Made by a program: the position numbers and the translations under genes. From contig JALSNX010000028.1 of NCBI GenBank assembly GCA_026986775.1, forward strand, positions 7,609 through 71,608: a DNA stretch of 64,000 nt, written 5' to 3'. Below the pieces are notes generated by a model that saw nothing but the letters and a program-made list of their open reading frames with translations, searched no databases and had not been told where the DNA came from. This stretch comes from a candidate division WOR-3 bacterium (GTDB taxonomy: Bacteria > Hydrothermota > Hydrothermia > UBA1063 > CAJXJZ01). This document shows, in pieces, positions 1 through 64,000 of the stretch. The stretch's first letter is position 1, and every line of letters begins with the position of its first letter.

Positions 1-637
1 AAACAAACGAGCTTTCAATTTTCTTTGCTCTTCCTATACTACCCCCAGAAAGGGAATACAGTGTCAGGACAGGAATCTGCCCCTCAAAAGGATATTCTTT
101 AAACTCCTCAAATTTTAAAGGCCCAAAAGTGAATCTTTTTCCGCGTGAATAGACCGTGGGCAAAATTCTTTCTCTGTGAGATATAACCATTATTATAACT
201 GTTTCATGCGGTGGCTCTTCCAGCGTTTTAAGGAAACTGTTTTGTGATTCTGTGTTCAAATTTTCACCGTTTAACACAAGAACAACTCTCATGCTGGCTT
301 CAAATGTTCCCTTTTTTGAGAGTTCCTTTTCAAGTTCTCTGATTTTATCTATCCGTATATCTTTTGAAATATCAAAGTTGAGTGGCCTTATACCAACAGA
401 AATGTCTATTTCCGGGTCATCCATGGGTTGTACAAGATAAAAATCAGGACTCATAATGGGCTCTTTTTTCCCATCGTACATTATAAGACTGGCAAACGCA
501 TAAGCCATCTGTGCTTTTCCCACTCCCATGGGACCTTCAAAAATAAGAAATGGAGGAATAGAGCCATTTTCATACAGTTTCAAAAGAAGTCTTTTTTCGT
601 TTTCATGACCTATCACTGAAGAAAAAATGTTATCCAT
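1..637 (-). CDS. holB: DNA polymerase III subunit delta' (HolB-like clamp-loader subunit), N-terminal part only; gene runs off the left window edge
   Basis: Absent from the ORF track because no stop is reached. My minus-strand translation from ATG 637..635 gives [50 protein letters not shown]... with P-loop-like GPMGVGK and clamp-loader box [10 protein letters not shown]. The start overlaps the uvrA stop by 8 nt (ATGGATAA). Confidence 0.75.
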
Positions 638-3410
638 GCCTTTCAAGTTCCTCCCTTAAAAACCTGCCTGTATAAGATTTGTCACACCCGGCCACCTCCT
701 CTGGAGTTCCTTCAACAACTACACGCCCTCCCTTTTCTCCTCCTTCAGGTCCGAGGTCAATTATCCAGTCCGCTGACTTTATCACATCAAGGTTATGCTC
801 TATTACAAGAACGGTATTGCCCTTATCAACAAGTCTTTTCAATACCTTTATGAGTTTTCTCACATCCTCAAAATGCAGTCCAGTGGTTGGCTCATCAAGA
901 ATGTAAAGAGTATTTCCCTTCGGCATTCGTGAAAGTTCTCTCGCAAGTTTTATCCTCTGCGCTTCACCACCAGAAAGTGTGGTGGCTGGTTGACCTAATT
1001 TTATGTATCCAAGTCCCACATCTTTGAGTAATTTCAACTTTCTTTCAATAGATGGGATGTCTTTAAACAGTTTATAGGCATCATCCACGCTCATATCAAG
1101 CACATCTGCAATGCTATAACCTTTGTATTTCACTTCAAGTGTTTCTCTATTAAACCGTTTTCCTTTACACACATCGCAGGGTACATAAACATCCGGTAAA
1201 AACTGCATTTCTACCTTGATAAACCCCTCTCCCCTGCAGGCCTCACATCGTCCACCCTTCACATTGAACGAGAACCTGCCCGGAGCATACCCTCTCTTCT
1301 TTGCCTCAGGCAAAGATGCGAACAGTTCCCTTATAGCAGTAAAAGCAGATGTATAGGTTGCTGGATTTGAGCGGGGCGTCCTTCCAATGGGAGACTGGTC
1401 AATATTGATAACCTTACCGATAAACTCAACTCCCTCAATCTCATCGTGTTCACCGACCTGAACCTTTGCACCATAAAAACGTCTTATCAGGGCATGATAC
1501 AGGGTATCTTCAATTAGTGAAGATTTTCCAGAACCTGAAACACCCGTCACGCACACAAAAAGACCAAGCGGTATTTTGACATCTATATTTTTTAAGTTAT
1601 TATGCTTTGCACCTTTGATAGTCAGAAATCTTCCATCAGGCCTGCGTCTCTTTCTGGGCACATCAATCTTTCTTTCTCCCTTTAAGTACTTCCCGGTAAG
1701 TGAGCGCGGATGGGCTTTTATATCCTCAATAGTTCCTTCCGCAACGACTTTGCCTCCACGATAACCTGCACCAGGACCAAGGTCTATTATCCAGTCTGCA
1801 TTTTCCATTGTTTCCCGGTCATGCTCAACCACTATAACAGAGTTACCCTGGTCCCTCAACTTCTTCAAAGTATTTACAAGTCTTCGTGTATCACGGGGAT
1901 GCAGGCCTATTGTGGGCTCATCAAGGATGTACAGCACTCCAACCAGGCCAGAGCCAATCTGTGTTGCAAGTCTTACCCTCTGGTCCTCCCCTGATGAAAG
2001 GGTCTCTGTTGGTCTATCAAGTGTGAGATAGGAAAGTCCTATATCACGTAAAAAGGAAAGTCTTCTCAAAATCTCCTTTACAATCTGCCTGGCAATGATT
2101 TTCTTTCTGCCCTCAAATTTGAGATTTTCAAAAAAGTAAATGGCCTCATCAATGTTCATTTTCGTGATGTCATGTATATTCTTGCCCTCTATTTTTACAG
2201 ATAGCGCCTCTTTTCTCAGTCTTGAGCCACCACAAACAGGACATGTACGATAAACCAGATATTTTTCAAGTTCGTTTTTCATCCAGTCAGACTCTGTTTG
2301 CTTGTACCTTCTCCATACGTACTGAGCCACAGGTTCAAAGGCTATGTATCCTGCATTATCGCCGAATATAATGGCTCTCTTAAATTCTTCAGGTAGCCTT
2401 CTCCATGGTGCATTCAGGTCAACCCCAAACCTTTCAGCAAGACGCAAAAGTTCTTTTCTCAAGAACGGATTTGGCTCACCCCAGACCTTTATTGCTCCCT
2501 CCAGAATACTGAGCCCGGGGTCAGAAATTAGTGCCTCTGGTGACACCTCTATCTTAACACCCAATCCACCACAGGCAGGACATGCACCGTATGGCGAATT
2601 AAAAGAAAAGAGCCTCGGCTCTATTTCTGGCAAGGAATATCCACACACAGGGCACATGAGTTTTTCCGAATAGGTCTTCTCATTTCCATCTTCAGTGAGT
2701 ATTTTCACAAGTCCATCAGCTTCCTTCATGGCCTGTTCTACGGACTCTGCAAGACGGGACCTCGTATCTCCAAAGACCTTTAATCTATCAACTAAAATTT
2801 CTATATCATGCGCCCTGTAACGTTCAAGTTCAGGCGGCTGCTCAACATCATAAATGCTTCCATCCACGCGGACCCTTACATACCCCTTTTTCATTATTTT
2901 CTCAAAGAGCGTTCTGTATTCTCCTTTTCTTCCCCTTACTATAGGTGCAAGAACCATTATTCTTTTGCCATTCTCTTCAGAAATAATCTCGTCAACAATT
3001 TCATCAACAGTACTCTTTTTGAGTTCAATTCCACAGTTGGGGCAATACGGTGTTCCAACCCTTGCAAACAGAAGCCTGAGATAGTCGTAAATCTCGGTTG
3101 TGGTAGCAACAGTTGAACGTGGATTTTTTGAAGATTTTCTCTGCTCAATTGAAATTGCAGGGGATAGGCCATCTATATGGTCAACATCAGGTTTTTGCAA
3201 AAGCCCAAGAAATTGCCTTGCATATGCCGAGAGAGACTCAACATATCTCCTCTGCCCCTCAGCATATATAGTGTCAAAAGCTAAAGAGGACTTACCGGAG
3301 CCAGAAACTCCAGTTATAACAACAATTTTGTCCCGTGGTATTTTTACATCAATATTCTTTAAATTGTGGACTCTGGCGCCCTTTATTTCTATAAACTCTC
3401 TTTTTGCCAT
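630..3410 (-). CDS. uvrA: excinuclease ABC subunit A
   Basis: 926 aa; duplicated ABC modules ([14 protein letters not shown] and [22 protein letters not shown] twice); Zn-finger Cys pairs ([19 protein letters not shown]). Confidence 0.97.
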
Positions 3411-3416
3411 GCAAAT

Positions 3417-4604
3417 CTACTTCAAAAGTCCCAGTTCTATATGTCTCTCTTTGATTCTATCAGCCAGCTCTGTAATTTTTTCATAATCTTCTTTTCGTGG
3501 ATGTCCTTTAATCAGGAGAGGCTCAAAAACATGTGCTTTTATGTTGGATAAAAGTCCTTTAAGTTGTTCTGTCATTCTTCCTCCCCATCCATATGAGCCA
3601 ATAATACCAATGTTTTTAGTCTTGGGACGAAGGGCATTCATCAAAAAGGCTGCATAAACCGCTTTGGGATGCGCACCTGCAAGAACCTGTGGACTTGCAA
3701 GAATAACGGTGGCAGCATCAACAAGAGCCATGGCCAATTTTCCTGTATCAGTGACAGTAAGATTACAGGGTTTTACGTCAATCCCCCTTTCAACAAGCCT
3801 GTCAACAAGATAGTATACTATCCGCTCAGTGCTACCATGCATGGAAACATAAGGAATAATAACCACATTTTCAACTCTTTCAGAAATCCAGTCTTTATAA
3901 GCATTAACTATGATTTCTGGTTTTTTCCATATAGAACCATGACTTGGCGCAATTATATCTACATCATATTGCTCTATTTTCTCAATATTTCGCTTTATCT
4001 GGGCTCTGAAAGGCATCATTATCTCTGCGTAATACCTCTTGGCATCCTCTATAACTTTGGCCTCATCTCTTACAAAAACACTTGCACCTGCATAATGGGA
4101 ACCAAAGAAATCGCATGTGAACATAATTTTATCCTCTACAAGATACGTGGACATGGTTTCAGGCCAGTGAACCCACGGTGTTAAAAGAAACTTCAGAGTT
4201 TTGTCACCAAGAGAAAGGGTATCACCCTCATCCACTATTATAAATTTTTCTTCATCTACATGAAGCAGGTCTTCAAGAAACATTTTACATTTTTTATTAG
4301 TTACCACCTTCGCCATGGGAAACTTCTGTAAAACATGGGGAATGGAACCAGAGTGGTCCTGCTCAGCATGCTGAGATATTACATAGTCAATTCTTTCAAC
4401 GCCCAGACTTTCAAGGTTTTCAAAGAGAACATCCTTCTTTTGTGGATCAACGGTATCAATCAACGCAGTTTTTTCACTTCCGATGATAAGATAAGCATTA
4501 TAAGTTGTGCCATCAGGGAGAGGTATGAGTTCATCAAATAGCCTTCTATCATAATGTGCAGCACCCACTTCAAAAATTCTTTCTTTTATTTTGTGAACAC
4601 TCAT
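3417..4604 (-). CDS. flavodiiron protein (FprA-type: metallo-beta-lactamase-like diiron domain + flavodoxin domain)
   Basis: 395 aa; diiron motif HAEQDHSG (HxExDH); C-terminal flavodoxin-like segment [17 protein letters not shown]; SD GGAGGTG 5 nt upstream of ATG. Confidence 0.85.
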
Positions 4605-4627
4605 TTTTCACCTCCGGTTATACTTTA

Positions 4628-4655
4628 ATTTTAGCGTATCTCCTGCGTATGACAA
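4628..4655 (-). promoter_or_regulatory. candidate sigma70-type promoter for the flavodiiron gene (TTGTCA-N16-TAAAAT)
   Basis: Minus strand reads cgcTTTGTCAtacgcaggagatacgcTAAAATtaaagtataaccGGAGGTGaaaaATG in the 68-nt gap after the fhs stop. Confidence 0.35.
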
Positions 4656-4672
4656 AGCGATTTAAAATTATT

Positions 4673-6340
4673 CTAAAACAGCCCTTCTATGTTGCCATTT
4701 TCATCAATATCTATTTTAAGAGCGGCTGGCTCCTTTGGAAGACCCGGCATGAGCATAATATCACCTGTTACTGGAACAAGAAAACCTGCACCGCTTGATA
4801 TGTTTATACTTCTCACTGTTACAAGAAAATCTTTGGGCCTTCCAAGCAGTTTTGGATTGTCAGAAAGCGACTTCTGGGTCTTTGCTATACATACGAGCAG
4901 CTTTTCAAGTCCTAATTTTTTAATCTTTTTAAGGTCTTTTTTCGCCTGTGATGTGAAATCAACTGCTTTTGAACCGTATATTTCGGATGTTACTGTTTTA
5001 ATTTTATCCTCAATACTCATATCAAGTGAATACAGGGGTTTATAAGTGCCTTCATGATTGGACAGTTCAACAACCTTTTCTGCAAGGGTCACGGCACCCT
5101 TTGAACCCTCGGCATGAGCAGTTACAACAACAGCGCTGCTACCCTTTTCTTCAACAAAGCGTTTTATAACATCTATTTCTTCGTCTGTATCAGTTTCAAA
5201 CCTGTTAATTGCAACAACACTTGGAACATTGAATTTTGCAATATTTTCAAGATGTTTTTCAAGATTTGGAAGCCCCTTTTCCACATGTTCTGGTGATGGG
5301 ACGGTAAGTTCTTTCTTATCCATTCCCCCGTGCATCTTAAGGGCTCTTACAGTGGCAACAAGCACTACAACTTTGGGGTTCAGACCAGAAGACCTTGCAA
5401 CGATGTCAAAGAATTTTTCCGCACCGAGGTCAAATCCAAAACCTGCCTCTGTCACCACATAGTCAGCAATCTTAAGAGCCATTTTCATGGATATAACAGA
5501 GCAGGTGCCCTGAGCGATGTTTGCAAAGGGTCCTGCATGGACGAAAGCAGGTGTGTTCTCTGTTGTCTGAACGAGATTGGGTTTTAAGGCATCTCTCAAG
5601 AGTGCGGAAACTGCACCTTCAAATTTCAGGTCTTTCACATATACGGGTTCATTGTCAAAGGTAAATCCAAGAAGTATGTTCTTTATCCTCTCCTTCAGGT
5701 CCTTATAGGAAGTGGCAAGCCCCAATATTGCCATTATTTCAGAGGCAGCTGTAATATAAAATCCTGTTTCTCTCGGACATCCATTCTGCTTGCCTCCAAG
5801 CCCCACAATTATATCACGCAGGGCTCTGTCGTTCATATCAACCACACGAGGCCACACAACCGTTCTCGGGTCTATCATGGGGTCCTTACGCCTGTGTATA
5901 TGATTATCCACCATTGCAGCTATAAGATTGTGGGCAGCACTCACAGCGTGTATATCCCCTGTAAAATGCAGATTTATATCTTCCATCGGCAAAACCTGAG
6001 AATAACCTCCACCCGTGGCACCGCCCTTTATTCCAAACAGAGGGCCCATTGAGGGCTCTCTAAGGGTCACAATTGAACTCTTACCAATCCTATTAAGACC
6101 AAGAGATAAACCAATTGATACAGTGGTCTTACCCTCTCCAGCGGGAGTGGGAGTAATTGCTGAAACCAGTATTAATCTTCCGTCTTTTTCACTTTTTACT
6201 TCCTCCCAGAAGGAGAGGTTAACCTTCGCCTTATACTCACCATATTTTTCAAGGTATTTCAATGGAATATTCACTTTATCTGCCACTTTATCTATGGGCA
6301 AAAGGTCTGTTTTCCTTGCAATTTCAATATCACTTAACAT
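4673..6340 (-). CDS. fhs: formate--tetrahydrofolate ligase
   Basis: 555 aa; characteristic N-terminus MLSDIEIARK...; nucleotide loop TPTPAGEGKTT; length typical of the family. Confidence 0.95.
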   Translation of the reverse strand: MLSDIEIARKTDLLPIDKVADKVNIPLKYLEKYGEYKAKVNLSFWEEVKSEKDGRLILVSAITPTPAGEGKTTVSIGLSLGLNRIGKSSIVTLREPSMGPLFGIKGGATGGGYSQVLPMEDINLHFTGDIHAVSAAHNLIAAMVDNHIHRRKDPMIDPRTVVWPRVVDMNDRALRDIIVGLGGKQNGCPRETGFYITAASEIMAILGLATSYKDLKERIKNILLGFTFDNEPVYVKDLKFEGAVSALLRDALKPNLVQTTENTPAFVHAGPFANIAQGTCSVISMKMALKIADYVVTEAGFGFDLGAEKFFDIVARSSGLNPKVVVLVATVRALKMHGGMDKKELTVPSPEHVEKGLPNLEKHLENIAKFNVPSVVAINRFETDTDEEIDVIKRFVEEKGSSAVVVTAHAEGSKGAVTLAEKVVELSNHEGTYKPLYSLDMSIEDKIKTVTSEIYGSKAVDFTSQAKKDLKKIKKLGLEKLLVCIAKTQKSLSDNPKLLGRPKDFLVTVRSINISSGAGFLVPVTGDIMLMPGLPKEPAALKIDIDENGNIEGLF

Positions 6341-6354
6341 ACTTACCTCCTCAT

Positions 6355-7215
6355 TTAAATATCAACACCGATTATTTTCCTTGCAAGAATACCTATGGCA
6401 AAGGATAAAAGAGCGACCCCGAAACTTATGAGGAACATTTCCCAGAAAGTTTTTTTGAAGTTTGCCCCCCTCACCACAGACACAAAAAATGTGAAAAAGT
6501 ATATTACAAAGAGTGCGGCAAAGAGTGTAAAGACAAATGCCACATAGTAGTGTTTAAATAAAAAGTACGGAATCACAATCAAAAAGACGGTAAAAATATA
6601 TGCTATTCCTGTATAAAATGACCCTTTTAAGGGATTTTTGTCACCCTCGTGCCTTCTTGAGAGATACTCAGAGGCAGCCATTGACAAAGAGGCTGCAATG
6701 CCCGTAATCACCCCGGCAAGCCCCACTAACTTTGTATTCCTGAGGGCAAAGGTAAGTCCGGCTATGGTTCCAGTTATCTCAACAAGGGCATCGTTTAGCC
6801 CCAGGACCATTGAGCCTATGTATTCTAATTTTTCTTCATTAAGCATATCAATAAGAGCGTTTTCATGCGTAACCTCATCCTGAATTATATGTTCTGCCTC
6901 TTCAATATGCCCCTTTATAGCTTCGTAAGACTTCTGGGCATCCTCCTCTCCCCCTTCCATGAGTTTAACAGCAAAGGTGATACCCATGATCCGTGCTATT
7001 ATGGTGTACAGAAAAACCCTGAGTCTATCGGGTTTTACATCCACACCGGTGTATTTTTTCCATATTTCATAGTGTGCCCTCTCATCCCTTGCTATTTTTT
7101 CAAGCACCTTTCTGTTTTCACCCTTTGCCATTTTTGCAAGTTTCAGATAAAAATAATGTTCTGTAATTTCATTTTTCTGAAATTCAATTATTTTTTTTCT
7201 AAGTCTCTCATCCAT
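6355..7215 (-). CDS. ferritin-like domain fused to VIT1/CCC1-family membrane iron/manganese transporter
   Basis: N-terminal rubrerythrin/ferritin-like helices (EITEHYFYLKLAK...DERAHYEIWKKY), then VIT1-type membrane part (GSMVLGLNDALVEITGTIAGLT). The track ORF starts at 7239, but ATG 7215 has SD AAGGAG 8 nt upstream and overlaps the upstream stop as ATGGATGA, so I prefer 7215. Confidence 0.75.
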   Translation of the reverse strand: MDERLRKKIIEFQKNEITEHYFYLKLAKMAKGENRKVLEKIARDERAHYEIWKKYTGVDVKPDRLRVFLYTIIARIMGITFAVKLMEGGEEDAQKSYEAIKGHIEEAEHIIQDEVTHENALIDMLNEEKLEYIGSMVLGLNDALVEITGTIAGLTFALRNTKLVGLAGVITGIAASLSMAASEYLSRRHEGDKNPLKGSFYTGIAYIFTVFLIVIPYFLFKHYYVAFVFTLFAALFVIYFFTFFVSVVRGANFKKTFWEMFLISFGVALLSFAIGILARKIIGVDI

Positions 7216-9235
7216 GTTGTTGCTCCTTTTTATTCCCAAGTCTATAAATCACGAATCTTTTATTTTCAAAAACTTTTCTTAATAAAGCCCTGCCACTTAT
7301 TTCAGTATCATCAATCTCCCTGTTGCAGATGATTTCGCGGGGCACAATGAAATAATCAATGTGATATTTATCAGAAAGGACTTCTTCTGGAAAATTTCCT
7401 TTACCCTCAAAGTATTCATCAATTTTCCGTGCTATTTTCATTCTTTTGTACCATTCTATTGCAAACCTTCTGTTAAACACACCTTTTCCGCCGTCAGTAA
7501 ACAGGACAAATACATTTCTTAATAACCTATTTCTTAGCCATACTCCTACAAGGTTATCTCTGTTCCAGACGTAAAAAACATCATTCTCATTGGTATGATC
7601 TTTTATCCATGAGAATACCTCATTTAATAACCACCTGTTTCTGTATTCTGGTAGGTAGCTTTTAATATTAACACTCCGCAAATATGAATTAAATATCTCC
7701 GTTTCATCTCTTAATATGCGGTTTATAGTATCGTCTTTCCCTTCACTATAATTACTCAAGGCATATAGACCGGACAAAAGAATCATTGAGGCAAGTAGAG
7801 TTTTGAAAGCAAAAAGGGAGTTCCTGACACTCCACAGATATGCGAACAATACACAGGCACTCAGAGCAATAACTAAATAAATTAATACTGGGACTGGCTT
7901 TTGAAGTAGAACGAGCCAGGATGAATAAAGAAATATGACATCTCCACTTAGTAAAATAAGGGAAATAAGCCATACCGGCCAATATCTTTTTTTTGAATAT
8001 AATAATAGACCTTTACTTTTTGTAAACACAAACAGTATACCCAGTATACCCGTCAATGGTAAAACCATAAACTCATATACAATATTAAAAATAACCAAAA
8101 TAGTGAGTAACCATAGAAAAATAATATTTTTCAAAAACAAATTGTTGATTTTAAATGAAATTATATTATAAAATGAACTTAAAAAGAGTATTAATAAAAT
8201 TACTCTAAAAAAAATAGTTACTCTGAGCAGTTGTAAAGACAATAATGGCTGAACGGGAAATAGAGAAGAAATAACCCCAATAATTGCACTTAATAATGAG
8301 AATATCACTAAATAGTGTATTTTCAATACATCTTTTTTTGCTAAACTCATTCTACCAGTATATGATAACATTTTGTATAAAATAGCATAAGAAATTATAC
8401 CCACTGGAAGCAATATAAGATATATGATATTATATTGCTGATCAAAGAACAAAAAAAGATAGCCACTCCTTAAGATACTTAGCCATTCACTGTCAACGAT
8501 TTTCAGATTCAAAATATGTACAGGAGTAAAACGATAATTCACTATAAAGTACAACGTCAATAAAATTATACTCCCAGCTAATACAATCAAAAATTTTGCT
8601 CTACTATCAAATTCACAAAATCTTGTCTTATAATAATAATAAAAAACTGCACCAATAATAGGTATAGGTGTAATAACATGAAATGCAAGTGCTACAAGTA
8701 GCATTATACCTGCCAGAACATACCGTTCCTTTCTGTAAAATGATATTGCTATTAGAGAAAGTGCAAAAGATATATTACGTGGAACAAGTCCATAGGGATT
8801 AAACACTCTAATGAAAGTAAATAAATATGGAGTTACAGGAGGGAGGAAAACAAGAGGTAAAAAGAGGCTGAATATTTTTCTTTTAGAAATCCAGTAAGAA
8901 AGGTCAAAAAGTCCCCAGAAGATTATGAACTTGGTGATAATATCCAAAATATTTATTATATTTAGTAGCTTAAGTTTAAATGCCCTGTGAATACCAATTA
9001 TTATATTATCGTATATAGTAAAATTTGTTTGTAAAAAAGTAGTGGTTAAATCGTGATTTAGCAACTTAGGATCAATCTTATGTATTATCTCAGGAAGATA
9101 ATGCCAGGCAAGGTCACCATATAAAGTGTAATGTCCGGGAAGAACAAGAAAACTAAACATCGTATAAATAGCAAAAATTAGTGACAGATAAATAAACCCT
9201 GTAGTGTTTTCTTCCAATTCTCTTAACTTCAACAT
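7208..9235 (-). CDS. large polytopic membrane protein of unknown function (many predicted TM helices plus a roughly 170-aa soluble C-terminal domain); possibly GT-C/O-antigen-polymerase-like
   Basis: 675 aa dominated by hydrophobic F/I/L-rich segments; hydrophilic C-terminus (EGKDDTINRILRDETEIFNSYLR...FVIYRLGNKKEQQHG); coding DNA visibly more AT-rich than its neighbours; no family motif I can name with certainty. Confidence 0.4.
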   Translation of the reverse strand: MLKLRELEENTTGFIYLSLIFAIYTMFSFLVLPGHYTLYGDLAWHYLPEIIHKIDPKLLNHDLTTTFLQTNFTIYDNIIIGIHRAFKLKLLNIINILDIITKFIIFWGLFDLSYWISKRKIFSLFLPLVFLPPVTPYLFTFIRVFNPYGLVPRNISFALSLIAISFYRKERYVLAGIMLLVALAFHVITPIPIIGAVFYYYYKTRFCEFDSRAKFLIVLAGSIILLTLYFIVNYRFTPVHILNLKIVDSEWLSILRSGYLFLFFDQQYNIIYLILLPVGIISYAILYKMLSYTGRMSLAKKDVLKIHYLVIFSLLSAIIGVISSLFPVQPLLSLQLLRVTIFFRVILLILFLSSFYNIISFKINNLFLKNIIFLWLLTILVIFNIVYEFMVLPLTGILGILFVFTKSKGLLLYSKKRYWPVWLISLILLSGDVIFLYSSWLVLLQKPVPVLIYLVIALSACVLFAYLWSVRNSLFAFKTLLASMILLSGLYALSNYSEGKDDTINRILRDETEIFNSYLRSVNIKSYLPEYRNRWLLNEVFSWIKDHTNENDVFYVWNRDNLVGVWLRNRLLRNVFVLFTDGGKGVFNRRFAIEWYKRMKIARKIDEYFEGKGNFPEEVLSDKYHIDYFIVPREIICNREIDDTEISGRALLRKVFENKRFVIYRLGNKKEQQHG

Positions 9236-10089
9236 TATTCGTTTTTCCTATGATGCTCCACTAGATTGCTTGTGCTTTTTACTGTTCCATCACTGTCAAT
9301 ATAAAATCTCCCACCATAAGGGTCTTGAGGTATTTTTTTCATATACCCCTTTTGTTTAAGTTCATTTAAATCATACGGTAATCTGCCCTCTTTCCTTTTA
9401 AAGGCCTCCACTGCCCTCTCTATTTTAAGAACTCCAAGTAAAGCCTTTTTTCTCTTTAAAAGTTCCCTTTTCCAGTTTTCATCATCTGTATTCTTAATCT
9501 GACCGTCAAGAATATTCAGTGCTATTTCTGTTCTTCCCGAGGCGTAATAGAGTCTTGATGCAAGAGAGGCGAGAAAGGCGCTGCGTTTTAATTTTGCTGC
9601 CTCTGTCATATACTCAGCAGCAAGGTCATATTTCTTCATGAAGTAAAAATAATTAAAACTCAGAAGGAAATACCAGAACCAATCGCTTTTTCTGTATTTT
9701 ATGGCCCTTTTCAAGACCTTTTCCGCATCACTGTATCTTTTAAAATCCCACATCAGATTCAACGAAGCAATATAGTAAATGTCAAAATAATACGGATTTA
9801 AAGCACTTGCCACTCTGTAAGCCTTAAATACAACATCCCCCACCCATTCTGGAAAGTATGGATGCTGTTCAAGTATGGTCGCAAGAAATACACGTAAATC
9901 AAGAGTAACCCAGAAACTTCTTATTCCCTCATAGTCCAGGCTCATAATTTTTTCTGCCTCTGGTGAAAGGAGAAAAAGCCCTGCATTGGCCTTTTGAATC
10001 TTCCTGTATCGGGATATCTCAGGAACCATATAGGAATTTGTAGCAATCAGAAGACCTGCCAGCAAAAACCCCAAAAACACTCTCTTCAT
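9235..10089 (-). CDS. secreted/anchored TPR-like helical-repeat protein with a type II secretion pseudopilin (GspG)-like C-terminal segment
   Basis: 284 aa; N-terminal hydrophobic signal/anchor MKRVFLGFLLAGLLIATN; helical repeats; C-terminus ERAVEAFKRKEGRLPYDLNELKQKGYMKKIPQDPYGGRFYIDSDGTVKS resembles the GspG pattern (x-G-x-YP ... L ... P-x-DPWG-x-x-Y). Its stop abuts the start of the 675-aa gene. Confidence 0.45.
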   Translation of the reverse strand: MKRVFLGFLLAGLLIATNSYMVPEISRYRKIQKANAGLFLLSPEAEKIMSLDYEGIRSFWVTLDLRVFLATILEQHPYFPEWVGDVVFKAYRVASALNPYYFDIYYIASLNLMWDFKRYSDAEKVLKRAIKYRKSDWFWYFLLSFNYFYFMKKYDLAAEYMTEAAKLKRSAFLASLASRLYYASGRTEIALNILDGQIKNTDDENWKRELLKRKKALLGVLKIERAVEAFKRKEGRLPYDLNELKQKGYMKKIPQDPYGGRFYIDSDGTVKSTSNLVEHHRKNE

Positions 10090-10859
10090 TTTATCTCTTT
10101 TTTCTGAAAAAAAAGAATGCTCAAAAGGATAAGAATAAAACTGTATATAAGCCCATATAGAAGGACAAGTATGTAATGTCCCGAACCGATTGAAAGCCCA
10201 TAAGAGAGCGATATCTTCATATCAAAGAAGGAAAAATTTGGAAAAATATAATACGCCGATTTTACAAGAAATTTTGAAATTAGAGGAATGTTCTCTGCTC
10301 GTTTTGTCTGAATAAATTGTACAGCATCGTCAAGATTGACACCAATCACGTAAATAAATAGTATTATGAAGGAAATAAGAACAGGCCGTTTACTGGCATT
10401 TATAAGAAAGTAAGCAAGAGAGGTAATAAGTAGCATCATAACCCATAAAAGTGGTAACTGAAGAAAAAGAACAGTTTTGAATTCTTTAAACAACAGGGCA
10501 TTGAGAATAACAAAGCCAGATAGCATGAGCGTGCTTGTAAAAATACCTGAAAAAACTATTCCGAAAACCCTTCCAAGGATATAATCCATTCTTTTCAGAG
10601 GCAGGGACAGCAGGTACTCAATGGTCTTTTTATTGAGGTCCTCTGTCAAAAAAGAAAAAATCAGGAAGAAGACAAGAACCAGAGTCAAAAACTCGGTGAC
10701 TGAAAGGGAATAGGTAAACATTACTTTTGATGCTTCAAACATGGTAAAATCATTTACAATGAAGTAAATAAAAAGCGAAAATAAATACAGAATCAATGTA
10801 CTGTAAAATGCCCTTTCTTTAACAGCCTCTTTAAGCGTGAGATACAGCATCCGCACCAT
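10086..10859 (-). CDS. ABC-2 type transporter permease
   Basis: 257 aa, about six hydrophobic segments; sits immediately after and overlaps an ABC ATPase gene; 4-nt overlap with the next gene. Confidence 0.75.
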   Translation of the reverse strand: MVRMLYLTLKEAVKERAFYSTLILYLFSLFIYFIVNDFTMFEASKVMFTYSLSVTEFLTLVLVFFLIFSFLTEDLNKKTIEYLLSLPLKRMDYILGRVFGIVFSGIFTSTLMLSGFVILNALLFKEFKTVLFLQLPLLWVMMLLITSLAYFLINASKRPVLISFIILFIYVIGVNLDDAVQFIQTKRAENIPLISKFLVKSAYYIFPNFSFFDMKISLSYGLSIGSGHYILVLLYGLIYSFILILLSILFFQKKEIK

Positions 10860-11580
10860 TGTTCAGTGCCTCCACAAAAATATCTTCAAGGCGTTTATTT
10901 AAAAGCATGTTCCTTTCTATTTCCTTTATGATTTTACCGCGATTTAAAATGAGAATCCTGTCACACATATCCTCTATGTCTTCAAGAATGTGAGATGTAA
11001 AGAATACTGTTTTGCCTTTATTTTTATGTTCAATTATGAGTTCTTTTGCCATCTTTCTCCCCAGGGGGTCAAGCCCGGAAAGCGGCTCATCTAAAATCAC
11101 AAATTCTGGACTACCAAGGAACGCCTGTGCAAGTCCGAGCCTCTGGACCATACCTTTTGAGTATTTCCTTATGGATTTTTTTTCACTGCCCTGTAAACCC
11201 ACTCTAAAAATTAAAGATTCTATGGTGTCTTTAATTTTTTTACTGTTTACCCCTCTCAATCCTCCTACAAAACTCAAAAACTCAACTGCATTAAGATTTT
11301 CAAAAAACACAGGGTTTTCAGGAAGATATGCTATTCTTCTTTTGATTTTAACATCATGTGTATAAGATCCGAACACCCTAACATTACCCTTATCCGGAAA
11401 TAAAAGTCCGAGCATAATTTTTATAGTTGTACTCTTACCCTGCCCATTAAGCCCAACAAGACCCAGTATTTCTCCCTTCTTTACCCTGAAGGATATGCCA
11501 CTGAGTACCTTCTGCATGGGACCACCAATATCTTTTATCCTGAAGGATTTTTCCACCTCTTTAAACTCAACGATTTTCAT
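10831..11580 (-). CDS. ABC transporter ATP-binding protein
   Basis: 249 aa; Walker A GLNGQGKST, signature-like YSKGMVQRL, Walker B FVILDEP, H-loop FFTSH. Confidence 0.93.
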   Translation of the reverse strand: MKIVEFKEVEKSFRIKDIGGPMQKVLSGISFRVKKGEILGLVGLNGQGKSTTIKIMLGLLFPDKGNVRVFGSYTHDVKIKRRIAYLPENPVFFENLNAVEFLSFVGGLRGVNSKKIKDTIESLIFRVGLQGSEKKSIRKYSKGMVQRLGLAQAFLGSPEFVILDEPLSGLDPLGRKMAKELIIEHKNKGKTVFFTSHILEDIEDMCDRILILNRGKIIKEIERNMLLNKRLEDIFVEALNNGADAVSHA

Positions 11581-11615
11581 CGCATTCTAAATTATAAGTT
11601 GAAAAATGTGGATAT

Positions 11616-11644
11616 AAAAAAAAGGGGGCCAGAGCCCCCTTTTT
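11616..11644 (-). terminator. Rho-independent terminator downstream of the pilin gene (symmetric, could act in both directions)
   Basis: aaaaaaaaGGGGGCcagaGCCCCCttttt: 6-bp all-GC stem, 4-nt loop, A-run on one side and T-run on the other; 17 nt after the pilin stop. Confidence 0.8.
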
Positions 11645-11661
11645 AGCTTCTACAATATTTC

Positions 11662-12168
11662 TTACTGGAGTACCCAGTTGTTACCACTCGGACCTGCTAC
11701 ACCATTAAAGTCATCCTGCTGTGCGACAGAGGCAGGACAGTCACCATCCTGAAGTAGGACATTGACATTTCCGTCAGCCTTATCAAAGTAAATACCCTGC
11801 ACGTCAGAATCTGCACCATAATAGGTATCACCATTTACGTGTTTTGTCACCATGGTGTAACTCACATAATTAGCATCTGTATGTATGGTGATAGAAACCT
11901 TTGTAGAGAGGTTAAATGTCTCTGTATGTGTACCATCACTGATTGTTACCTGGTTAGGTGCAGAAACCACACCGCCAGTGTTGCCATAGCTCTGCCAGTC
12001 AGCAAAGAATGCTTCCTCTGTGGTTCTTGCGTTTCTCAGGTCACTCTCTGCAGAGCCATTGTATGCTCTTATTCTGTATTTTGCGAACTGCGGTATGGCT
12101 ATTGCAGCCAGGATCGCAATGATTGCGATCACGATGAGGAGTTCTATCAGTGTGAACCCTTTCCTCAT
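11662..12168 (-). CDS. type IV pilin (prepilin-type N-terminal cleavage/methylation domain)
   Basis: 168 aa; MRKG/FTLIELLIVIAIIAILAAIAIPQF with Gly-1, Phe+1, Glu+5; SD AGGAGG 7 nt upstream of ATG; no other pilus genes in the window. Confidence 0.9.
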   Translation of the reverse strand: MRKGFTLIELLIVIAIIAILAAIAIPQFAKYRIRAYNGSAESDLRNARTTEEAFFADWQSYGNTGGVVSAPNQVTISDGTHTETFNLSTKVSITIHTDANYVSYTMVTKHVNGDTYYGADSDVQGIYFDKADGNVNVLLQDGDCPASVAQQDDFNGVAGPSGNNWVLQ

Positions 12169-12214
12169 GTTAATACCTCCTGTTTGTTTTTATTTTTCAC
12201 TTCACTAATTATAT

Positions 12215-12230
12215 AGCAATCTATATGCCA
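12215..12230 (-). promoter_or_regulatory. candidate sigma54 (-24/-12) promoter for the pilin gene; an overlapping sigma70-like reading also exists
   Basis: Minus strand TTGGCATATAGATTGCT has GG-N10-GC spacing as in consensus TGGCAC-N5-TTGCW. The same stretch can also be read as TTGATT-N17-TATAAT. Confidence 0.5.
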
Positions 12231-12282
12231 AATCAAACCCTTATTTTAAAAGCAATTTTAAGGATAATTTCGCATTTTCCAC

Positions 12283-12315
12283 TTGCAGGATGCAACTCGT
12301 ATTGCATTTTGCAAT
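12283..12315 (-). promoter_or_regulatory. two TTGCA-N3-TGCAA palindromes, candidate activator (enhancer-binding protein) sites upstream of the pilin promoter
   Basis: Plus strand TTGCAggaTGCAA (12283..12295) and ATTGCAtttTGCAAT (12301..12315); centres 19 bp apart, about 60 and 80 bp upstream of the -24 GG. Confidence 0.45.
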
Positions 12316-13670
12316 CATTTAATAAGCACCCCCCTATTATAACCTATATAAACCCTGTTATTAAACTCTGCAACGGCTGTAATCCCTTTTACTTCAGGTT
12401 GACCGGGATCAAATGTCTTCCAGTTGCGATGAGCAAAATCGTACATAACAACTCTGTTTGAAGATGCGAGATACACCGAATTATCAGAAGCAACACCGCT
12501 ATGGATGGATAAAAGGTTAAAGGGACTCTTTATAAGATTAATCTTTTTATCTGAAATTATAAATAGTCCCCTCCTTGCCGGCACGTAAATGGCACTATAA
12601 CCCTGAACAATGTAATTGGTTAAAATGGGTTCGTTTTCATAATCAACCTCATTTAAAACAGTATCTTTCAGGGTATAGAGTTTTCCATTCGCAATTAGAT
12701 AAATATCATTAAAAGAGGCAGTGGCATATTTTATAGGCATGATAGAAGTAAAATAGCGCTTTACAGAACCATCATCACTAACTGTAAGTATGCAATTTCG
12801 GGTTGCTATAAAGTTATAGGTTTCGGTATTGAAAGCACAGACAGCATCACCACAGCCTCCATCAAAAGATGTGAAGAAATACGGGTCACTGAGTGTATAA
12901 AAGCCGTTTTTGTTTAAAAGTAAAACGCTTTCACCGATATATAGAAAATCAACAGGACTGAACCCATACTGAAAACAGTCTGTGGAGAGAGAATTTACAT
13001 AATCATCAGAGATCTTCGTCACTCCGGCGGCATGAAGCACGTAAAGGGTATCAAACACTACACCTAACCGATACACAGGAGGCTCTATATTTATATAGAC
13101 TCTCTTTTTCAACTTCTTCATTCTTCTGTCAAATACATATACCCCATTTGCTTTGGTACCAACATAGTCCAGATCATATCCTCCAGCATAACCTGTTGGC
13201 TCAGAAAAAACGTGACAGGGATTTTCATATGTCCTTGTTTTAAGGTACAGGGGCAGAGAACGGGGCTTTGTTAAAAACATGGTATCTATATAAATAGCGG
13301 GCGCAGGCTGGTTAAACTTTGACAGGTATCGCCTGGTACCGTTCTTGTAAAGAAGCATTATTATACCTGCTGAAAACCCCATACCTACAACGCCTCCAAC
13401 CATACCCACCTTTTTTAACGATTCAAAAAAAGGAGAATATACGTAAAGCATTCCGTCTTTTGTAACAAACGCAATCTCACCTGAACGGGAATCATAAGAG
13501 GCAAGACGAACCCATTTTGTGGCATAGGATGAAACAATACCCTCGTTGTTATCATAAACAAAAATCCCGCCATCTGTTGCAGCACAAAATCCTCTGCCTG
13601 TAAACTGCATAGAATTTACATGGGAGAAATCTGCAAGATACAACGTGGCAAATAAGAACAGTTTAATCAT
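12315..13670 (-). CDS. hypothetical secreted protein, repetitive beta-rich (beta-propeller-like)
   Basis: 451 aa; hydrophobic N-terminus MIKLFLFATLYLA; recurring short motifs of the type G(G/I)xVYD / xLYVxS / NGxYxL; no enzyme motif recognised; start overlaps nnr stop by 8 nt. Confidence 0.35.
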   Translation of the reverse strand: MIKLFLFATLYLADFSHVNSMQFTGRGFCAATDGGIFVYDNNEGIVSSYATKWVRLASYDSRSGEIAFVTKDGMLYVYSPFFESLKKVGMVGGVVGMGFSAGIIMLLYKNGTRRYLSKFNQPAPAIYIDTMFLTKPRSLPLYLKTRTYENPCHVFSEPTGYAGGYDLDYVGTKANGVYVFDRRMKKLKKRVYINIEPPVYRLGVVFDTLYVLHAAGVTKISDDYVNSLSTDCFQYGFSPVDFLYIGESVLLLNKNGFYTLSDPYFFTSFDGGCGDAVCAFNTETYNFIATRNCILTVSDDGSVKRYFTSIMPIKYATASFNDIYLIANGKLYTLKDTVLNEVDYENEPILTNYIVQGYSAIYVPARRGLFIISDKKINLIKSPFNLLSIHSGVASDNSVYLASSNRVVMYDFAHRNWKTFDPGQPEVKGITAVAEFNNRVYIGYNRGVLIK

Positions 13671-15150
13671 TCAAAACTCCCATTGCTTTATGTATGTTTT
13701 CCACAAGGTCATGTGGAACATAGTAGGGACCATTCATCTCCTCATACAGAATATCTCCTAAAAGTGCATGAATAAAGACTCCTGCAAGGAGCGCATTGGA
13801 TAAGTCATCTGTCTGAACCAGAAGTCCCCCTATTATACCTGAAAGCACATCACCACTTCCACCCTTCCCAAGCCCCTCATTTCCAAGAACATTCACGTAA
13901 TTTCCATAAGATGTTGATAAAATTGTGGGATTTCCTTTTAAAACCACTTCAAATCCTGTTCGTTCTCTAAGTTTCAATGCAAACGCAAACCTTTCTCTGT
14001 CAATATCATGTGGAGGCGATTTAACAAGAAGTGCAGCCTCACCGGGATGAGGGGTAATGGCAACCTTATCCCTTTTTTCAATATGTTTTAATTCAGAAAG
14101 AGTCCATATGCCATCAGCATCAACAATCAGGGGCAAATCTTTTTTAGCTAAAAGCATCTTTAAAATGTTTACGGTATCATCCCTTCTGCCAACACCCGGA
14201 CCAAATACCACTCCATCAGGCTCAAATTCTCCAATAAGTCTTTCTATGTCACTATAATTCTCGTATGAAACTACCACAGGGTCTATAATTTTAGCGCTAA
14301 CCTGTGTATATACCTCTTTTCGCACAGCAAGATACACCAATCCCGCACCTATTTTCTGGGCTGCATCTGCCACAAGTTGCGGTGCACCTGTATATCCCGA
14401 TGAGCCTGCAATAACCAGAAGTTTCCCGTTTTTCCCTTTATGTTCATTACCCAGTTTAAAGGGAAGATAAAACTCCTCTTCATCAAGAAGCCTGAAAGGA
14501 GGTTCAAACGGTATATTGTATGGCACACCTATGTCTATTACGTAGATTTCGCCAGCGTAAAACCTTCCCGGATACAAAAGCAATCCTCTTTTCGGAAAAG
14601 CCATTGTTCCCGTAATATCTGCCAAAACAGCGGTTTTACCGACCATGCCTGTAAGTCCATTTACACCACTCGGAATATCCACTGAGACAACACATGCATC
14701 CTGCTGGTTTATTACATCTATCAAATCTGCAATCTCCCCCTTTACCTCACCCTTAAAGCCAGTTCCAAAAATCGCATCCACAATGATATCAGCCTCTTTC
14801 AGATATGCCATGTCAAAATCATGAAGTTTTACTACTTCTCCGCCCAGTTTTTTGAAGAGTAAATAATTTTTCCTTGCCTCACCTTTAAGTTTTGAAAATT
14901 TACCCGTAAACACCACAAGAACCTTATATCCCCTGTTTAAAAGGTATCTTGCAACAACAAACCCATCTCCTCCATTATTGCCGCCACCTGCGCATACTAT
15001 TACCTTATCACCTTCACACTCCGATTCAATTATCTCCACTATACCTCTACCTGCGGATTCCATCAGAGTAAACCCTGGAATGCCAAACTCTTTTATGGTC
15101 CATCTGTCAATCTCTCTCATTTCATCCGGGGTTAAAACAAAAGTTCCCAT
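13663..15150 (-). CDS. nnr: bifunctional NAD(P)H-hydrate repair enzyme (epimerase + ADP-dependent dehydratase)
   Basis: 495 aa; YjeF_N part with GGGNNGGDG; C-terminal carbohydrate-kinase-like part with GKGGSGDVLSG. Confidence 0.92.
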   Translation of the reverse strand: MGTFVLTPDEMREIDRWTIKEFGIPGFTLMESAGRGIVEIIESECEGDKVIVCAGGGNNGGDGFVVARYLLNRGYKVLVVFTGKFSKLKGEARKNYLLFKKLGGEVVKLHDFDMAYLKEADIIVDAIFGTGFKGEVKGEIADLIDVINQQDACVVSVDIPSGVNGLTGMVGKTAVLADITGTMAFPKRGLLLYPGRFYAGEIYVIDIGVPYNIPFEPPFRLLDEEEFYLPFKLGNEHKGKNGKLLVIAGSSGYTGAPQLVADAAQKIGAGLVYLAVRKEVYTQVSAKIIDPVVVSYENYSDIERLIGEFEPDGVVFGPGVGRRDDTVNILKMLLAKKDLPLIVDADGIWTLSELKHIEKRDKVAITPHPGEAALLVKSPPHDIDRERFAFALKLRERTGFEVVLKGNPTILSTSYGNYVNVLGNEGLGKGGSGDVLSGIIGGLLVQTDDLSNALLAGVFIHALLGDILYEEMNGPYYVPHDLVENIHKAMGVLND

Positions 15151-15599
15151 ATTCCCTCCTTCTTCAACCTCTTTATCATTAAATCTATATGTGAACCTCT
15201 CCAGTAAATTTTATTGCATACTGGACAGAACTTAAACTCATTGAAGTTCTTATAAGTGAAATAGGGCACTTTACCCCTTACATTTTCATGGGGAATGTCC
15301 AAAAGAGGTGCATTACATTTTGAACATCTCGTAAGTATGCGGGGTTCTCTGATATTAAAATGCTTTATTACATCCTTTAGTTGTTCAAACAGAAAATCAC
15401 TTTCAAGCACATATACATTTTTATAAGGAAGGCGATTGAACTCTGTATTTCTCGTAAGAATAACCCTGTTTTCCGCATCAGCTATTTTTAAAAGTGCATC
15501 AGGTTCATGAAAATGCGTTGATTCTGTGTCCTGCCCGAGAAATCTCAACCATTTTGCAAGTTTGAGGACAGTAGCATCGCATAAAAACTTAAAACTCAT
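15132..15599 (-). CDS. Mut7-C RNase domain (DUF82) protein with C-terminal zinc ribbon
   Basis: 155 aa; N-terminus FLCDATVLKLAKWLRFLGQD typical of the family; CSKCN...CPVCN zinc ribbon. Confidence 0.7.
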   Translation of the reverse strand: MSFKFLCDATVLKLAKWLRFLGQDTESTHFHEPDALLKIADAENRVILTRNTEFNRLPYKNVYVLESDFLFEQLKDVIKHFNIREPRILTRCSKCNAPLLDIPHENVRGKVPYFTYKNFNEFKFCPVCNKIYWRGSHIDLMIKRLKKEGIWELLF

Positions 15600-16368
15600 G
15601 CTGAAGTTTTATGAGTATCTCCCTGAATAAAAATGCTGCCTTTGTGGCTGAATTTGTGGAGTGGTCCATAAGAGGTGAAAATTCCACTATGTCCGCTGCC
15701 ATAATGTTTTTAAGTAGCAGTATCTCATCCAAAATTTCCATTATTCCCTTTCCTCCCGGTTCTGGATTCGTAACGCCGGGAAATTCGGATGGATTGATTA
15801 CATCAAGGTCTAAAGTGAGATAAACTGGAGTTTTTATGTTCAAAAGCTCATTTCTGTAGTCTTCCCATGCGTAAAAGATATTTTTACTTTTTTCTTCGCA
15901 CGGTGCCTTTGTTCTAACTCCAACTGTAATTACATTCTCTTTGCCAATGAGTTTTTCCACGTGATACATGAAGGTTGCATGGTTATAAACCTCTTTTTCA
16001 AACTCAGGACGTCTGTCCATGTGTGCATCAAAATGCACCACCGTAAAATTAAGGTCAAGTTCTTCTTTCAAATATACGATTAGAGGGAAGGTAATAAAAT
16101 GGTCTCCCCCCAGTGCAACAAAAGGAGGAAATAGTTTTATGTCTTTTAACTTTTCTATAAGAAAATCCGCAAAATACTTTCCCTTTATATCAAGGGGCGG
16201 ATAAAAGTCTGAAAGGTCGTGGTATTCTTTAAGTTCTCTTTCCTGAATAACAGAGTAGTATTCTAAAGATGAAAGATGGTACCTTATAAAACCTGGTGCA
16301 AGTGCTGCACCTTTCTGGAAATTTTCACTGCCCTCATAGGGTATGCCAAATACACTAACCAATGGCAT
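15589..16368 (-). CDS. speB: agmatinase-family ureohydrolase (agmatine or N1-aminopropylagmatine ureohydrolase)
   Basis: 259 aa; Mn-binding ureohydrolase motifs GGDHFITFP, FDAHMD, LTLDLDVINP. Confidence 0.85.
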   Translation of the reverse strand: MPLVSVFGIPYEGSENFQKGAALAPGFIRYHLSSLEYYSVIQERELKEYHDLSDFYPPLDIKGKYFADFLIEKLKDIKLFPPFVALGGDHFITFPLIVYLKEELDLNFTVVHFDAHMDRRPEFEKEVYNHATFMYHVEKLIGKENVITVGVRTKAPCEEKSKNIFYAWEDYRNELLNIKTPVYLTLDLDVINPSEFPGVTNPEPGGKGIMEILDEILLLKNIMAADIVEFSPLMDHSTNSATKAAFLFREILIKLQHEF

Positions 16369-17173
16369 TTTTTATAAACTCCGGAAGGGCAAAGAGATGT
16401 TCCTGTATGCTTTTATTGTAGTATTTCAGTCCTTCAGGTATATAATCTCTTTTCACAACAAGTTCCGTATCCGTGGCAATGGTAAAACTCCAGAATCCCC
16501 CTGGATACGTGGGAACTGGAGCAAGATAAAGTTTTACCTCTTTAAAGAGTCTCTTAAGGTTCTTAATCTGCTCTTTTATAACACCAAGATGATACCATGG
16601 AGATTCAGATTGAAAAACTACAATGCCATCATCTTTTAAATTCTTTTTAATGCTTTTATAAAAATCAAGCGAGTAAAGGGCAACAGCCGGACCTACAGGA
16701 TCAGAAGAGTCAACAAAGAGAAGGTCAAACCTTTCATTTCTTTCATTTAAATATTTTACACCGTCCTCATAGTAAATACTGACTCTCTCATCTTTCAGAC
16801 GGGATGATGTAAACTCAAGGTATCTCTCGCTAACTTCAACCACCATCTTATCTATTTCTATGAGCAAAACAGATTCCACATCTGGATATTTAAGTATCTC
16901 TCTTACAGTGCCTCCATCCCCGCCCCCTATAACCCCAGCCTTTTTAACCTGTTCCTTAAAAGAAAAGGCAGGATGAACAAGCATTTCATGATAAACAAAT
17001 TCATCACGCTCTGTAAGCATCACAAGACCATCAAGAACCAGCATCCTGCCAAAAGTTTCTGTCTCAAAAACCTTTATTTCCTGATATGGAGACTTCGCAG
17101 AAAAGAGTTCCCTTTTTATTTTGAATATTATACCCGTTCCTTTATCGTGGAATTCTGTGAAGAACTGGTTCAT
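16355..17173 (-). CDS. speE: spermidine synthase-type aminopropyltransferase (canonical GGGDG type)
   Basis: 272 aa; VIGGGDGGTVREILK, LIEIDKMVV, VDSSDPVGPA. Confidence 0.9.
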   Translation of the reverse strand: MNQFFTEFHDKGTGIIFKIKRELFSAKSPYQEIKVFETETFGRMLVLDGLVMLTERDEFVYHEMLVHPAFSFKEQVKKAGVIGGGDGGTVREILKYPDVESVLLIEIDKMVVEVSERYLEFTSSRLKDERVSIYYEDGVKYLNERNERFDLLFVDSSDPVGPAVALYSLDFYKSIKKNLKDDGIVVFQSESPWYHLGVIKEQIKNLKRLFKEVKLYLAPVPTYPGGFWSFTIATDTELVVKRDYIPEGLKYYNKSIQEHLFALPEFIKNAIG

Positions 17174-17661
17174 TAAAAAAGCGCCACTCCTGCAAACACT
17201 GACACTATACCTTCTACTTTCCTTGATATGGTTTTCACCTTTATCTCTTTAACCTTTATACCCCTCATTTCCATGGCATCTTCAGCCATTTGAATAAGAA
17301 GTTTTTCCGCATCCTTTTCTGAGAGATACCCCGAATACTCCATTATCACACCATGCTCCATGGAATTTTCTGGAATGGCTACAGAAATGCCAGCGGTAAT
17401 GAGAGTGCCTTCCTCGGAGCTTTCAATACTTCCATAGGCAATTGGTAGCAGGCTACCTGCAGGAAGGGCTATGGAATTTTGCTCCCTTGCGCCTGGTGGT
17501 AAAATGCTGGATACTCTTATGAGATTGTATCTTGAAATACCAGCATCGTGTAATGCTGCATCAAAGGCATTAAGGTGGGTTCTGCCTCTGCCACTGCCTG
17601 ACACTATTATGAAATTTTCAGGCTTTCCAAACATAGGGCTTTTTGTCTGTAATGATAGCAC
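17173..17661 (-). CDS. pdaD: pyruvoyl-dependent arginine decarboxylase
   Basis: 162 aa; LNAFDAALHDAGISRYNLIRVSSILPP with the self-cleavage Ser-Ser site; alternative start ATG 17634 is possible. Confidence 0.9.
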   Translation of the reverse strand: MLSLQTKSPMFGKPENFIIVSGSGRGRTHLNAFDAALHDAGISRYNLIRVSSILPPGAREQNSIALPAGSLLPIAYGSIESSEEGTLITAGISVAIPENSMEHGVIMEYSGYLSEKDAEKLLIQMAEDAMEMRGIKVKEIKVKTISRKVEGIVSVFAGVALF

Positions 17662-18532
17662 CTTCTCTCATACTCTTTTTCATATATGGAGGAAGAACAG
17701 TCTTTGCAAAAAAGTATTCCGGGGTAAAGTAGTGTATCCTGTCCTTCAAAGCAGCAAATCGCTTTATCATGTCGTTTTTTCTCTCATTGAGCGCGTATTT
17801 CTTTGAAGCGATAAGAAATGCCCAGTTGAGCTGGAATGAAAATATATATTCATGATAACCGAATACAACAGGGAAAACCTCTTTCAATGTGGCACTAAGG
17901 GCTGATATAAACTCTGTGTACAGGTATTCTGCACTGCCTGCCTGCGCCACAAATACAGCATCAGGCGACATTCTGTCCTTCAGTATCTCATAAAAGTCCT
18001 TTGTGAAGAGGTATATGGCAGGTCCCTCCTCTACGGGCTCTGTAAGGTCGGATATAACCACATCAAAAGGCTCTCCACTGTATTCTTCCACAAATTTCCT
18101 TGCATCCTGAAATAAAACAATGCTTCTTTTGTCATCAAAACTACCATCATGCCACGAAGGCAGATACTCTTTGCACATTTTTACAAGTTCTTCATCAATG
18201 TCAACCATGTAAACTTTTTCAACTGGATGTTTTAAAACCTCCCTCAGGGTTGCGCCCTCTCCCCCGCCCATTATAAGGACATTTCGCGGTGCCGGATGAA
18301 GAAGCATTGCAGGATGAACAAGCATATCATGGTAAATATGCTCATCTATTTCTGCTGACTGCAATTTCCCATCAAGAAAAAGGGTTCTACCAAATGCAAA
18401 GAGATCAAGTATTTCAGCATACTGATACATTGTCTTTTTACCTGCCACATACCTCTTCACACGATACTGAAATCTTAAACCTTCAGTGTACGGCTCTTCA
18501 AACCACAAATTACTGTCCGGGTCCTTATCCAT
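17618..18532 (-). CDS. second aminopropyltransferase, GGGEG / DLTEP type (thermospermine-synthase / agmatine-triamine aminopropyltransferase-like)
   Basis: 304 aa; IMGGGEGATLREVLKH, MVDIDEELV, ISDLTEPVEEGPA. These motifs differ from the GGGDG/DSSDP paralog at 16355..17173. Confidence 0.8.
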   Translation of the reverse strand: MDKDPDSNLWFEEPYTEGLRFQYRVKRYVAGKKTMYQYAEILDLFAFGRTLFLDGKLQSAEIDEHIYHDMLVHPAMLLHPAPRNVLIMGGGEGATLREVLKHPVEKVYMVDIDEELVKMCKEYLPSWHDGSFDDKRSIVLFQDARKFVEEYSGEPFDVVISDLTEPVEEGPAIYLFTKDFYEILKDRMSPDAVFVAQAGSAEYLYTEFISALSATLKEVFPVVFGYHEYIFSFQLNWAFLIASKKYALNERKNDMIKRFAALKDRIHYFTPEYFFAKTVLPPYMKKSMREGAIITDKKPYVWKA

Positions 18533-18544
18533 ACACTTCCTACC

Positions 18545-18949
18545 TTACACGTATGCTTCTTCCTTAACTGAATCAGCATATTTGTACATGTCCTGCTCGC
18601 GGAAAACTCCACGCTTCATTTCCATTACAGTCATATGTCCCGGTCTGAAGTACTTTTCAAAGAGTTTTAAAGCCACATCTATATCAACATCATCAGAGCA
18701 GTAGAAATAATCTACAGCAGCATAACCATGTTCAGGCCATGTGTGTATTGAAAGATGGGATTCTTCTATTATAACCACACCTGAGACTCCATGTGGCTGG
18801 AACTGATGGAAGAATGAACCGAGGGCGTGGGCATTGGATTTTTTTGCTATATCAAGGAATGCTCTCTCAACCTGATCCTTATTTTTGAGGGTTTCAGGAT
18901 CACAATCATACATTTCTATTATTACATGCACCCCAAGGGCTTTTTTCAA
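18545..18949 (-). CDS. speH: S-adenosylmethionine decarboxylase proenzyme (small bacterial/archaeal class)
   Basis: 134 aa; self-processing site IIEE/SHLSIHTWPE; TTG start preceded by GGAGGTGGATAA. Confidence 0.9.
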   Translation of the reverse strand: MKKALGVHVIIEMYDCDPETLKNKDQVERAFLDIAKKSNAHALGSFFHQFQPHGVSGVVIIEESHLSIHTWPEHGYAAVDYFYCSDDVDIDVALKLFEKYFRPGHMTVMEMKRGVFREQDMYKYADSVKEEAYV

Positions 18950-19039
18950 TTATCCACCTCCTTTTTTTGTTTTACACATTCACCAGTTATCCAGATAAAG
19001 CCTGCCCAGGTACAAACAGCATCGGGCATACTCACACAT
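18950..19039 (-). promoter_or_regulatory. speH leader with two tandem mini-ORFs (19 and 9 codons) that abut each other and the speH start
   Basis: Minus strand aaaGGGAGGTGatataATG TGT GAG TAT GCC CGA TGC TGT TTG TAC CTG GGC AGG CTT TAT CTG GAT AAC TGG TGA ATG TGT AAA ACA AAA AAA GGA GGT GGA TAA TTG(speH). uORF1 is 19039..18980, uORF2 is 18979..18950. Confidence 0.35.
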
Positions 19040-19070
19040 TATATCACCTCCCTTTCTTTGTGAGTATTTT

Positions 19071-19099
19071 ATTATAGAAAACCATGCCTGCACGGTCAA
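19071..19099 (-). promoter_or_regulatory. sigma70-type promoter for the polyamine operon (TTGACC-N17-TATAAT)
   Basis: Minus strand ccTTGACCgtgcaggcatggttttcTATAATaaaatac: near-consensus hexamers with a 17-nt spacer, about 120 nt upstream of speH. Confidence 0.65.
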
Positions 19100-19150
19100 G
19101 GAAACTCTGAAAATACACGTTGTTTAGATCTCAAAAATGGATGTGCGAAT

Positions 19151-20116
19151 TTATTTCGGAAGGCTAACTTTTATACGTTCATGGGTGTAATCCAACTCGC
19201 ACACAGAACATCGCGAAATCAAATGAGAAAGAAGTGTAGAGTCTTTCCCGAGACCTGTTGCAAAGCCTGTCTCTATGGGGTCTACATTTAAAGGATATAT
19301 GCTGTAATGCACTGAGTCTGAGTCAATTTCAACACTGATAAAAGCCCCATTTACACTCCTTGAGTAAGAACCGAATATGAAATTACCAAGAGAATATGCT
19401 ATGAGTTTTCCCTTATATACCTCAACGGGCTGCACTCTATGGGGATGATGGCCATATACAAGGTCTGCACCGTTATCTATACATTTTCGTGCCATTTCTA
19501 TCTGATATTCCTTTGGCGTATCCATTTTCTCTGCACCAAAATGGAATGCTACTATGAGGAAATCAACCTTTTTTCTCATCTTTCGCACCATGGGAAGGAC
19601 ATTGCCGGGATAGCCGGGTGCAATACCGGGCTTTCTCTTTTCAGCATAAAACTCAAGTGGGAAGGTCATGGCAAAATTCAGAATACCTATTTTGAACCCG
19701 TTTTTTTCAAGCACTACTCCTTTTGAGGCATCTTTGAGATTTGCTCCTGCCCCCGCGTAAAAAAGCCCATGGGCTTTTATTGCCCTTATAGTTGAGAACA
19801 TTCCATCTATACCGTAATCAAGCATATGATTATTGGCAAGAAGGAAAACATTCAAACCATGCTTTTTGAACACCTTCATGAACGCTGGAGGGAATTTGTA
19901 AATGTATTTTTTGTTCGGGAATGGAATACCTGTATCCGTTGCAGGTGATTCAAGATTTACCACATTATAATCAGCCTGATTAAGTACACTATCAATATTG
20001 ACAAAAATTGAATCTGGATTTTTTAAAAGTACGTCCGTCACCCAGTTTGCAGGCATGAAATCACCGAAAAGGTTTATCCTTACCAGAGATGCAATAAGCA
20101 GGAAGGCAAAAATCAT
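19151..20116 (-). CDS. CapA/PGA-capsule-family metallophosphoesterase-like protein
   Basis: 321 aa; N-terminal anchor; motifs NLESP, LANNHMLDYG, GHHPHRVQP typical of the CapA (PGA_cap) family. Confidence 0.8.
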   Translation of the reverse strand: MIFAFLLIASLVRINLFGDFMPANWVTDVLLKNPDSIFVNIDSVLNQADYNVVNLESPATDTGIPFPNKKYIYKFPPAFMKVFKKHGLNVFLLANNHMLDYGIDGMFSTIRAIKAHGLFYAGAGANLKDASKGVVLEKNGFKIGILNFAMTFPLEFYAEKRKPGIAPGYPGNVLPMVRKMRKKVDFLIVAFHFGAEKMDTPKEYQIEMARKCIDNGADLVYGHHPHRVQPVEVYKGKLIAYSLGNFIFGSYSRSVNGAFISVEIDSDSVHYSIYPLNVDPIETGFATGLGKDSTLLSHLISRCSVCELDYTHERIKVSLPK

Positions 20117-22197
20117 TTTTTCTCTATTTCTTCAGGTTTAAACGTTTTCTTACATTTCGGGCATCTAAAGTAAACACCTTTTTTGCCTTTTACTTTCTCA
20201 AGAACAGGGTATCCACATGATGGGCATTTAATTGCCACAGGCTCATGACTCAGTGTGAAACGACACTCAGGATAATTGCTACAGGCGTAAAAGGTCTGAC
20301 CTTTCCTGTTTTTTCTTTTTATAAGTTCGCCTCCACAGACGGGACATTTTACACCCGTTTTTTCTGGTTCGTTTAAGGGACGTGTATACTTACACTCTGG
20401 ATAATTGGAACATGCAATGAACTTCCCGTATCTACCCCACTTCACAACTAAAGGTGCACCACACACCGGACACCTTTCATCTATCTCCTTCGTGGCATCC
20501 TCATCCTTAATCTTCTTTATATTTGCTTTAAACTCCTCAAGTTTTACCTTGAGTTTTTCGTAAAACTCCCTTACAATAGACTTCCAGTCAGCCCTGCCGT
20601 TTTCTATCTCATCCAGTTGTTCCTCCATCTTTGCGGTAAAATTTACATCAAACAGGTCAGGAAATCTCGGCACCACCACTTTCTTCACAAGCATACCTAA
20701 TTCTGTGGGATACAGGGTCTTTTTTCTCCTGATAACATACTTCCTCTCTATGAGAGTGGAAATCGTTGGGGCGTAAGTGGATGGTCTTCCCACACCGAGC
20801 TGCTCAAGGGTTTTTATAAGTGTTGCATCGGTGTATCTCGGCGGTGGTTCTGTATGTTTTTCAACTATACTGAGGCTTACTTTATCAACAACATCCCCTT
20901 TCTTCATATCTGGTAAAATAACATCTTCCGGTGTTTTTTTGAGTATACGATAAAATCCATCAAATAATAACCTTGTTCCTTTGCCCTGAAACTTTATATC
21001 ATCATGTCCATGAGGCACTATACTGAAGGTGGTTTCCTGAATTTTCGCACTCTTTGCCTGCGATGCCACTGCCCTGTTCCATATGAGAGTATAGAGTTTT
21101 AAAAGGTCATTGTCTATTTTCCCTGCAAGTTGTTCTGGAGTAAGAAAGATGTCGGTGGGTCGTATGGCCTCGTGTGCACCCTGAACGTTTCTGGACTTAT
21201 CTTTAAACTCCCTTGCAGTTTTCGGAACGTAATCACTTCCATAAATGGACTTTAAAAATGACCTTATTTTTTTCAGTGCTTTCTCTGAGAGCCTCAGTGA
21301 GTCTGTTCTCATATAGGTAATAAGTCCCTTACTCTTCCCATCTATCTCAACGCCTTCATAAAGTCTCTGGGCAAGTTGCATGGTCCTCTTGGGAGAAAAA
21401 CCAAGCAACCTTGATGCATCCTGCTGAAGTGTGGAAGTCTTGTATGGTGGGGGGGGAGCAACATATTTTTCCTTCTCAGTATACTCAGCAACGATGAACT
21501 TGCTATCTTTTATTGCTCTGAGAATCTTTTCAATCTCCTCTTTTGATTCTATCCTCTTCTTTGGCTGATAAACAGCTTCAAATCTGGTTCCATCCTTCTC
21601 AAACACGCCATGAATAACATAGTAAGTTACCTTCTGAAAGGCATTTATTTTTTCTTCTCTCTCGCATATAAGGCGTAATGCCACAGTCTGAACCCTTCCT
21701 GCAGAAAGGCCTTTGGCAATGGCTTTCCATAAAAGTGGACTTATTGTGTAGCCCACGATTCTGTCAAGCGTTCGTCTCGCTTTTTGAGCATTTACAAGGT
21801 TTATGTTTATATCGGTGGGGCTTAGTATGGCGTTTTTTACCTCCTCGGGTGTAATTTCATAGAAAAGTACCCTTTTTATGGGAACATTTTTTACTTTCTT
21901 TTCTATTTCCTCTTTTATATGTTGTGCTATGGCTTCTCCCTCTCTATCGGGGTCACTTCCCAGATAAATCACACTTGCACGGCTTGCCTCTTCCTGTATC
22001 TTTTTTACCACCGGTCTTTTATCTCTCAGCAATATATAATGCGGCTCAAAATCACCATCAAGGTCTATACCCATTTTACTCTTTGGAAGGTCCTTTATAT
22101 GTCCTTTAGACGCAAGTACACTGAAACCGCGCCCAAGATAACCTTTAAGCGTCCTTGCTTTGGTAGGTGACTCTACTATTAAAAGTTTCTTTGCCAT
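20113..22197 (-). CDS. topA: DNA topoisomerase I
   Basis: 694 aa; TOPRIM N-terminus LLIVESPTKA...GSDPDREGE; C-terminal Cys4 zinc ribbons (CPVCGAPL...CSNYPEC, CPVCGGEL...CSNYPEC, CPSCGYPV...CPKC). Confidence 0.96.
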   Translation of the reverse strand: MAKKLLIVESPTKARTLKGYLGRGFSVLASKGHIKDLPKSKMGIDLDGDFEPHYILLRDKRPVVKKIQEEASRASVIYLGSDPDREGEAIAQHIKEEIEKKVKNVPIKRVLFYEITPEEVKNAILSPTDININLVNAQKARRTLDRIVGYTISPLLWKAIAKGLSAGRVQTVALRLICEREEKINAFQKVTYYVIHGVFEKDGTRFEAVYQPKKRIESKEEIEKILRAIKDSKFIVAEYTEKEKYVAPPPPYKTSTLQQDASRLLGFSPKRTMQLAQRLYEGVEIDGKSKGLITYMRTDSLRLSEKALKKIRSFLKSIYGSDYVPKTAREFKDKSRNVQGAHEAIRPTDIFLTPEQLAGKIDNDLLKLYTLIWNRAVASQAKSAKIQETTFSIVPHGHDDIKFQGKGTRLLFDGFYRILKKTPEDVILPDMKKGDVVDKVSLSIVEKHTEPPPRYTDATLIKTLEQLGVGRPSTYAPTISTLIERKYVIRRKKTLYPTELGMLVKKVVVPRFPDLFDVNFTAKMEEQLDEIENGRADWKSIVREFYEKLKVKLEEFKANIKKIKDEDATKEIDERCPVCGAPLVVKWGRYGKFIACSNYPECKYTRPLNEPEKTGVKCPVCGGELIKRKNRKGQTFYACSNYPECRFTLSHEPVAIKCPSCGYPVLEKVKGKKGVYFRCPKCKKTFKPEEIEKK

Positions 22198-23238
22198 TTA
22201 AAAATCCACATCCACTTCTCGTAAATACCTGGCAGCCTCTTCTGGAATGGTGGGGTTGATATGAAGTCCGGAACCCCACTCAAAGCCTGCTATTTTTGTG
22301 ATCCTTGGGACCAATTCTATATGCCAGTGGTAGTCATACTCTATTGTTGACCAGTAATGCGGTCTTCCAGGACGTTCATGGGTGGAAGGTGCTGTATGCA
22401 AAATCATGTTAAATGGCGGGTCATTGAGAACGACCTTTATTCTGTAAAGCATCTGCTTCAGCGCATAGGCTACATGGTAAAGCTCATCATCATTTAAAAG
22501 TGCAAAATCGTGTAAATGCTTTTTGGGAATAAGCCATGTTTCAAAGGGAAAGGAGGAGGCATATGGTTCCCAGATTACAAAGTGTTCGTTTTCCCATACT
22601 ATCCTTTCTCCCAACATTAGTTCCTGAGCCAGTATATCACACATGAGACACCTTTCTTTTCTCTTAAAGTGTTCCTGAGAGGCGGTAAGCTCTGTTGTTA
22701 CCACGGTTGGCACCATGGGAGTTGCTATTAACTGAGAATGGGGATGTTCAAGAGATGCACCTGCTTCTCTGCCATGATTTTTAAAAACAAGAATGTATCT
22801 GAATCTGATGTCCTTTCTCAAATCACGTATCCTTTCCCTGTATGCAACAAGAACATCTTTTATTTCTTCAACACTCCTGTCAGCCATGTGTGAATCATGC
22901 TTGGGTGTCTCTATTATTACCTCATGAGCACCTATACCACTTACCTTGTCAAAAAGTCCTACTCCCTCTCTTTTAAACTCACCTTCTATTCTCAGTGCAG
23001 GGAATTTATTTGGCACAACTCTTACCTTCCAGCCTGAGGTATTGGGTTCTCTATCATTTTTGTCTGTTATCACAAAGATTTCTGGTGGGGTTTTGTCTTC
23101 ATGACCATAGCAAAAAGGGCATAAAGCTCCCTTTTTCTTCTCTTCTTTAGGTATTTTGAAATCATGAGGCCTTCTACCTCTTTCCGTGGCTATAATAGTC
23201 CACCTTATCCTTAAAGGATCATATCTTATTTCTGGCAT
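22198..23238 (-). CDS. galT: galactose-1-phosphate uridylyltransferase-family (HIT-type) nucleotidyltransferase
   Basis: 346 aa; Zn site CPFCYGHE; active-site HPHSQL; physiological substrate not decidable from sequence. Confidence 0.8.
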   Translation of the reverse strand: MPEIRYDPLRIRWTIIATERGRRPHDFKIPKEEKKKGALCPFCYGHEDKTPPEIFVITDKNDREPNTSGWKVRVVPNKFPALRIEGEFKREGVGLFDKVSGIGAHEVIIETPKHDSHMADRSVEEIKDVLVAYRERIRDLRKDIRFRYILVFKNHGREAGASLEHPHSQLIATPMVPTVVTTELTASQEHFKRKERCLMCDILAQELMLGERIVWENEHFVIWEPYASSFPFETWLIPKKHLHDFALLNDDELYHVAYALKQMLYRIKVVLNDPPFNMILHTAPSTHERPGRPHYWSTIEYDYHWHIELVPRITKIAGFEWGSGLHINPTIPEEAARYLREVDVDF

Positions 23239-23239
23239 A

Positions 23240-25279
23240 CTATTCCTCCATTTTCAAACTCACGTTAAATATCTTGTGTTTAAGCGGATAGGTGAATATA
23301 ATACTGCTTCCCTGATACACCATATCCATTCCAGACTCTGACTGGGAAAGAGTGTAAACAGGGTAAACCCATATTCCACATTCCTCTGAACACACAAATT
23401 CTAATTTAATACCAAAATACTCATCTTCTATAACAAGCATATCACCTTTTCCTTCAAACATCTCCGCATTACCATGGTACTCTGCATCTTTTAGCCTGAA
23501 TACAGGTTTTACAAAATGGAGATTGAACTCAACCCCTGAAAGTAAAGTGAATGGTACCCTGCCTTTTGTATTAAGGGTAAAACTCACTGTATTTCCATCA
23601 AGTACAACTTTCTTGGCAACCTCAAATGGATAATTTCCGTTCTCTGTATATATTCCTCCATTTCTGTGAAGATAGATGGTTCTCTTTGCTCTGTCTGTTC
23701 TCAGGTTATACGGCATGTTAACAAAATCTCCCAGTTCTCTGAATTTCATATATCTCAGCATAGAAACGGTAGTATCAGGTGGTAATATATGGAAAAGCAG
23801 GGACCTTCGCTCATACCAGTCATAAACCATTTCCTTTTTGACACGAGAAGACACATACCGTTTAATCTCATGGATTGATTTTGCCTCATCCTGTTTTCCT
23901 TCTTCTTTTACTTCAACATCCTTGTGGTAGTGTTCAAATCTACGCGTAAGTGTGTCCTGAAAATTGATGCCCTTTTCCATGGAGGAAAGTTCATAAATAC
24001 TTCCATCTTTTGCTGTAATGCCTACAGAAAGCTTGCTATTTTTCATATAAACCTCATCATAGCCATCTGCATCCATGTCATCACGCACAAAAATGTCACG
24101 AGAGACCATCTTTTCCGCTGTAAGGAGATTTGAATACACTGCCCTGCGAAGATGTGGAAGGTAAAGCCCACCAAAGACACCATGCCAGTAAGCATCGTTG
24201 GCCTGTCCCCTCATAAGATGCAAAAGTGCCCTGCCCTTTTTGCTTCCCTCATATGAGTTGACCAGATTGGAAACAAAAATCATCTTTTTGTGCATTATGT
24301 TTGCTTCTGTATATTTTACCAGAAAATTCTTCCAGATTCCACCCTTTATAAACATCCTGTTGGCTTCAAACATCCTGTTTTTTCTCAGATAGTCCACAAA
24401 ATCAGTGAATTTAACGGCCACATCTGATGGTAACGACCATTCTCCCATCTCAAAATACGACGACGAGGGAAGATACACCCTGCCCAATGGTTTTCTTTTT
24501 TTCATATATCCTGAATACGTATCCGTCTCTACAAAGTCTGATGCCAGAACCAGCTCAATAAACTCCTTTAACCATCCTTTTTCATAAACCCACTCAAATG
24601 TGCCAGGCCATACGCCAAACTTTTCACCATCATCAAAAATGCATGCAGCATCAGAGGGGGCATTATCCCTTACCCATTTAAGATAATCCATAATTTCCTC
24701 TGGCTTTTTAAAGGGAATGAGATACCTGAGAGTCTGATTAATGGGAAATACTCCTATCTTTTTACCTTCAGACTCCGTATAGTAGTAGCCGAATAGATTC
24801 CTGTCTGATATACCTGCCTGAAGGAAATGGTAATCATCCACAACAACATAGGAAAGCCCTATATCAACAAGCGTCTTCAAAACATCACTTTCAAAAACCC
24901 TTTCCGTAAGCCAGAGTCCTGAAGGTCTTGTTCCAAATTTCTTTTTTATGTATGAAAGTGATTTTTTTATTTGATGACGTCTATCCATCTCCGGAATGGC
25001 AGCAAGAACTGGCTCATAAAACCCGCTTATTACAATCTCAATCTGATTTTTTGCCAGCATTTCTCCAATTATATCCATAAACTCTGGATGCTTGTCCTCA
25101 AAAAACTCCCACAGAGCTCCTGTAAAATGAACGGTGAATTTAAAATCAGGATATTTTCCGGCCACTTCCATGAACGGAAGGTAACTCTTCCTGTAGGCTT
25201 CTTCAAAAACAAAATCAAAATTGCCTACTGGCTGATGGGAATGAAGCCCAAGAAGAAGCGTGACCTTTTTATTCTTCAT
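23240..25279 (-). CDS. GH57 family glycoside hydrolase, 4-alpha-glucanotransferase/alpha-amylase-like
   Basis: 679 aa; GH57 regions LHSHQPVGNF, QIEIVISGFYEP, GLWLTERVFE (nucleophile Glu), IFDDGEKFGVWPG (acid/base Asp). Confidence 0.85.
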   Translation of the reverse strand: MKNKKVTLLLGLHSHQPVGNFDFVFEEAYRKSYLPFMEVAGKYPDFKFTVHFTGALWEFFEDKHPEFMDIIGEMLAKNQIEIVISGFYEPVLAAIPEMDRRHQIKKSLSYIKKKFGTRPSGLWLTERVFESDVLKTLVDIGLSYVVVDDYHFLQAGISDRNLFGYYYTESEGKKIGVFPINQTLRYLIPFKKPEEIMDYLKWVRDNAPSDAACIFDDGEKFGVWPGTFEWVYEKGWLKEFIELVLASDFVETDTYSGYMKKRKPLGRVYLPSSSYFEMGEWSLPSDVAVKFTDFVDYLRKNRMFEANRMFIKGGIWKNFLVKYTEANIMHKKMIFVSNLVNSYEGSKKGRALLHLMRGQANDAYWHGVFGGLYLPHLRRAVYSNLLTAEKMVSRDIFVRDDMDADGYDEVYMKNSKLSVGITAKDGSIYELSSMEKGINFQDTLTRRFEHYHKDVEVKEEGKQDEAKSIHEIKRYVSSRVKKEMVYDWYERRSLLFHILPPDTTVSMLRYMKFRELGDFVNMPYNLRTDRAKRTIYLHRNGGIYTENGNYPFEVAKKVVLDGNTVSFTLNTKGRVPFTLLSGVEFNLHFVKPVFRLKDAEYHGNAEMFEGKGDMLVIEDEYFGIKLEFVCSEECGIWVYPVYTLSQSESGMDMVYQGSSIIFTYPLKHKIFNVSLKMEE

Positions 25280-25291
25280 ATCTTACCTCCT

Positions 25292-27355
25292 TCAGACAAT
25301 CCAGTTTTCCTCAACATCCTCCCGGGATATTAGTCGCAAAATATAGAACCCGCTTGCGGGAAATCTCTCCTGAACAATCTCTTTTACAATAATTTTTATA
25401 GCAAGTGCTACAGTTGTATCATCAAGCATAACCTTGCCAAGTGGGACAGAGCACTCAAATACTTTACCCTTCACACAATCTCCGTATTTTCCTTCAACAA
25501 TTTCAAATATTTTGTGCCCCTCAATATCAAAAAACTCTATTCCAATAATACTTTCCATACTTTCAAGAGATTTTTCGCCTTCCACCCTCAGATAAAGATT
25601 ATTCTCATCTCTTCCAAAGAAGAGTCTTGTAAGCGAGGATTTACCCCTTTGCATTACTCCACCCTGTCCGCTTTCAAGGTCAATAACACCAGCACCCAGC
25701 CATTCAAAGAAGTTGGTTACTTTACCATCAAGAGTAGGAGAAATAAAATCACTCTCCTCCTCTATTACATATGTTCTCTTTCTTGTCACGCGTACTGGTA
25801 CATCAAGAAATCCCGGTACATTTCTGCCCAATTTTCTGTAAATCTCTTTTAGATGCTCTCTAAATAGTACATCAAATGTCTCAGCATAAAACGTGGGATT
25901 GTCATCTCCATACCACCAGAACCAGTCCGAACCTTCAGCATATATAAGCTCCATCTCTGCATGACTTTGCTCTTTTAAACTATCTTTGACTTCGTTCTTT
26001 ACGCGAACCAGGTATTCCCATGCTTTGTTTTTTTCAGGATGTCCTATCCATGTGGTGAAATCTGACCTTATCCATGACCCCGGGTGTAACCTCACAAGTT
26101 TTTTACTTTCATGGTTCAGTAAATCTTCTCCCGTCACAAACTCAACCATACCTGAAGCTTCAAGTGTTGAAAATAGTTTCTTCAAAAAGGGTACTCCACC
26201 GTCTTTATAGTTTTCCCAGGGGTTTTCTCCATCAAGAATAATACTTACAACCTCTCCGCCATGCAACACAATGTTTCTTATCCTGTCCATAAAATAAGAA
26301 ATTGCTTTTTCCTTACTCAATCTGTATAAATCAAAGCCTATGCTATCAGACAGTTCCCTATCTCTAAATAAAATCCTGACACCATTAAACTCATATATTT
26401 TGTAAATTTCTGAGGGAAAGTCTCCATTGCGGATTACGTATCCCAGAGATTTTTCCAGTATACCCTCATCAGTACCCACCCACTTTACATCATGCACCCG
26501 GGCAAGATTAATAAATTTTTCAGAAACACCACCCTCAGCAGGCCACATCCCTGAAGGTCTTTTTTTGAATACGGACTCTATGTAATCCATACCAAGTAAA
26601 AGTTGCCTCTCTGCATTTTTCGGGAACCTCCACCTTGTTTCAGGGAGACGAGTATATGGATTTGAAACTTCTGCACAGGATGAGTCTATAAGTAAAGGTG
26701 AGATCGGATGCGCATAGGGTGTAAATGTTATTTCTATCTTGCCTTCTTCCTGCAATTTTCTATAAAGAGGCACAATACGAGAAAGTAAAGTTTTATGCAC
26801 TTCTAAAACCACAGTCTTGTCTTCCTCGCTGTATCCGTAATCTTTTCTTTTTAACTCACCAAGCTCTGGAAACTCTTTTATTGCATAAACAGAGGTGTTA
26901 TAAAGATAAAACAGAATCTGAAGGTCCCTTATCTCACTCGTGGTAAACCTGCTAACCTTTTTTTCTATATCATAGGGACTACCCCTCTTGTCCAGAAGAT
27001 ACAAATAACGCTTTGAGTTTTTGAGCTTCGTGTTGTAATTTAAAGAAAAGAAGTTTTTCAGAATAAATACTCTCTCTTCAAAAGAAAGTGATTCAGCATC
27101 CTTTTTGAAATGTTGTAGAAACACATCCTCAAAATCGTTATTTATATAATCGTTGAGCTGTTCAATGAGGCTCGGAACAAAATTAATGGTGAGCTTTATG
27201 TTATCAATGTCTTCTATCACACGTGCCACATCGTAATATTCTCTTATTCCGTGCATATAAACCCATGGCATGAGATAAACATTCTTTCCGTCCTTTCTTA
27301 TACGATAAACGGGCTGGTGCATATGAAACAAAAACAGAATCTTTACTTTATCCAT
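25292..27355 (-). CDS. GH57 family glycoside hydrolase, amylopullulanase/alpha-amylase-like (not the branching-enzyme motif set)
   Basis: 687 aa; FHMHQPVYR, GMWPAEGGVSE, ILDGENPWE. Confidence 0.8.
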   Translation of the reverse strand: MDKVKILFLFHMHQPVYRIRKDGKNVYLMPWVYMHGIREYYDVARVIEDIDNIKLTINFVPSLIEQLNDYINNDFEDVFLQHFKKDAESLSFEERVFILKNFFSLNYNTKLKNSKRYLYLLDKRGSPYDIEKKVSRFTTSEIRDLQILFYLYNTSVYAIKEFPELGELKRKDYGYSEEDKTVVLEVHKTLLSRIVPLYRKLQEEGKIEITFTPYAHPISPLLIDSSCAEVSNPYTRLPETRWRFPKNAERQLLLGMDYIESVFKKRPSGMWPAEGGVSEKFINLARVHDVKWVGTDEGILEKSLGYVIRNGDFPSEIYKIYEFNGVRILFRDRELSDSIGFDLYRLSKEKAISYFMDRIRNIVLHGGEVVSIILDGENPWENYKDGGVPFLKKLFSTLEASGMVEFVTGEDLLNHESKKLVRLHPGSWIRSDFTTWIGHPEKNKAWEYLVRVKNEVKDSLKEQSHAEMELIYAEGSDWFWWYGDDNPTFYAETFDVLFREHLKEIYRKLGRNVPGFLDVPVRVTRKRTYVIEEESDFISPTLDGKVTNFFEWLGAGVIDLESGQGGVMQRGKSSLTRLFFGRDENNLYLRVEGEKSLESMESIIGIEFFDIEGHKIFEIVEGKYGDCVKGKVFECSVPLGKVMLDDTTVALAIKIIVKEIVQERFPASGFYILRLISREDVEENWIV

Positions 27356-29844
27356 TGCTTTATTCTTTTCACATACTCCCTGTGAAGTTTCTCAGCCTCA
27401 TCTCTGTTCAGTGCTTCCACGAACACATGAAAGTAAGGCTCAAATTCATCTGGATGAATCATCACCCACGAATCTTTATACACTATTTTGATACCATCAA
27501 GGAATGAGGCTTCCTCTCCATGAGCAAGTTCACTCATCTTTCTCATAACAGTTCCTTTTCTATCCCACGGACAGGCGACCTTTTCATGTATAAAATATGG
27601 CCTCTTTAAATCACTGTAAAAGCCATTGATATCCTTTCCAACTCCTGCAAGCATTTCCAGTATTTTACCGATTGCAAACATACCATCTTCTGCTATCTGA
27701 AACTCCGGAAAAATAAAGGCGCCATTCCCCGATGCTACAAGTTTCATATCCGGTGTCTTTGCCTCCTGCGCCATAACTCTTGGATTTGTTGCAATAGGTC
27801 TTACTTCAAAGCCCATTCTCTCGCCTTCTTCAAACACAATTTTAGGAGTATAGGGTGGCACTGCAATGACACCATGTTCGCCATAGGAAAGGGTAAGCAT
27901 GGAGACAAAAACCAGAAGGTCAATACCCTCTATAACATTGCCTCTGTTATCCACAACAATAATCTTCTCGCCATTGGGATAAAGATAAAATCCGACGTCA
28001 AATTTGAGAGATTTTACTATCTTCCCAAGTTCTATGAGCCTCTTTTTGATAACCTCTTCACTCTTAGAAATCTTCCTGTAATCACTGTAAGAATTGAGTG
28101 TAACTACATCCTCAACAAGCTCCTCTATCATGTACAAAAATCTTGGGGCGGTTGTTCCATTTGAGAGGTCAAGAACAATTCTAAACTTCCGTTGCCTTAT
28201 TAGCTCTGTGTTAAGAGCCTTTTTAAATCCCTCCTCATAAAAATCCCAGAGCCTTGTTTCAAAGCTAATACTTCCCACCTCATAATGATGGGCACGCCTG
28301 AAGTCTTCCCTGTAATAAATTCTTTCTATGGATTTGGCTTCAGAACCTGATATATCAACACCATTAGAGTCATAGAAATAGATTTCTGTGGATTCAGGCT
28401 CAGTGGGAGACTGTTTGAAGTAAACGCCTCCCATCTCACCAAAAGTTTGAAGTTTATATCTTAAAACAGGTATTGGAATGTTCTGTGCGTCCTTTACCTG
28501 CACTCCCGTGGACGCAAGTCCACCCATAAATGACCTTCTAAGCATTCTTGAGGCAGGATGTGCATCCCTTCCCAGTAAGATGGTTGCATTTCTCGGTAAC
28601 ACTGTTCCGTATGCAGAACCAAGTTTGGTGGTCATTTCAGGCGTAAGCTCAATATTTGTAAGCCCCTTTATAAATGAACCCTGAAACAGTGCCTTTTTCC
28701 ATTTCTCACCCCATACAAGGTTAAAAGATACAACTGAACCCTGCTCTATCTTCTTACTCGGCCATATTTTTATCCCCTCTTTAACAACAGACTCCCTTCC
28801 TATTCTGCACTCATCCCCTATAACCGCACCCTCCTGAATATGAACATTCTCCTCAACATAGACTCCATTCATTAAAACTGCTTTCTCAATTTTTGTGGCC
28901 TTTTTGAGATAAACATTATCCCAGAGTATTGCACCATCAAGAACAACATCGTCCTCTATTACACAATTATTGCCTATAACCGAGAGCCTTATCTTGGAGT
29001 TTTTGCCGATCCTGGTATTATTACCTATGATAATGGTACCCTGAAAGTTTACATTCTTTCCCAAAACCACATCCTCCCCGATACGAACATCCCTTCCTAC
29101 AAGGTCAAGCTTCTTTCCCGGCACTTCAACGTTAACCATACCATTTAAAATATCGTAATTTGCCAGTCTGTATGAATCAGGGTCTCCTATATCCCTCCAG
29201 TACCCTTCTGATATAAAACCAAACAACCTTTTCTTTTCATTCAGAAGTGCTGGGTAGAGATTCTTTGAAAAATCATATTCCTCATCCTGTGGTATCCTTT
29301 CAATCATCTCGTCGGTAAGAAGGTAAATACCGGTATTTATGGTATCAGAAAATACCTCTCCCCATGTGGGCTTTTCCAGAAACTTAATTATTCTACCCTC
29401 TTCATCTGTAATAACTATACCAAATTGAAGTGGATTATCCACTCTGGTAAGACCGATGGTAACATCAGCAGATTTTTTGTTGTGAAAATCAAGCATTTCT
29501 GAAAGTTCAAAGTCAGTGAGAAGGTCACCACTTATGATAAGATAAAGGTCATCAGGAAATCTATCCCTTGCAAACCTTACAGCACCAGCGGTTCCAAGGT
29601 CTTTATTTGGTATAACATAGTTTATCCTCACTCCGAAATCACTTCCATCGCCGAAAAAGTTCTTGATATATTCTGGGTGATAATAAAGGAGCATAACGAT
29701 ATCAGTTATACCATGTCTTCTAAGAAGTTTCACTATATGCTCCAGGACAGGACGATTTACAAGAGGAAGCATGGGTTTTGGAATATTTACGGTAAGGGGC
29801 CTTATTCTGGTCCCGAACCCACCTGCCATTACAAAGGCTTTCAT
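27343..29844 (-). CDS. sugar-1-phosphate nucleotidylyltransferase (with left-handed beta-helix) fused to a phosphohexomutase-like domain
   Basis: 833 aa; N-terminus MKAFVMAGGFGTRIRPLTVNIPKPMLP; hexapeptide repeats around residues 240-360; C-terminal half aligns by eye to PGM/PMM, but canonical active-site loops are not evident (see finding). Confidence 0.8.
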   Translation of the reverse strand: MKAFVMAGGFGTRIRPLTVNIPKPMLPLVNRPVLEHIVKLLRRHGITDIVMLLYYHPEYIKNFFGDGSDFGVRINYVIPNKDLGTAGAVRFARDRFPDDLYLIISGDLLTDFELSEMLDFHNKKSADVTIGLTRVDNPLQFGIVITDEEGRIIKFLEKPTWGEVFSDTINTGIYLLTDEMIERIPQDEEYDFSKNLYPALLNEKKRLFGFISEGYWRDIGDPDSYRLANYDILNGMVNVEVPGKKLDLVGRDVRIGEDVVLGKNVNFQGTIIIGNNTRIGKNSKIRLSVIGNNCVIEDDVVLDGAILWDNVYLKKATKIEKAVLMNGVYVEENVHIQEGAVIGDECRIGRESVVKEGIKIWPSKKIEQGSVVSFNLVWGEKWKKALFQGSFIKGLTNIELTPEMTTKLGSAYGTVLPRNATILLGRDAHPASRMLRRSFMGGLASTGVQVKDAQNIPIPVLRYKLQTFGEMGGVYFKQSPTEPESTEIYFYDSNGVDISGSEAKSIERIYYREDFRRAHHYEVGSISFETRLWDFYEEGFKKALNTELIRQRKFRIVLDLSNGTTAPRFLYMIEELVEDVVTLNSYSDYRKISKSEEVIKKRLIELGKIVKSLKFDVGFYLYPNGEKIIVVDNRGNVIEGIDLLVFVSMLTLSYGEHGVIAVPPYTPKIVFEEGERMGFEVRPIATNPRVMAQEAKTPDMKLVASGNGAFIFPEFQIAEDGMFAIGKILEMLAGVGKDINGFYSDLKRPYFIHEKVACPWDRKGTVMRKMSELAHGEEASFLDGIKIVYKDSWVMIHPDEFEPYFHVFVEALNRDEAEKLHREYVKRIKQWIK

Positions 29845-30215
29845 TTTTTTCTCTCCGAAAGAAGCCTTTTAATTTCGTTTTTAAGCTCTGTGAGATCTGC
29901 CTGTTTAACCACGTAGGCATCAGCAAACCAGGACATATAATCTTCCTGATAGGAAACATAAGCAGTACTCAGAATAACAGGTATCTTGAGTTCTTCCTTC
30001 ACAATTTTCTGAAGGGCATCAAGTCCTGACATACCTTTCATCTTTATATCAAGAACTATCAGGTCTATATCCCTATCCTTTTGAAGTATCTCTAAAGCTT
30101 CTTCTCCACTTGATGCAAGCAGTACCTCATACCCTTCTTTGGTAAATGTTGTTTTGTAGAGCAATCTTATGTTGTCTTCGTCGTCCACAAACAAAATCCG
30201 AGGCTTCTTATCCAT
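29841..30215 (-). CDS. stand-alone response-regulator receiver (CheY-like)
   Basis: 124 aa; ILFVDDEDN, phospho-acceptor context DLIVLDIKMKGMSG, ILSTAY, conserved Lys in AYVVKQ; ATGA overlap with the downstream gene. Confidence 0.9.
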   Translation of the reverse strand: MDKKPRILFVDDEDNIRLLYKTTFTKEGYEVLLASSGEEALEILQKDRDIDLIVLDIKMKGMSGLDALQKIVKEELKIPVILSTAYVSYQEDYMSWFADAYVVKQADLTELKNEIKRLLSERKK

Positions 30216-30279
30216 TTTATTCCTCCCGTTAGGTGTTTTTATGTTAAAGGAAAACAGGTGTTTTTTAAATCTATGAACC

Positions 30280-31854
30280 TTATAAAAGTCCTTTTCTCAA
30301 AGCTTTAAATCTATACATTTCACTATCGGCCTCTTTAATGAGCTTTGTAAGTTTTTTGCCATGCTCTGGATAAATGGCAACCCCATAGGAAAAGGAATGG
30401 GGCTTTTCAGTTTCCCCACCTATCTTTTCAAGGCTTTCCTTTTCAAATATTTCCTTTATCCTTTCTATGGTGCTTACTGCCTCCTCTCTATCAGAACCCC
30501 ACAGTATAACTATAAATTCATCGCCTCCGTACCGCACAATAAAATCGGACTTTCTGAGGTTCCTTTTAAACACTTCCACAAGTAATGTTAGAAGTCTGTC
30601 ACCATAGAGGTGACCCATGGTATCATTTACCCTCTTTAAGGAATCAAGGTCAATAAAGACAAGTGCAAATTTTCTTCGGTCTCTATCTGCTGTTGAAATA
30701 AGCCTTTCAAACTCGTTTTCAAGATAAGCATATGTGTATGCTCCTGTCAAACTATCAATAAAAGCAAGCTCCTTAAGACGCAGCATAACCTCTGCTGCCT
30801 GAAGAACAGGCGCTATCGTACCTGCAACGGCCTCTATGAACTGTCTGTCATACATTGAGAAGGAATCTTTTTCTTTGGATTCTATGTCAATCACACCCAC
30901 CACCTTATTTCTTATGATTACGGGTATGGCAATCTCTGACTTTACATCTTCCCCGGGAGTGGGATAAAATCTCAAATCTCTGGAAACGTCGTTGGAAATA
31001 ACAGGCACCCTGTGTTTAAAAGCGTAAGTGGAAAGCCCCTTATCAGTCGGCATCCTTAAACCAACAACATTTTCGTTTGCTCCAACCTGTGCCACCACCT
31101 TCAGACTATTTCCTTCTGGCACAAGAAGAAAATACTTACCCTCTATCTTCAAAACATCTTTTATAATGAGAAGTACCCTTCTGAAGAAATTCTCAACATC
31201 GGAGAGATTCTTTATTTCCTCACCAATGCGGTAAATCGCCTGCAATCTGAGGATAGGAGCGTACAGTCTCTTTTCCCTTTTAATAATATCTTCATAATCG
31301 GTTGTATCAAATTTAATGGGTTTTAATACCCTGCAGGCAACCTCCACCACATCCGCATCCCACCTTGAACCAACGGACTTTTTAAGTTCAGCCTTGGCTT
31401 CCTTTGAGGTAAAAGCTTTACGATAAGGACGATCTTCTGTAAGGGCAGCATAAGCATTGCACACAGCCAGAATCCGAACTTCAAGTGGTAATGAGAGAGA
31501 TGGAATACCATCAGGATACCCCTTTCCATTGACATACTCATGGTGCCATCTTGCCCACTGCGCATAACTTTTAAGTGCATCTATTTTTCCAATAAGCTTT
31601 TCACTGTAAACCGGGTGTTCTTTCATAATAGCAATCTCTTCAGTCTCAAGATTACGTGTCTTGGTAAGCACCATCTCTGGAATTATAATCTTTCCTATAT
31701 CATGCAGAAAGGCTACATAGTATAGCTCATCGCTGTAAACACCCATGGCCTGAGCAACTTTCTTTGTGTACTCCGCTACCCTGTAGCCATGACCGAGAAG
31801 ATTCGGATGTCTCAGCTCTGGTAAAATTGACAAAAGTTCAACCCATTTTCTCAT
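30280..31854 (-). CDS. HD-GYP phosphodiesterase domain + GAF domain + GGDEF diguanylate cyclase domain protein
   Basis: 524 aa; FLHDIGK and HHEYVNGKGYPDG (HD-GYP); central GAF-like region; RKSDFIVRYGGDEF (intact GGDEF with an RxxD I-site at canonical spacing). Confidence 0.85.
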   Translation of the reverse strand: MRKWVELLSILPELRHPNLLGHGYRVAEYTKKVAQAMGVYSDELYYVAFLHDIGKIIIPEMVLTKTRNLETEEIAIMKEHPVYSEKLIGKIDALKSYAQWARWHHEYVNGKGYPDGIPSLSLPLEVRILAVCNAYAALTEDRPYRKAFTSKEAKAELKKSVGSRWDADVVEVACRVLKPIKFDTTDYEDIIKREKRLYAPILRLQAIYRIGEEIKNLSDVENFFRRVLLIIKDVLKIEGKYFLLVPEGNSLKVVAQVGANENVVGLRMPTDKGLSTYAFKHRVPVISNDVSRDLRFYPTPGEDVKSEIAIPVIIRNKVVGVIDIESKEKDSFSMYDRQFIEAVAGTIAPVLQAAEVMLRLKELAFIDSLTGAYTYAYLENEFERLISTADRDRRKFALVFIDLDSLKRVNDTMGHLYGDRLLTLLVEVFKRNLRKSDFIVRYGGDEFIVILWGSDREEAVSTIERIKEIFEKESLEKIGGETEKPHSFSYGVAIYPEHGKKLTKLIKEADSEMYRFKALRKGLL

Positions 31855-31863
31855 AGTTACATC

Positions 31864-31892
31864 ATAATAATCCTACCCCTTTGACCAGTCAA
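31864..31892 (-). promoter_or_regulatory. candidate promoter for the HD-GYP/GGDEF gene (TTGACT-N17-TATTAT), -10 only 9 nt from the ATG
   Basis: Minus strand TTGACTggtcaaaggggtaggatTATTATgatgtaactATG; no SD between the -10 and the start. Confidence 0.4.
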
Positions 31893-31909
31893 GAATTTAC
31901 TTTTAGAAT
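31881..31909 (+). promoter_or_regulatory. candidate promoter for the DAK2-DegV gene (TTGACC-N17-TAGAAT), -10 ends 6 nt before the ATG (leaderless candidate)
   Basis: Plus strand TTGACCagtcaagaatttactttTAGAATatacttATG; no SD. Its -35 overlaps the -35 of the divergent promoter within the palindrome TTGAC-CA-GTCAA. Confidence 0.5.
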
Positions 31910-31915
31910 ATACTT

Positions 31916-33706
31916 ATGACTGAGAAGAAAAAAATACTAAAAGGACCGGACTTTGCAAAGGGTATACTTACTGCAATTGCAAACCTTTTGAAAAGAAGGG
32001 AATTTTTGAACTCAATCAATGTGTTCCCGGTACCTGATGGAGATACCGGTTCTAACCTTTCACATACCCTGAAGGGAGCAGCACCCATACTCATAGAAGC
32101 AGGTGAACAGCTCAAACTGTGTGAAGTTGTCAAAAGATTTTCAGAATCTCTTGTTTTGGAGGCAAAAGGTAACTCCGGAGTTATTCTATCTCAATTTTTC
32201 ATAGAGTTTCAGGAGGCTATAAAAGGAAAAGAATCACTGACTGGAAAGGAGTTTGCAAAAGCCCTGAAACAGGCTGTTGATAATACCTACAGGGCAATAG
32301 AAAATCCTGTAGAGGGAACCATTTTGAGCGTTATGCGGGATTCTGCCAATGCGGCTTTAAAATCCGCTAAAAGACACGATACATTTGTTGATGTTCTTGA
32401 AGACGTATATCACGAGACTTTGAAATCACTTGAAAAGACAAAAAAGGCCATGCTCAGGCTGAAAGGTAAAGAGGTAATTGACGCAGGTGCCTTTGGCTAT
32501 TTTCTATTAATTGAAGGGCTTTACAGATATTTTAAAGACGGACATTATGAAATACCGGATATAGACTTTGAAGACGAGCAAAAGAAAAGCGATTATATAG
32601 AGCAGGAAGAAATTAAAGAGAGATACTGCACCGAAGCTGTTATTGAAGGCGAAAACCTTTCTCAGAAAAAATTAAAAATACTTCTGGCCGCCCTTGGAAG
32701 TTCTCTTATTGTAATGGGAGCAGGGAAACTGTTTCACATTCACGTTCATACCAACTGGCCGGATAAAGTGTTTGATGTTCTGAAAAAAGAAGGACGAATA
32801 ATAAAGAAGAAAATAGACGACATGATTCAGATGAATCAGGAGGCTCAGAAAAAGGAACTGGGAATAGTTGTGGACTCTGCCTCTGACATGCCCATAGACA
32901 CAGCTCAGGAAAAGGACATTTACATAGTGCCACTTACCGTATTTATTGATGGAACGCCATACAGGGAAGGCGTTGACATAACGAGGGAAGAGATTACAAA
33001 AATAATTCTTGAAGGAAAACACGAAATTAAAACCTCACAACCCTCACCCAATGATTTCAAACAGGCTATTGATAGGGCATTTGAGAAATACAGAAACGTT
33101 TTGATAATCACACTTTCGTCCAGTCTTTCAGGTACATTTGGAGCTGCCCAGCTTGCCCAGAAATCTTATAAAGATAAGAGTGAAAGCATATTCGTATTTG
33201 ACTCAAGAATGGCATCCTTAGGTGAGACTCTTCTGGCAATAAGAGCAAGAGAAAAAGCAGAGGAAGGATACTCTCCACGAGAAATAGTTTCATACCTCAA
33301 TAAACTGGTTTCCTACTCAAAGTATCTCCTCGTGGTGGGCGATCTGAAATCCCTTATAAAGCGTGGAAAAATAGGTAAAATAAGCGGCGCCATTGGAACC
33401 TACCTCAAAATAAAACCTATATTAACCTTTGATGAGCAGGGAGCATTATACGCCCAGGAGAAAATCATGGGTCTGGACAGGGCAATTAGAAAAATGGGAG
33501 AAATGCTTGAGGAATCTTTAAGGAAAACCTGGACATATGACTTTGGATTTACTCACTTTGCTTTTGAAGAGGGAATGAAAAAACTTGAAGAATTCGTCAT
33601 AAGCAGATTCTCAGCACATACTGTTTTCAGAACATGGGCTTCACCGGTAATAGGAGCCTATACAGGTCCTGATTCTGTGGGAGTTGTTGCCATACCAAGG
33701 ATATAA
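31916..33706 (+). CDS. DAK2-domain (FakA/YloV-like kinase N-domain + middle domain) fused to a complete DegV (FakB-like fatty-acid-binding) domain
   Basis: 596 aa; NVFPVPDGDTGSNL (DAK2); middle ERYCTEAVIEG...HIHVHTNWP; from about residue 314 a DegV domain: GIVVDSASDMP, TSQPSP, ITLSSSLSGTFGAAQ, LKIKPILTF. Confidence 0.85.
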   Translation: MTEKKKILKGPDFAKGILTAIANLLKRREFLNSINVFPVPDGDTGSNLSHTLKGAAPILIEAGEQLKLCEVVKRFSESLVLEAKGNSGVILSQFFIEFQEAIKGKESLTGKEFAKALKQAVDNTYRAIENPVEGTILSVMRDSANAALKSAKRHDTFVDVLEDVYHETLKSLEKTKKAMLRLKGKEVIDAGAFGYFLLIEGLYRYFKDGHYEIPDIDFEDEQKKSDYIEQEEIKERYCTEAVIEGENLSQKKLKILLAALGSSLIVMGAGKLFHIHVHTNWPDKVFDVLKKEGRIIKKKIDDMIQMNQEAQKKELGIVVDSASDMPIDTAQEKDIYIVPLTVFIDGTPYREGVDITREEITKIILEGKHEIKTSQPSPNDFKQAIDRAFEKYRNVLIITLSSSLSGTFGAAQLAQKSYKDKSESIFVFDSRMASLGETLLAIRAREKAEEGYSPREIVSYLNKLVSYSKYLLVVGDLKSLIKRGKIGKISGAIGTYLKIKPILTFDEQGALYAQEKIMGLDRAIRKMGEMLEESLRKTWTYDFGFTHFAFEEGMKKLEEFVISRFSAHTVFRTWASPVIGAYTGPDSVGVVAIPRI

Positions 33707-33717
33707 AAGAAAGAGTA

Positions 33718-34899
33718 TCAGAAATGTCTATTTTTTACTCCAGCACGTGCTCTGAAAAGCTCAATCATCTCTTTTAAACTTCTTAATGACGCATCGGGGT
33801 CTTTTAGAGCAAGTTTTGTATGATTTAGAACCCTTAAAACCCAGAGTTTAAAAAGAAGCTTTCTCCATTCTTCAATGGTAGGGTCAAAATGTTTCATAAA
33901 TATCTCATAGGACTCATACCATAGTGTCGGATTCATAAAATCGTAATCTCCATCAGAAATTGCTTTTGATACCCTTTCTCTTATATGGGAGGGGAAGTAC
34001 TCTAAAAGCAATGACTTCATCTTCTCGGTCCACCCCTCTTTAAACTCTCTTATAGTACCATCTATATCAAAGGCTATACGGGTCTTGTATTCCTGTGGAA
34101 CCTCCACTGTATTGTCTTTATGGTAAACCATTCTATCCGTATCTATCCTGAGGTTTTTATTTTCCCGTATAAAATCAAAGCACTCCACAGTCATGGTTTC
34201 AAGGTCACTGAGTTTGCCATAGAGTTTATGGTGCTTTCCCTCTTTAATATAAACCTCATACAGTTTAACCCCATATCTTGCAAAAGATATAGTCAAAGCT
34301 GTATCTATGGACCAGTCACTCGCCTCTAAAACAATTTTATCTTTTGCCAGTCGTTCTGCAACTTCTCGTGTAAACCCCAGTTCTCCTCCAAGTGGCTGCT
34401 CTATATCGGGAAGAATTGTATGTGGCCACACATACGCAAAGCCGGTTCTCGTAATATTCCATGTAACCATTGCATCTGTATAGGCTCTCGGGAAAAAGCA
34501 TCTTGATACATGGTATCCTTCATCAAGCCTAAGCTGTACCCTATCAATCCATGTTCTGGAAAAGGACTTTATATCAGCATCGTAAAAGTGCAGAAATTTC
34601 TCTTTTCCTCTCTCAACAAAATATTGAATTGCAGTATTCATCCCATCACCCTTACCCGCTCGTCTTTTTGTTCCAAGTCTCTTCTGTATTATAAGTGATA
34701 TTCTGCTTTTTTCCTCTGCTTTAAGCGTGCTTATAAAATCAGATATACCTCTGTAAGTCTCATTTTCATTATAACCTACCAGAATTACATGCCCCACTCT
34801 TTCATGAGAAAGAGCCTCTTTTATATTATTTTTGAAATCTTCCACGTTTTCTTTTTTGAAGGGAAAACAAACGGCAATGTCTTTTTGCCCCTTTTCCAT
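33718..34899 (-). CDS. GT-A fold glycosyltransferase, glucosyl-/mannosyl-3-phosphoglycerate synthase-like
   Basis: 393 aa; AGKGDGMNTA (compare GKGE(A/G) in GpgS/MpgS), HFYDADIKSF (DxD), QPLGGELGFTRE (compare PLSGEYA in GpgS). The specific sugar and acceptor are not decidable. Confidence 0.5.
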   Translation of the reverse strand: MEKGQKDIAVCFPFKKENVEDFKNNIKEALSHERVGHVILVGYNENETYRGISDFISTLKAEEKSRISLIIQKRLGTKRRAGKGDGMNTAIQYFVERGKEKFLHFYDADIKSFSRTWIDRVQLRLDEGYHVSRCFFPRAYTDAMVTWNITRTGFAYVWPHTILPDIEQPLGGELGFTREVAERLAKDKIVLEASDWSIDTALTISFARYGVKLYEVYIKEGKHHKLYGKLSDLETMTVECFDFIRENKNLRIDTDRMVYHKDNTVEVPQEYKTRIAFDIDGTIREFKEGWTEKMKSLLLEYFPSHIRERVSKAISDGDYDFMNPTLWYESYEIFMKHFDPTIEEWRKLLFKLWVLRVLNHTKLALKDPDASLRSLKEMIELFRARAGVKNRHF

Positions 34900-34919
34900 G
34901 CCTCTCCTCCATTTTCAAA

Positions 34920-37166
34920 TTAAAACTGAGTGCCGAACTGAATATGGGGAACCCACTTGCCTCCATTGTTATTAAACCCATAGGCAAGGTCAAATCCAAC
35001 AATGCCCAGCATGGGCATTTCCATTCTTATTCCAATACCTGCACCTTTTTTTAGAACAAAAGGACGCATGTAAGATGAGTTTTTCCATGCATTTCCGGCA
35101 TCAAAAAACAAAAGTCCATAGGTACTTTCACTGAATCTATACCTCAATTCCATTGTACCAATCAGAAAAACCCGTCCACCTACGTTCACACCATTTTCAT
35201 GGGGGCCAACACTTCTGAGCTCATATCCTCGCAATCCAAACGCTCCAACATCTCCAAGGAAAAACCTTTCATTGAATGGCACGTCTTCAGCCGCATAAAG
35301 TCCAACCACACTGCCTGTAAATCCACGCAGAGCAAGTATTATTTTCCTCCTGTAGTTAAAGAGCTGTGACCTTTCAACAGTAAGCTTTCCAAAATTGGCA
35401 TCCCCCATGAGTGGACCGCCTGCAAGTTTGGTTGTTACAACAGTTCTTTCTCCATTCATTGCATTAAAAGACCTGTCCCGTGTATCTCTTGTGAATGTCA
35501 GTGTAATGGCAGAGGTTAGAACAGGCTTTTCCTGTGTCCACTCCTCAAATTCGGGCAATGATTTTAACTCGTCAGGAATATCCTTGAGAGTAACCCTTTC
35601 AAGGGTGTAGCCATAACCAAGATAATTGAAGTCACTTATGATTCTCTGACGATACCCCAGAGAGAACCCTTCCTTTTGTTCAGTATAGGAAGGTAAATAT
35701 CTCGTTGTATAATACACTGCTCCAGAGAAAGACCGTCTCTTTCCTCCAATCCACGGAATCGTGTAATTCAGAGATACATTTCGTCTCTGAGCGCCATATT
35801 CAACAATACCACCTACAGTCTGGCCTCTTCCAAGGAAATTTGGCTCCTGAATCTGAAAATAAAAAGATAATCCATCTATTTCAGAATATGTTGCTCCAAG
35901 TCCAAGCTGGCCTGTTGATTTTTCCTCCACTTTGAATGTCACGTCTATTTGAGAAGAATCTGACGTCTCTGAAAAATCCATTGAGACATTACTGAAATAA
36001 TTGAGGTAATAGAGGTTCCGCTGAGACCTTATGGCCATCTTTCTTGAAAAATACTCACCGGGGAAAAGATACAGCTCTCTTCTTATAACTTCATCAAAGG
36101 TCTTTGTATTACCTTTGATATTGACTTTCCTGACTCTGACCCTAACCCCCTCATTGATATAAACGATGAAATCAACCGTATCGCCCCGTACACTATCACG
36201 CGGATATACAGTTGCATAGATATACCCGGAATCAGCATAAAGTGACTGAATATTCTCAAGACTCTTTTCTAATTTCTTCTGAGAATATACCGCTTTTGGC
36301 CGTAGAACCCATAAGAGGTTCAAAAGTCTGCTCTTAAACAATTTGTTACCTTCAAATCTCACCTTACCGGCATAATACTTCTTTCCCTCTGTAATATATA
36401 TCCTTATATAGATGTCCTTTCCTTTTCTATCCACCTTAAACGAATCAACACGGGCATTCATATATCCACGATTTCTATAATACTCCTCTATTTTCTTCAT
36501 ATCATTCTGAAGTTCTTCTCTTTTAAGTTTGCCCGACCTCAAAAAGCCACGTGGCTTATTCTTCATCTTTGCAATCAGCTTTTTATCTTTAAATACGGTG
36601 TTACCAAAGATTTCAACCTTTTTTATGCGCGCTTTAGGACCTTCGTTAATCTCAAAAACCACATCCGTGAGACATCCTTTTCTGTTTCTATAAGAATAAC
36701 TTATCTCTGCATAGGGATAGCCTTTCTCTGTATAAATATCTTTTATGTACGCTACTGTTTCTTCAAGAAGAGCATCGGAAACTGGGTCACCCCTGTGAAG
36801 GGGAAAACGCTTTATAACCTTTTCCTCTGTATTTTCACCAGTGCCAACCTCTTTAGTACGGTCTTTTGTAAGTTCCGAAGTTTTGACCTTCCTGTTGCCC
36901 TTGAATATGATACTATCCACTCTGGGATTCTCAGTAATATATAGATAGATATCAAGGGAGTCTCCATTTCTTACCGCTCTCACTCTCACCTGCTCTGCAA
37001 AGTTATGCTTTATAAGGTCTTTTATCGCTTTATCAATTTCCGGATAGGATATATCAACGTCCTCTCTTAGTCCTGTAAATGTACGGTAAAAATCGGTGCG
37101 GTTGCACATTGCACCTGAAAAACTCACGGTTCTTATTACGAAGGAAACAAGAAAGGCTATCAACAT
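34920..37166 (-). CDS. bamA: outer membrane protein assembly factor BamA (POTRA repeats + Omp85 barrel)
   Basis: 748 aa; repeated POTRA-like units (..I.FKGN.KV....L..), C-terminal barrel ending ...HIQFGTQF. Confidence 0.9.
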   Translation of the reverse strand: MLIAFLVSFVIRTVSFSGAMCNRTDFYRTFTGLREDVDISYPEIDKAIKDLIKHNFAEQVRVRAVRNGDSLDIYLYITENPRVDSIIFKGNRKVKTSELTKDRTKEVGTGENTEEKVIKRFPLHRGDPVSDALLEETVAYIKDIYTEKGYPYAEISYSYRNRKGCLTDVVFEINEGPKARIKKVEIFGNTVFKDKKLIAKMKNKPRGFLRSGKLKREELQNDMKKIEEYYRNRGYMNARVDSFKVDRKGKDIYIRIYITEGKKYYAGKVRFEGNKLFKSRLLNLLWVLRPKAVYSQKKLEKSLENIQSLYADSGYIYATVYPRDSVRGDTVDFIVYINEGVRVRVRKVNIKGNTKTFDEVIRRELYLFPGEYFSRKMAIRSQRNLYYLNYFSNVSMDFSETSDSSQIDVTFKVEEKSTGQLGLGATYSEIDGLSFYFQIQEPNFLGRGQTVGGIVEYGAQRRNVSLNYTIPWIGGKRRSFSGAVYYTTRYLPSYTEQKEGFSLGYRQRIISDFNYLGYGYTLERVTLKDIPDELKSLPEFEEWTQEKPVLTSAITLTFTRDTRDRSFNAMNGERTVVTTKLAGGPLMGDANFGKLTVERSQLFNYRRKIILALRGFTGSVVGLYAAEDVPFNERFFLGDVGAFGLRGYELRSVGPHENGVNVGGRVFLIGTMELRYRFSESTYGLLFFDAGNAWKNSSYMRPFVLKKGAGIGIRMEMPMLGIVGFDLAYGFNNNGGKWVPHIQFGTQF

Positions 37167-37172
37167 AACTAT

Positions 37173-39611
37173 TTATTCCCTGTGAAGCGTCTCTATCTTT
37201 CTTTCAGGTTCAAACACTATGGCATCACCTTTAACTTTTGCCACAACGTTGCTACCCTCTTTTATCTTGCCCCTCAATATAGCTTCTGAAAGCGGTTCTT
37301 CAATATACTTCCTTATTACTCTTCTGAGCGGTCTTGCACCATACTCTTCATCATAACCCTTTTCTACAAGAAAATCCCTAACCTCATCAGTTAAATCAAA
37401 CCCAATCTTCCTATCTTTGAGTCTTCTCCTCAAATCATTAAGAAGGATGTCAATTATTTTCTTCAAGGATTCTCTGGAAAGTGATCTGAATATTATAACC
37501 TCATCAATTCTATTTAAAAACTCAGGTGGAGCAGTCTTCTTAAGTTCGGAAAGCAAATAGTCCCTTGTAAACCTGTCTTTAACTTCAAGTTTCTGTTCCT
37601 TAAAGCCAAGTTGCGTTTGCCTTCTTAAAAATTTCGTGCCAATATTGGAGGTAAATATGATTACAGTATTTCTAAAACTTACCTTTCTACCGTAGTTATC
37701 CGTTAAAACACCCTCTTCAAGCACCTGCAGAAGTAAATGAAACACATCAGGATGGGCTTTTTCTATTTCATCAAATAGTACCACTGAATATGGCTTCCTC
37801 CTGACTTTTTCAGTAAGCTGTCCGCCCTCATCATATCCAACATACCCCGGAGGTGCACCTATCAGCTTTGACACATTGAATTTTTCCATGTATTCCGACA
37901 TATCAACCTCAATAAGAGCATCTCTATCTCCGAATAAAAACTCAGCAAGCGCCTTGGCTGTTTCGGTTTTTCCAACCCCCGTGGGACCGAGGAAAATAAA
38001 TGAACCTATGGGACGTCTCGGGTCCTTTATTCCCGCTCTTGCTCTTCTTATGGCACGAGCAAGGGCGTTAATTGCCTCATCCTGTCCCACAACACGCTTT
38101 TTAAGCTCTTCTTCCATGTGAAGGAGTCTTTCCTGCTCGGTCTGGGAGAGCCTGCTCACAGGAATACCGGTCCACAGAGATATGATTTCTGCTATATGCT
38201 CTCTCTTAACAACAGGTGCCTTTCCCTCTCTATGGAGCTTTCTCTTTCTCTCTGCAATGAGTACCTTAAGCTCTTTTTCTCTATCTCTGTAATGCGCTGC
38301 TAATTCATACTCCTGATTCTTAACCGCTCTTTCTTTATATCTCCTTACTGTTTCAAGCTCCTTTTTCCACTCTTCAAGTTTTTCATCTGACGCTACAGAA
38401 CTTAACTTCAACTTTGCACCGGCTTCATCAAGAACATCTATTGCTTTATCAGGCAGGAATCTACCCACAATGTATCTGTCAGATAAGCGTGCAGCAGCCT
38501 CAATGGCTTCATCAGAATACACTACCCCATGAAACTGCTCGTATTTTTCTTTAAGACCTCTGAGTATTTCAATGGTTTCCTCAACTGTAGGTGGGTCAAC
38601 AATTATCGGCTGGAATCTTCTCTCAAGTGCCCCATCCTTTTCAATGTATTTTCTGTAATCCTCAAGGGTAGTGGCGCCAATTACCTGAAGAAGACCTCTT
38701 GCGAGAGCAGGTTTAAGTATATTGGATGCGTCAAGTGCACCCTCAGCTGCTCCAGCGCCTGATAGGGTATGAATCTCATCAATGAAAAGAATAACCTCTT
38801 TAGCCTGTGTGGCTTCATTAACAATAGCCTTCAGTCTTTCCTCAAACTGCCCTCTGTACTTTGTCCCTGCCACCACTGCAGCAAGATCAAGTGCAAGAAT
38901 TCTCTTGTCCAGCAAAGCATCTGGCACTTCACCCCTCGCAATCTTTTGGGCAATACCTTCCACAATTGCCGTTTTCCCAACACCCGGTTCGCCAATTAAA
39001 ACAGGATTGTTCTTCTTTCTTCTTGCAAGTATCTGTAAAACACGCTCTATTTCCTTCTCTCTGCCTATCACAGGGTCAAGTTTTCCTTCTCTTGCAAGGT
39101 GAGTAAGGTCAAGGGAGAATGCCTCAAGATTCTTGAGCTTTCTGGGCTTCTCCCGTTGAGAACCGTCAGCAAAATCCTCACTGCTTATAAGCTGCTCCAT
39201 CACACTCTCGTAACTTATGTCAAAGCCTGAGAGTATTCTGCTGGTAAATGTATCCTTTTCTCTCAATATTCCAAGAAGTATGTGCTCCGTGCCTATGTAG
39301 CTTTTCCCCAATTTCCTTGCTTCCTCCTCTGCGTTTGTAATTGCCTTTGCCGCCTCCTTGTTGAGAGGTAGAGGGTCTTGCAACGCAAGAGGTGGAAACA
39401 CGTGAGTGGATGAAAGTTCTTTCTGTACCAGCTTCCTTACCTTTTCAAGCGTGACATTGTGAGAGGTCAGGATGCTGTAAGCAATCCCATCTTCAACCCG
39501 TAGTAAGCCCAGAAGTAGATGCTCTGTCCCAACATACGTATGAAGCAGTTTTTCTGCTTCTTTTCTTGCAAAATCTATAGCCTTTCTGGCTCCCTGAGTA
39601 AACCTATCCAT
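37173..39611 (-). CDS. clpC: ATP-dependent Clp protease ATP-binding subunit ClpC-type
   Basis: 812 aa; double Clp_N repeat, AAA+ modules GEPGVGKTA and GPTGVGKTE, UVR-like motif EYELAAHYRDREKEL; short middle domain fits ClpC rather than ClpB. Confidence 0.92.
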   Translation of the reverse strand: MDRFTQGARKAIDFARKEAEKLLHTYVGTEHLLLGLLRVEDGIAYSILTSHNVTLEKVRKLVQKELSSTHVFPPLALQDPLPLNKEAAKAITNAEEEARKLGKSYIGTEHILLGILREKDTFTSRILSGFDISYESVMEQLISSEDFADGSQREKPRKLKNLEAFSLDLTHLAREGKLDPVIGREKEIERVLQILARRKKNNPVLIGEPGVGKTAIVEGIAQKIARGEVPDALLDKRILALDLAAVVAGTKYRGQFEERLKAIVNEATQAKEVILFIDEIHTLSGAGAAEGALDASNILKPALARGLLQVIGATTLEDYRKYIEKDGALERRFQPIIVDPPTVEETIEILRGLKEKYEQFHGVVYSDEAIEAAARLSDRYIVGRFLPDKAIDVLDEAGAKLKLSSVASDEKLEEWKKELETVRRYKERAVKNQEYELAAHYRDREKELKVLIAERKRKLHREGKAPVVKREHIAEIISLWTGIPVSRLSQTEQERLLHMEEELKKRVVGQDEAINALARAIRRARAGIKDPRRPIGSFIFLGPTGVGKTETAKALAEFLFGDRDALIEVDMSEYMEKFNVSKLIGAPPGYVGYDEGGQLTEKVRRKPYSVVLFDEIEKAHPDVFHLLLQVLEEGVLTDNYGRKVSFRNTVIIFTSNIGTKFLRRQTQLGFKEQKLEVKDRFTRDYLLSELKKTAPPEFLNRIDEVIIFRSLSRESLKKIIDILLNDLRRRLKDRKIGFDLTDEVRDFLVEKGYDEEYGARPLRRVIRKYIEEPLSEAILRGKIKEGSNVVAKVKGDAIVFEPERKIETLHRE

Positions 39612-39612
39612 A

Positions 39613-40329
39613 CTATCCCTTCTTAACCTCCATTAAATTTTTCAATACTTTCATTTCTTCATCAATATCTCCCGGAGTTCCAAGGTTAAACTCTGGAAAC
39701 TCCTCTTTAATCTTCTTCAAAATGACATATGCTTCCTCATACTTCTTCTCAGACTCTTTAAGCTTTGCTGCCCTGTAAAGATAATAAGCCTTTAATGTTT
39801 TAAGTGGGGCCTTCTTAGATGCCTCAACAAGATATGTATATCCTTTTTCCAGGTCTCCTTTTGCTATACTTATGCTTCCGAGGTATGCAAGACTTGATGC
39901 CTGAAGAAGTGGGTCTTTCACTCCACGTGAAAGGAAACTATTGAAATACTGCTCTGCACTATCAAGATTGTTCATCTTAAAATAATAAAGTCCTGTATAG
40001 TACAGTGCCCTCTTGGCCGAAACTGTGCCGTTGTATCTGGTAGTTATTTCATTCAAAAGCCTCAATACCTGAGTGGAATTTGTATCCTGAGGTGAGACAC
40101 TGCTCAGGCTGCTCATCACCTGAATTAACATGAGCTGAGCCTGAGAATTGTACCTTGGCTTTGTTGAATAATAATAGACACCCAGAAGAACGAGTATCAG
40201 TAAGACTATACCGCCTATTTTCTTCTGCCTGTCAGTTGGTCTGAAATGCAATATGTCATTAAAAAACTTCTCTATCGCCTCAGCAACCGGATCATGTCTT
40301 AATTCTTCCTTTGTAAGCTTTTTACTCAT
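39613..40329 (-). CDS. membrane-anchored TPR-like protein (YfgM-like)
   Basis: 238 aa; cytoplasmic N-tail, one TM (IGGIVLLILVLLGVYYY), TPR-like periplasmic helices. Confidence 0.5.
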   Translation of the reverse strand: MSKKLTKEELRHDPVAEAIEKFFNDILHFRPTDRQKKIGGIVLLILVLLGVYYYSTKPRYNSQAQLMLIQVMSSLSSVSPQDTNSTQVLRLLNEITTRYNGTVSAKRALYYTGLYYFKMNNLDSAEQYFNSFLSRGVKDPLLQASSLAYLGSISIAKGDLEKGYTYLVEASKKAPLKTLKAYYLYRAAKLKESEKKYEEAYVILKKIKEEFPEFNLGTPGDIDEEMKVLKNLMEVKKG

Positions 40330-40371
40330 GCCTCTTAACCTCCTATTTTATACACATTTTTAAACGAATTG

Positions 40372-41637
40372 TCAATGTTTTCTTTTACGTTTAAGCTCGA
40401 GATTGATTATTTTTGCTGCTCTTTTGAGAGCTTTATCTACAGGCAACACACCTCTAAGGGCATATTCAAGTCCTTCTGTTGAAAGATACCGTCTTCCTGT
40501 AAACCATGCAGGATTATTTGGCTCAAAATCACAGTAGGCCACCTGTTTCATGGCTTCCTCCATTCCGGGCACTTCTTCAAAGAATTTTTTCATCTCAGGT
40601 TGCTCAAAAGCACTCTTTGTCAGGGGAAGGTATCCTGTATGAACTGACCAGTAAGCTTGATTTTCCGGCCTCAAAAAATACTTTATGAACTCTATGGCAT
40701 TTCTTCTCTGCCAGTCCGGAACATCTCTATAAAGCGTTACATTTGTGCCTGATACAATAACTGTACTGTCTTTGGTTACTGCATCCATGGGAATCCTTGC
40801 AACACCAAGGTCAAAGTCTATCTTATCTTTCATAAAGCTGTAAGACACTATTGTACCCCATACCATGGCCACCTTTCCAGCAGCAAAATCATCCTGATGC
40901 TTATATCCTGTCGTTATGTAGGCACAGCTGTCCTTATACACAAGGTCATAGAGAAACTGCAAAGCCTCTACACCGGCTTTTGAATCAAAAACAGCTGAAT
41001 CATTAACTATGAGCCGACCACCCTTCTGGTAAAGCAACGTTGCAAACATCCAGACATCTATTACAAAAGCAGTACCATAGATGTCAGGTTTTCCATCTCC
41101 ATCTTTATCAATAGTAAGTTTCTTTGCTACTTCTCTGAATTCCTGCCATGTTCTTGGAAAAGAATCTATTCCGTATTCCCTGAAAAGGTCTTTGTTATAG
41201 TAATAAACAGGCACGCTTTTATTAAAAGGGAATGTAACAAGTTTACCATTCCATGTATTGTCCTTTATTAAAGGTGGAAATATATCTTCCAGCAAACTAT
41301 CTGGTATCATGTCCTTATACTCTTCCACTGGCACTATTTTCCCGGCATCCATTAATTCAGATGTCCACGACTCATATACCTGTGAAAATGTGGGGGGTCT
41401 TGAAGAGGCCACAGCCCCCATAATTTTTTGGGATAAAGTTGAATAATTACCAAGGTTAACCTGAACTATTTTCAAAGAATCCGGCACCTGTGCGTTATAG
41501 TTATTAACTATATTCAAAAGCGCCTCCCCGAGGGGACCTCCCATAGCATGCCAGAATACAGTCCTATTTGTATTTTTTGAAACGCAGCCAGCAAACAGCA
41601 GAATAACAAGAAGGATACTACTTCTTGCTTTTTTCAT
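40372..41637 (-). CDS. ABC transporter extracellular solute-binding lipoprotein (family 1, carbohydrate-type); no cognate permease or ATPase adjacent
   Basis: Lipobox LLFAGC. I prefer ATG 41637 (SD GAGGAG upstream) over the track start 41664. Typical SBP_bac_1-like length and pattern. Confidence 0.8.
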   Translation of the reverse strand: MKKARSSILLVILLFAGCVSKNTNRTVFWHAMGGPLGEALLNIVNNYNAQVPDSLKIVQVNLGNYSTLSQKIMGAVASSRPPTFSQVYESWTSELMDAGKIVPVEEYKDMIPDSLLEDIFPPLIKDNTWNGKLVTFPFNKSVPVYYYNKDLFREYGIDSFPRTWQEFREVAKKLTIDKDGDGKPDIYGTAFVIDVWMFATLLYQKGGRLIVNDSAVFDSKAGVEALQFLYDLVYKDSCAYITTGYKHQDDFAAGKVAMVWGTIVSYSFMKDKIDFDLGVARIPMDAVTKDSTVIVSGTNVTLYRDVPDWQRRNAIEFIKYFLRPENQAYWSVHTGYLPLTKSAFEQPEMKKFFEEVPGMEEAMKQVAYCDFEPNNPAWFTGRRYLSTEGLEYALRGVLPVDKALKRAAKIINLELKRKRKH

Positions 41638-42715
41638 TCCTTTTCTCCTCTTTTTTAGGTCCAAGAGGCATTGAATAAGTTAAGGCATATCTTAGATTAG
41701 CACCATTATTATTGAAACTATATATTTTACTGTCATCTGAAACATCAAGTCTGAAATTGCCAATATGGAACCCTACGCCATAGGTTATTCCTTTCCTTGC
41801 ACCTTCTTCGTCCCAAAAATACCCAAATCTAAAACTCAAAAGGTTATAAAAGGTGTATTCCAGTCCACCATGTTTCCATGCCTCGTTTAACACATATCCA
41901 AAACCCTTGTCTTCATAATCCTTAGAGATACCGACCAGTATTTTGTTTATATCCATAGATACTGTAAAACTGTGATAGGGCATACTCATTTTCAAAGCCA
42001 AACCATTTCTCATAAGATAAGGCAATGGGTCTTTTTCATCTGCTGACGATGAATACTTTATTCCCGGGCCGAAATTATCCAGTTGCAGGCCATAGGTGAC
42101 TTTCATTTTAAACCAGCTGGTTTTTGAATGAATCCACTCTTTCTCAAGAACTGTATAAAGCAGAGAGCCTCCAATTGCAAAAGATGCTCCCTTTCCACCA
42201 CCCTCTATGCCAGTGGCTTTTCGCAGAATTTCTGCCGGAGCAAGGAAGGAATAGATAAACTTGATATTAGTTCCCACACTGAGGCGTTTATTTACATCGT
42301 ACGCGTATGCGAGATTTGCAGCCACATCATAGGGGCGCCATTCTCCGTAGTACTCTCCATCAGGCCCATGCCCCTCAAACAATCCATAAGTGGCATATGT
42401 GATAGAAAGTCCTAAAGCTCCCACAGGAAGTGGTCTGGTCAAACCAATAAATTCATAATACATGTCAGGTGCAAGCCCCCTGAGCCATGGGGAATGCATT
42501 AACGTGATTTCAAAGTCTTTTTTAAATGCAATGGCAGAAGGATTATAGTATAGTGCGGTTGCATCATCCGCCACAGCGCAAAAAGCACCACCTAAAGAAG
42601 TGGCTTTGGCTCCGGGATATATTAACAAAAACACTGCACCTGCCTCAAAAGCAGACGCCTGAAGCAGTGTAACAAGGAATAATACTCCCATTATTTTTTT
42701 CACAAATCTATTCAT
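41618..42715 (-). CDS. outer-membrane beta-barrel, PorV / FadL / UPF0164-like
   Basis: 365 aa; signal peptide; N-terminal motif AVFLLIYPGAKATSLGGAFCAVADDATALYYNPSAIAF resembles (from memory) the PorV-family signature; alternating beta-strand pattern throughout. Confidence 0.5.
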   Translation of the reverse strand: MNRFVKKIMGVLFLVTLLQASAFEAGAVFLLIYPGAKATSLGGAFCAVADDATALYYNPSAIAFKKDFEITLMHSPWLRGLAPDMYYEFIGLTRPLPVGALGLSITYATYGLFEGHGPDGEYYGEWRPYDVAANLAYAYDVNKRLSVGTNIKFIYSFLAPAEILRKATGIEGGGKGASFAIGGSLLYTVLEKEWIHSKTSWFKMKVTYGLQLDNFGPGIKYSSSADEKDPLPYLMRNGLALKMSMPYHSFTVSMDINKILVGISKDYEDKGFGYVLNEAWKHGGLEYTFYNLLSFRFGYFWDEEGARKGITYGVGFHIGNFRLDVSDDSKIYSFNNNGANLRYALTYSMPLGPKKEEKRNEKSKK

Positions 42716-42865
42716 TATATCAACCCCCTTAATTGATACTGTAATAAGTAAAGTCTAACGGATAACTTACAGATGTTCAAATAAAAAGCCCTTATAAATT
42801 AAATGTATACCAAAGGATTTTCTATATTCCATCATTGATGAATTCAAGCTTTTAATCACTTTCCA

Positions 42866-45283
42866 TCACATCCTTCGGGCCCTTCTTAATTTTTCTTCAA
42901 GTTCTTCTATTGTGTCCACTAAAAGCTTTCTGGGTTTTGAACCATCAGGCGGACCGACAATTTCAAGCTGCTCAAGCTGGTCTATTATCCTTGCAGCCCG
43001 TGCAAATCCAATCTTCAGTTTCCTCTGAAGAAGAGTTGCAGATGCTTTTCCATCATAGTAAACTGTTTTAGCCGCGTCCTCAAGCATATCATCAAACTCG
43101 CCTTCCACCTCCTCCACAATATTTTCAGAGGATGAAATCTCCATAGGCAACTGCAGCATTTCCTCTATTGGCGTATAGTAACCTTCACGAATCTCCCTTA
43201 TAATATTCATGGCTTCATTATATTCTGTGCCAATTTCAGCTTCAATATACTCAGCCACCCTCACTGCAAGCTCCTCAAGCCCCGGCTCGTCAAGTCTTAC
43301 AAATGGCATCACAAGACCGTTATCAACTACCCAGTTCGCTATAGAAGAGGCCCTGTTTCCAAAGTACTCAGAAAGTTTAACAGTAAGATATCTTTTACTT
43401 AACGTTCTCGCTATCTTCTGGGTTTCCTCCTCCGAGATAAATGGACCATGAAGTCTTACCGGTGTAGAAGAACCGGGTGGTATAAAGAGCATATCTCCTT
43501 TTCCAAGAAGTTTCTCAGCACCTATTTCATCAAGAATGGTTCTTGAGTCTATTCTTGATGCCACCTTAAAGGCAATTCTCACAGGGAAATTTGCCTTAAT
43601 TGTGCCGGTTATTACATCAACAGAAGGCCTCTGGGTTGCAACAACTAAATGTATTCCTACAGCCCTCGCCATCTGAGCAAGCCTTGCAAGAGGCTCCTCT
43701 ATTTGCTTGCCAAGCGTGAGCATCAAATCAGCAAACTCGTCAATTATAATAACAATATAAGGTAATGTGGGTTCACCCTTTGCTTTTGCTTTCCTGTTAT
43801 GGCTTTCTATGTCTTTTACTCCATCCCTTGCAAAATGTCTGTATCTATAATCCATCCAGTCAACAGCACGTTTTAATACTTCACCTGCTATTTTCCTATC
43901 CTTAACAACAGGCAGGAGCAGGTGAGGAATGCCATCGTAAAAGGAAAGCTCAATTCTCTTTGGGTCAATCATAAGAAAGCGAACATCGTCAGGTGACGCG
44001 CGAAAGAGAATGCTTGTGATAATTGTATTTATGGACACAGACTTACCACTTCCTGTAGCACCTGCAATGAGAAGATGTGGCATCTTTGACAAATCTGCAT
44101 AAAAAGCATATCCTGCTGTATCAACTCCGAGTGCAAAGGCCAATCTGGATTTTAATTTTTTAAATTCATCCGTGGAAACCAATTCCGAAAGATAGACAGT
44201 TCTCCTTCTTCTATTGGGAACCTCTATGCCTATCAGTCCTTTTCCGGGAAGAGGCGCTACTATCCTTATCTTTTCCACCTTCATTCTGAGAGCAAGATCA
44301 TCAGAAAGGGCTACAACCCTTGATAATTTTATACCTGGTGCCGGCTCAAATTCATATCTTGTAACAACGGGACCCGGATAATAATCCACCACCCTGCCTC
44401 TCACTTTAAACTCTGCAAGCTTTTCCTCTATGAGCCTCGCTTTCTCCTCAAGTTCCTTTCTGTCAACCTCTGTATCAAGAAGAGGAGGCCTGTTCAATAG
44501 ACCAAGAAGCGCCTCATGCGATACCTCAAAGCCCGGCGGTGGCAAGTTCCTGTCCTTTTCCTCTTCTTCACTCTTTTCTTTTTCCCTTTCTTTTATCTCA
44601 CTCTGAGGTTCTACATTTTCACGGAGAGAACTATTCTTCTTCTGGAAGGTTTTTCTTTCCCTCTTTCTCCTGTTCTCGGGAACTGGTGTTATATCATACT
44701 GGAATCCATCTTCACCTGCATGTTCATGAGAATCCATGCTACTCTGGACGGGATTTTCTTTCTTCCTCTTAAAAATGTCTATAAGTATATCATGAAAGCC
44801 GGGATACAATGACAGGGCTGCAAATATCACAGAAAAAGTATAGAGCCCACCTGTGCCGAACCATCTTATCAAAAAATTGGCAAGCTCGTGGGATATGTTT
44901 CCCTTTGAAGTTTCAGGAAAAAAGAGACTTATAAAGAAGATGAACATAAAAAGTGAACCAAGTTTAAATAGCCAGTTCTTTCTTATTTTCCAGAATAGCA
45001 TTGAAGAGAGTACAAGGATAAAGGAAACCACAAAAAAGTATGTGAGCACAGGTCCAAGTGAAACAAGAAGAAGTTTTGCCACCCTGTATCCTATAACCCC
45101 CCCCAAATTCATTTCCGGTTGTGAGGTGGAAAAGGTTAAAAGTGAGAGAAATGTTATCATAAAAACTCCAAGTGAGAACCCCACCCCTAACTTAAAGAAG
45201 AACCTCTGGTTCTCAATCTCAGAGAGATAACCTAAAAGTATAAGAAGCAAAACTGAAAATAGGAATAGAAAAGCACCTATCAT
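42866..45283 (-). CDS. ftsK: DNA translocase FtsK/SpoIIIE
   Basis: 805 aa; N-terminal TM helices, acidic/basic linker, motor with AGATGSGKS and IIIDEFADL, C-terminal gamma winged helix (ATLLQRKLKIGFARAARIIDQLE). Confidence 0.95.
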   Translation of the reverse strand: MIGAFLFLFSVLLLILLGYLSEIENQRFFFKLGVGFSLGVFMITFLSLLTFSTSQPEMNLGGVIGYRVAKLLLVSLGPVLTYFFVVSFILVLSSMLFWKIRKNWLFKLGSLFMFIFFISLFFPETSKGNISHELANFLIRWFGTGGLYTFSVIFAALSLYPGFHDILIDIFKRKKENPVQSSMDSHEHAGEDGFQYDITPVPENRRKRERKTFQKKNSSLRENVEPQSEIKEREKEKSEEEEKDRNLPPPGFEVSHEALLGLLNRPPLLDTEVDRKELEEKARLIEEKLAEFKVRGRVVDYYPGPVVTRYEFEPAPGIKLSRVVALSDDLALRMKVEKIRIVAPLPGKGLIGIEVPNRRRRTVYLSELVSTDEFKKLKSRLAFALGVDTAGYAFYADLSKMPHLLIAGATGSGKSVSINTIITSILFRASPDDVRFLMIDPKRIELSFYDGIPHLLLPVVKDRKIAGEVLKRAVDWMDYRYRHFARDGVKDIESHNRKAKAKGEPTLPYIVIIIDEFADLMLTLGKQIEEPLARLAQMARAVGIHLVVATQRPSVDVITGTIKANFPVRIAFKVASRIDSRTILDEIGAEKLLGKGDMLFIPPGSSTPVRLHGPFISEEETQKIARTLSKRYLTVKLSEYFGNRASSIANWVVDNGLVMPFVRLDEPGLEELAVRVAEYIEAEIGTEYNEAMNIIREIREGYYTPIEEMLQLPMEISSSENIVEEVEGEFDDMLEDAAKTVYYDGKASATLLQRKLKIGFARAARIIDQLEQLEIVGPPDGSKPRKLLVDTIEELEEKLRRARRM

Positions 45284-45298
45284 AAAATTATTTTAACA

Positions 45299-46204
45299 CT
45301 ATACAGACAGCCTATCAAGAAACTGTCTGTCTTTTCTCCACCTTTCATGTACTTTGACCCATAGCTCAAGGAACACTTTTCTTCCCAAAAACGCTTCAAT
45401 TTCCTTTCTCGCGTAAGTCCCCAGTTTCTTTATTTTCAGACCACCTTTTCCAATAATAATGGGCTTCTGGCTTTCTTTTTCCACATAAATTATCGCCCTT
45501 ATATAATCCACACCACCGTGTCTTTCATCTTTTTCTATGAATTCGTCAACTTTTACTGCAGCAGCATAAGGTATCTCCTCGCCATACAGATTATAGAGTT
45601 TCTCTCTTATTATTTCTTCAACCATGAATCTTTCGTTTCTGTCAGTTGTAGTATCTTCAGGATAATAAAACTCGCCTTCAGGAAGATATTTGACTATGCT
45701 ATCAAGGAGTTCATCAACATTGATGTTCATCGTCACGCTCATGGGAAAAATCTCTTTAAATGGATAGAGCCTGTTATAAGTTTCTATTAAAGGCAGGAGC
45801 CTTGTTTTCTCAACCATATCAACCTTGTTAATAGCACATATTACCGGCTTCTCATGTTTTTTAAGAAGTTCAATGGTATACATATCAAGCTCATCAGGTC
45901 CAAAGGGATCTGTTATAAACAACACCACATCTGCCTCTTCAAGAGATTCCACGGCATTTTTTATCATCCTCTTATGCAATTCATGTTTTGGCTTTGATAT
46001 TATGCCTGGAGTATCCAGAAAGAGAATCTGAGCGTTATCAAGCGTGAGTATCCCCAATATCCTATGTCTTGTTGTTTGTGGTTTTCTGGACATTGCTGCA
46101 ATTTTCACCCCGATGAGTCTATTGAGCAACGTTGACTTACCCACATTGGGCTTGCCAACTATACCCACATAACCTGATTTTTTAGAAACTGTATTTTGTT
46201 CCAA
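45299..46204 (-). CDS. era: GTPase Era
   Basis: G1 GKPNVGKST, G3 DTPG, G4 NKVD, C-terminal KH domain. I place the start at TTG 46204..46202 (SD GGAGG 7 nt upstream) rather than the track ATG at 46360, which would overlap the upstream gene by 179 nt. Confidence 0.92.
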   Translation of the reverse strand: MEQNTVSKKSGYVGIVGKPNVGKSTLLNRLIGVKIAAMSRKPQTTRHRILGILTLDNAQILFLDTPGIISKPKHELHKRMIKNAVESLEEADVVLFITDPFGPDELDMYTIELLKKHEKPVICAINKVDMVEKTRLLPLIETYNRLYPFKEIFPMSVTMNINVDELLDSIVKYLPEGEFYYPEDTTTDRNERFMVEEIIREKLYNLYGEEIPYAAAVKVDEFIEKDERHGGVDYIRAIIYVEKESQKPIIIGKGGLKIKKLGTYARKEIEAFLGRKVFLELWVKVHERWRKDRQFLDRLSV

Positions 46205-47396
46205 TTTTAAACCTCCTTTCCTTAAAAAATTGCAATTTATCCTGTGTGGTGGGGTCAGTTTCTTCAATTGTTCCGCGGGTGAACAGATGGTGTTCCCAGA
46301 AAAACTGAAACCTTCCCCTCTGATATTCCAGCCTTCCTCCGGCATTGTAAACCCTGCCACTTTTATCCTGAACCTGATATATGCATAAAATAGGGCTATA
46401 TACGAGTTTTCCCCACATCGGTATATGAGCTACTGCCTTTAACTTAGACAATGCTCTATTGGTAACTCCGTATACCGTCAGGAAATTCTCATAATTTCCC
46501 AACAATTTAAAGTATTCTCCCTGAATATCCAGATATTTACCCTTAAACGCAAATTCAACGTCCAGACTTTTCTTAAAAACAGAATCGGGTACTCTATAGT
46601 TAAGGTTGAGTAAAACCGGCTTTTTGTCTATAAGTATACTGAGTCTTCTTTCCATGATAGCCATAATAGAATCCCCTGTAATACCGTCTGGATAGAGATA
46701 TGAGAACAAATGAGGGGTTTTAATATCATACCCGTAATGGAGGTCAAGATATGCTCCTCCTGTTATCAAAACCTTTAAATTAAATTCAGGAATAAGCTTA
46801 CTGGTAAGTCCAAGTGACACAAATTTCCTGTTGCCCATTATACCGACACCAGCTCTGTAAATATCCTCATATCCTCGCCTGGATAGCATATCCGTGCGCT
46901 CAATTCCTGAATAAGTCAACACACCTTCTGTACCTGAATAAACAATGGAGAATGCAATGGGTAAATTGAATACAGCATGAGCTGTACTATCTTTTCTAAA
47001 ATAATGCAGTCCGGGAAGCAACGTAATGTTAGGAATAATTCTACCCCATGAGAAATATAAATCCACTGTATCTCTGAGTATAATAGAATACTGTGACCTA
47101 TTCCTCAAAAGACCATATACTCCATGACTTATGCTAAAGAAGCGCGTCGCTATAAAGTATCTGTTTTCTAATGAGGTAAATGGCTCATAGTCATAGCGTT
47201 CTTCCGCAGCAAAATAAAAGCTCTTAAACTTAATTCTAAAATCAGTATGATACCCTGCTTTTAAATAATCCTTTTCCTGGTTGTAATACACAAATTCCCA
47301 TCTTGGAGGATTAATTTCAAGAGCATTTGTGGGCAGAAATATAGAATCAGGTATATTCAACTTCAAAGATACAAGAATAACCGTCAAAACATTCAT
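46182..47396 (-). CDS. hypothetical outer-membrane beta-barrel candidate
   Basis: 404 aa; hydrophobic N-terminus; aromatic-rich alternating pattern; C-terminal ...KIGTKYSF (terminal Phe typical of OMP beta-signals); start abuts the stop of the LptF/G-family gene. Confidence 0.4.
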   Translation of the reverse strand: MNVLTVILVSLKLNIPDSIFLPTNALEINPPRWEFVYYNQEKDYLKAGYHTDFRIKFKSFYFAAEERYDYEPFTSLENRYFIATRFFSISHGVYGLLRNRSQYSIILRDTVDLYFSWGRIIPNITLLPGLHYFRKDSTAHAVFNLPIAFSIVYSGTEGVLTYSGIERTDMLSRRGYEDIYRAGVGIMGNRKFVSLGLTSKLIPEFNLKVLITGGAYLDLHYGYDIKTPHLFSYLYPDGITGDSIMAIMERRLSILIDKKPVLLNLNYRVPDSVFKKSLDVEFAFKGKYLDIQGEYFKLLGNYENFLTVYGVTNRALSKLKAVAHIPMWGKLVYSPILCIYQVQDKSGRVYNAGGRLEYQRGRFQFFWEHHLFTRGTIEETDPTTQDKLQFFKERRFKIGTKYSF

Positions 47397-48535
47397 TATT
47401 CACACCTCCTGGCAAGAAAAACGCTTAAAATTCCAAAAAGAACGTTCGGAAACCACATAGCAAGAGCAGGGGAAATGTATCCCCTTCTTGCAAGTTCCTC
47501 ACCACCTATAAGAAAAATATAGTATACCGTAAATACAAGGAACGAAAAACCAAAAGCAGCACCATACCCACCCTTCTTTGTAAGCGTTGCAATTGCCGCA
47601 CCAAGAACAATAAATATAATACCTGCAAAAGGCAGCGAAAACTTCTTGTGTATCTCTATAAAATATCTGTCTTTGATTTTTTTAAGAATGCGTAAACGTA
47701 TGGTGTCTCTGGGGTCCGTTTTCTCTATTTCCTTATCCTTTTCCTTTATGGCTGAAAGAAGCATCGCTACAGTCATTTCCCTCTCACTTCTATACTTTCT
47801 TTCCTTCTCTGTAAGTTTGGTGTCGATCGGTATCCTGATAATCTGCCTTTTAAAACTTATTTCGCGAAAATCTTCATTCTTCTCGCCAGCGCTTTCATAA
47901 ATGCTCCCCTGTTTAAGAACAAGTACAATCAACGTATCACCTTCCGAATTAAGCAGGCCTCTTTTTGCCACTATTGTCCTTACACCACTGTTCTCAGGTA
48001 ACTTTTCTATTATCTTAATATTTTTCAGTTCCCCAGTCCTCTCATTCTTCTTATCAGCATAAATAAGATAATCTCCAACCTTACTGAATACCCCCTCCTG
48101 TATACTCACTGCCGGTTTTTTTGCATGAATACTGAATATCAAATTTTTCACCCGGTGGTTTGCTTCTGGCAAAATCCTGTCATTAAACCAGCACATGAAA
48201 AGAAAAACAAAGAACGCAAAAACAAGCGGCCCAAAGAGTGTTCTCTTAAAACTTATACCAAGAGACTTAAAGGCCATCATTTCAAAATCCTGCGATAATC
48301 GGCCATAAGCTACAAGTGAAGAAATGAGCAGAGCCATGGAGACTGTCATGGCAAGTATAAATGGCAGAGAATACAGAAAAACCTTGAACACCACCAACAC
48401 AGGAACTCCCTTTCTGATAATAAGGTCCATAAGCTGATACACCCGATTTAAGAGTAATAAGATTGTAAACGTAAAAAGACCTCCTGCGAAAGGTGACAGG
48501 TGTTCCCTTATGAGATAAAGGTCAATTTTTCTCAT
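47396..48535 (-). CDS. LptF/LptG-family (YjgP/YjgQ) LPS export permease
   Basis: 379 aa; MRKIDLYLIREHLSPFAGGLFTFTILLLLNR... family N-terminus; 3 TM + periplasmic beta-jellyroll-sized insert + 3 TM layout. Confidence 0.85.
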   Translation of the reverse strand: MRKIDLYLIREHLSPFAGGLFTFTILLLLNRVYQLMDLIIRKGVPVLVVFKVFLYSLPFILAMTVSMALLISSLVAYGRLSQDFEMMAFKSLGISFKRTLFGPLVFAFFVFLFMCWFNDRILPEANHRVKNLIFSIHAKKPAVSIQEGVFSKVGDYLIYADKKNERTGELKNIKIIEKLPENSGVRTIVAKRGLLNSEGDTLIVLVLKQGSIYESAGEKNEDFREISFKRQIIRIPIDTKLTEKERKYRSEREMTVAMLLSAIKEKDKEIEKTDPRDTIRLRILKKIKDRYFIEIHKKFSLPFAGIIFIVLGAAIATLTKKGGYGAAFGFSFLVFTVYYIFLIGGEELARRGYISPALAMWFPNVLFGILSVFLARRCE

Positions 48536-48747
48536 TTAGACCTTAAAATGAGTGACAAAAGGAGAGTGAGTATTATTGATATCAAAATACTCGTTCCAAT
48601 AGGAAAATAAAACACAAAATTTTTTCCTCTGATTACTATATCAAATGGCAGTTTAAAGCCTGTGCTGCCTATAAGATAAAAGACTCCACCTGCCAGAAGG
48701 AATATCAACCCTGTTACAATAAGAATTGTTCCAATTTCTTTTAACAT
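48532..48747 (-). CDS. small membrane protein, DUF2905-like
   Basis: 71 aa, two hydrophobic helices flanking FKLPFDIVIRGKNFVFYFPIGTS. Confidence 0.65.
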   Translation of the reverse strand: MLKEIGTILIVTGLIFLLAGGVFYLIGSTGFKLPFDIVIRGKNFVFYFPIGTSILISIILTLLLSLILRSK

Positions 48748-48780
48748 AATTAAATTTTACGGGTATTTCTGGATAAATCA

Positions 48781-48808
48781 AAGAAAAAAGGGGGCACTCT
48801 GGCCCCCT
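48781..48808 (-). terminator. Rho-independent terminator after the C25 prodomain-like gene
   Basis: Minus strand GGGGGCcagagtGCCCCCttttttctt, 10 nt after the stop at 48818; same GGGGGC/GCCCCC stem as the pilin terminator. Confidence 0.8.
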
Positions 48809-48817
48809 ATGTATTGA

Positions 48818-49456
48818 TCAGTTCCTCAGTGGTGGCGCAAAAGCATCTATATCCTCAGGATTTACAACAAAGCCCTTTAGCTGTCCACGAATAAGGTTAA
48901 GTTGATTTATGGTAATTGGATTTACACTTCTGGCTCCTTCCTGATACTTCACTTTTAGAACGAGACTGGTAATAACCCTCAATTCACCACTTACGGGATT
49001 ATATATAACAGGATACACGATGAAAGAAGCAAGAGAGAATCCTCCCATGTTCCCAACTTTGCCAAACTTTACCGGAATTTCTGGATAAAAAGCATCCTTT
49101 TCGTATATCTTTTTATCCGGCCCAATAAATTTCTCGGGAACCTTGAAGGAAATTGGAACCGGTTTCTGCTGTGGTATAACTTTATAGCCTGTACCAATGT
49201 ACTTCGTCTCCATACTCACAATTTCAAAGCCATTGAAACTACTTCCTGCTGGTATAAGCACGGCAACACCACGAGAAGGAAGCATAGGAGCACCAAAAGG
49301 ATTGGTGTAGCCAAAATCTTCATATGTAACCGTAACATATCCCTTTTCCGATCCCAATTTAACTTTAGCAGGGTCAAAAGAGAATTTTATTATTTTTTCT
49401 CCTGCCTGCAGAATCGTAAAGGAAAGAAGCATTATAAAAAGTGTCTTTTTAAGCAT
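48818..49456 (-). CDS. stand-alone secreted protein homologous to the gingipain (peptidase C25) N-terminal prodomain
   Basis: 212 aa; signal peptide MLKKTLFIMLLSFTILQA; GAPMLPSRGVAVLIP, YEKDAFYPE and VIYNPVSGELRVITSLVLKVKY line up with RgpB prodomain segments GTPILPILSRSLAV, YNEDKFFPGE and LQYNPVTKTLRIYTEIVVAV (recalled). Confidence 0.7.
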   Translation of the reverse strand: MLKKTLFIMLLSFTILQAGEKIIKFSFDPAKVKLGSEKGYVTVTYEDFGYTNPFGAPMLPSRGVAVLIPAGSSFNGFEIVSMETKYIGTGYKVIPQQKPVPISFKVPEKFIGPDKKIYEKDAFYPEIPVKFGKVGNMGGFSLASFIVYPVIYNPVSGELRVITSLVLKVKYQEGARSVNPITINQLNLIRGQLKGFVVNPEDIDAFAPPLRN

Positions 49457-49466
49457 AACCCACCTC

Positions 49467-52385
49467 CTACCTTGTCTTCAAAATCTTTTCAATTTTCTTA
49501 TAATCCCGGGCGTTTATATTCACGAAGTAAACTCCAGGCCTTACTGTGGATAAATTAACAGAATGAACACCGATGTTACTGTTCACTGTAAATTCTTCAG
49601 ATTTCACAAGACGGCCATCAACACCGTACACCACCACATCAACTTTTGTGTTTACAGGAGCTTCATAGGCAATGGAAAGATAACCACTTATTATATTATT
49701 TCTGAGAGCAAATCTAATTTTCCTTCCTCTTTCCTGCTCACCTACACCTGTTGTTGGAACAACATAAACGGTATCCTGAGCATAAATGTAGTTATGCTTC
49801 GTGGAGGTAATTACTATATCATTGGTTTCTGCGGCATTGACAGAAAAACTCACAGTTCCTGAAGCGTCTGTGGTATCAACGAGATAAATATCGTAACTAT
49901 CTCCTGAAAACTTCTGAAGCAGCGTAACAACAGCATCGGATACTGCAGCCTTACTCTTAGCATCAGATACAGTTACTGTAATGACCGTGTCCTGTCCCTG
50001 AAGTATGGTATCAGTATTAACAGTCATAACTAAATTCACCGGTACCTCTGTCCATATCTCAAGCGTCGGGTCACCAAGGAGATTTCTTTCATAAAGACAC
50101 CACCTGAAATAATTGTCATTCTGGGCATCAGGCACCATTGAACTCTGCATATTTGCCCAGACCTGACCAAGAATGTATAGTCCATTTTGATGAATGGCTC
50201 TGAAGAAGTACTTACTCTGTTCTCCTGATGGCCCAAGTGCACCTTCAGGTGACGAATAGCCCCAGCCATACCTTGAATTAAACAAAGACGCCACTGTTCC
50301 ACCGTTTGTAGCATTTACAAGATGCTCTGCAAAACAGTCTCCATTTGATACCTCATCCATTGCACCAGCGAAACAGGCTATTGATGTGGTAATTGAGAGT
50401 TTGTCAAAACCGTTGGAAAGGTTGTCTGCATCTGTATTGTTCATCATTGTGCTTGAACCGTTATTATAATAAACTCCATACTCATTACCATGACCTACAA
50501 AGTGCACCAATTGATAACCGTTATTAAATTCACTGTTAACTGAAGACTCCGATACGCCCTCCACATCTTCCCTCATAAATGTATGCGTCCAGTCGGCAGG
50601 GTCAAACTGAACCATGGTATCAGGCATACTGGTACCATGATTGGTATCCCAGAGATTACCCTGAGGGTGGAAGCTTGATTTTATATATGATGCATCCTGA
50701 TAAGGACTCCTCTCAAAATAGAGTAACTTGTTAACAAAGTTCTGGACCTGAGACGTGTTCTTTACAGGTGCTCTCCCAACATAAACATCGGGGTACATAT
50801 CCACATTATCACTCGTTTCTCCATAGGTTCCGTCACCATCACCATCCCACGTTCCATCCAGGTCAGCAAAATACAGATCTGTTATAATGGTATCCTCATC
50901 TGTATAATAACCGGCATTGGACTGGAACACAAAGGCATTTCTCCTTGGCACTATCTCCTCGCCGTTTTCATAGTCACACTGCCCACCAAGAAGGAAATAC
51001 ATGGTTCCATAATTTGCATTCATGTCCTTGATGAAATTCCTTATTTTTTCTGCATTATCATTGCCCGTGTAATTCGCATAAATAGTGTCAAGGGAAACTA
51101 TTCTGGTTCTTATTCCTTTCTGGTTTTTCCAGTCTGCAAGAGGTTCAAAATACGGTGCAAATGAAGAGGATGTGATTATAACAAAATCTGCAGGGCCTAT
51201 GGAGCCTGAGCCACCTCCTCCACCACCACCTGTGCCCCAGGTGTAGGTTTCAGAATGAGAATTATCAGATTCATTGGTTTCTGGTATAGTATTATCTGGG
51301 TCAGCAGTAATCTGGTAGGTGTAGGATCCATCTGTGCTTTCATGTATTTTGTAATTCTTTACATAGACATAATAGCCCGATTGTAAACCCTGTGAATACC
51401 ATCCTGCTATTGCCTGTCCTTCTCTATAAAGATAGTAATATATAGTGTCTGTAGAGGGAATGTCATCAGGTCCTTCATTTATAACCGCCCAGTGCACATA
51501 CTGAGAATCGCCGGGGTTTGTACTGTAATTTCCAGGAGGCGCTGCCGTTGTATCCGAGGAATCAGCAGAAATTACGAGGGATGAATACCATCCTGTAGGG
51601 GTATAAGGTTTTAGATTGGCAGAATAACCAGAACCTCCTCCTGAGGTCTCTATATAAGCAGTAATAAGCCAGTCTATATGAGTACCCGCACCACCGTAAT
51701 CTGCCCACCAACTATCAGTCTGTTCCCAACTGCCGTTGTACATATCATAACAACGATCAGGAGCAATACCAGATGTATCATAAATAAGCCCAAGAGTATC
51801 CACACCAGAAAGTAAAGAATAACCTATATAAAAATCACCGTTTCCCACATTTATACCTAATGATGAAAGGTCAACATATGTACCATGACCGTCGGTATAA
51901 ATATTACTCGTAGATATATCCATATAACCGAGTTCTGTTCCCGGTCCTCCACCATTATCATTCCAAACATGTATTCTTATATTACCACTCCCCACCAGAT
52001 GATAAAACCAGAAAGCAACTCCAACTAGCTGTCCCGACTGTGAAGGAGTAAATTTCACCGAGTAAAGAGAATCATCATAACTATCAGGCTGGTTCCAGTA
52101 AAAATAAGCAGCACTGGAACTTGTATCCCAGTAAAAAACTTTAAGCGTATCACCCTTAGTATACATATCATCAATTACAGGTTTAATTCTAACCAGATCA
52201 CCGTAAGTTCCTTTTTTTGAGCAAATTTTCTTATTGTTTGTTACCGGAAGACTTTTCCCCGTTTTATTCCATTTATCAGCCTTCGCCACTTGAGCCCTGC
52301 CCACTATGGGCACGCCCTTGAGGGGATGTGTCGTTACCACAAGCCCCCCATACATTATCAGGATGGACATTACTATACCATACAT
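49467..52385 (-). CDS. secreted multidomain cysteine peptidase, family C25 (gingipain-like), with T9SS-type C-terminal sorting domain
   Basis: 972 aa; catalytic-domain start FVIITSSSFAPYFEPLADWKNQKGIRT, His in VHFVGHGNEYG, Cys in ITTSIACFAGAMD; CARDB-like module ending DPDNTIPETNESDN; Gly7-Ser linker; C-terminus ...RPGVYFVNINARDYKKIEKILKTR. Confidence 0.85.
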   Translation of the reverse strand: MYGIVMSILIMYGGLVVTTHPLKGVPIVGRAQVAKADKWNKTGKSLPVTNNKKICSKKGTYGDLVRIKPVIDDMYTKGDTLKVFYWDTSSSAAYFYWNQPDSYDDSLYSVKFTPSQSGQLVGVAFWFYHLVGSGNIRIHVWNDNGGGPGTELGYMDISTSNIYTDGHGTYVDLSSLGINVGNGDFYIGYSLLSGVDTLGLIYDTSGIAPDRCYDMYNGSWEQTDSWWADYGGAGTHIDWLITAYIETSGGGSGYSANLKPYTPTGWYSSLVISADSSDTTAAPPGNYSTNPGDSQYVHWAVINEGPDDIPSTDTIYYYLYREGQAIAGWYSQGLQSGYYVYVKNYKIHESTDGSYTYQITADPDNTIPETNESDNSHSETYTWGTGGGGGGGSGSIGPADFVIITSSSFAPYFEPLADWKNQKGIRTRIVSLDTIYANYTGNDNAEKIRNFIKDMNANYGTMYFLLGGQCDYENGEEIVPRRNAFVFQSNAGYYTDEDTIITDLYFADLDGTWDGDGDGTYGETSDNVDMYPDVYVGRAPVKNTSQVQNFVNKLLYFERSPYQDASYIKSSFHPQGNLWDTNHGTSMPDTMVQFDPADWTHTFMREDVEGVSESSVNSEFNNGYQLVHFVGHGNEYGVYYNNGSSTMMNNTDADNLSNGFDKLSITTSIACFAGAMDEVSNGDCFAEHLVNATNGGTVASLFNSRYGWGYSSPEGALGPSGEQSKYFFRAIHQNGLYILGQVWANMQSSMVPDAQNDNYFRWCLYERNLLGDPTLEIWTEVPVNLVMTVNTDTILQGQDTVITVTVSDAKSKAAVSDAVVTLLQKFSGDSYDIYLVDTTDASGTVSFSVNAAETNDIVITSTKHNYIYAQDTVYVVPTTGVGEQERGRKIRFALRNNIISGYLSIAYEAPVNTKVDVVVYGVDGRLVKSEEFTVNSNIGVHSVNLSTVRPGVYFVNINARDYKKIEKILKTR

Positions 52386-52486
52386 ACAAACCTCCCCTTT
52401 TTGCCAAATTTATAAAATTCAATTTTCATAATATTATCCTGAAGCCAAATTAATATTCATTTTTAAACTGTTTCATATACGAACTA

Positions 52487-52514
52487 ATTATACACCTTTA
52501 TCCAGAAAAGTCAA
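52487..52514 (-). promoter_or_regulatory. sigma70-type promoter with extended -10 for the C25 protease operon (TTGACT-N16-TATAAT, the last two spacer bases being TG)
   Basis: Minus strand gtTTGACTtttctggataaaggTGTATAATtag, about 95 nt upstream of ATG 52385, which has SD GGGGAGG. Confidence 0.55.
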
Positions 52515-52538
52515 ACTCATGTTCAAAAATCATGTTTA

Positions 52539-53363
52539 TTACTTTATTAACCTGAGAAGTTGGAGCATTTCAAGTGGGTATTGCATGTGTTTTATATTTT
52601 CCTTTCTACATCCATCACGCTGATCCTCATCATAATTATCACAATTCTCTGTCTCAACTACAAATGAAAAAACTATGTCTCCTATGTTTTGCGGTATAAA
52701 ATAAAGATAATGATAGAGATGACCGGCCGCACCTTCTGTTCCCCCTTTTATGAAACAGAATCTAATGGAATTATGTTTCAGAGTAATTATTTTGCTCTCT
52801 ATCTCCTTGTTTTCAGATGGAAAAAAGTCATGGATGAATTTGAGAGATGGACAGGAATCTTTATTTTGTATTATAGAGGAATCCACCTTGTTTACGCTCA
52901 ATCTAACAAAACCAGAAGGCTCAATTTTGCTGAGTATAACAAGACCTGAATTCTTTAAAATATAGACCTTAGAAGTATCTTTAATTTCTGATTTGCGAAT
53001 TACTGCATTTTTGTAAGTCTGCTTTAACGATACAACTCTACATCCTTCGGCACGACACCTCAAAATAGATATTTCATCAATTATTCCAACACTTTCCCAT
53101 TCTTTAAATCCCTCCTTCAAGCTGGCATAAACTCTATAGAGAGAACTGTCAATTTTTTCAACACCTTTTATTGTAAATCCCGTGTATCTAAAGTCACCAC
53201 TTTCTATTAAGGAATACTCAGGATTTAGTGTGTCAGAGGTTGCATCCTTTATAAATCCGCTGTCACACTCTACCCTTGCTCTGTAGAACTTTTCAGCAAA
53301 CCTACGAACATAATTGGAAGGAGAAACTGCAAGTACTAATATGCAAAAGAGTATAGCCGTCAT
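52539..53363 (-). CDS. hypothetical exported protein, Cys-rich, no recognisable family
   Basis: 274 aa; N-terminal hydrophobic segment MTAILFCILVLAV; AT-rich coding DNA; no motif recognised. Confidence 0.3.
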   Translation of the reverse strand: MTAILFCILVLAVSPSNYVRRFAEKFYRARVECDSGFIKDATSDTLNPEYSLIESGDFRYTGFTIKGVEKIDSSLYRVYASLKEGFKEWESVGIIDEISILRCRAEGCRVVSLKQTYKNAVIRKSEIKDTSKVYILKNSGLVILSKIEPSGFVRLSVNKVDSSIIQNKDSCPSLKFIHDFFPSENKEIESKIITLKHNSIRFCFIKGGTEGAAGHLYHYLYFIPQNIGDIVFSFVVETENCDNYDEDQRDGCRKENIKHMQYPLEMLQLLRLIK

Positions 53364-53365
53364 TT

Positions 53366-53650
53366 TTATTCCTCACATATGCATGGTATTCTCCCACACT
53401 TTGGACAACCTTTTTCATACTTTTTTATCGCATCATCAAGGTTAATGTCAAGTAAATTTGCAAGAGAAAATGTCCAGGCAAGGACATCGGCAAACTCTTC
53501 CTCAAGGTTTTTCCTATCTTTTTTTCTTATGGCCTTTGCAAGCTCACCCACTTCCTCACACAGCCATCTGAAGGTGCCCTCCACGCCACGGGCAGAATCC
53601 TTCTTATAGTAAATATCTCCTATCAGTTTCTGAAACTCTTTCATCTCCAT
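53366..53650 (-). CDS. small MazG-like nucleotide pyrophosphohydrolase
   Basis: 94 aa; EEVGELAKAI...EEFADVLAWTFSLANLLDINL (EExxE/D metal motifs) plus a C-terminal CPKCG..CIC cluster. Confidence 0.75.
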   Translation of the reverse strand: MEMKEFQKLIGDIYYKKDSARGVEGTFRWLCEEVGELAKAIRKKDRKNLEEEFADVLAWTFSLANLLDINLDDAIKKYEKGCPKCGRIPCICEE

Positions 53651-54897
53651 CAGAGCCTTTCCCTTATATATTCATTCAGTTCTTTCTTAACATCTTCATC
53701 AATACTCCGTTCAAAGGGTAACATGTCAGCATTACCTACAAATTCAATCAATTTACGGGATGCCTCAAAGTGTTTTAATAATCCTTCATACCTGTAATAA
53801 TAGCCTCTATCGTTTTCCGTGTGTATGTGGACTGTGGCACGTCCCTTAACTCTTGCAAGGTTAATAAAAGGTACACCATTTTTCGCAAAGGGTATGCTGT
53901 CACTTGAATATATGCCTTTCTTTAAGTCAACAAAAATTCCCGCTTCTTTCAGCACAGAAGATGCCATATTCAAAAGTCCCTGTGAGCCTGTAACACGGCC
54001 TGTAAGTATACCTATCGGGTCTCCTCCAACATCAAGATTAAGACCCATCACAACATTTTTTATGAAATCAGCATGTTTTTCAGCATAAGCAAGGGAACCT
54101 GTAAGCCCCCACTCTTCTCCAGAGAAGAAAACAAACCTCAGGTTGCGACATACAGGATGGTCCTTAAAATATTTCAAAAGAGCAAACATGGTTGCAACTC
54201 CTGCTCCATTATCAGAAAACCCCGGCGAATATGGGACGGTATCATAATGCCCCGTAATCAAAATGGTCTCCTCTGTATCAGCGATCCCGTGAATACTAAC
54301 CTCAATATTATGCCCTTTTGTCTTAAATGTCTTTCCTTCTCCCTTCATAACAACCGTTTTCCCCACAAAGTTAAGAAGATAAACTGCATCGTCATATTTT
54401 ATGGAACAGGCGGGCAATACATTATTTTCCTTAATGGCCTTCTGCCTCAAATGAAGCGAAGGAAGTTCCTTATCGGGTAACTGGACCACAATAAAACCTC
54501 TGCAACCCCGCTTTTTCAGTGAAACTGTATGTCCGTATTTTGGGGATACTGCAAACATGCAGATACTGTCTTCGAGATTATTTTTTACGGAAAGTGCTTC
54601 TTCAGGATGGTCAAAGTACAAAAGCGTTCCCTCAATTTCATAGGGTACACTCAGCCCAAAAGGCCTTATCTCCATTTCCTTATCGCCTGCCCTTATCTTC
54701 CCTCTGAGCCCTGTGGAAATATAGAGTTCAAACTCCTCTTTTTTAAATGATACACCTATTTTTTCAAGATACTTTCTAAATACAAGAACCGCCCTTTCCT
54801 CTGTTTCTGTCCCTGCAATACGCTCACCTTCAAGTTCCCTGAGAAGGGAAAGGGCGGTCTCTATATAGTCTTTATTTTGCTTTTTTTCCGTACTCAA
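53650..54897 (-). CDS. M28-family metallopeptidase (aminopeptidase-like) with inserted PA-type domain
   Basis: 415 aa; GHYDTVPYSPGFSDNGAGVA and FFSGEEWGLTGS zinc-ligand motifs. Confidence 0.8.
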   Translation of the reverse strand: MSTEKKQNKDYIETALSLLRELEGERIAGTETEERAVLVFRKYLEKIGVSFKKEEFELYISTGLRGKIRAGDKEMEIRPFGLSVPYEIEGTLLYFDHPEEALSVKNNLEDSICMFAVSPKYGHTVSLKKRGCRGFIVVQLPDKELPSLHLRQKAIKENNVLPACSIKYDDAVYLLNFVGKTVVMKGEGKTFKTKGHNIEVSIHGIADTEETILITGHYDTVPYSPGFSDNGAGVATMFALLKYFKDHPVCRNLRFVFFSGEEWGLTGSLAYAEKHADFIKNVVMGLNLDVGGDPIGILTGRVTGSQGLLNMASSVLKEAGIFVDLKKGIYSSDSIPFAKNGVPFINLARVKGRATVHIHTENDRGYYYRYEGLLKHFEASRKLIEFVGNADMLPFERSIDEDVKKELNEYIRERL

Positions 54898-55402
54898 AGA
54901 GGCAACCTGCTTTCAGAATTTCAACCTGTACCATGGACGGTTTCTTACACTGAAGTTCTGCACCGTCTTCCTTTCTGATAATGCCATTTTCAAAATCAAG
55001 TTCCACGATTTCACCATGACTGAGTTTGCCTTCCTTTATATAGTCCTCAATAAGGGGACATTCTACAATGGGAAATGCAGAATTTATCGCATTTCTCTTG
55101 AAAATTGCTCCAAATGACGGTGCAATTATGCACCCTGTGCCGAGAGCGCGGAAACAGTCAACCGCATGCTGTCTTGAGGAGCCTGCACCAAAATTGTGTC
55201 CTGCTATTATTATATCGTTTTTCTGAGCAAGTTGTGGATAATTTTCGTATCCTTCAAGATTCCCAAGACAGTATTTGCCCATTTCCTTTATGTCAGTTAT
55301 GTGAAGATACATGTTGTGATAAATCTGGTCAGTGTCAATATCTTTAATCAGATTGCCCTCTTTATCTTTAAGAATAAATACTCTGCCCTTTATTTTCATC
55401 AC
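54872..55402 (-). CDS. leuD: 3-isopropylmalate/homoaconitate dehydratase small subunit (LeuD-type), copy 1
   Basis: 176 aa; DIDTDQI..., AGHNFGAGSSRQHA; 4-nt overlap with leuC. Confidence 0.85.
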   Translation of the reverse strand: MMKIKGRVFILKDKEGNLIKDIDTDQIYHNMYLHITDIKEMGKYCLGNLEGYENYPQLAQKNDIIIAGHNFGAGSSRQHAVDCFRALGTGCIIAPSFGAIFKRNAINSAFPIVECPLIEDYIKEGKLSHGEIVELDFENGIIRKEDGAELQCKKPSMVQVEILKAGCLFEYGKKAK

Positions 55403-56652
55403 AAAACCTCCCTTGGGTCGGTTATTCTTCCTGTTATGGCAGATGCTGCAGCAACCTCAGGGCTAACAAGGTATGTCTCACCTTTTCCCTGTTTTCCGGG
55501 GAAGTTCCTGTTGGAGGTATTCAGTGAAACCTCACCCTCTCCTGTCATTCCGGGATGTCCCTGTGCACAACCAGCACATGAGGGGTTTGTGATAATGGCA
55601 CCCATGTCAAATAAATCCTGAAGAATCCCTTTCTCCATGAGTTTTTTATAGGCCCTTCTTGTTGCAGGTGTAATGGATAAAATCACTCCGTCCTTTATCT
55701 TCTTTCCTTTAAGTATTTTCCATGCGCTTTCAATGTCCTCCTCACGACCATTTGTGCAGGAACCTATGTAAATCATATCCACCTTAACATCTTTTAACTC
55801 GGACACAGGAAAAACATTATGCGGATGTGGAGGCGCCGCCACCTGGCTCTCAAGTCCGCTCACATCAATCTCTATTTCTTTTTCATACTCTGCATCTGTG
55901 TCCGCATAGAATACCTCAAAGTCATCCCTGCCTGTAAATGCTTTAACTTCTTCAACGGTTTTTTCTGTAAAAGGCACATATCCTATTATCCCACCCATCT
56001 CCGTTACCATGGATAAAAGGGTAATCCTTCCATAAAGTGGAAGGCTTTCAACTGCATCTCCGTAAAATTCTATCGCCCTTCCGAGTGCAAATTCTGTTTT
56101 TATGTGCTTCAGTATGTAAAGCGTCAGGTCTTTTGCGGTTGTAGGGTATTCAAAAGACCCCTTTATATTGATTTTAACCGTCTTAGGCACCTCAAACCAT
56201 GTTTTACCTGTCTTAAAGACAAATGTTATATCTACATCTCCCATGCCCTGACCGAAAGCACCAATAGCACCCACTATGTTATAGTGGCTGTCCGTTCCAA
56301 CTGCTGTTTTCCCCGGCAGAATATGGCCTTCTTCCATAAGGACATGGGTTCCTATACCGTATCCAACATCATATACCTTTATTCCCTGCTCCCTGGCAAA
56401 CCTGCGGCATAAGGATTGATTTATTGCATACTTTATGGTCTTTGCAGGTGCAACGAGGTCAAATGTAAAGAATGTCTTTTTGGGATTATCTACGGGCTCT
56501 GAATCGTAGTGTTCTTTATAGTGTTTTACGACATTGGGGCCGCCAAAGTCTCTCGCACTTCTCACATCAATATCAAGCCATATAATATTGCCCGGCTTGA
56601 CCTCATCTTTTGAATGTGAAGAAAGTATCTTCTCTACAATGGTCTTACCCAT
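55399..56652 (-). CDS. leuC: 3-isopropylmalate/homoaconitate dehydratase large subunit (short, archaeal-type LeuC)
   Basis: 417 aa; aconitase-family motifs GTDSHY, IGSCTNGR, NPSCAGCAQGH (Fe-S Cys ligands). Confidence 0.9.
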   Translation of the reverse strand: MGKTIVEKILSSHSKDEVKPGNIIWLDIDVRSARDFGGPNVVKHYKEHYDSEPVDNPKKTFFTFDLVAPAKTIKYAINQSLCRRFAREQGIKVYDVGYGIGTHVLMEEGHILPGKTAVGTDSHYNIVGAIGAFGQGMGDVDITFVFKTGKTWFEVPKTVKINIKGSFEYPTTAKDLTLYILKHIKTEFALGRAIEFYGDAVESLPLYGRITLLSMVTEMGGIIGYVPFTEKTVEEVKAFTGRDDFEVFYADTDAEYEKEIEIDVSGLESQVAAPPHPHNVFPVSELKDVKVDMIYIGSCTNGREEDIESAWKILKGKKIKDGVILSITPATRRAYKKLMEKGILQDLFDMGAIITNPSCAGCAQGHPGMTGEGEVSLNTSNRNFPGKQGKGETYLVSPEVAAASAITGRITDPREVL

Positions 56653-56653
56653 C

Positions 56654-57772
56654 TTACAACCTCTCGGCTATGGCCTTTGCCACATCAAGGGTTGAGGCAT
56701 CACCACCCATATCATAGGTTCTGACCTTACCCTCTTTTATAACTTCCGCCACAGCATTTTCGAGCCTCTTTGCCATATCAAGTTCACCAAGGTAATCAAG
56801 CATTAGTTTAGTGGCAAGAATCATTGCAATGGGATTAACCTTATATTGACCTGCATATTTCGGCGCTGAACCATGAGTGGGCTCAAAAAGACCAAAATTA
56901 TCACCTATGTTACCCGCTGCTGCAAATCCAAGGCCTCCAATAAGTTGTGACGAAAGGTCGCTTATAATATCTCCAAATAGGTTTTCAGCTACAAGAACAT
57001 CATACTCTGTGGGCTTCTTTACAAGCCACATGGCCATTGCATCAACATTCGCCTCTTCATACTCAATATCAGGATACTCCTTTGCTATTTCCCTTGCTAT
57101 CCTTACTGTAAGTCCACCTGTTTCACGCAACACATTGGGTTTTTCAACGAGTGTGACCTTCTTTCTTCCGTGTTTTTTTGCATACTCAAAGGCAGCCTTT
57201 ATTATTCTATACATGCCCTTCTTTGTTGTAATCCTTGTGGACACTGCTATTTCGTCTGCCGGGATATCTTTAAACCTTTCCATATTCTTATTGTGTTTCA
57301 AAAATGCCTCCCTTACCTCATCGGGAAGCGGATAGAACTCCACACCAGCATACATGCCTTCTGTGTTTTCCCTGAAAATCACAAGGTCAATACCCTCTTT
57401 TATTACAAGGGGATTGCCCTCATAGGCCTTTGCAGGCCTTAAGTTTATGTAAAGGTCAAATAGTTGTCTTAATTTAACGATGGGAGAGAAATATACATAG
57501 CCCTTTCCCTGAAGTTCAGGCGAAAGTTCCTTTTGTGCATCGTCTTTGGGCTTTGATGTTATCGCACCAAAAAGGCACGCATCGGATTTTTTGAGTAGTT
57601 CAACCGTTCTGTCGGGCAGGGGATTTCCCTCTTTCTTCCAGAACTCCCATCCGACATCTCCGTAAGTATATTCTGCATCAAGATTTAATTTATCAAGGAC
57701 AATCATTGCAGCATCCATCACATCCTTTCCAATGCCATCTCCGGGCAAAACTGCAATCCTGTATTTTGCCAT
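56654..57772 (-). CDS. leuB: isopropylmalate/homoisocitrate/isocitrate dehydrogenase-family beta-decarboxylating dehydrogenase
   Basis: 372 aa; IAVLPGDGIGKDV, NLFGDIISDL, HGSAPKYAG. Confidence 0.85.
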   Translation of the reverse strand: MAKYRIAVLPGDGIGKDVMDAAMIVLDKLNLDAEYTYGDVGWEFWKKEGNPLPDRTVELLKKSDACLFGAITSKPKDDAQKELSPELQGKGYVYFSPIVKLRQLFDLYINLRPAKAYEGNPLVIKEGIDLVIFRENTEGMYAGVEFYPLPDEVREAFLKHNKNMERFKDIPADEIAVSTRITTKKGMYRIIKAAFEYAKKHGRKKVTLVEKPNVLRETGGLTVRIAREIAKEYPDIEYEEANVDAMAMWLVKKPTEYDVLVAENLFGDIISDLSSQLIGGLGFAAAGNIGDNFGLFEPTHGSAPKYAGQYKVNPIAMILATKLMLDYLGELDMAKRLENAVAEVIKEGKVRTYDMGGDASTLDVAKAIAERL

Positions 57773-57773
57773 T

Positions 57774-58283
57774 TTATGCCTCCCTTTTAATTTTTTCCTT
57801 TACATAGTTTATGAGTCCGCCTGCTTCAACTATTTTTAAAACCTCTTCGGGTAAAGGCGGAAATGTAAATGTCTTTCCTCTCACCCTTATCTCGTTTTTT
57901 TCTGTATCTATCTCCACCTCGTCATTATCTTCTATAAAATCTGCCGCTTCCTTTTGCTCAATAACGAGAAGACCATTGTTTATGGCATTTCTAAAATAAA
58001 TCCTTGCAAAGGATTTTGCTATGACCGCCTTTATACCCGCATATACAAGGCTCGTTACAGCCTGTTCACGGGAAGACCCCATACCAAAGTTTCTACCTGC
58101 AACAATGATTTTCCTCTCTTTCACCTTATTCTGAAATTCTGGGTCAATGTCTTCCATGGCGTGCTTCGCCATCTCATCAGGTTCCATAATTGCGTAGGTG
58201 TATCTTCCCGGAAATATTACATCTGTATTAACTCCATCACCGTATTTTATAACCCTGCTCTTTATTATTTTCTCCATATACAA
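57774..58283 (-). CDS. 3-isopropylmalate/homoaconitate dehydratase small subunit (LeuD-type), copy 2
   Basis: 169 aa; GVNTDVIFPGRYTYAI, AGRNFGMGSSREQA; clearly diverged from copy 1. Confidence 0.85.
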   Translation of the reverse strand: MYMEKIIKSRVIKYGDGVNTDVIFPGRYTYAIMEPDEMAKHAMEDIDPEFQNKVKERKIIVAGRNFGMGSSREQAVTSLVYAGIKAVIAKSFARIYFRNAINNGLLVIEQKEAADFIEDNDEVEIDTEKNEIRVRGKTFTFPPLPEEVLKIVEAGGLINYVKEKIKREA

Positions 58284-58330
58284 ACTCCTTTTTTGACAGA
58301 TTAAGTATAAAGTTTCTACTGTGAACCCGC

Positions 58331-58999
58331 TTATACATCATTTTTTTCCATATTTTTGACACATATTTTTGGACAATAATCCCTTAGGGGACATATGTCA
58401 CACTTTGGTCTTATTGGTCTGCAAATGGTCTGGCCAAGGGATACAAGCATATCGTTGTATTCTATCCACCATTTTTTGGGCAAAATCTTTCTGAGTTCCA
58501 TCTCTGTTTCAAACGGCGTCTTTGTCTTCACAATACCAAGTCTATTGGAAATTCTATGTACGTGAGTATCAACGCATATGCCTAATTTTCCATATCCCAG
58601 TGTTATTACAAGGTTTGCTGTTTTCCTGCCAACACCGGGAAGTTTTAAGAGTTCGTCAAGGTCATCTGGAACTCTGCCGTTGTATTCTTTTAACAAAATC
58701 TCCGAAATTTTCTTTATGTTCTTTGCCTTTGTCCTGTAAAATCCCACGGGATAAATGAGTTTCTCTATTTCTTTTTCTGATAACCTTACCATTTTCTGTG
58801 GTGTGTCCGCCACCTTAAAGAGCCTTTCTGCTGCCTTATGCGTTGTTTTATCCTGTGTCCTCAGGCTCAAAACAGTTGATATTAATATTTTATACGGGTC
58901 ATTTGTGCGCTCTTTGATGAGCGTTACAACGGGGGCATTCCATTTTTTGTATTCTCTTTGAAGTATACTGAGAACCTTTTCAAGTGTATCTAAATCCAT
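58331..58999 (-). CDS. nth: endonuclease III
   Basis: 222 aa; Hh[16 protein letters not shown], catalytic region VDTHVHR, 4Fe-4[18 protein letters not shown]. Confidence 0.93.
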
Positions 59000-60609
59000 T
59001 AACCTTCTCTTGATGCAGGAATCTTCAAAATCTGGCCTGGCTTTATCCTTGTTGTCACAAGGTTGTTGACCCTTTTAAGTGCTCTTACAGATACTCCAAC
59101 CTTTCTGGCTATTTTCCAGAGAGTATCCCCCCTTTTTACCCTGTAAAACATACCATTCGCCCTTTTACGGCCTTTCCTTTTTGCATATTTCTGTGATTTC
59201 GTTCCATGCGGAACTTTTAAAACCTGTCCCATCTTTATCCTTGAAGTTCTAAGACCATTCAATCTCTTGAGAGTTCTTACAGTAGTATTGTACTGTTTTG
59301 CTATACTCCAGAGAGTTTCCCCTTCTCTTACAACATGATATCCTTTACCTCTTTTAACTTTATCAGAAGACTTTCTTGCATACCTCGCCCTGGTTCCGGA
59401 ACCTACAGGTATTACAAGTATCTGTCCTGGCCTTAAGTACCTTGCATTTCTGATACGATTTGCTTTTTTCAGGGCATAAACGCTCACTCCATACTTCCTT
59501 GCTATCTTCCACAGACTCTCACCGCGTCTTACCCTGTGAGCAAGCGCTCTATACCACTTCTTTCTGGGTGTCCTCTTCATTCTCGCATAGAATACTTTTT
59601 TCCGCCCTTTTGGAACCCTTACAGCAAAGTTCTTGAGATATGGAGGAGTCGCCCATCTTATAAAAGATGGATTAAGTTTTTTAAATTCCCTCACTGATAT
59701 ACCGGCCCACTTTGCAAGCAATGAAATATTCACCTGTCTTGGAACATAAACTGTGTCAAATAAAGGAGCATATTTCTCGTCTGGCATAACAATATTTGTA
59801 TTAAATTTCTCGGGATTGTTTATTACGAGAGCAAGAGCCAGAAATTTGGGGACATATTCCCGGGTTTCCCTTCTAAGATACCTCTTAAGGTCAAAAAAGT
59901 CATCACCGCCAGAACGTCTTAGAGCACGAAGAACTCTACCCTCTCCTGCGTTATACGCTGCAAGTGCAAGGTCCCAGCTTCCAAACATACTGTAAAGGTC
60001 TTTAAGGTACCTGATGGCTGCGTCAGTTGACTTATAAGGGTCAAGACGCTCATCTATCCACCAGTCAACACGCAGGCCATATTTCCTTGCCGTACTCCTC
60101 ATAAACTGCCATATGCCCCTTGCTCTCATTCTTGAAAGTGCATTGTGCCTGAAAGCACTTTCAATAATTGGCAAATAGGCAATTGCCTCGGGCATACCCT
60201 CCTCTCTCAACCTCCTCTTGATATAAGGAAGATAGGGCGCCCCCCTTTTGAGTCTCGCGTTTATTTTCACATTGGCATGTCTTGCAAAATAAAGAGCCCA
60301 TTTCATTACCTCTCTTCGGGTATATGCATCTTCAGGTAAACCAAGTTCCAGAAGTTCCTTTTTATACTGTTCCCTTACATGTTCGTAAACAGAATCCACA
60401 TACTGAGTTGCAAATTCTTCTTTTACGGCATCGTAGCTTTCAAAAAGCCCATCGTAGAGGTCTTCTATATAAAATTCCGGAGCCTGTGGCTTTTTTAGCG
60501 GTTTTACTGCATAGTATAAGTTTTTAGGAGATGTGTATATGGCACATGAATTTATGAGCAGGAAGACGCTAAACAGCAGGATGCGAATATAATTTTTAGA
60601 ATTCTTCAT
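58999..60609 (-). CDS. lytic murein transglycosylase (SLT domain, MltD-like) with three C-terminal LysM repeats
   Basis: 536 aa; [23 protein letters not shown] (SLT catalytic Glu-Ser); LysM units [18 protein letters not shown]..., [18 protein letters not shown]..., [18 protein letters not shown]... Confidence 0.88.
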
Positions 60610-60612
60610 TGA

Positions 60613-61095
60613 TTAAAACTTATAGCCTATCTTTCTCAGAAACTCTTTTCTCTTTTCTGTATCCTCCTTACCTTCAACACCAAGGGGCATCTGGCCATCA
60701 ACTACACCTAAAACTGCTCTGCCCAATTCTGTTTCAGCCACTATTACCTCCATGGGATTTGCAGATGCAGCAAAGATCCTTACAACTTCATCTACATCCT
60801 TTATTTTACGGAGCACGTTAATGGGATAGGCATTCTCAAGAATTATGACAAATAGATGTCCTGCTCCGATATTCTTCGCATTTTCTATTGCAAGAGTTTC
60901 AAGTTTCTCATCTGTTCCAGAATGCCTTACAAGCCTCGGACCTGATGCTTCACAGAAGGCAAGACCAAACTTTATACCCGGCACTGTGGTTACAAGTGCC
61001 TCATGAATATCCTCCACGGTCTTTATAAAATGGCTTTGACCTATAATTACATTATGTTCGGGTTCCTTTTTTACTTCAATGACCTTTATTTCCAT
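60613..61095 (-). CDS. adenosine-specific kinase family (PF04008-like) protein
   Basis: 160 aa; N-terminus ...NVIIGQSHFIKTVEDIHEALV... and overall size match my recollection of this small family; function is weakly established. Confidence 0.6.
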   Translation of the reverse strand: MEIKVIEVKKEPEHNVIIGQSHFIKTVEDIHEALVTTVPGIKFGLAFCEASGPRLVRHSGTDEKLETLAIENAKNIGAGHLFVIILENAYPINVLRKIKDVDEVVRIFAASANPMEVIVAETELGRAVLGVVDGQMPLGVEGKEDTEKRKEFLRKIGYKF

Positions 61096-61136
61096 CCCAA
61101 ACCTCCCTTTTATATCATTATAAAGTTTCCATTATT

Positions 61137-61152
61137 TTGACCGTTCGGTCAA
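61137..61152. repeat. perfect palindrome TTGACCG-TT-CGGTCAA between the DMT transporter stop and the next gene
   Basis: 7-bp arms, 2-nt centre, 3 nt after the stop at 61156; no convincing U-tract follows on the minus strand. Confidence 0.6.
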
Positions 61153-61155
61153 GCA

Positions 61156-62043
61156 TTACACCCGCTTTTGCTTATCAGTCAACGACGTATGGAGTTGAGA
61201 TACTATCATCCCGACAACCATAAGGACCCCACCAGTAATTTCACGCCCTGTAAACCGCTCAGATAGCATAACATAACCAGCCAGAGCAGCAAAAACACTT
61301 TCAAGACTTAAAATAATTGCGGCATGGGAGTGATGTGTAAACTTCTGGGCCACAACCTGTAGAGTGTATGCCACACCAGAGGAAAGAACGCCTGCATAAA
61401 GCACATATACCATGGCGTTTTTTATATTTGAAAGTCCTGTATGTTCAAACACAAAGACAAGTGGAAGACTTAAAAGAGATGTGGTAAGAAATTGAATAAG
61501 AGACAGGCTGAATGGGTCTCCATGGGTGGTATAACTGTCTATAAGAAGAACGTGGACTGTCCAGCAAAGGGAGCCAAGAAACACTAAAAAATCACCTTTT
61601 TCCATATTGAAGTCGGCTTTTATGGAAAGTAAATACAATCCCACAAGTGCCAGCAAAGCACCTGCAAAATGCCCTGCCACAGATTTTTTACCGACAAACA
61701 TACCTGCAATGGGCACGAAAACAACATAGAGACCCGTAATAAACCCCGCCTTTCCTGCGGTCGTGTATACAAGCCCCCACTGCTGGAAGGTTATGGCAGT
61801 AAACAGCGCAAGCCCCATAAAAAAGCCGCCTGTTATATGAGCTTTGTTAAAAACAAATCCATCTTTTCTATAAAACACCCCCTTAAACAGAAGCACAACA
61901 AAGGCTCCCATTAAAAACCTCAGTGCATTGAATGCAAACGGCCCTATATAATTCATCCCAATACGCTGGGCTACGAATGTGGTACCCCATATAAAGGCCG
62001 CAAGAAGCATCATAAGATCACCATGGGTACTTCTGGATTTCAT
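61156..62043 (-). CDS. DMT-superfamily (EamA-type) transporter
   Basis: 295 aa, ten hydrophobic segments in two EamA-like halves. Confidence 0.85.
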   Translation of the reverse strand: MKSRSTHGDLMMLLAAFIWGTTFVAQRIGMNYIGPFAFNALRFLMGAFVVLLFKGVFYRKDGFVFNKAHITGGFFMGLALFTAITFQQWGLVYTTAGKAGFITGLYVVFVPIAGMFVGKKSVAGHFAGALLALVGLYLLSIKADFNMEKGDFLVFLGSLCWTVHVLLIDSYTTHGDPFSLSLIQFLTTSLLSLPLVFVFEHTGLSNIKNAMVYVLYAGVLSSGVAYTLQVVAQKFTHHSHAAIILSLESVFAALAGYVMLSERFTGREITGGVLMVVGMIVSQLHTSLTDKQKRV

Positions 62044-63306
62044 TTAAATGGGTTCTCCTACTGGCGTTGCACCTATAACATCCACAATTTTGACTTCAAG
62101 AATTTCACCTTCAGGGATATTTTTATTGACAACAACGGTTATATTACCCCTTGTCTTTCCCCTTGAAAGGTCAGGATTCTTTTTAGAATGCCCGTCAATC
62201 ATAATTTCGTATGTCCTGCCAATCATCTTTTTTCTTTTTTCTGTCACTATCCTCTGAACGGTATCAACCAGCAATCTGTGTCTTTTTACTGCTATATCCC
62301 TTGGAATCTGAGTTTTATATCTATAATAAGCAGAAGACGGCTTCCTTGGAGAATAGATAAACATATATGCATAGTCAAACTGAACTTCTTTTACTATTCT
62401 CAGCGTATCCTCAAAATCTTCTTCTGTCTCTGTGGGATATGCAACCATGATATCTGTTGAAATTACTATATCAGGCACCATTTTCCTTGCCGTATTAACA
62501 ATGTATAAATACTCTTCAGTGGTATATCCTCGCCGCATTTCCTTTAAAAGCCGCGTGGACCCGGTTTGCAGAGGAAGATGTAACCACGGCATAATATTTT
62601 CATAACGGGCCATAACATCAAATACAGCGGGCGATATATCCCGGGGGTGCGAAGTGGTAAATCTTATCCTCCTTACACCCAGACGTGCCACTTTATCAAG
62701 CAGGTCTTTAAAATCAACCCCTTCATGAAAATAGGAATTTACATTCTGTCCTATTAGCGTTATCTCAATGGTTCCCCTTTTTGTAAGGTTCTCTACTTCC
62801 TCCAGAATATCTTTTGCAGAGCGGGACTTTTCCCTACCCCTTGTAAATGGCACAACACAGTAAGAACAGAAGTTGTCACATCCTGTCATTATAGTAACAT
62901 ACTCCGAGAAAGATACTTCCATTCTATCTTTTGCATACCTGTAGAATCTATCCCTGTGCTTTGAATAATCCGTGAATGCACCATGTTTTCCAATAAGGGT
63001 TCCAATATCATCGTAATCCATGGGACCTATTACAAGGTCACTGAATGCTAAAAGTGCATCTTTATCCTTCTGTGCAAGGCATCCCGCCGCTATAACAAAC
63101 TTTCCTCTGTGCTTATAGTATTTCAAAAGTTCTATCTCTTTATTCTCAGGCTTCTCTCTGACAACACAACCATTTATTATCACTATATCTGCTTTTTCAG
63201 GTGAATCAGTTAACAAAAAACCCTCCTTCTGCAACATATTCCTGATTATAAGGGAATCATATTCATTCATCTGGCAACCAAAGGTTATAATATGGAAAGT
63301 CTTCAT
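62044..63306 (-). CDS. miaB: tRNA methylthiotransferase, MiaB-type radical SAM enzyme
   Basis: 420 aa; MKTFHIITFGCQMNEYDS, radical-SAM CDNFCSYC, C-terminal TRAM-like segment. Confidence 0.88.
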   Translation of the reverse strand: MKTFHIITFGCQMNEYDSLIIRNMLQKEGFLLTDSPEKADIVIINGCVVREKPENKEIELLKYYKHRGKFVIAAGCLAQKDKDALLAFSDLVIGPMDYDDIGTLIGKHGAFTDYSKHRDRFYRYAKDRMEVSFSEYVTIMTGCDNFCSYCVVPFTRGREKSRSAKDILEEVENLTKRGTIEITLIGQNVNSYFHEGVDFKDLLDKVARLGVRRIRFTTSHPRDISPAVFDVMARYENIMPWLHLPLQTGSTRLLKEMRRGYTTEEYLYIVNTARKMVPDIVISTDIMVAYPTETEEDFEDTLRIVKEVQFDYAYMFIYSPRKPSSAYYRYKTQIPRDIAVKRHRLLVDTVQRIVTEKRKKMIGRTYEIMIDGHSKKNPDLSRGKTRGNITVVVNKNIPEGEILEVKIVDVIGATPVGEPI

Positions 63307-63314
63307 TTAAAAAA

Positions 63315-64000
63315 TTACAGGCTATAAAGGGGTATACTGGTGTTTATCTGCAAAGCTTTTATTATTTCTTTAGCCTGCCTCATTGCTTTTTCAGCCCCTT
63401 TAAGGTCTCCTTTACTCTTCAATGCTTTCGCATAATCCCTTAAAAACATTGCTTTAATCTTTGAATTTTCAGGCAGAACCCGAAGGACACGGTTATAAAC
63501 CCTTTTTACATGCTTTTTATCTCCTGATACAGCCTCAACCAGCACTCTCAATTTGTAGTACACGGTATAAAATGGTATGATTTCTGTTATCTCACCATCA
63601 ATATTTTCAAGCTGTTCCATCTCCTTTACTATGGTCTTAAATCTATTTAGATTTCTGAGTTTTATAAAGTGAACCATCATCTTCAGGACTTCAAACCTCT
63701 TATCCTTATACTGTGATTTTACATCTATTTTCTTTTTAGGCATGAGGTAATTAATATAGAAATAATCTCTCAATATCCTGGCATACTCTTCAAGTTCAGG
63801 TGCCTCCTCCATGGCAATGGTTACAATACGCTCTACGAAACGCTGACCCTCTTCCACATCAACATTTTCCGCATTAATCAGGGCAAGTCCAAACATGGAA
63901 TTTATTATCGTGAAATGGTCCCTGATTATTTTTGCATATTGCCATGTACTCTTGAAGTAAAGCTCTGCCTTGGCATGGTCTCCAAGAAGGTAAGCAATCC
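63315..64000 (-). CDS. helical-repeat (TPR-like) hypothetical protein, C-terminal part; reading frame stays open to the right window edge
   Basis: The track starts it at ATG 63896, but my translation upstream stays open (...IAYLLGDHAKAELYFKSTWQYAKIIRDHFTIINS-MFGLALI...), so the gene probably begins beyond 64000. Confidence 0.45.
   Translation of the reverse strand, partial: IAYLLGDHAKAELYFKSTWQYAKIIRDHFTIINSMFGLALINAENVDVEEGQRFVERIVTIAMEEAPELEEYARILRDYFYINYLMPKKKIDVKSQYKDKRFEVLKMMVHFIKLRNLNRFKTIVKEMEQLENIDGEITEIIPFYTVYYKLRVLVEAVSGDKKHVKRVYNRVLRVLPENSKIKAMFLRDYAKALKSKGDLKGAEKAMRQAKEIIKALQINTSIPLYSL

What the first reader, a model, noticed from the sequence alone, without database searches (positions are those of the whole stretch)
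48818..52385. Gingipain-type C25 protease whose prodomain is a separate, downstream, secreted gene
The 972-aa ORF has an apparently intact C25 catalytic core (His in VHFVGHGNEYG, Cys in ITTSIACFAGAMD) and a T9SS-type C-terminal sorting domain. In characterised gingipains (RgpB, Kgp) the roughly 200-aa inhibitory prodomain is the N-terminus of the same chain. Here the N-terminal 390 aa are unrelated beta-rich modules, including a CARDB-like unit, tied to the catalytic domain by a Gly7-Ser linker. A prodomain look-alike (GAPMLPSRG..., YEKDAFYPE, VIYNPVSGELRVITSLVLKVKY) is a separate 212-aa ORF with its own signal peptide. It starts 10 nt downstream, its SD (AGGAGGTGGG) overlaps the protease stop codon, and a strong terminator follows it. 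This looks like a circularly permuted, two-polypeptide zymogen: a protease plus a trans-acting prodomain acting as inhibitor or folding chaperone. It is conceptually similar to the staphopain/staphostatin gene pairs, except that here both partners are exported.
Basis: partly seen in the sequence, partly recalled or inferred. Interest (0 to 1): 0.7.

Follow-up and report, generated by a model that had tools for sequence, protein, structure and literature searches.

The report
Gingipain-type protease with separately encoded prodomain
A candidate-phylum WOR-3 bacterium encodes a gingipain-family (C25) secreted protease whose usual built-in safety-catch prodomain is a separate, tightly coupled neighbouring gene; this natural two-piece zymogen is conserved across related lineages and appears undescribed for this family.

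Summary

The 972-aa ORF (49467-52385) has CARDB, an intact Peptidase_C25 domain (His632 and Cys671 invariant) and a T9SS C-terminal sorting domain. It has no prodomain.

The 212-aa ORF (48818-49456) starts 10 nt downstream and its SD overlaps the protease stop codon. It has a classic signal peptide and is followed by a terminator. It is a genuine C25 prodomain. Its profile matches residues 1-212 of thousands of canonical C25 precursors (E to 5e-42). Its AF2 model (pLDDT 93) significantly hits only the RgpB and Kgp prodomains.

It is not a decaying remnant. Length and the 10-nt spacing are conserved in 10 loci down to 37% identity, with saturated dS.

All eight prodomain-less lineages of this CARDB-C25 subfamily carry an adjacent stand-alone prodomain gene. 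Two have it downstream and six have it upstream. Fused relatives (P0030/31) have prodomain, inserted modules, then C25.

So "circular permutation" is incidental; gene fission at the natural prodomain boundary is the real feature. Trans inhibition or chaperoning is inferred, not shown. The protease's leader is atypical.

Verdict: new variant of a known kind.

The parts
52487..52514 (-). Promoter-like site TTGACT-16 nt-TATAAT upstream of the protease gene
   Evidence: Consensus scan, 11 of 12 matches. A consensus match only; not evidence of function.
49467..52385 (-). 972-aa C25 (gingipain-family) protease without a prodomain. The SD GGGGAGG lies 5 nt before the ATG.
   Evidence: ORF list; Pfam; PDB hit to the RgpB mature domain 4ief_B at 3.7e-11; orthologues at 56-78% identity.
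52347..52385 (-). Atypical 13-residue uncharged hydrophobic leader MYGIVMSILIMYG. It could be a signal peptide or signal anchor; its function is uncertain.
   Evidence: Conserved as MY[GN]I[VI]..L..YGG in 12 orthologues. There is no K/R, and the first charged or His residue is at position 20.
52281..52346 (-). Conserved motif GLVVTTHPLKGVPIVGRAQVAK. In fused relatives this motif directly follows the prodomain.
   Evidence: Aligns to P0030 residues 212-233. It follows the signal peptide in the upstream-split clades.
51636..52208 (-). Beta-rich module of unknown family (about aa 60-250)
   Evidence: No Pfam or NCBIfam hit. The PDB profile search gives only a non-significant pentraxin hit at E 0.47. 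Not prodomain-like.
51252..51524 (-). CARDB domain (aa 288-378)
   Evidence: PF07705, 4e-9, 37 bits against a cutoff of 22.7. Homologous to the CARDB units of P0030.
51207..51230 (-). Gly7-Ser linker (aa 386-393)
   Evidence: Read directly from the sequence. Conserved as G5-G8 in orthologues.
50058..51185 (-). Peptidase_C25 catalytic domain (aa 401-776). Catalytic His632 is at nt 50490-50492 and Cys671 at nt 50373-50375.
   Evidence: PF01364, 200.4 bits. His and Cys align to RgpB H211 and C244 and are invariant in 23 of 23 homologues.
49482..49685 (-). T9SS type A C-terminal sorting domain (aa 901-968)
   Evidence: PF18962, 28.7 bits (cutoff 27); TIGR04183, 29.7 bits (cutoff 23).
49457..49472 (-). 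Coupling junction AGGTAGGAGGTGGGTT. The protease stop codon TAG sits inside the SD of the prodomain gene, and the gap is 10 nt.
   Evidence: The 10-nt gap is identical in all 10 downstream-type loci.
48818..49456 (-). 212-aa stand-alone C25 prodomain gene with its own Sec signal peptide (aa 1-19, nt 49400-49456)
   Evidence: Profile search: 4,882 hits, matching residues 1-212 of C25 precursors, best fused hit 5e-42. PDB profile hits: 5mun_A at 8e-5 and 4ief_A at 0.0097. AF2 model pLDDT 93.1. Foldseek finds only the RgpB and Kgp prodomains, TM 0.67-0.74.
49115..49192 (-). Long exposed coil (aa 89-114) carrying the invariant block P95-QQKPVPIS-S103. This is the candidate inhibitory loop.
   Evidence: DSSP coil in the AF2 model. 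Invariant in A1. Aligns to the RgpB inhibitory loop K121-R126. The motif P-x-Q-[KR]-x-[VIL]-P is shared by all split and fused prodomains of the subfamily.
48779..48808 (-). Intrinsic terminator ending the two-gene operon
   Evidence: 7-bp stem with 6 GC pairs, followed by a T-run.

Best explanation
This is a two-gene C25 zymogen system.

Origin. An ancestral precursor had signal peptide, prodomain, inserted beta-modules with CARDB, C25 catalytic domain, Ig-like region and T9SS CTD. P0030 and P0031 still have this architecture. The precursor underwent gene fission exactly at the natural prodomain boundary, the motif [FY]APP[LIV][RK]. In the window's clade the prodomain gene lies 10 nt downstream of the protease gene and is translationally coupled to it.

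Proposed mechanism (inferred, not shown). Both products reach the periplasm. There the roughly 190-residue prodomain binds the catalytic domain non-covalently. It places its conserved exposed loop (P95-QQKPVPIS-S103) in or near the active-site cleft, as the RgpB prodomain does. This keeps the protease latent, and possibly helps it fold, until the CTD-bearing protease is exported by the T9SS. Because the prodomain has no CTD, activation would follow dissociation or degradation of the prodomain rather than cleavage of a covalent pro-peptide bond.

Shown: domain identities, the split, its conservation, coupling and selection. Inferred: binding, inhibition or chaperoning, and the compartment where they occur.
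For: 1. The small ORF is a C25 prodomain.
- All 11 orthologues hit PF08126.
- The profile matches the N-terminal 212 residues of canonical precursors (E 5e-42; 1,131 hits at or below 1e-10).
- The only PDB sequence hits are the Kgp and RgpB prodomains.
- The AF2 model (pLDDT 93) matches only 4IEF prodomain chains (E 2e-10, TM up to 0.74) and 5MUN.

2. The protease lacks a prodomain. Its N-terminus corresponds to the segment that follows the prodomain in fused P0030.

3. The catalytic dyad is intact and invariant.

4. The pairing looks obligate.
- All 8 prodomain-less CARDB-C25 lineages examined have an adjacent prodomain gene.
- The gap is always 10 nt (downstream type) or 2 nt (upstream type), with the SD overlapping the upstream gene's end.
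- The pair also occurs in a different neighbourhood in L009, so it moves as a unit.

5. Purifying selection. Length stays 211-213 aa down to 37% identity. dS is above 2 while dN is 0.14-0.27 within the clade.

6. The most conserved block of the small protein coincides with the RgpB inhibitory loop.

7. [quoted passage not shown]

8. A PorV homologue, BamA and LptF/G in the window show a diderm with T9SS parts.
Against: - No binding or inhibition was tested, and no complex model could be built.
- The Kgp prodomain has negligible activity in trans (PMC4138498), so trans inhibition is not universal in the family.
- The window's own sequence falls just under Pfam's gathering score (20.5 against 22).
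- The protease leader in this clade lacks any basic residue, so its export route is not established.
- In one lineage (L005-L007) an IS element has removed the start and signal peptide of the prodomain gene beside an intact protease gene. The prodomain may therefore be dispensable, at least transiently.
- The residue mapped onto RgpB P1 Arg126 is Ser103. The S1 Asp163 of RgpB maps to Thr. Specificity and the exact P1 mimic are therefore unknown.
Confidence: 0.72

Rival explanations
1. The small ORF is a non-functional remnant: the 5' end of a second, downstream C25 gene from a tandem array, left after the catalytic part was deleted.
For: Tandem C25 arrays are common. L035 and L037 show [C25 without prodomain][prodomain+C25] with a 27-nt gap. 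The small ORF corresponds exactly to the first 212 residues, signal peptide included, of canonical precursors. Prodomain phylogeny cannot show that it descends from the same gene as its partner. This may well be how the gene arose.
Against: As a statement about present function it fails. The ORF is intact with constant length in at least 7 species-level lineages, down to 37% identity. dS is saturated while dN is low. The 10-nt gap and the SD are conserved, and a terminator follows directly. No trace of catalytic-domain coding sequence lies downstream.
Confidence: 0.03
2. The stand-alone prodomain is a general periplasmic inhibitor or immunity protein. It would act against other C25 proteases, either the cell's own paralogues or those of competitors, rather than being the cognate zymogen partner of the adjacent protease.
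For: WOR-3 and related MAGs encode many C25 paralogues. The prodomain is about equally similar (30-37%) to prodomains of many subfamilies. One lineage tolerates its disruption.
Against: Strict adjacency and translational coupling occur only with prodomain-less proteases, in 8 of 8 lineages. Canonical fused C25 genes in 70 other loci show no accompanying stand-alone copy.
Confidence: 0.08
3. The prodomain-like protein is a non-inhibitory partner. It could be a pure folding chaperone that is released before any latency is needed, or a structural or targeting subunit that stays with the mature enzyme.
For: Prodomains often act as intramolecular chaperones. The Aeromonas ASP-ORF2 pair shows that a downstream-encoded partner can be required for maturation. 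The P1-equivalent residue is not basic.
Against: The most conserved block is the loop that is inhibitory in RgpB. In ASP-ORF2 the chaperone also acts as a temporary inhibitor, so the two roles are not exclusive.
Confidence: 0.15
4. Assembly or gene-calling artefact: the two ORFs are really one gene that was mis-assembled or frameshifted.
For: Some apparent splits elsewhere are frameshift-like overlaps (L031, L045, L051, L059) or an N-masked gap (L075).
Against: The order here is protease then prodomain, which no frameshift can fuse meaningfully. The small ORF has its own SD, ATG and signal peptide. The arrangement is identical in 10 independent assemblies from different samples.
Confidence: 0.01

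Closest known systems
RgpB and Kgp gingipain zymogens of Porphyromonas gingivalis (PDB 4IEF, 5MUN)
   Same: Same protease family (C25) with the same His/Cys dyad. Same prodomain fold (TM 0.67-0.74). Same T9SS C-terminal sorting domain. The prodomain-catalytic domain complex is non-covalent in 4IEF, and Rgp prodomains inhibit in trans at nM Ki.
   Different: In gingipains the prodomain is the N-terminus of the same chain and is removed by proteolysis. Here it is a separate gene product with its own signal peptide, and about 390 aa of unrelated modules precede the catalytic domain. Sequence identity is only 17-22% for the prodomain. The P1 Arg/Lys and the S1 Asp are not conserved by alignment.
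SpeB-Spi of Streptococcus pyogenes (Kagawa et al. 2005, cited in PMC5613712 and PMC1298937)
   Same: A cysteine protease gene and a small inhibitor gene immediately downstream on one bicistronic mRNA. From my own knowledge, Spi is homologous to the SpeB prosegment.
   Different: A different protease family (C10). SpeB keeps its own prodomain. Spi has no signal peptide and is thought to act in the cytoplasm. Here the protease has lost its prodomain and the partner is exported.
Aeromonas sobria serine protease ASP and its external chaperone ORF2 (PMC5638518; Kobayashi et al. 2015, known from the title only)
   Same: A propeptide-deficient secreted protease whose partner is encoded just downstream. 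The partner is needed for maturation and acts as a temporary inhibitor by occupying the catalytic site.
   Different: A serine protease (kexin-like S8). As far as I know, ORF2 is not a homologue of the subtilase propeptide. Secretion is not by T9SS.
Staphopain-staphostatin pairs
   Same: A co-operonic cysteine protease and a specific proteinaceous inhibitor.
   Different: From my own knowledge, staphostatins are cytoplasmic lipocalin-like beta-barrels unrelated to the staphopain prodomain, and staphopains keep their own prodomain. The fold search of the 212-aa model returned no staphostatin.
Fused CARDB-C25 precursors P0030/P0031 (metagenomic, uncharacterised)
   Same: They are the sister group of the window clade in the catalytic-domain tree (100% support; 49-53% identity). 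They share the CARDB units, the post-prodomain motif, the Gly-rich linker and the CTD.
   Different: The prodomain is still the N-terminus of the same 1,531-1,554-aa chain.

Membership tests
Peptidase family C25 (gingipain family), 972-aa ORF | Match to the Peptidase_C25 profile above the curated cutoff | tested here: met
   PF01364, 200.4 bits against a cutoff of 23, covering profile positions 1-373 of 374.
Peptidase family C25 (gingipain family), 972-aa ORF | Catalytic His and Cys at the positions of RgpB His211 and Cys244 | tested here: met
   His632 and Cys671 align to them and are invariant in 23 of 23 homologues.
Peptidase family C25 (gingipain family), 972-aa ORF | Canonical zymogen architecture: the N-terminal prodomain is on the same chain | tested here: not met
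   No PF08126 hit at E up to 1. hhalign of the N-terminal 385 aa against the prodomain profile gives 0.2% probability.
Peptidase family C25 (gingipain family), 972-aa ORF | Endopeptidase activity | not testable with these tools
   Needs enzyme assays.
Propeptide_C25 / gingipain N-terminal prodomain, 212-aa ORF | Match to PF08126 above the gathering score | tested here: inconclusive
   The window sequence scores 20.5 bits against a cutoff of 22. All 11 orthologues hit, best 8e-8. The L009-type orthologue P0132 scores 44.2 bits.
Propeptide_C25 / gingipain N-terminal prodomain, 212-aa ORF | Homology to the N-terminal pro-region of bona fide C25 precursors | tested here: met
   Profile A1 matches residues about 1-212 of fused precursors. 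P0133 scores 5e-42 and has Propeptide at 38-200 and C25 at 219-574.
Propeptide_C25 / gingipain N-terminal prodomain, 212-aa ORF | Prodomain fold as in 4IEF chain A and 5MUN | tested here: met
   AF2 model pLDDT 93.1. Foldseek E 2e-10 to 4e-8, TM 0.52-0.74. No other hit below E 0.7.
Propeptide_C25 / gingipain N-terminal prodomain, 212-aa ORF | Exposed inhibitory loop that inserts a P1-like residue into the S1 pocket | tested here: inconclusive
   A long coil at 89-114 carries the invariant QQKPVPIS block and aligns with RgpB K121-R126. The residue opposite Arg126 is Ser103. K98 is conserved as K/R across the subfamily.
Propeptide_C25 / gingipain N-terminal prodomain, 212-aa ORF | Inhibits, or is needed for folding of, the cognate catalytic domain | not testable with these tools
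T9SS type A cargo | C-terminal sorting domain above the curated cutoffs | tested here: met
   TIGR04183, 29.7 bits (cutoff 23); PF18962, 28.7 bits (cutoff 27).
T9SS type A cargo | T9SS machinery in the same genome | tested here: inconclusive
   A PorV homologue is in the window (43.8 bits, cutoff 27), and PorV is syntenic in relatives. Only 64 kb was available, so SprA/PorU and other components were not seen.
T9SS type A cargo | N-terminal Sec signal peptide on the cargo | tested here: inconclusive
   The protease has a 13-19-residue uncharged hydrophobic leader with no K/R. Sister clades have classic MKK signal peptides. No signal-peptide predictor was available.
Trans-encoded prodomain-like inhibitor/chaperone pairs (SpeB-Spi and ASP-ORF2 type) | The partner gene is immediately adjacent and co-transcribed with the protease gene | tested here: met
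   10-nt gap, SD overlapping the stop codon, one promoter-like site upstream and one terminator downstream. Co-transcription itself is inferred.
Trans-encoded prodomain-like inhibitor/chaperone pairs (SpeB-Spi and ASP-ORF2 type) | The protease itself lacks a propeptide (ASP type) | tested here: met
Staphostatin-type inhibitors | Cytoplasmic lipocalin-like beta-barrel unrelated to the target's prodomain | tested here: not met
   The small protein has a signal peptide and the prodomain fold. No staphostatin appears among the fold hits.

The most novel reading that the evidence does not exclude
The split creates a secretion-coupled safety catch that needs no proteolytic activation. The prodomain has no CTD, so it stays in the periplasm. 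It would be stripped from the CTD-bearing protease at the T9SS translocon, and possibly recycled. The protease would then become active simply by leaving the compartment that holds its inhibitor. The alternative, in which the non-covalent complex is carried through the T9SS together, would show that the T9SS can export hetero-oligomers. Either outcome would be new for T9SS biology and for zymogen control.
Probability: 0.25. Interest if true: 0.75.

Novelty: new variant of a known kind. Interest (0 to 1): 0.55.

Why it matters
C25 prodomains are studied as natural nM inhibitors of gingipains, which are drug targets in periodontitis. Their trans action has so far been shown only with recombinant fragments. 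Here evolution has made the trans arrangement itself, has kept it in at least eight lineages, and has done so in a T9SS context.

This gives a natural system for several questions:
- Is the covalent tether needed for latency or folding?
- How is a non-covalently inhibited cargo handled by the T9SS?
- How do zymogens tolerate large insertions between the prodomain and the catalytic domain?

There is also an annotation consequence. Stand-alone genes of about 200-215 aa next to C25 peptidases in WOR-3-like MAGs are unnamed in public databases, and several lack any precomputed Pfam hit. Proteases that look "prodomain-less" and constitutively active may in fact be regulated.

Tried and rejected
1. 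The first AF2 run used only the 11 close orthologues and gave pLDDT 38.7, which is unusable. It was replaced by a 43-sequence alignment, giving pLDDT 93.1.

2. I tested whether the downstream prodomain was captured from a different C25 paralogue. First impressions suggested discordance: P0133 and P0134 have the nearest prodomains but the most distant catalytic domains. NJ trees did not resolve the deep prodomain nodes. Across 187 fused homologues, prodomain similarity is flat (30-37%) whatever the catalytic similarity (Spearman 0.35). The origin, relocation or capture, is therefore left open and the discordance claim is dropped.

3. L075 looked like a second example of [C25][prodomain only]. 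It is an ORF running into masked Ns. The apparent splits in L031, L045, L051 and L059 are overlapping-ORF cases that look like frameshifts.

4. dN/dS ratios could not be estimated properly because dS is saturated. Only the qualitative conclusion is used.

5. A cryptic prodomain in the protease N-terminus was rejected. The identity of the aa 60-250 module is unresolved; the only hit is pentraxin at E 0.47.

6. The AFDB fold library was unavailable. Kobayashi et al. 2015 is not held. Two SpeB-Spi searches gave no description of Spi; a third search led to PMC5613712, which describes the pair as bicistronic.

7. S1-pocket specificity could not be inferred from the RgpB alignment. Asp163 maps to Thr and Glu152 to Gln, but the alignment is too loose to use.

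8. The Rfam and tRNA scans of the window found nothing.

Full report
**1. Observation**

Both ORFs lie on the minus strand. The 972-aa ORF is at 49467-52385 and the 212-aa ORF at 48818-49456.

The large ORF has these Pfam domains:
- CARDB at residues 288-378 (4e-9).
- Peptidase_C25 at 401-776 (6.9e-59, 200 bits).
- Por_Secre_tail at 901-968 (28.7 bits, cutoff 27).

NCBIfam TIGR04183 confirms the T9SS type A sorting domain at 29.7 bits against a cutoff of 23. The closest solved structure by sequence is the mature domain of RgpB (4ief_B, 3.7e-11). In that alignment His632 (VHFVGHGNEYG) and Cys671 (SIACFAG) sit opposite RgpB His211 and Cys244. Both residues are invariant in 23 homologues. The Gly7-Ser linker is at residues 386-393.

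The junction reads AAG ACA AGG TAG GAGGTGGGTT ATG. The gap is 10 nt and the SD AGGAGG overlaps the stop codon. A GC-rich hairpin followed by a T-run lies at 48808-48779, directly after the small ORF. A near-consensus promoter-like site (TTGACT-16-TATAAT) lies upstream of the protease gene. GC content of both genes (41.4% and 39.3%) matches the window (39.7%).

**2. Is the small ORF a C25 prodomain?**

On its own sequence the Pfam hit is marginal: PF08126, 20.5 bits against a gathering score of 22. Three independent lines settle the question.

- Orthologues. Ten full-length orthologues of 211-212 aa and 64-83% identity exist, and all eleven sequences hit PF08126, the best at 8e-8.
- Profile search. 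A profile of these sequences was searched against 1.84 billion representative proteins. It finds 4,882 proteins at E up to 1e-3 and 1,131 at E up to 1e-10. Among the 150 best hits listed, almost all are large proteins of 700-3,000 aa, matched over their first ~212 residues. The top fused hit, P0133 (5e-42), has Propeptide_C25 at 38-200 followed by Peptidase_C25 at 219-574. The same profile hits only two PDB sequences, the Kgp prodomain (5mun_A, 8e-5) and the RgpB prodomain (4ief_A, 0.0097).
- Fold. An AlphaFold2 model built on a 43-sequence alignment has mean pLDDT 93.1 and pTM 0.83. Its only significant Foldseek hits in the PDB are the four RgpB prodomain chains of 4IEF (E 2e-10 to 7e-10, TM 0.67-0.74) and the two Kgp prodomain chains of 5MUN (about 1e-8). 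The next hit has E 0.7.

The small ORF is therefore a genuine C25 prodomain with a classic Sec signal peptide (MLKKTLFIMLLSFTILQAG). It ends at FAPPLRN*. That is one residue after the conserved [FY]APP[LIV][RK] motif, which in fused relatives marks the end of the prodomain before the linker and the DYVIIT start of the catalytic domain.

**3. Does the protease hide a prodomain?**

No.
- Pfam finds none at E up to 1.
- A profile of the N-terminal 385 residues compared with the prodomain profile by hhalign gives 0.2% probability.
- Residues 253-912 align to residues 737-1406 of the fused relative P0030 (45% identity, 1e-166).
- Residues 14-35 (GLVVTTHPLKGVPIVGRAQVA) align to P0030 residues 212-233, the segment immediately after P0030's prodomain.

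The module at about residues 60-250 has no recognisable family.

**4. Remnant or maintained gene?**

The protease-then-prodomain arrangement, with an identical 10-nt gap, occurs in ten independent loci: the window, L001-L004, L009, L010 and L013-L015. These come from different samples and represent at least seven species-level lineages labelled candidate division WOR-3 where named.

The most distant pair, L009, has only 37% prodomain identity and 69% catalytic-domain identity. It sits in a different genomic neighbourhood yet keeps the same layout.

Synonymous sites are saturated (dS above 2) while dN within the clade is 0.14-0.27, and the ORF length never changes. A pseudogene would not survive that much divergence intact. 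The window holds no other C25 or prodomain sequence.

**5. The wider picture**

The protease belongs to a CARDB-C25 subfamily. Its fused members P0030 and P0031 (1,531 and 1,554 aa) have Propeptide_C25 at 37-178, then about 600 aa of CUB-like and CARDB modules, then Peptidase_C25 at about 875-1251, then the CTD. In a catalytic-domain tree the split forms {window clade, L009, L011, L012} are monophyletic (100%) and P0030/31 are their sister (100%).

Every prodomain-less lineage I examined has a stand-alone prodomain gene next to it:

| Position of prodomain gene | Gap | Lineages |
|---|---|---|
| Downstream | 10 nt | window clade; P0023 |
| Upstream | 2 nt | P0024, P0025, P0027, P0028, P0029, P0032 |

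In the upstream type the prodomain ends ...RR*, and its AGGAGG Arg codons form the SD of the protease gene (AGGAGGTAAnnATG).

Among 74 prodomain-containing loci from many phyla, essentially all others are conventional fusions. Apparent exceptions are frameshift-like overlaps or a masked gap.

So the essential feature is gene fission at the prodomain boundary in a subfamily that carries a long insertion between prodomain and catalytic domain. The permuted order seen in the window is one local variant.

Two routes to the downstream position remain open. One is relocation of the upstream gene. The other is capture of the 5' end of a tandem paralogue; plausible precursors exist, such as L035/L037 with [C25 without prodomain][prodomain+C25]. 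Prodomain sequences are too diverged to decide between them.

**6. Mechanism (inferred)**

In RgpB the prodomain binds laterally to the catalytic domain. It inserts Arg126 of an exposed inhibitory loop (Lys121-Tyr135) into the S1 pocket. Recombinant Rgp prodomains inhibit mature enzyme in trans with low-nM Ki, whereas the Kgp prodomain is weak in trans (PMC4138498).

In the window protein the longest coil of the model (residues 89-114) carries the most conserved block of the family, P95-QQKPVPIS-S103. HMMER aligns this block with RgpB Lys121-Arg126. The motif P-x-Q-[KR]-x-[VIL]-P is shared by all split and fused prodomains of the subfamily.

I therefore propose that the exported prodomain binds the catalytic domain non-covalently in the periplasm. 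It would keep the protease latent, and perhaps assist folding, until the CTD-bearing protease leaves through the T9SS. A PorV homologue, BamA and LptF/G in the window show the organism is a diderm with T9SS parts. Because the prodomain has no CTD, activation would come from dissociation or degradation rather than from cleavage of a pro-peptide bond.

None of this binding, inhibition or localisation was tested.

**7. Caveats**

- Protease leader. The protease of the window clade starts with MYGIVMSILIMYG, a conserved uncharged hydrophobic leader with no Lys or Arg. The first charged or His residue is at position 20. The upstream-split clades instead have classic MKK signal peptides before the same motif. 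Export of the protease is thus plausible, because it carries a CTD, but its route is not established.
- Possible dispensability. In L005-L007 an IS element (DDE_Tnp_1) has replaced the start and signal peptide of the upstream prodomain gene beside an intact protease gene. This is seen in three samples. The prodomain may be dispensable, or that protease may be on its way to inactivation.
- Specificity unknown. By alignment the residue opposite RgpB Arg126 is Ser103, and RgpB's S1 Asp163 maps to Thr. Substrate specificity and the exact inhibitory contacts are unknown.

**8. Comparison with known systems and novelty**

- Family membership. The protease meets the sequence and active-site criteria of family C25 but not the canonical zymogen architecture. 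The small protein meets the homology and fold criteria of the C25 prodomain.
- Functional analogues. The closest are SpeB-Spi, a bicistronic protease and inhibitor pair (PMC5613712; that Spi resembles the SpeB prosegment is my own recollection of Kagawa et al. 2005). The other is Aeromonas ASP-ORF2, a propeptide-deficient protease whose partner is encoded just downstream, is needed for maturation and acts as a temporary inhibitor (PMC5638518).
- Staphostatin.
- Literature and databases. Full-text searches found no paper mentioning Propeptide_C25, PF08126 or a separately encoded gingipain prodomain.

I rate this a new variant of a known kind. It is a real, conserved, natural two-polypeptide C25 zymogen, of moderate-to-good interest to protease and T9SS specialists, with its function still to be shown.

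Noticed in passing
window 52347-52385 (protease aa 1-13); P0013-P0023 and P0029 N-termini: The protease leader MY[GN]I[VI]..L..YGG has no basic residue and is conserved in 12 orthologues. Sister clades have classic MKK signal peptides. P0029 (upstream type) also has an MY-hydrophobic leader. How these CTD-bearing proteins cross the inner membrane is unexplained.
   Followed up: partly
L005 2881-4998; L006 2-1183; L007 2-718: An IS element (DDE_Tnp_1 transposase) has replaced the start codon and signal peptide of the upstream prodomain gene next to the intact protease P0028. The rest of the gene (residues 19-201) is still in frame. The same state is seen in three samples.
   Followed up: partly
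window 52539-53363 (-): A 274-aa ORF with a hydrophobic N-terminus and no Pfam hit lies between MazG (53366-53650) and the protease gene. It is absent in L001, where MazG directly precedes the protease.
   Followed up: partly
window 1-64000: 43 of the 45 stop-to-stop ORF segments of 200 aa or more are on the minus strand, a very strong gene-strand bias. No tRNA gene and no Rfam family occur in the whole 64 kb.
   Followed up: no
window 41621-42754 (-) and 34923-37172 (-): A PorV (T9SS) homologue (43.8 bits) and BamA lie a few kb from the protease operon. PorV is syntenic in relatives L001-L004.
   Followed up: partly
P0017 (1,016-aa orthologue), residues about 14-35 and 62-83: The N-terminal motif (I)IVTTKPIKGVPIVGEAKTA is duplicated in tandem in this orthologue.
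   Followed up: no
P0025, P0027, P0028 N-termini (L011, L008, L005-7): In upstream-type proteases the residue after the likely signal-peptide cleavage site is Gln (LNA|QE, IFS|QS, LFS|QG). From my own knowledge, this recalls the N-terminal pyroglutamate of T9SS cargo in Bacteroidota.
   Followed up: no
L035 1897-7784; L037 1880-5942 (Anaerolineae MAGs): Tandem arrangement of [935-aa C25 without prodomain], a 27-nt gap, then [1,019-aa prodomain+C25]. This is a possible precursor state for a protease-then-prodomain layout, and possibly a case where one prodomain serves two proteases.
   Followed up: no
window 46182-47396 (-): A 404-aa ORF with no Pfam hit lies between LptF/G and Era. It is conserved in synteny (416 and 394 aa in L001 and L002). 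It overlaps the longest-ORF call for Era, whose true start is probably further downstream (301 aa in relatives).
   Followed up: no
window 23243-27391 (-): Two adjacent GH57-family genes: a 4-alpha-glucanotransferase/amylase type and a second GH57. Next to them is a fused nucleotidyl-transferase/phosphoglucomutase gene (27346-29868).
   Followed up: no
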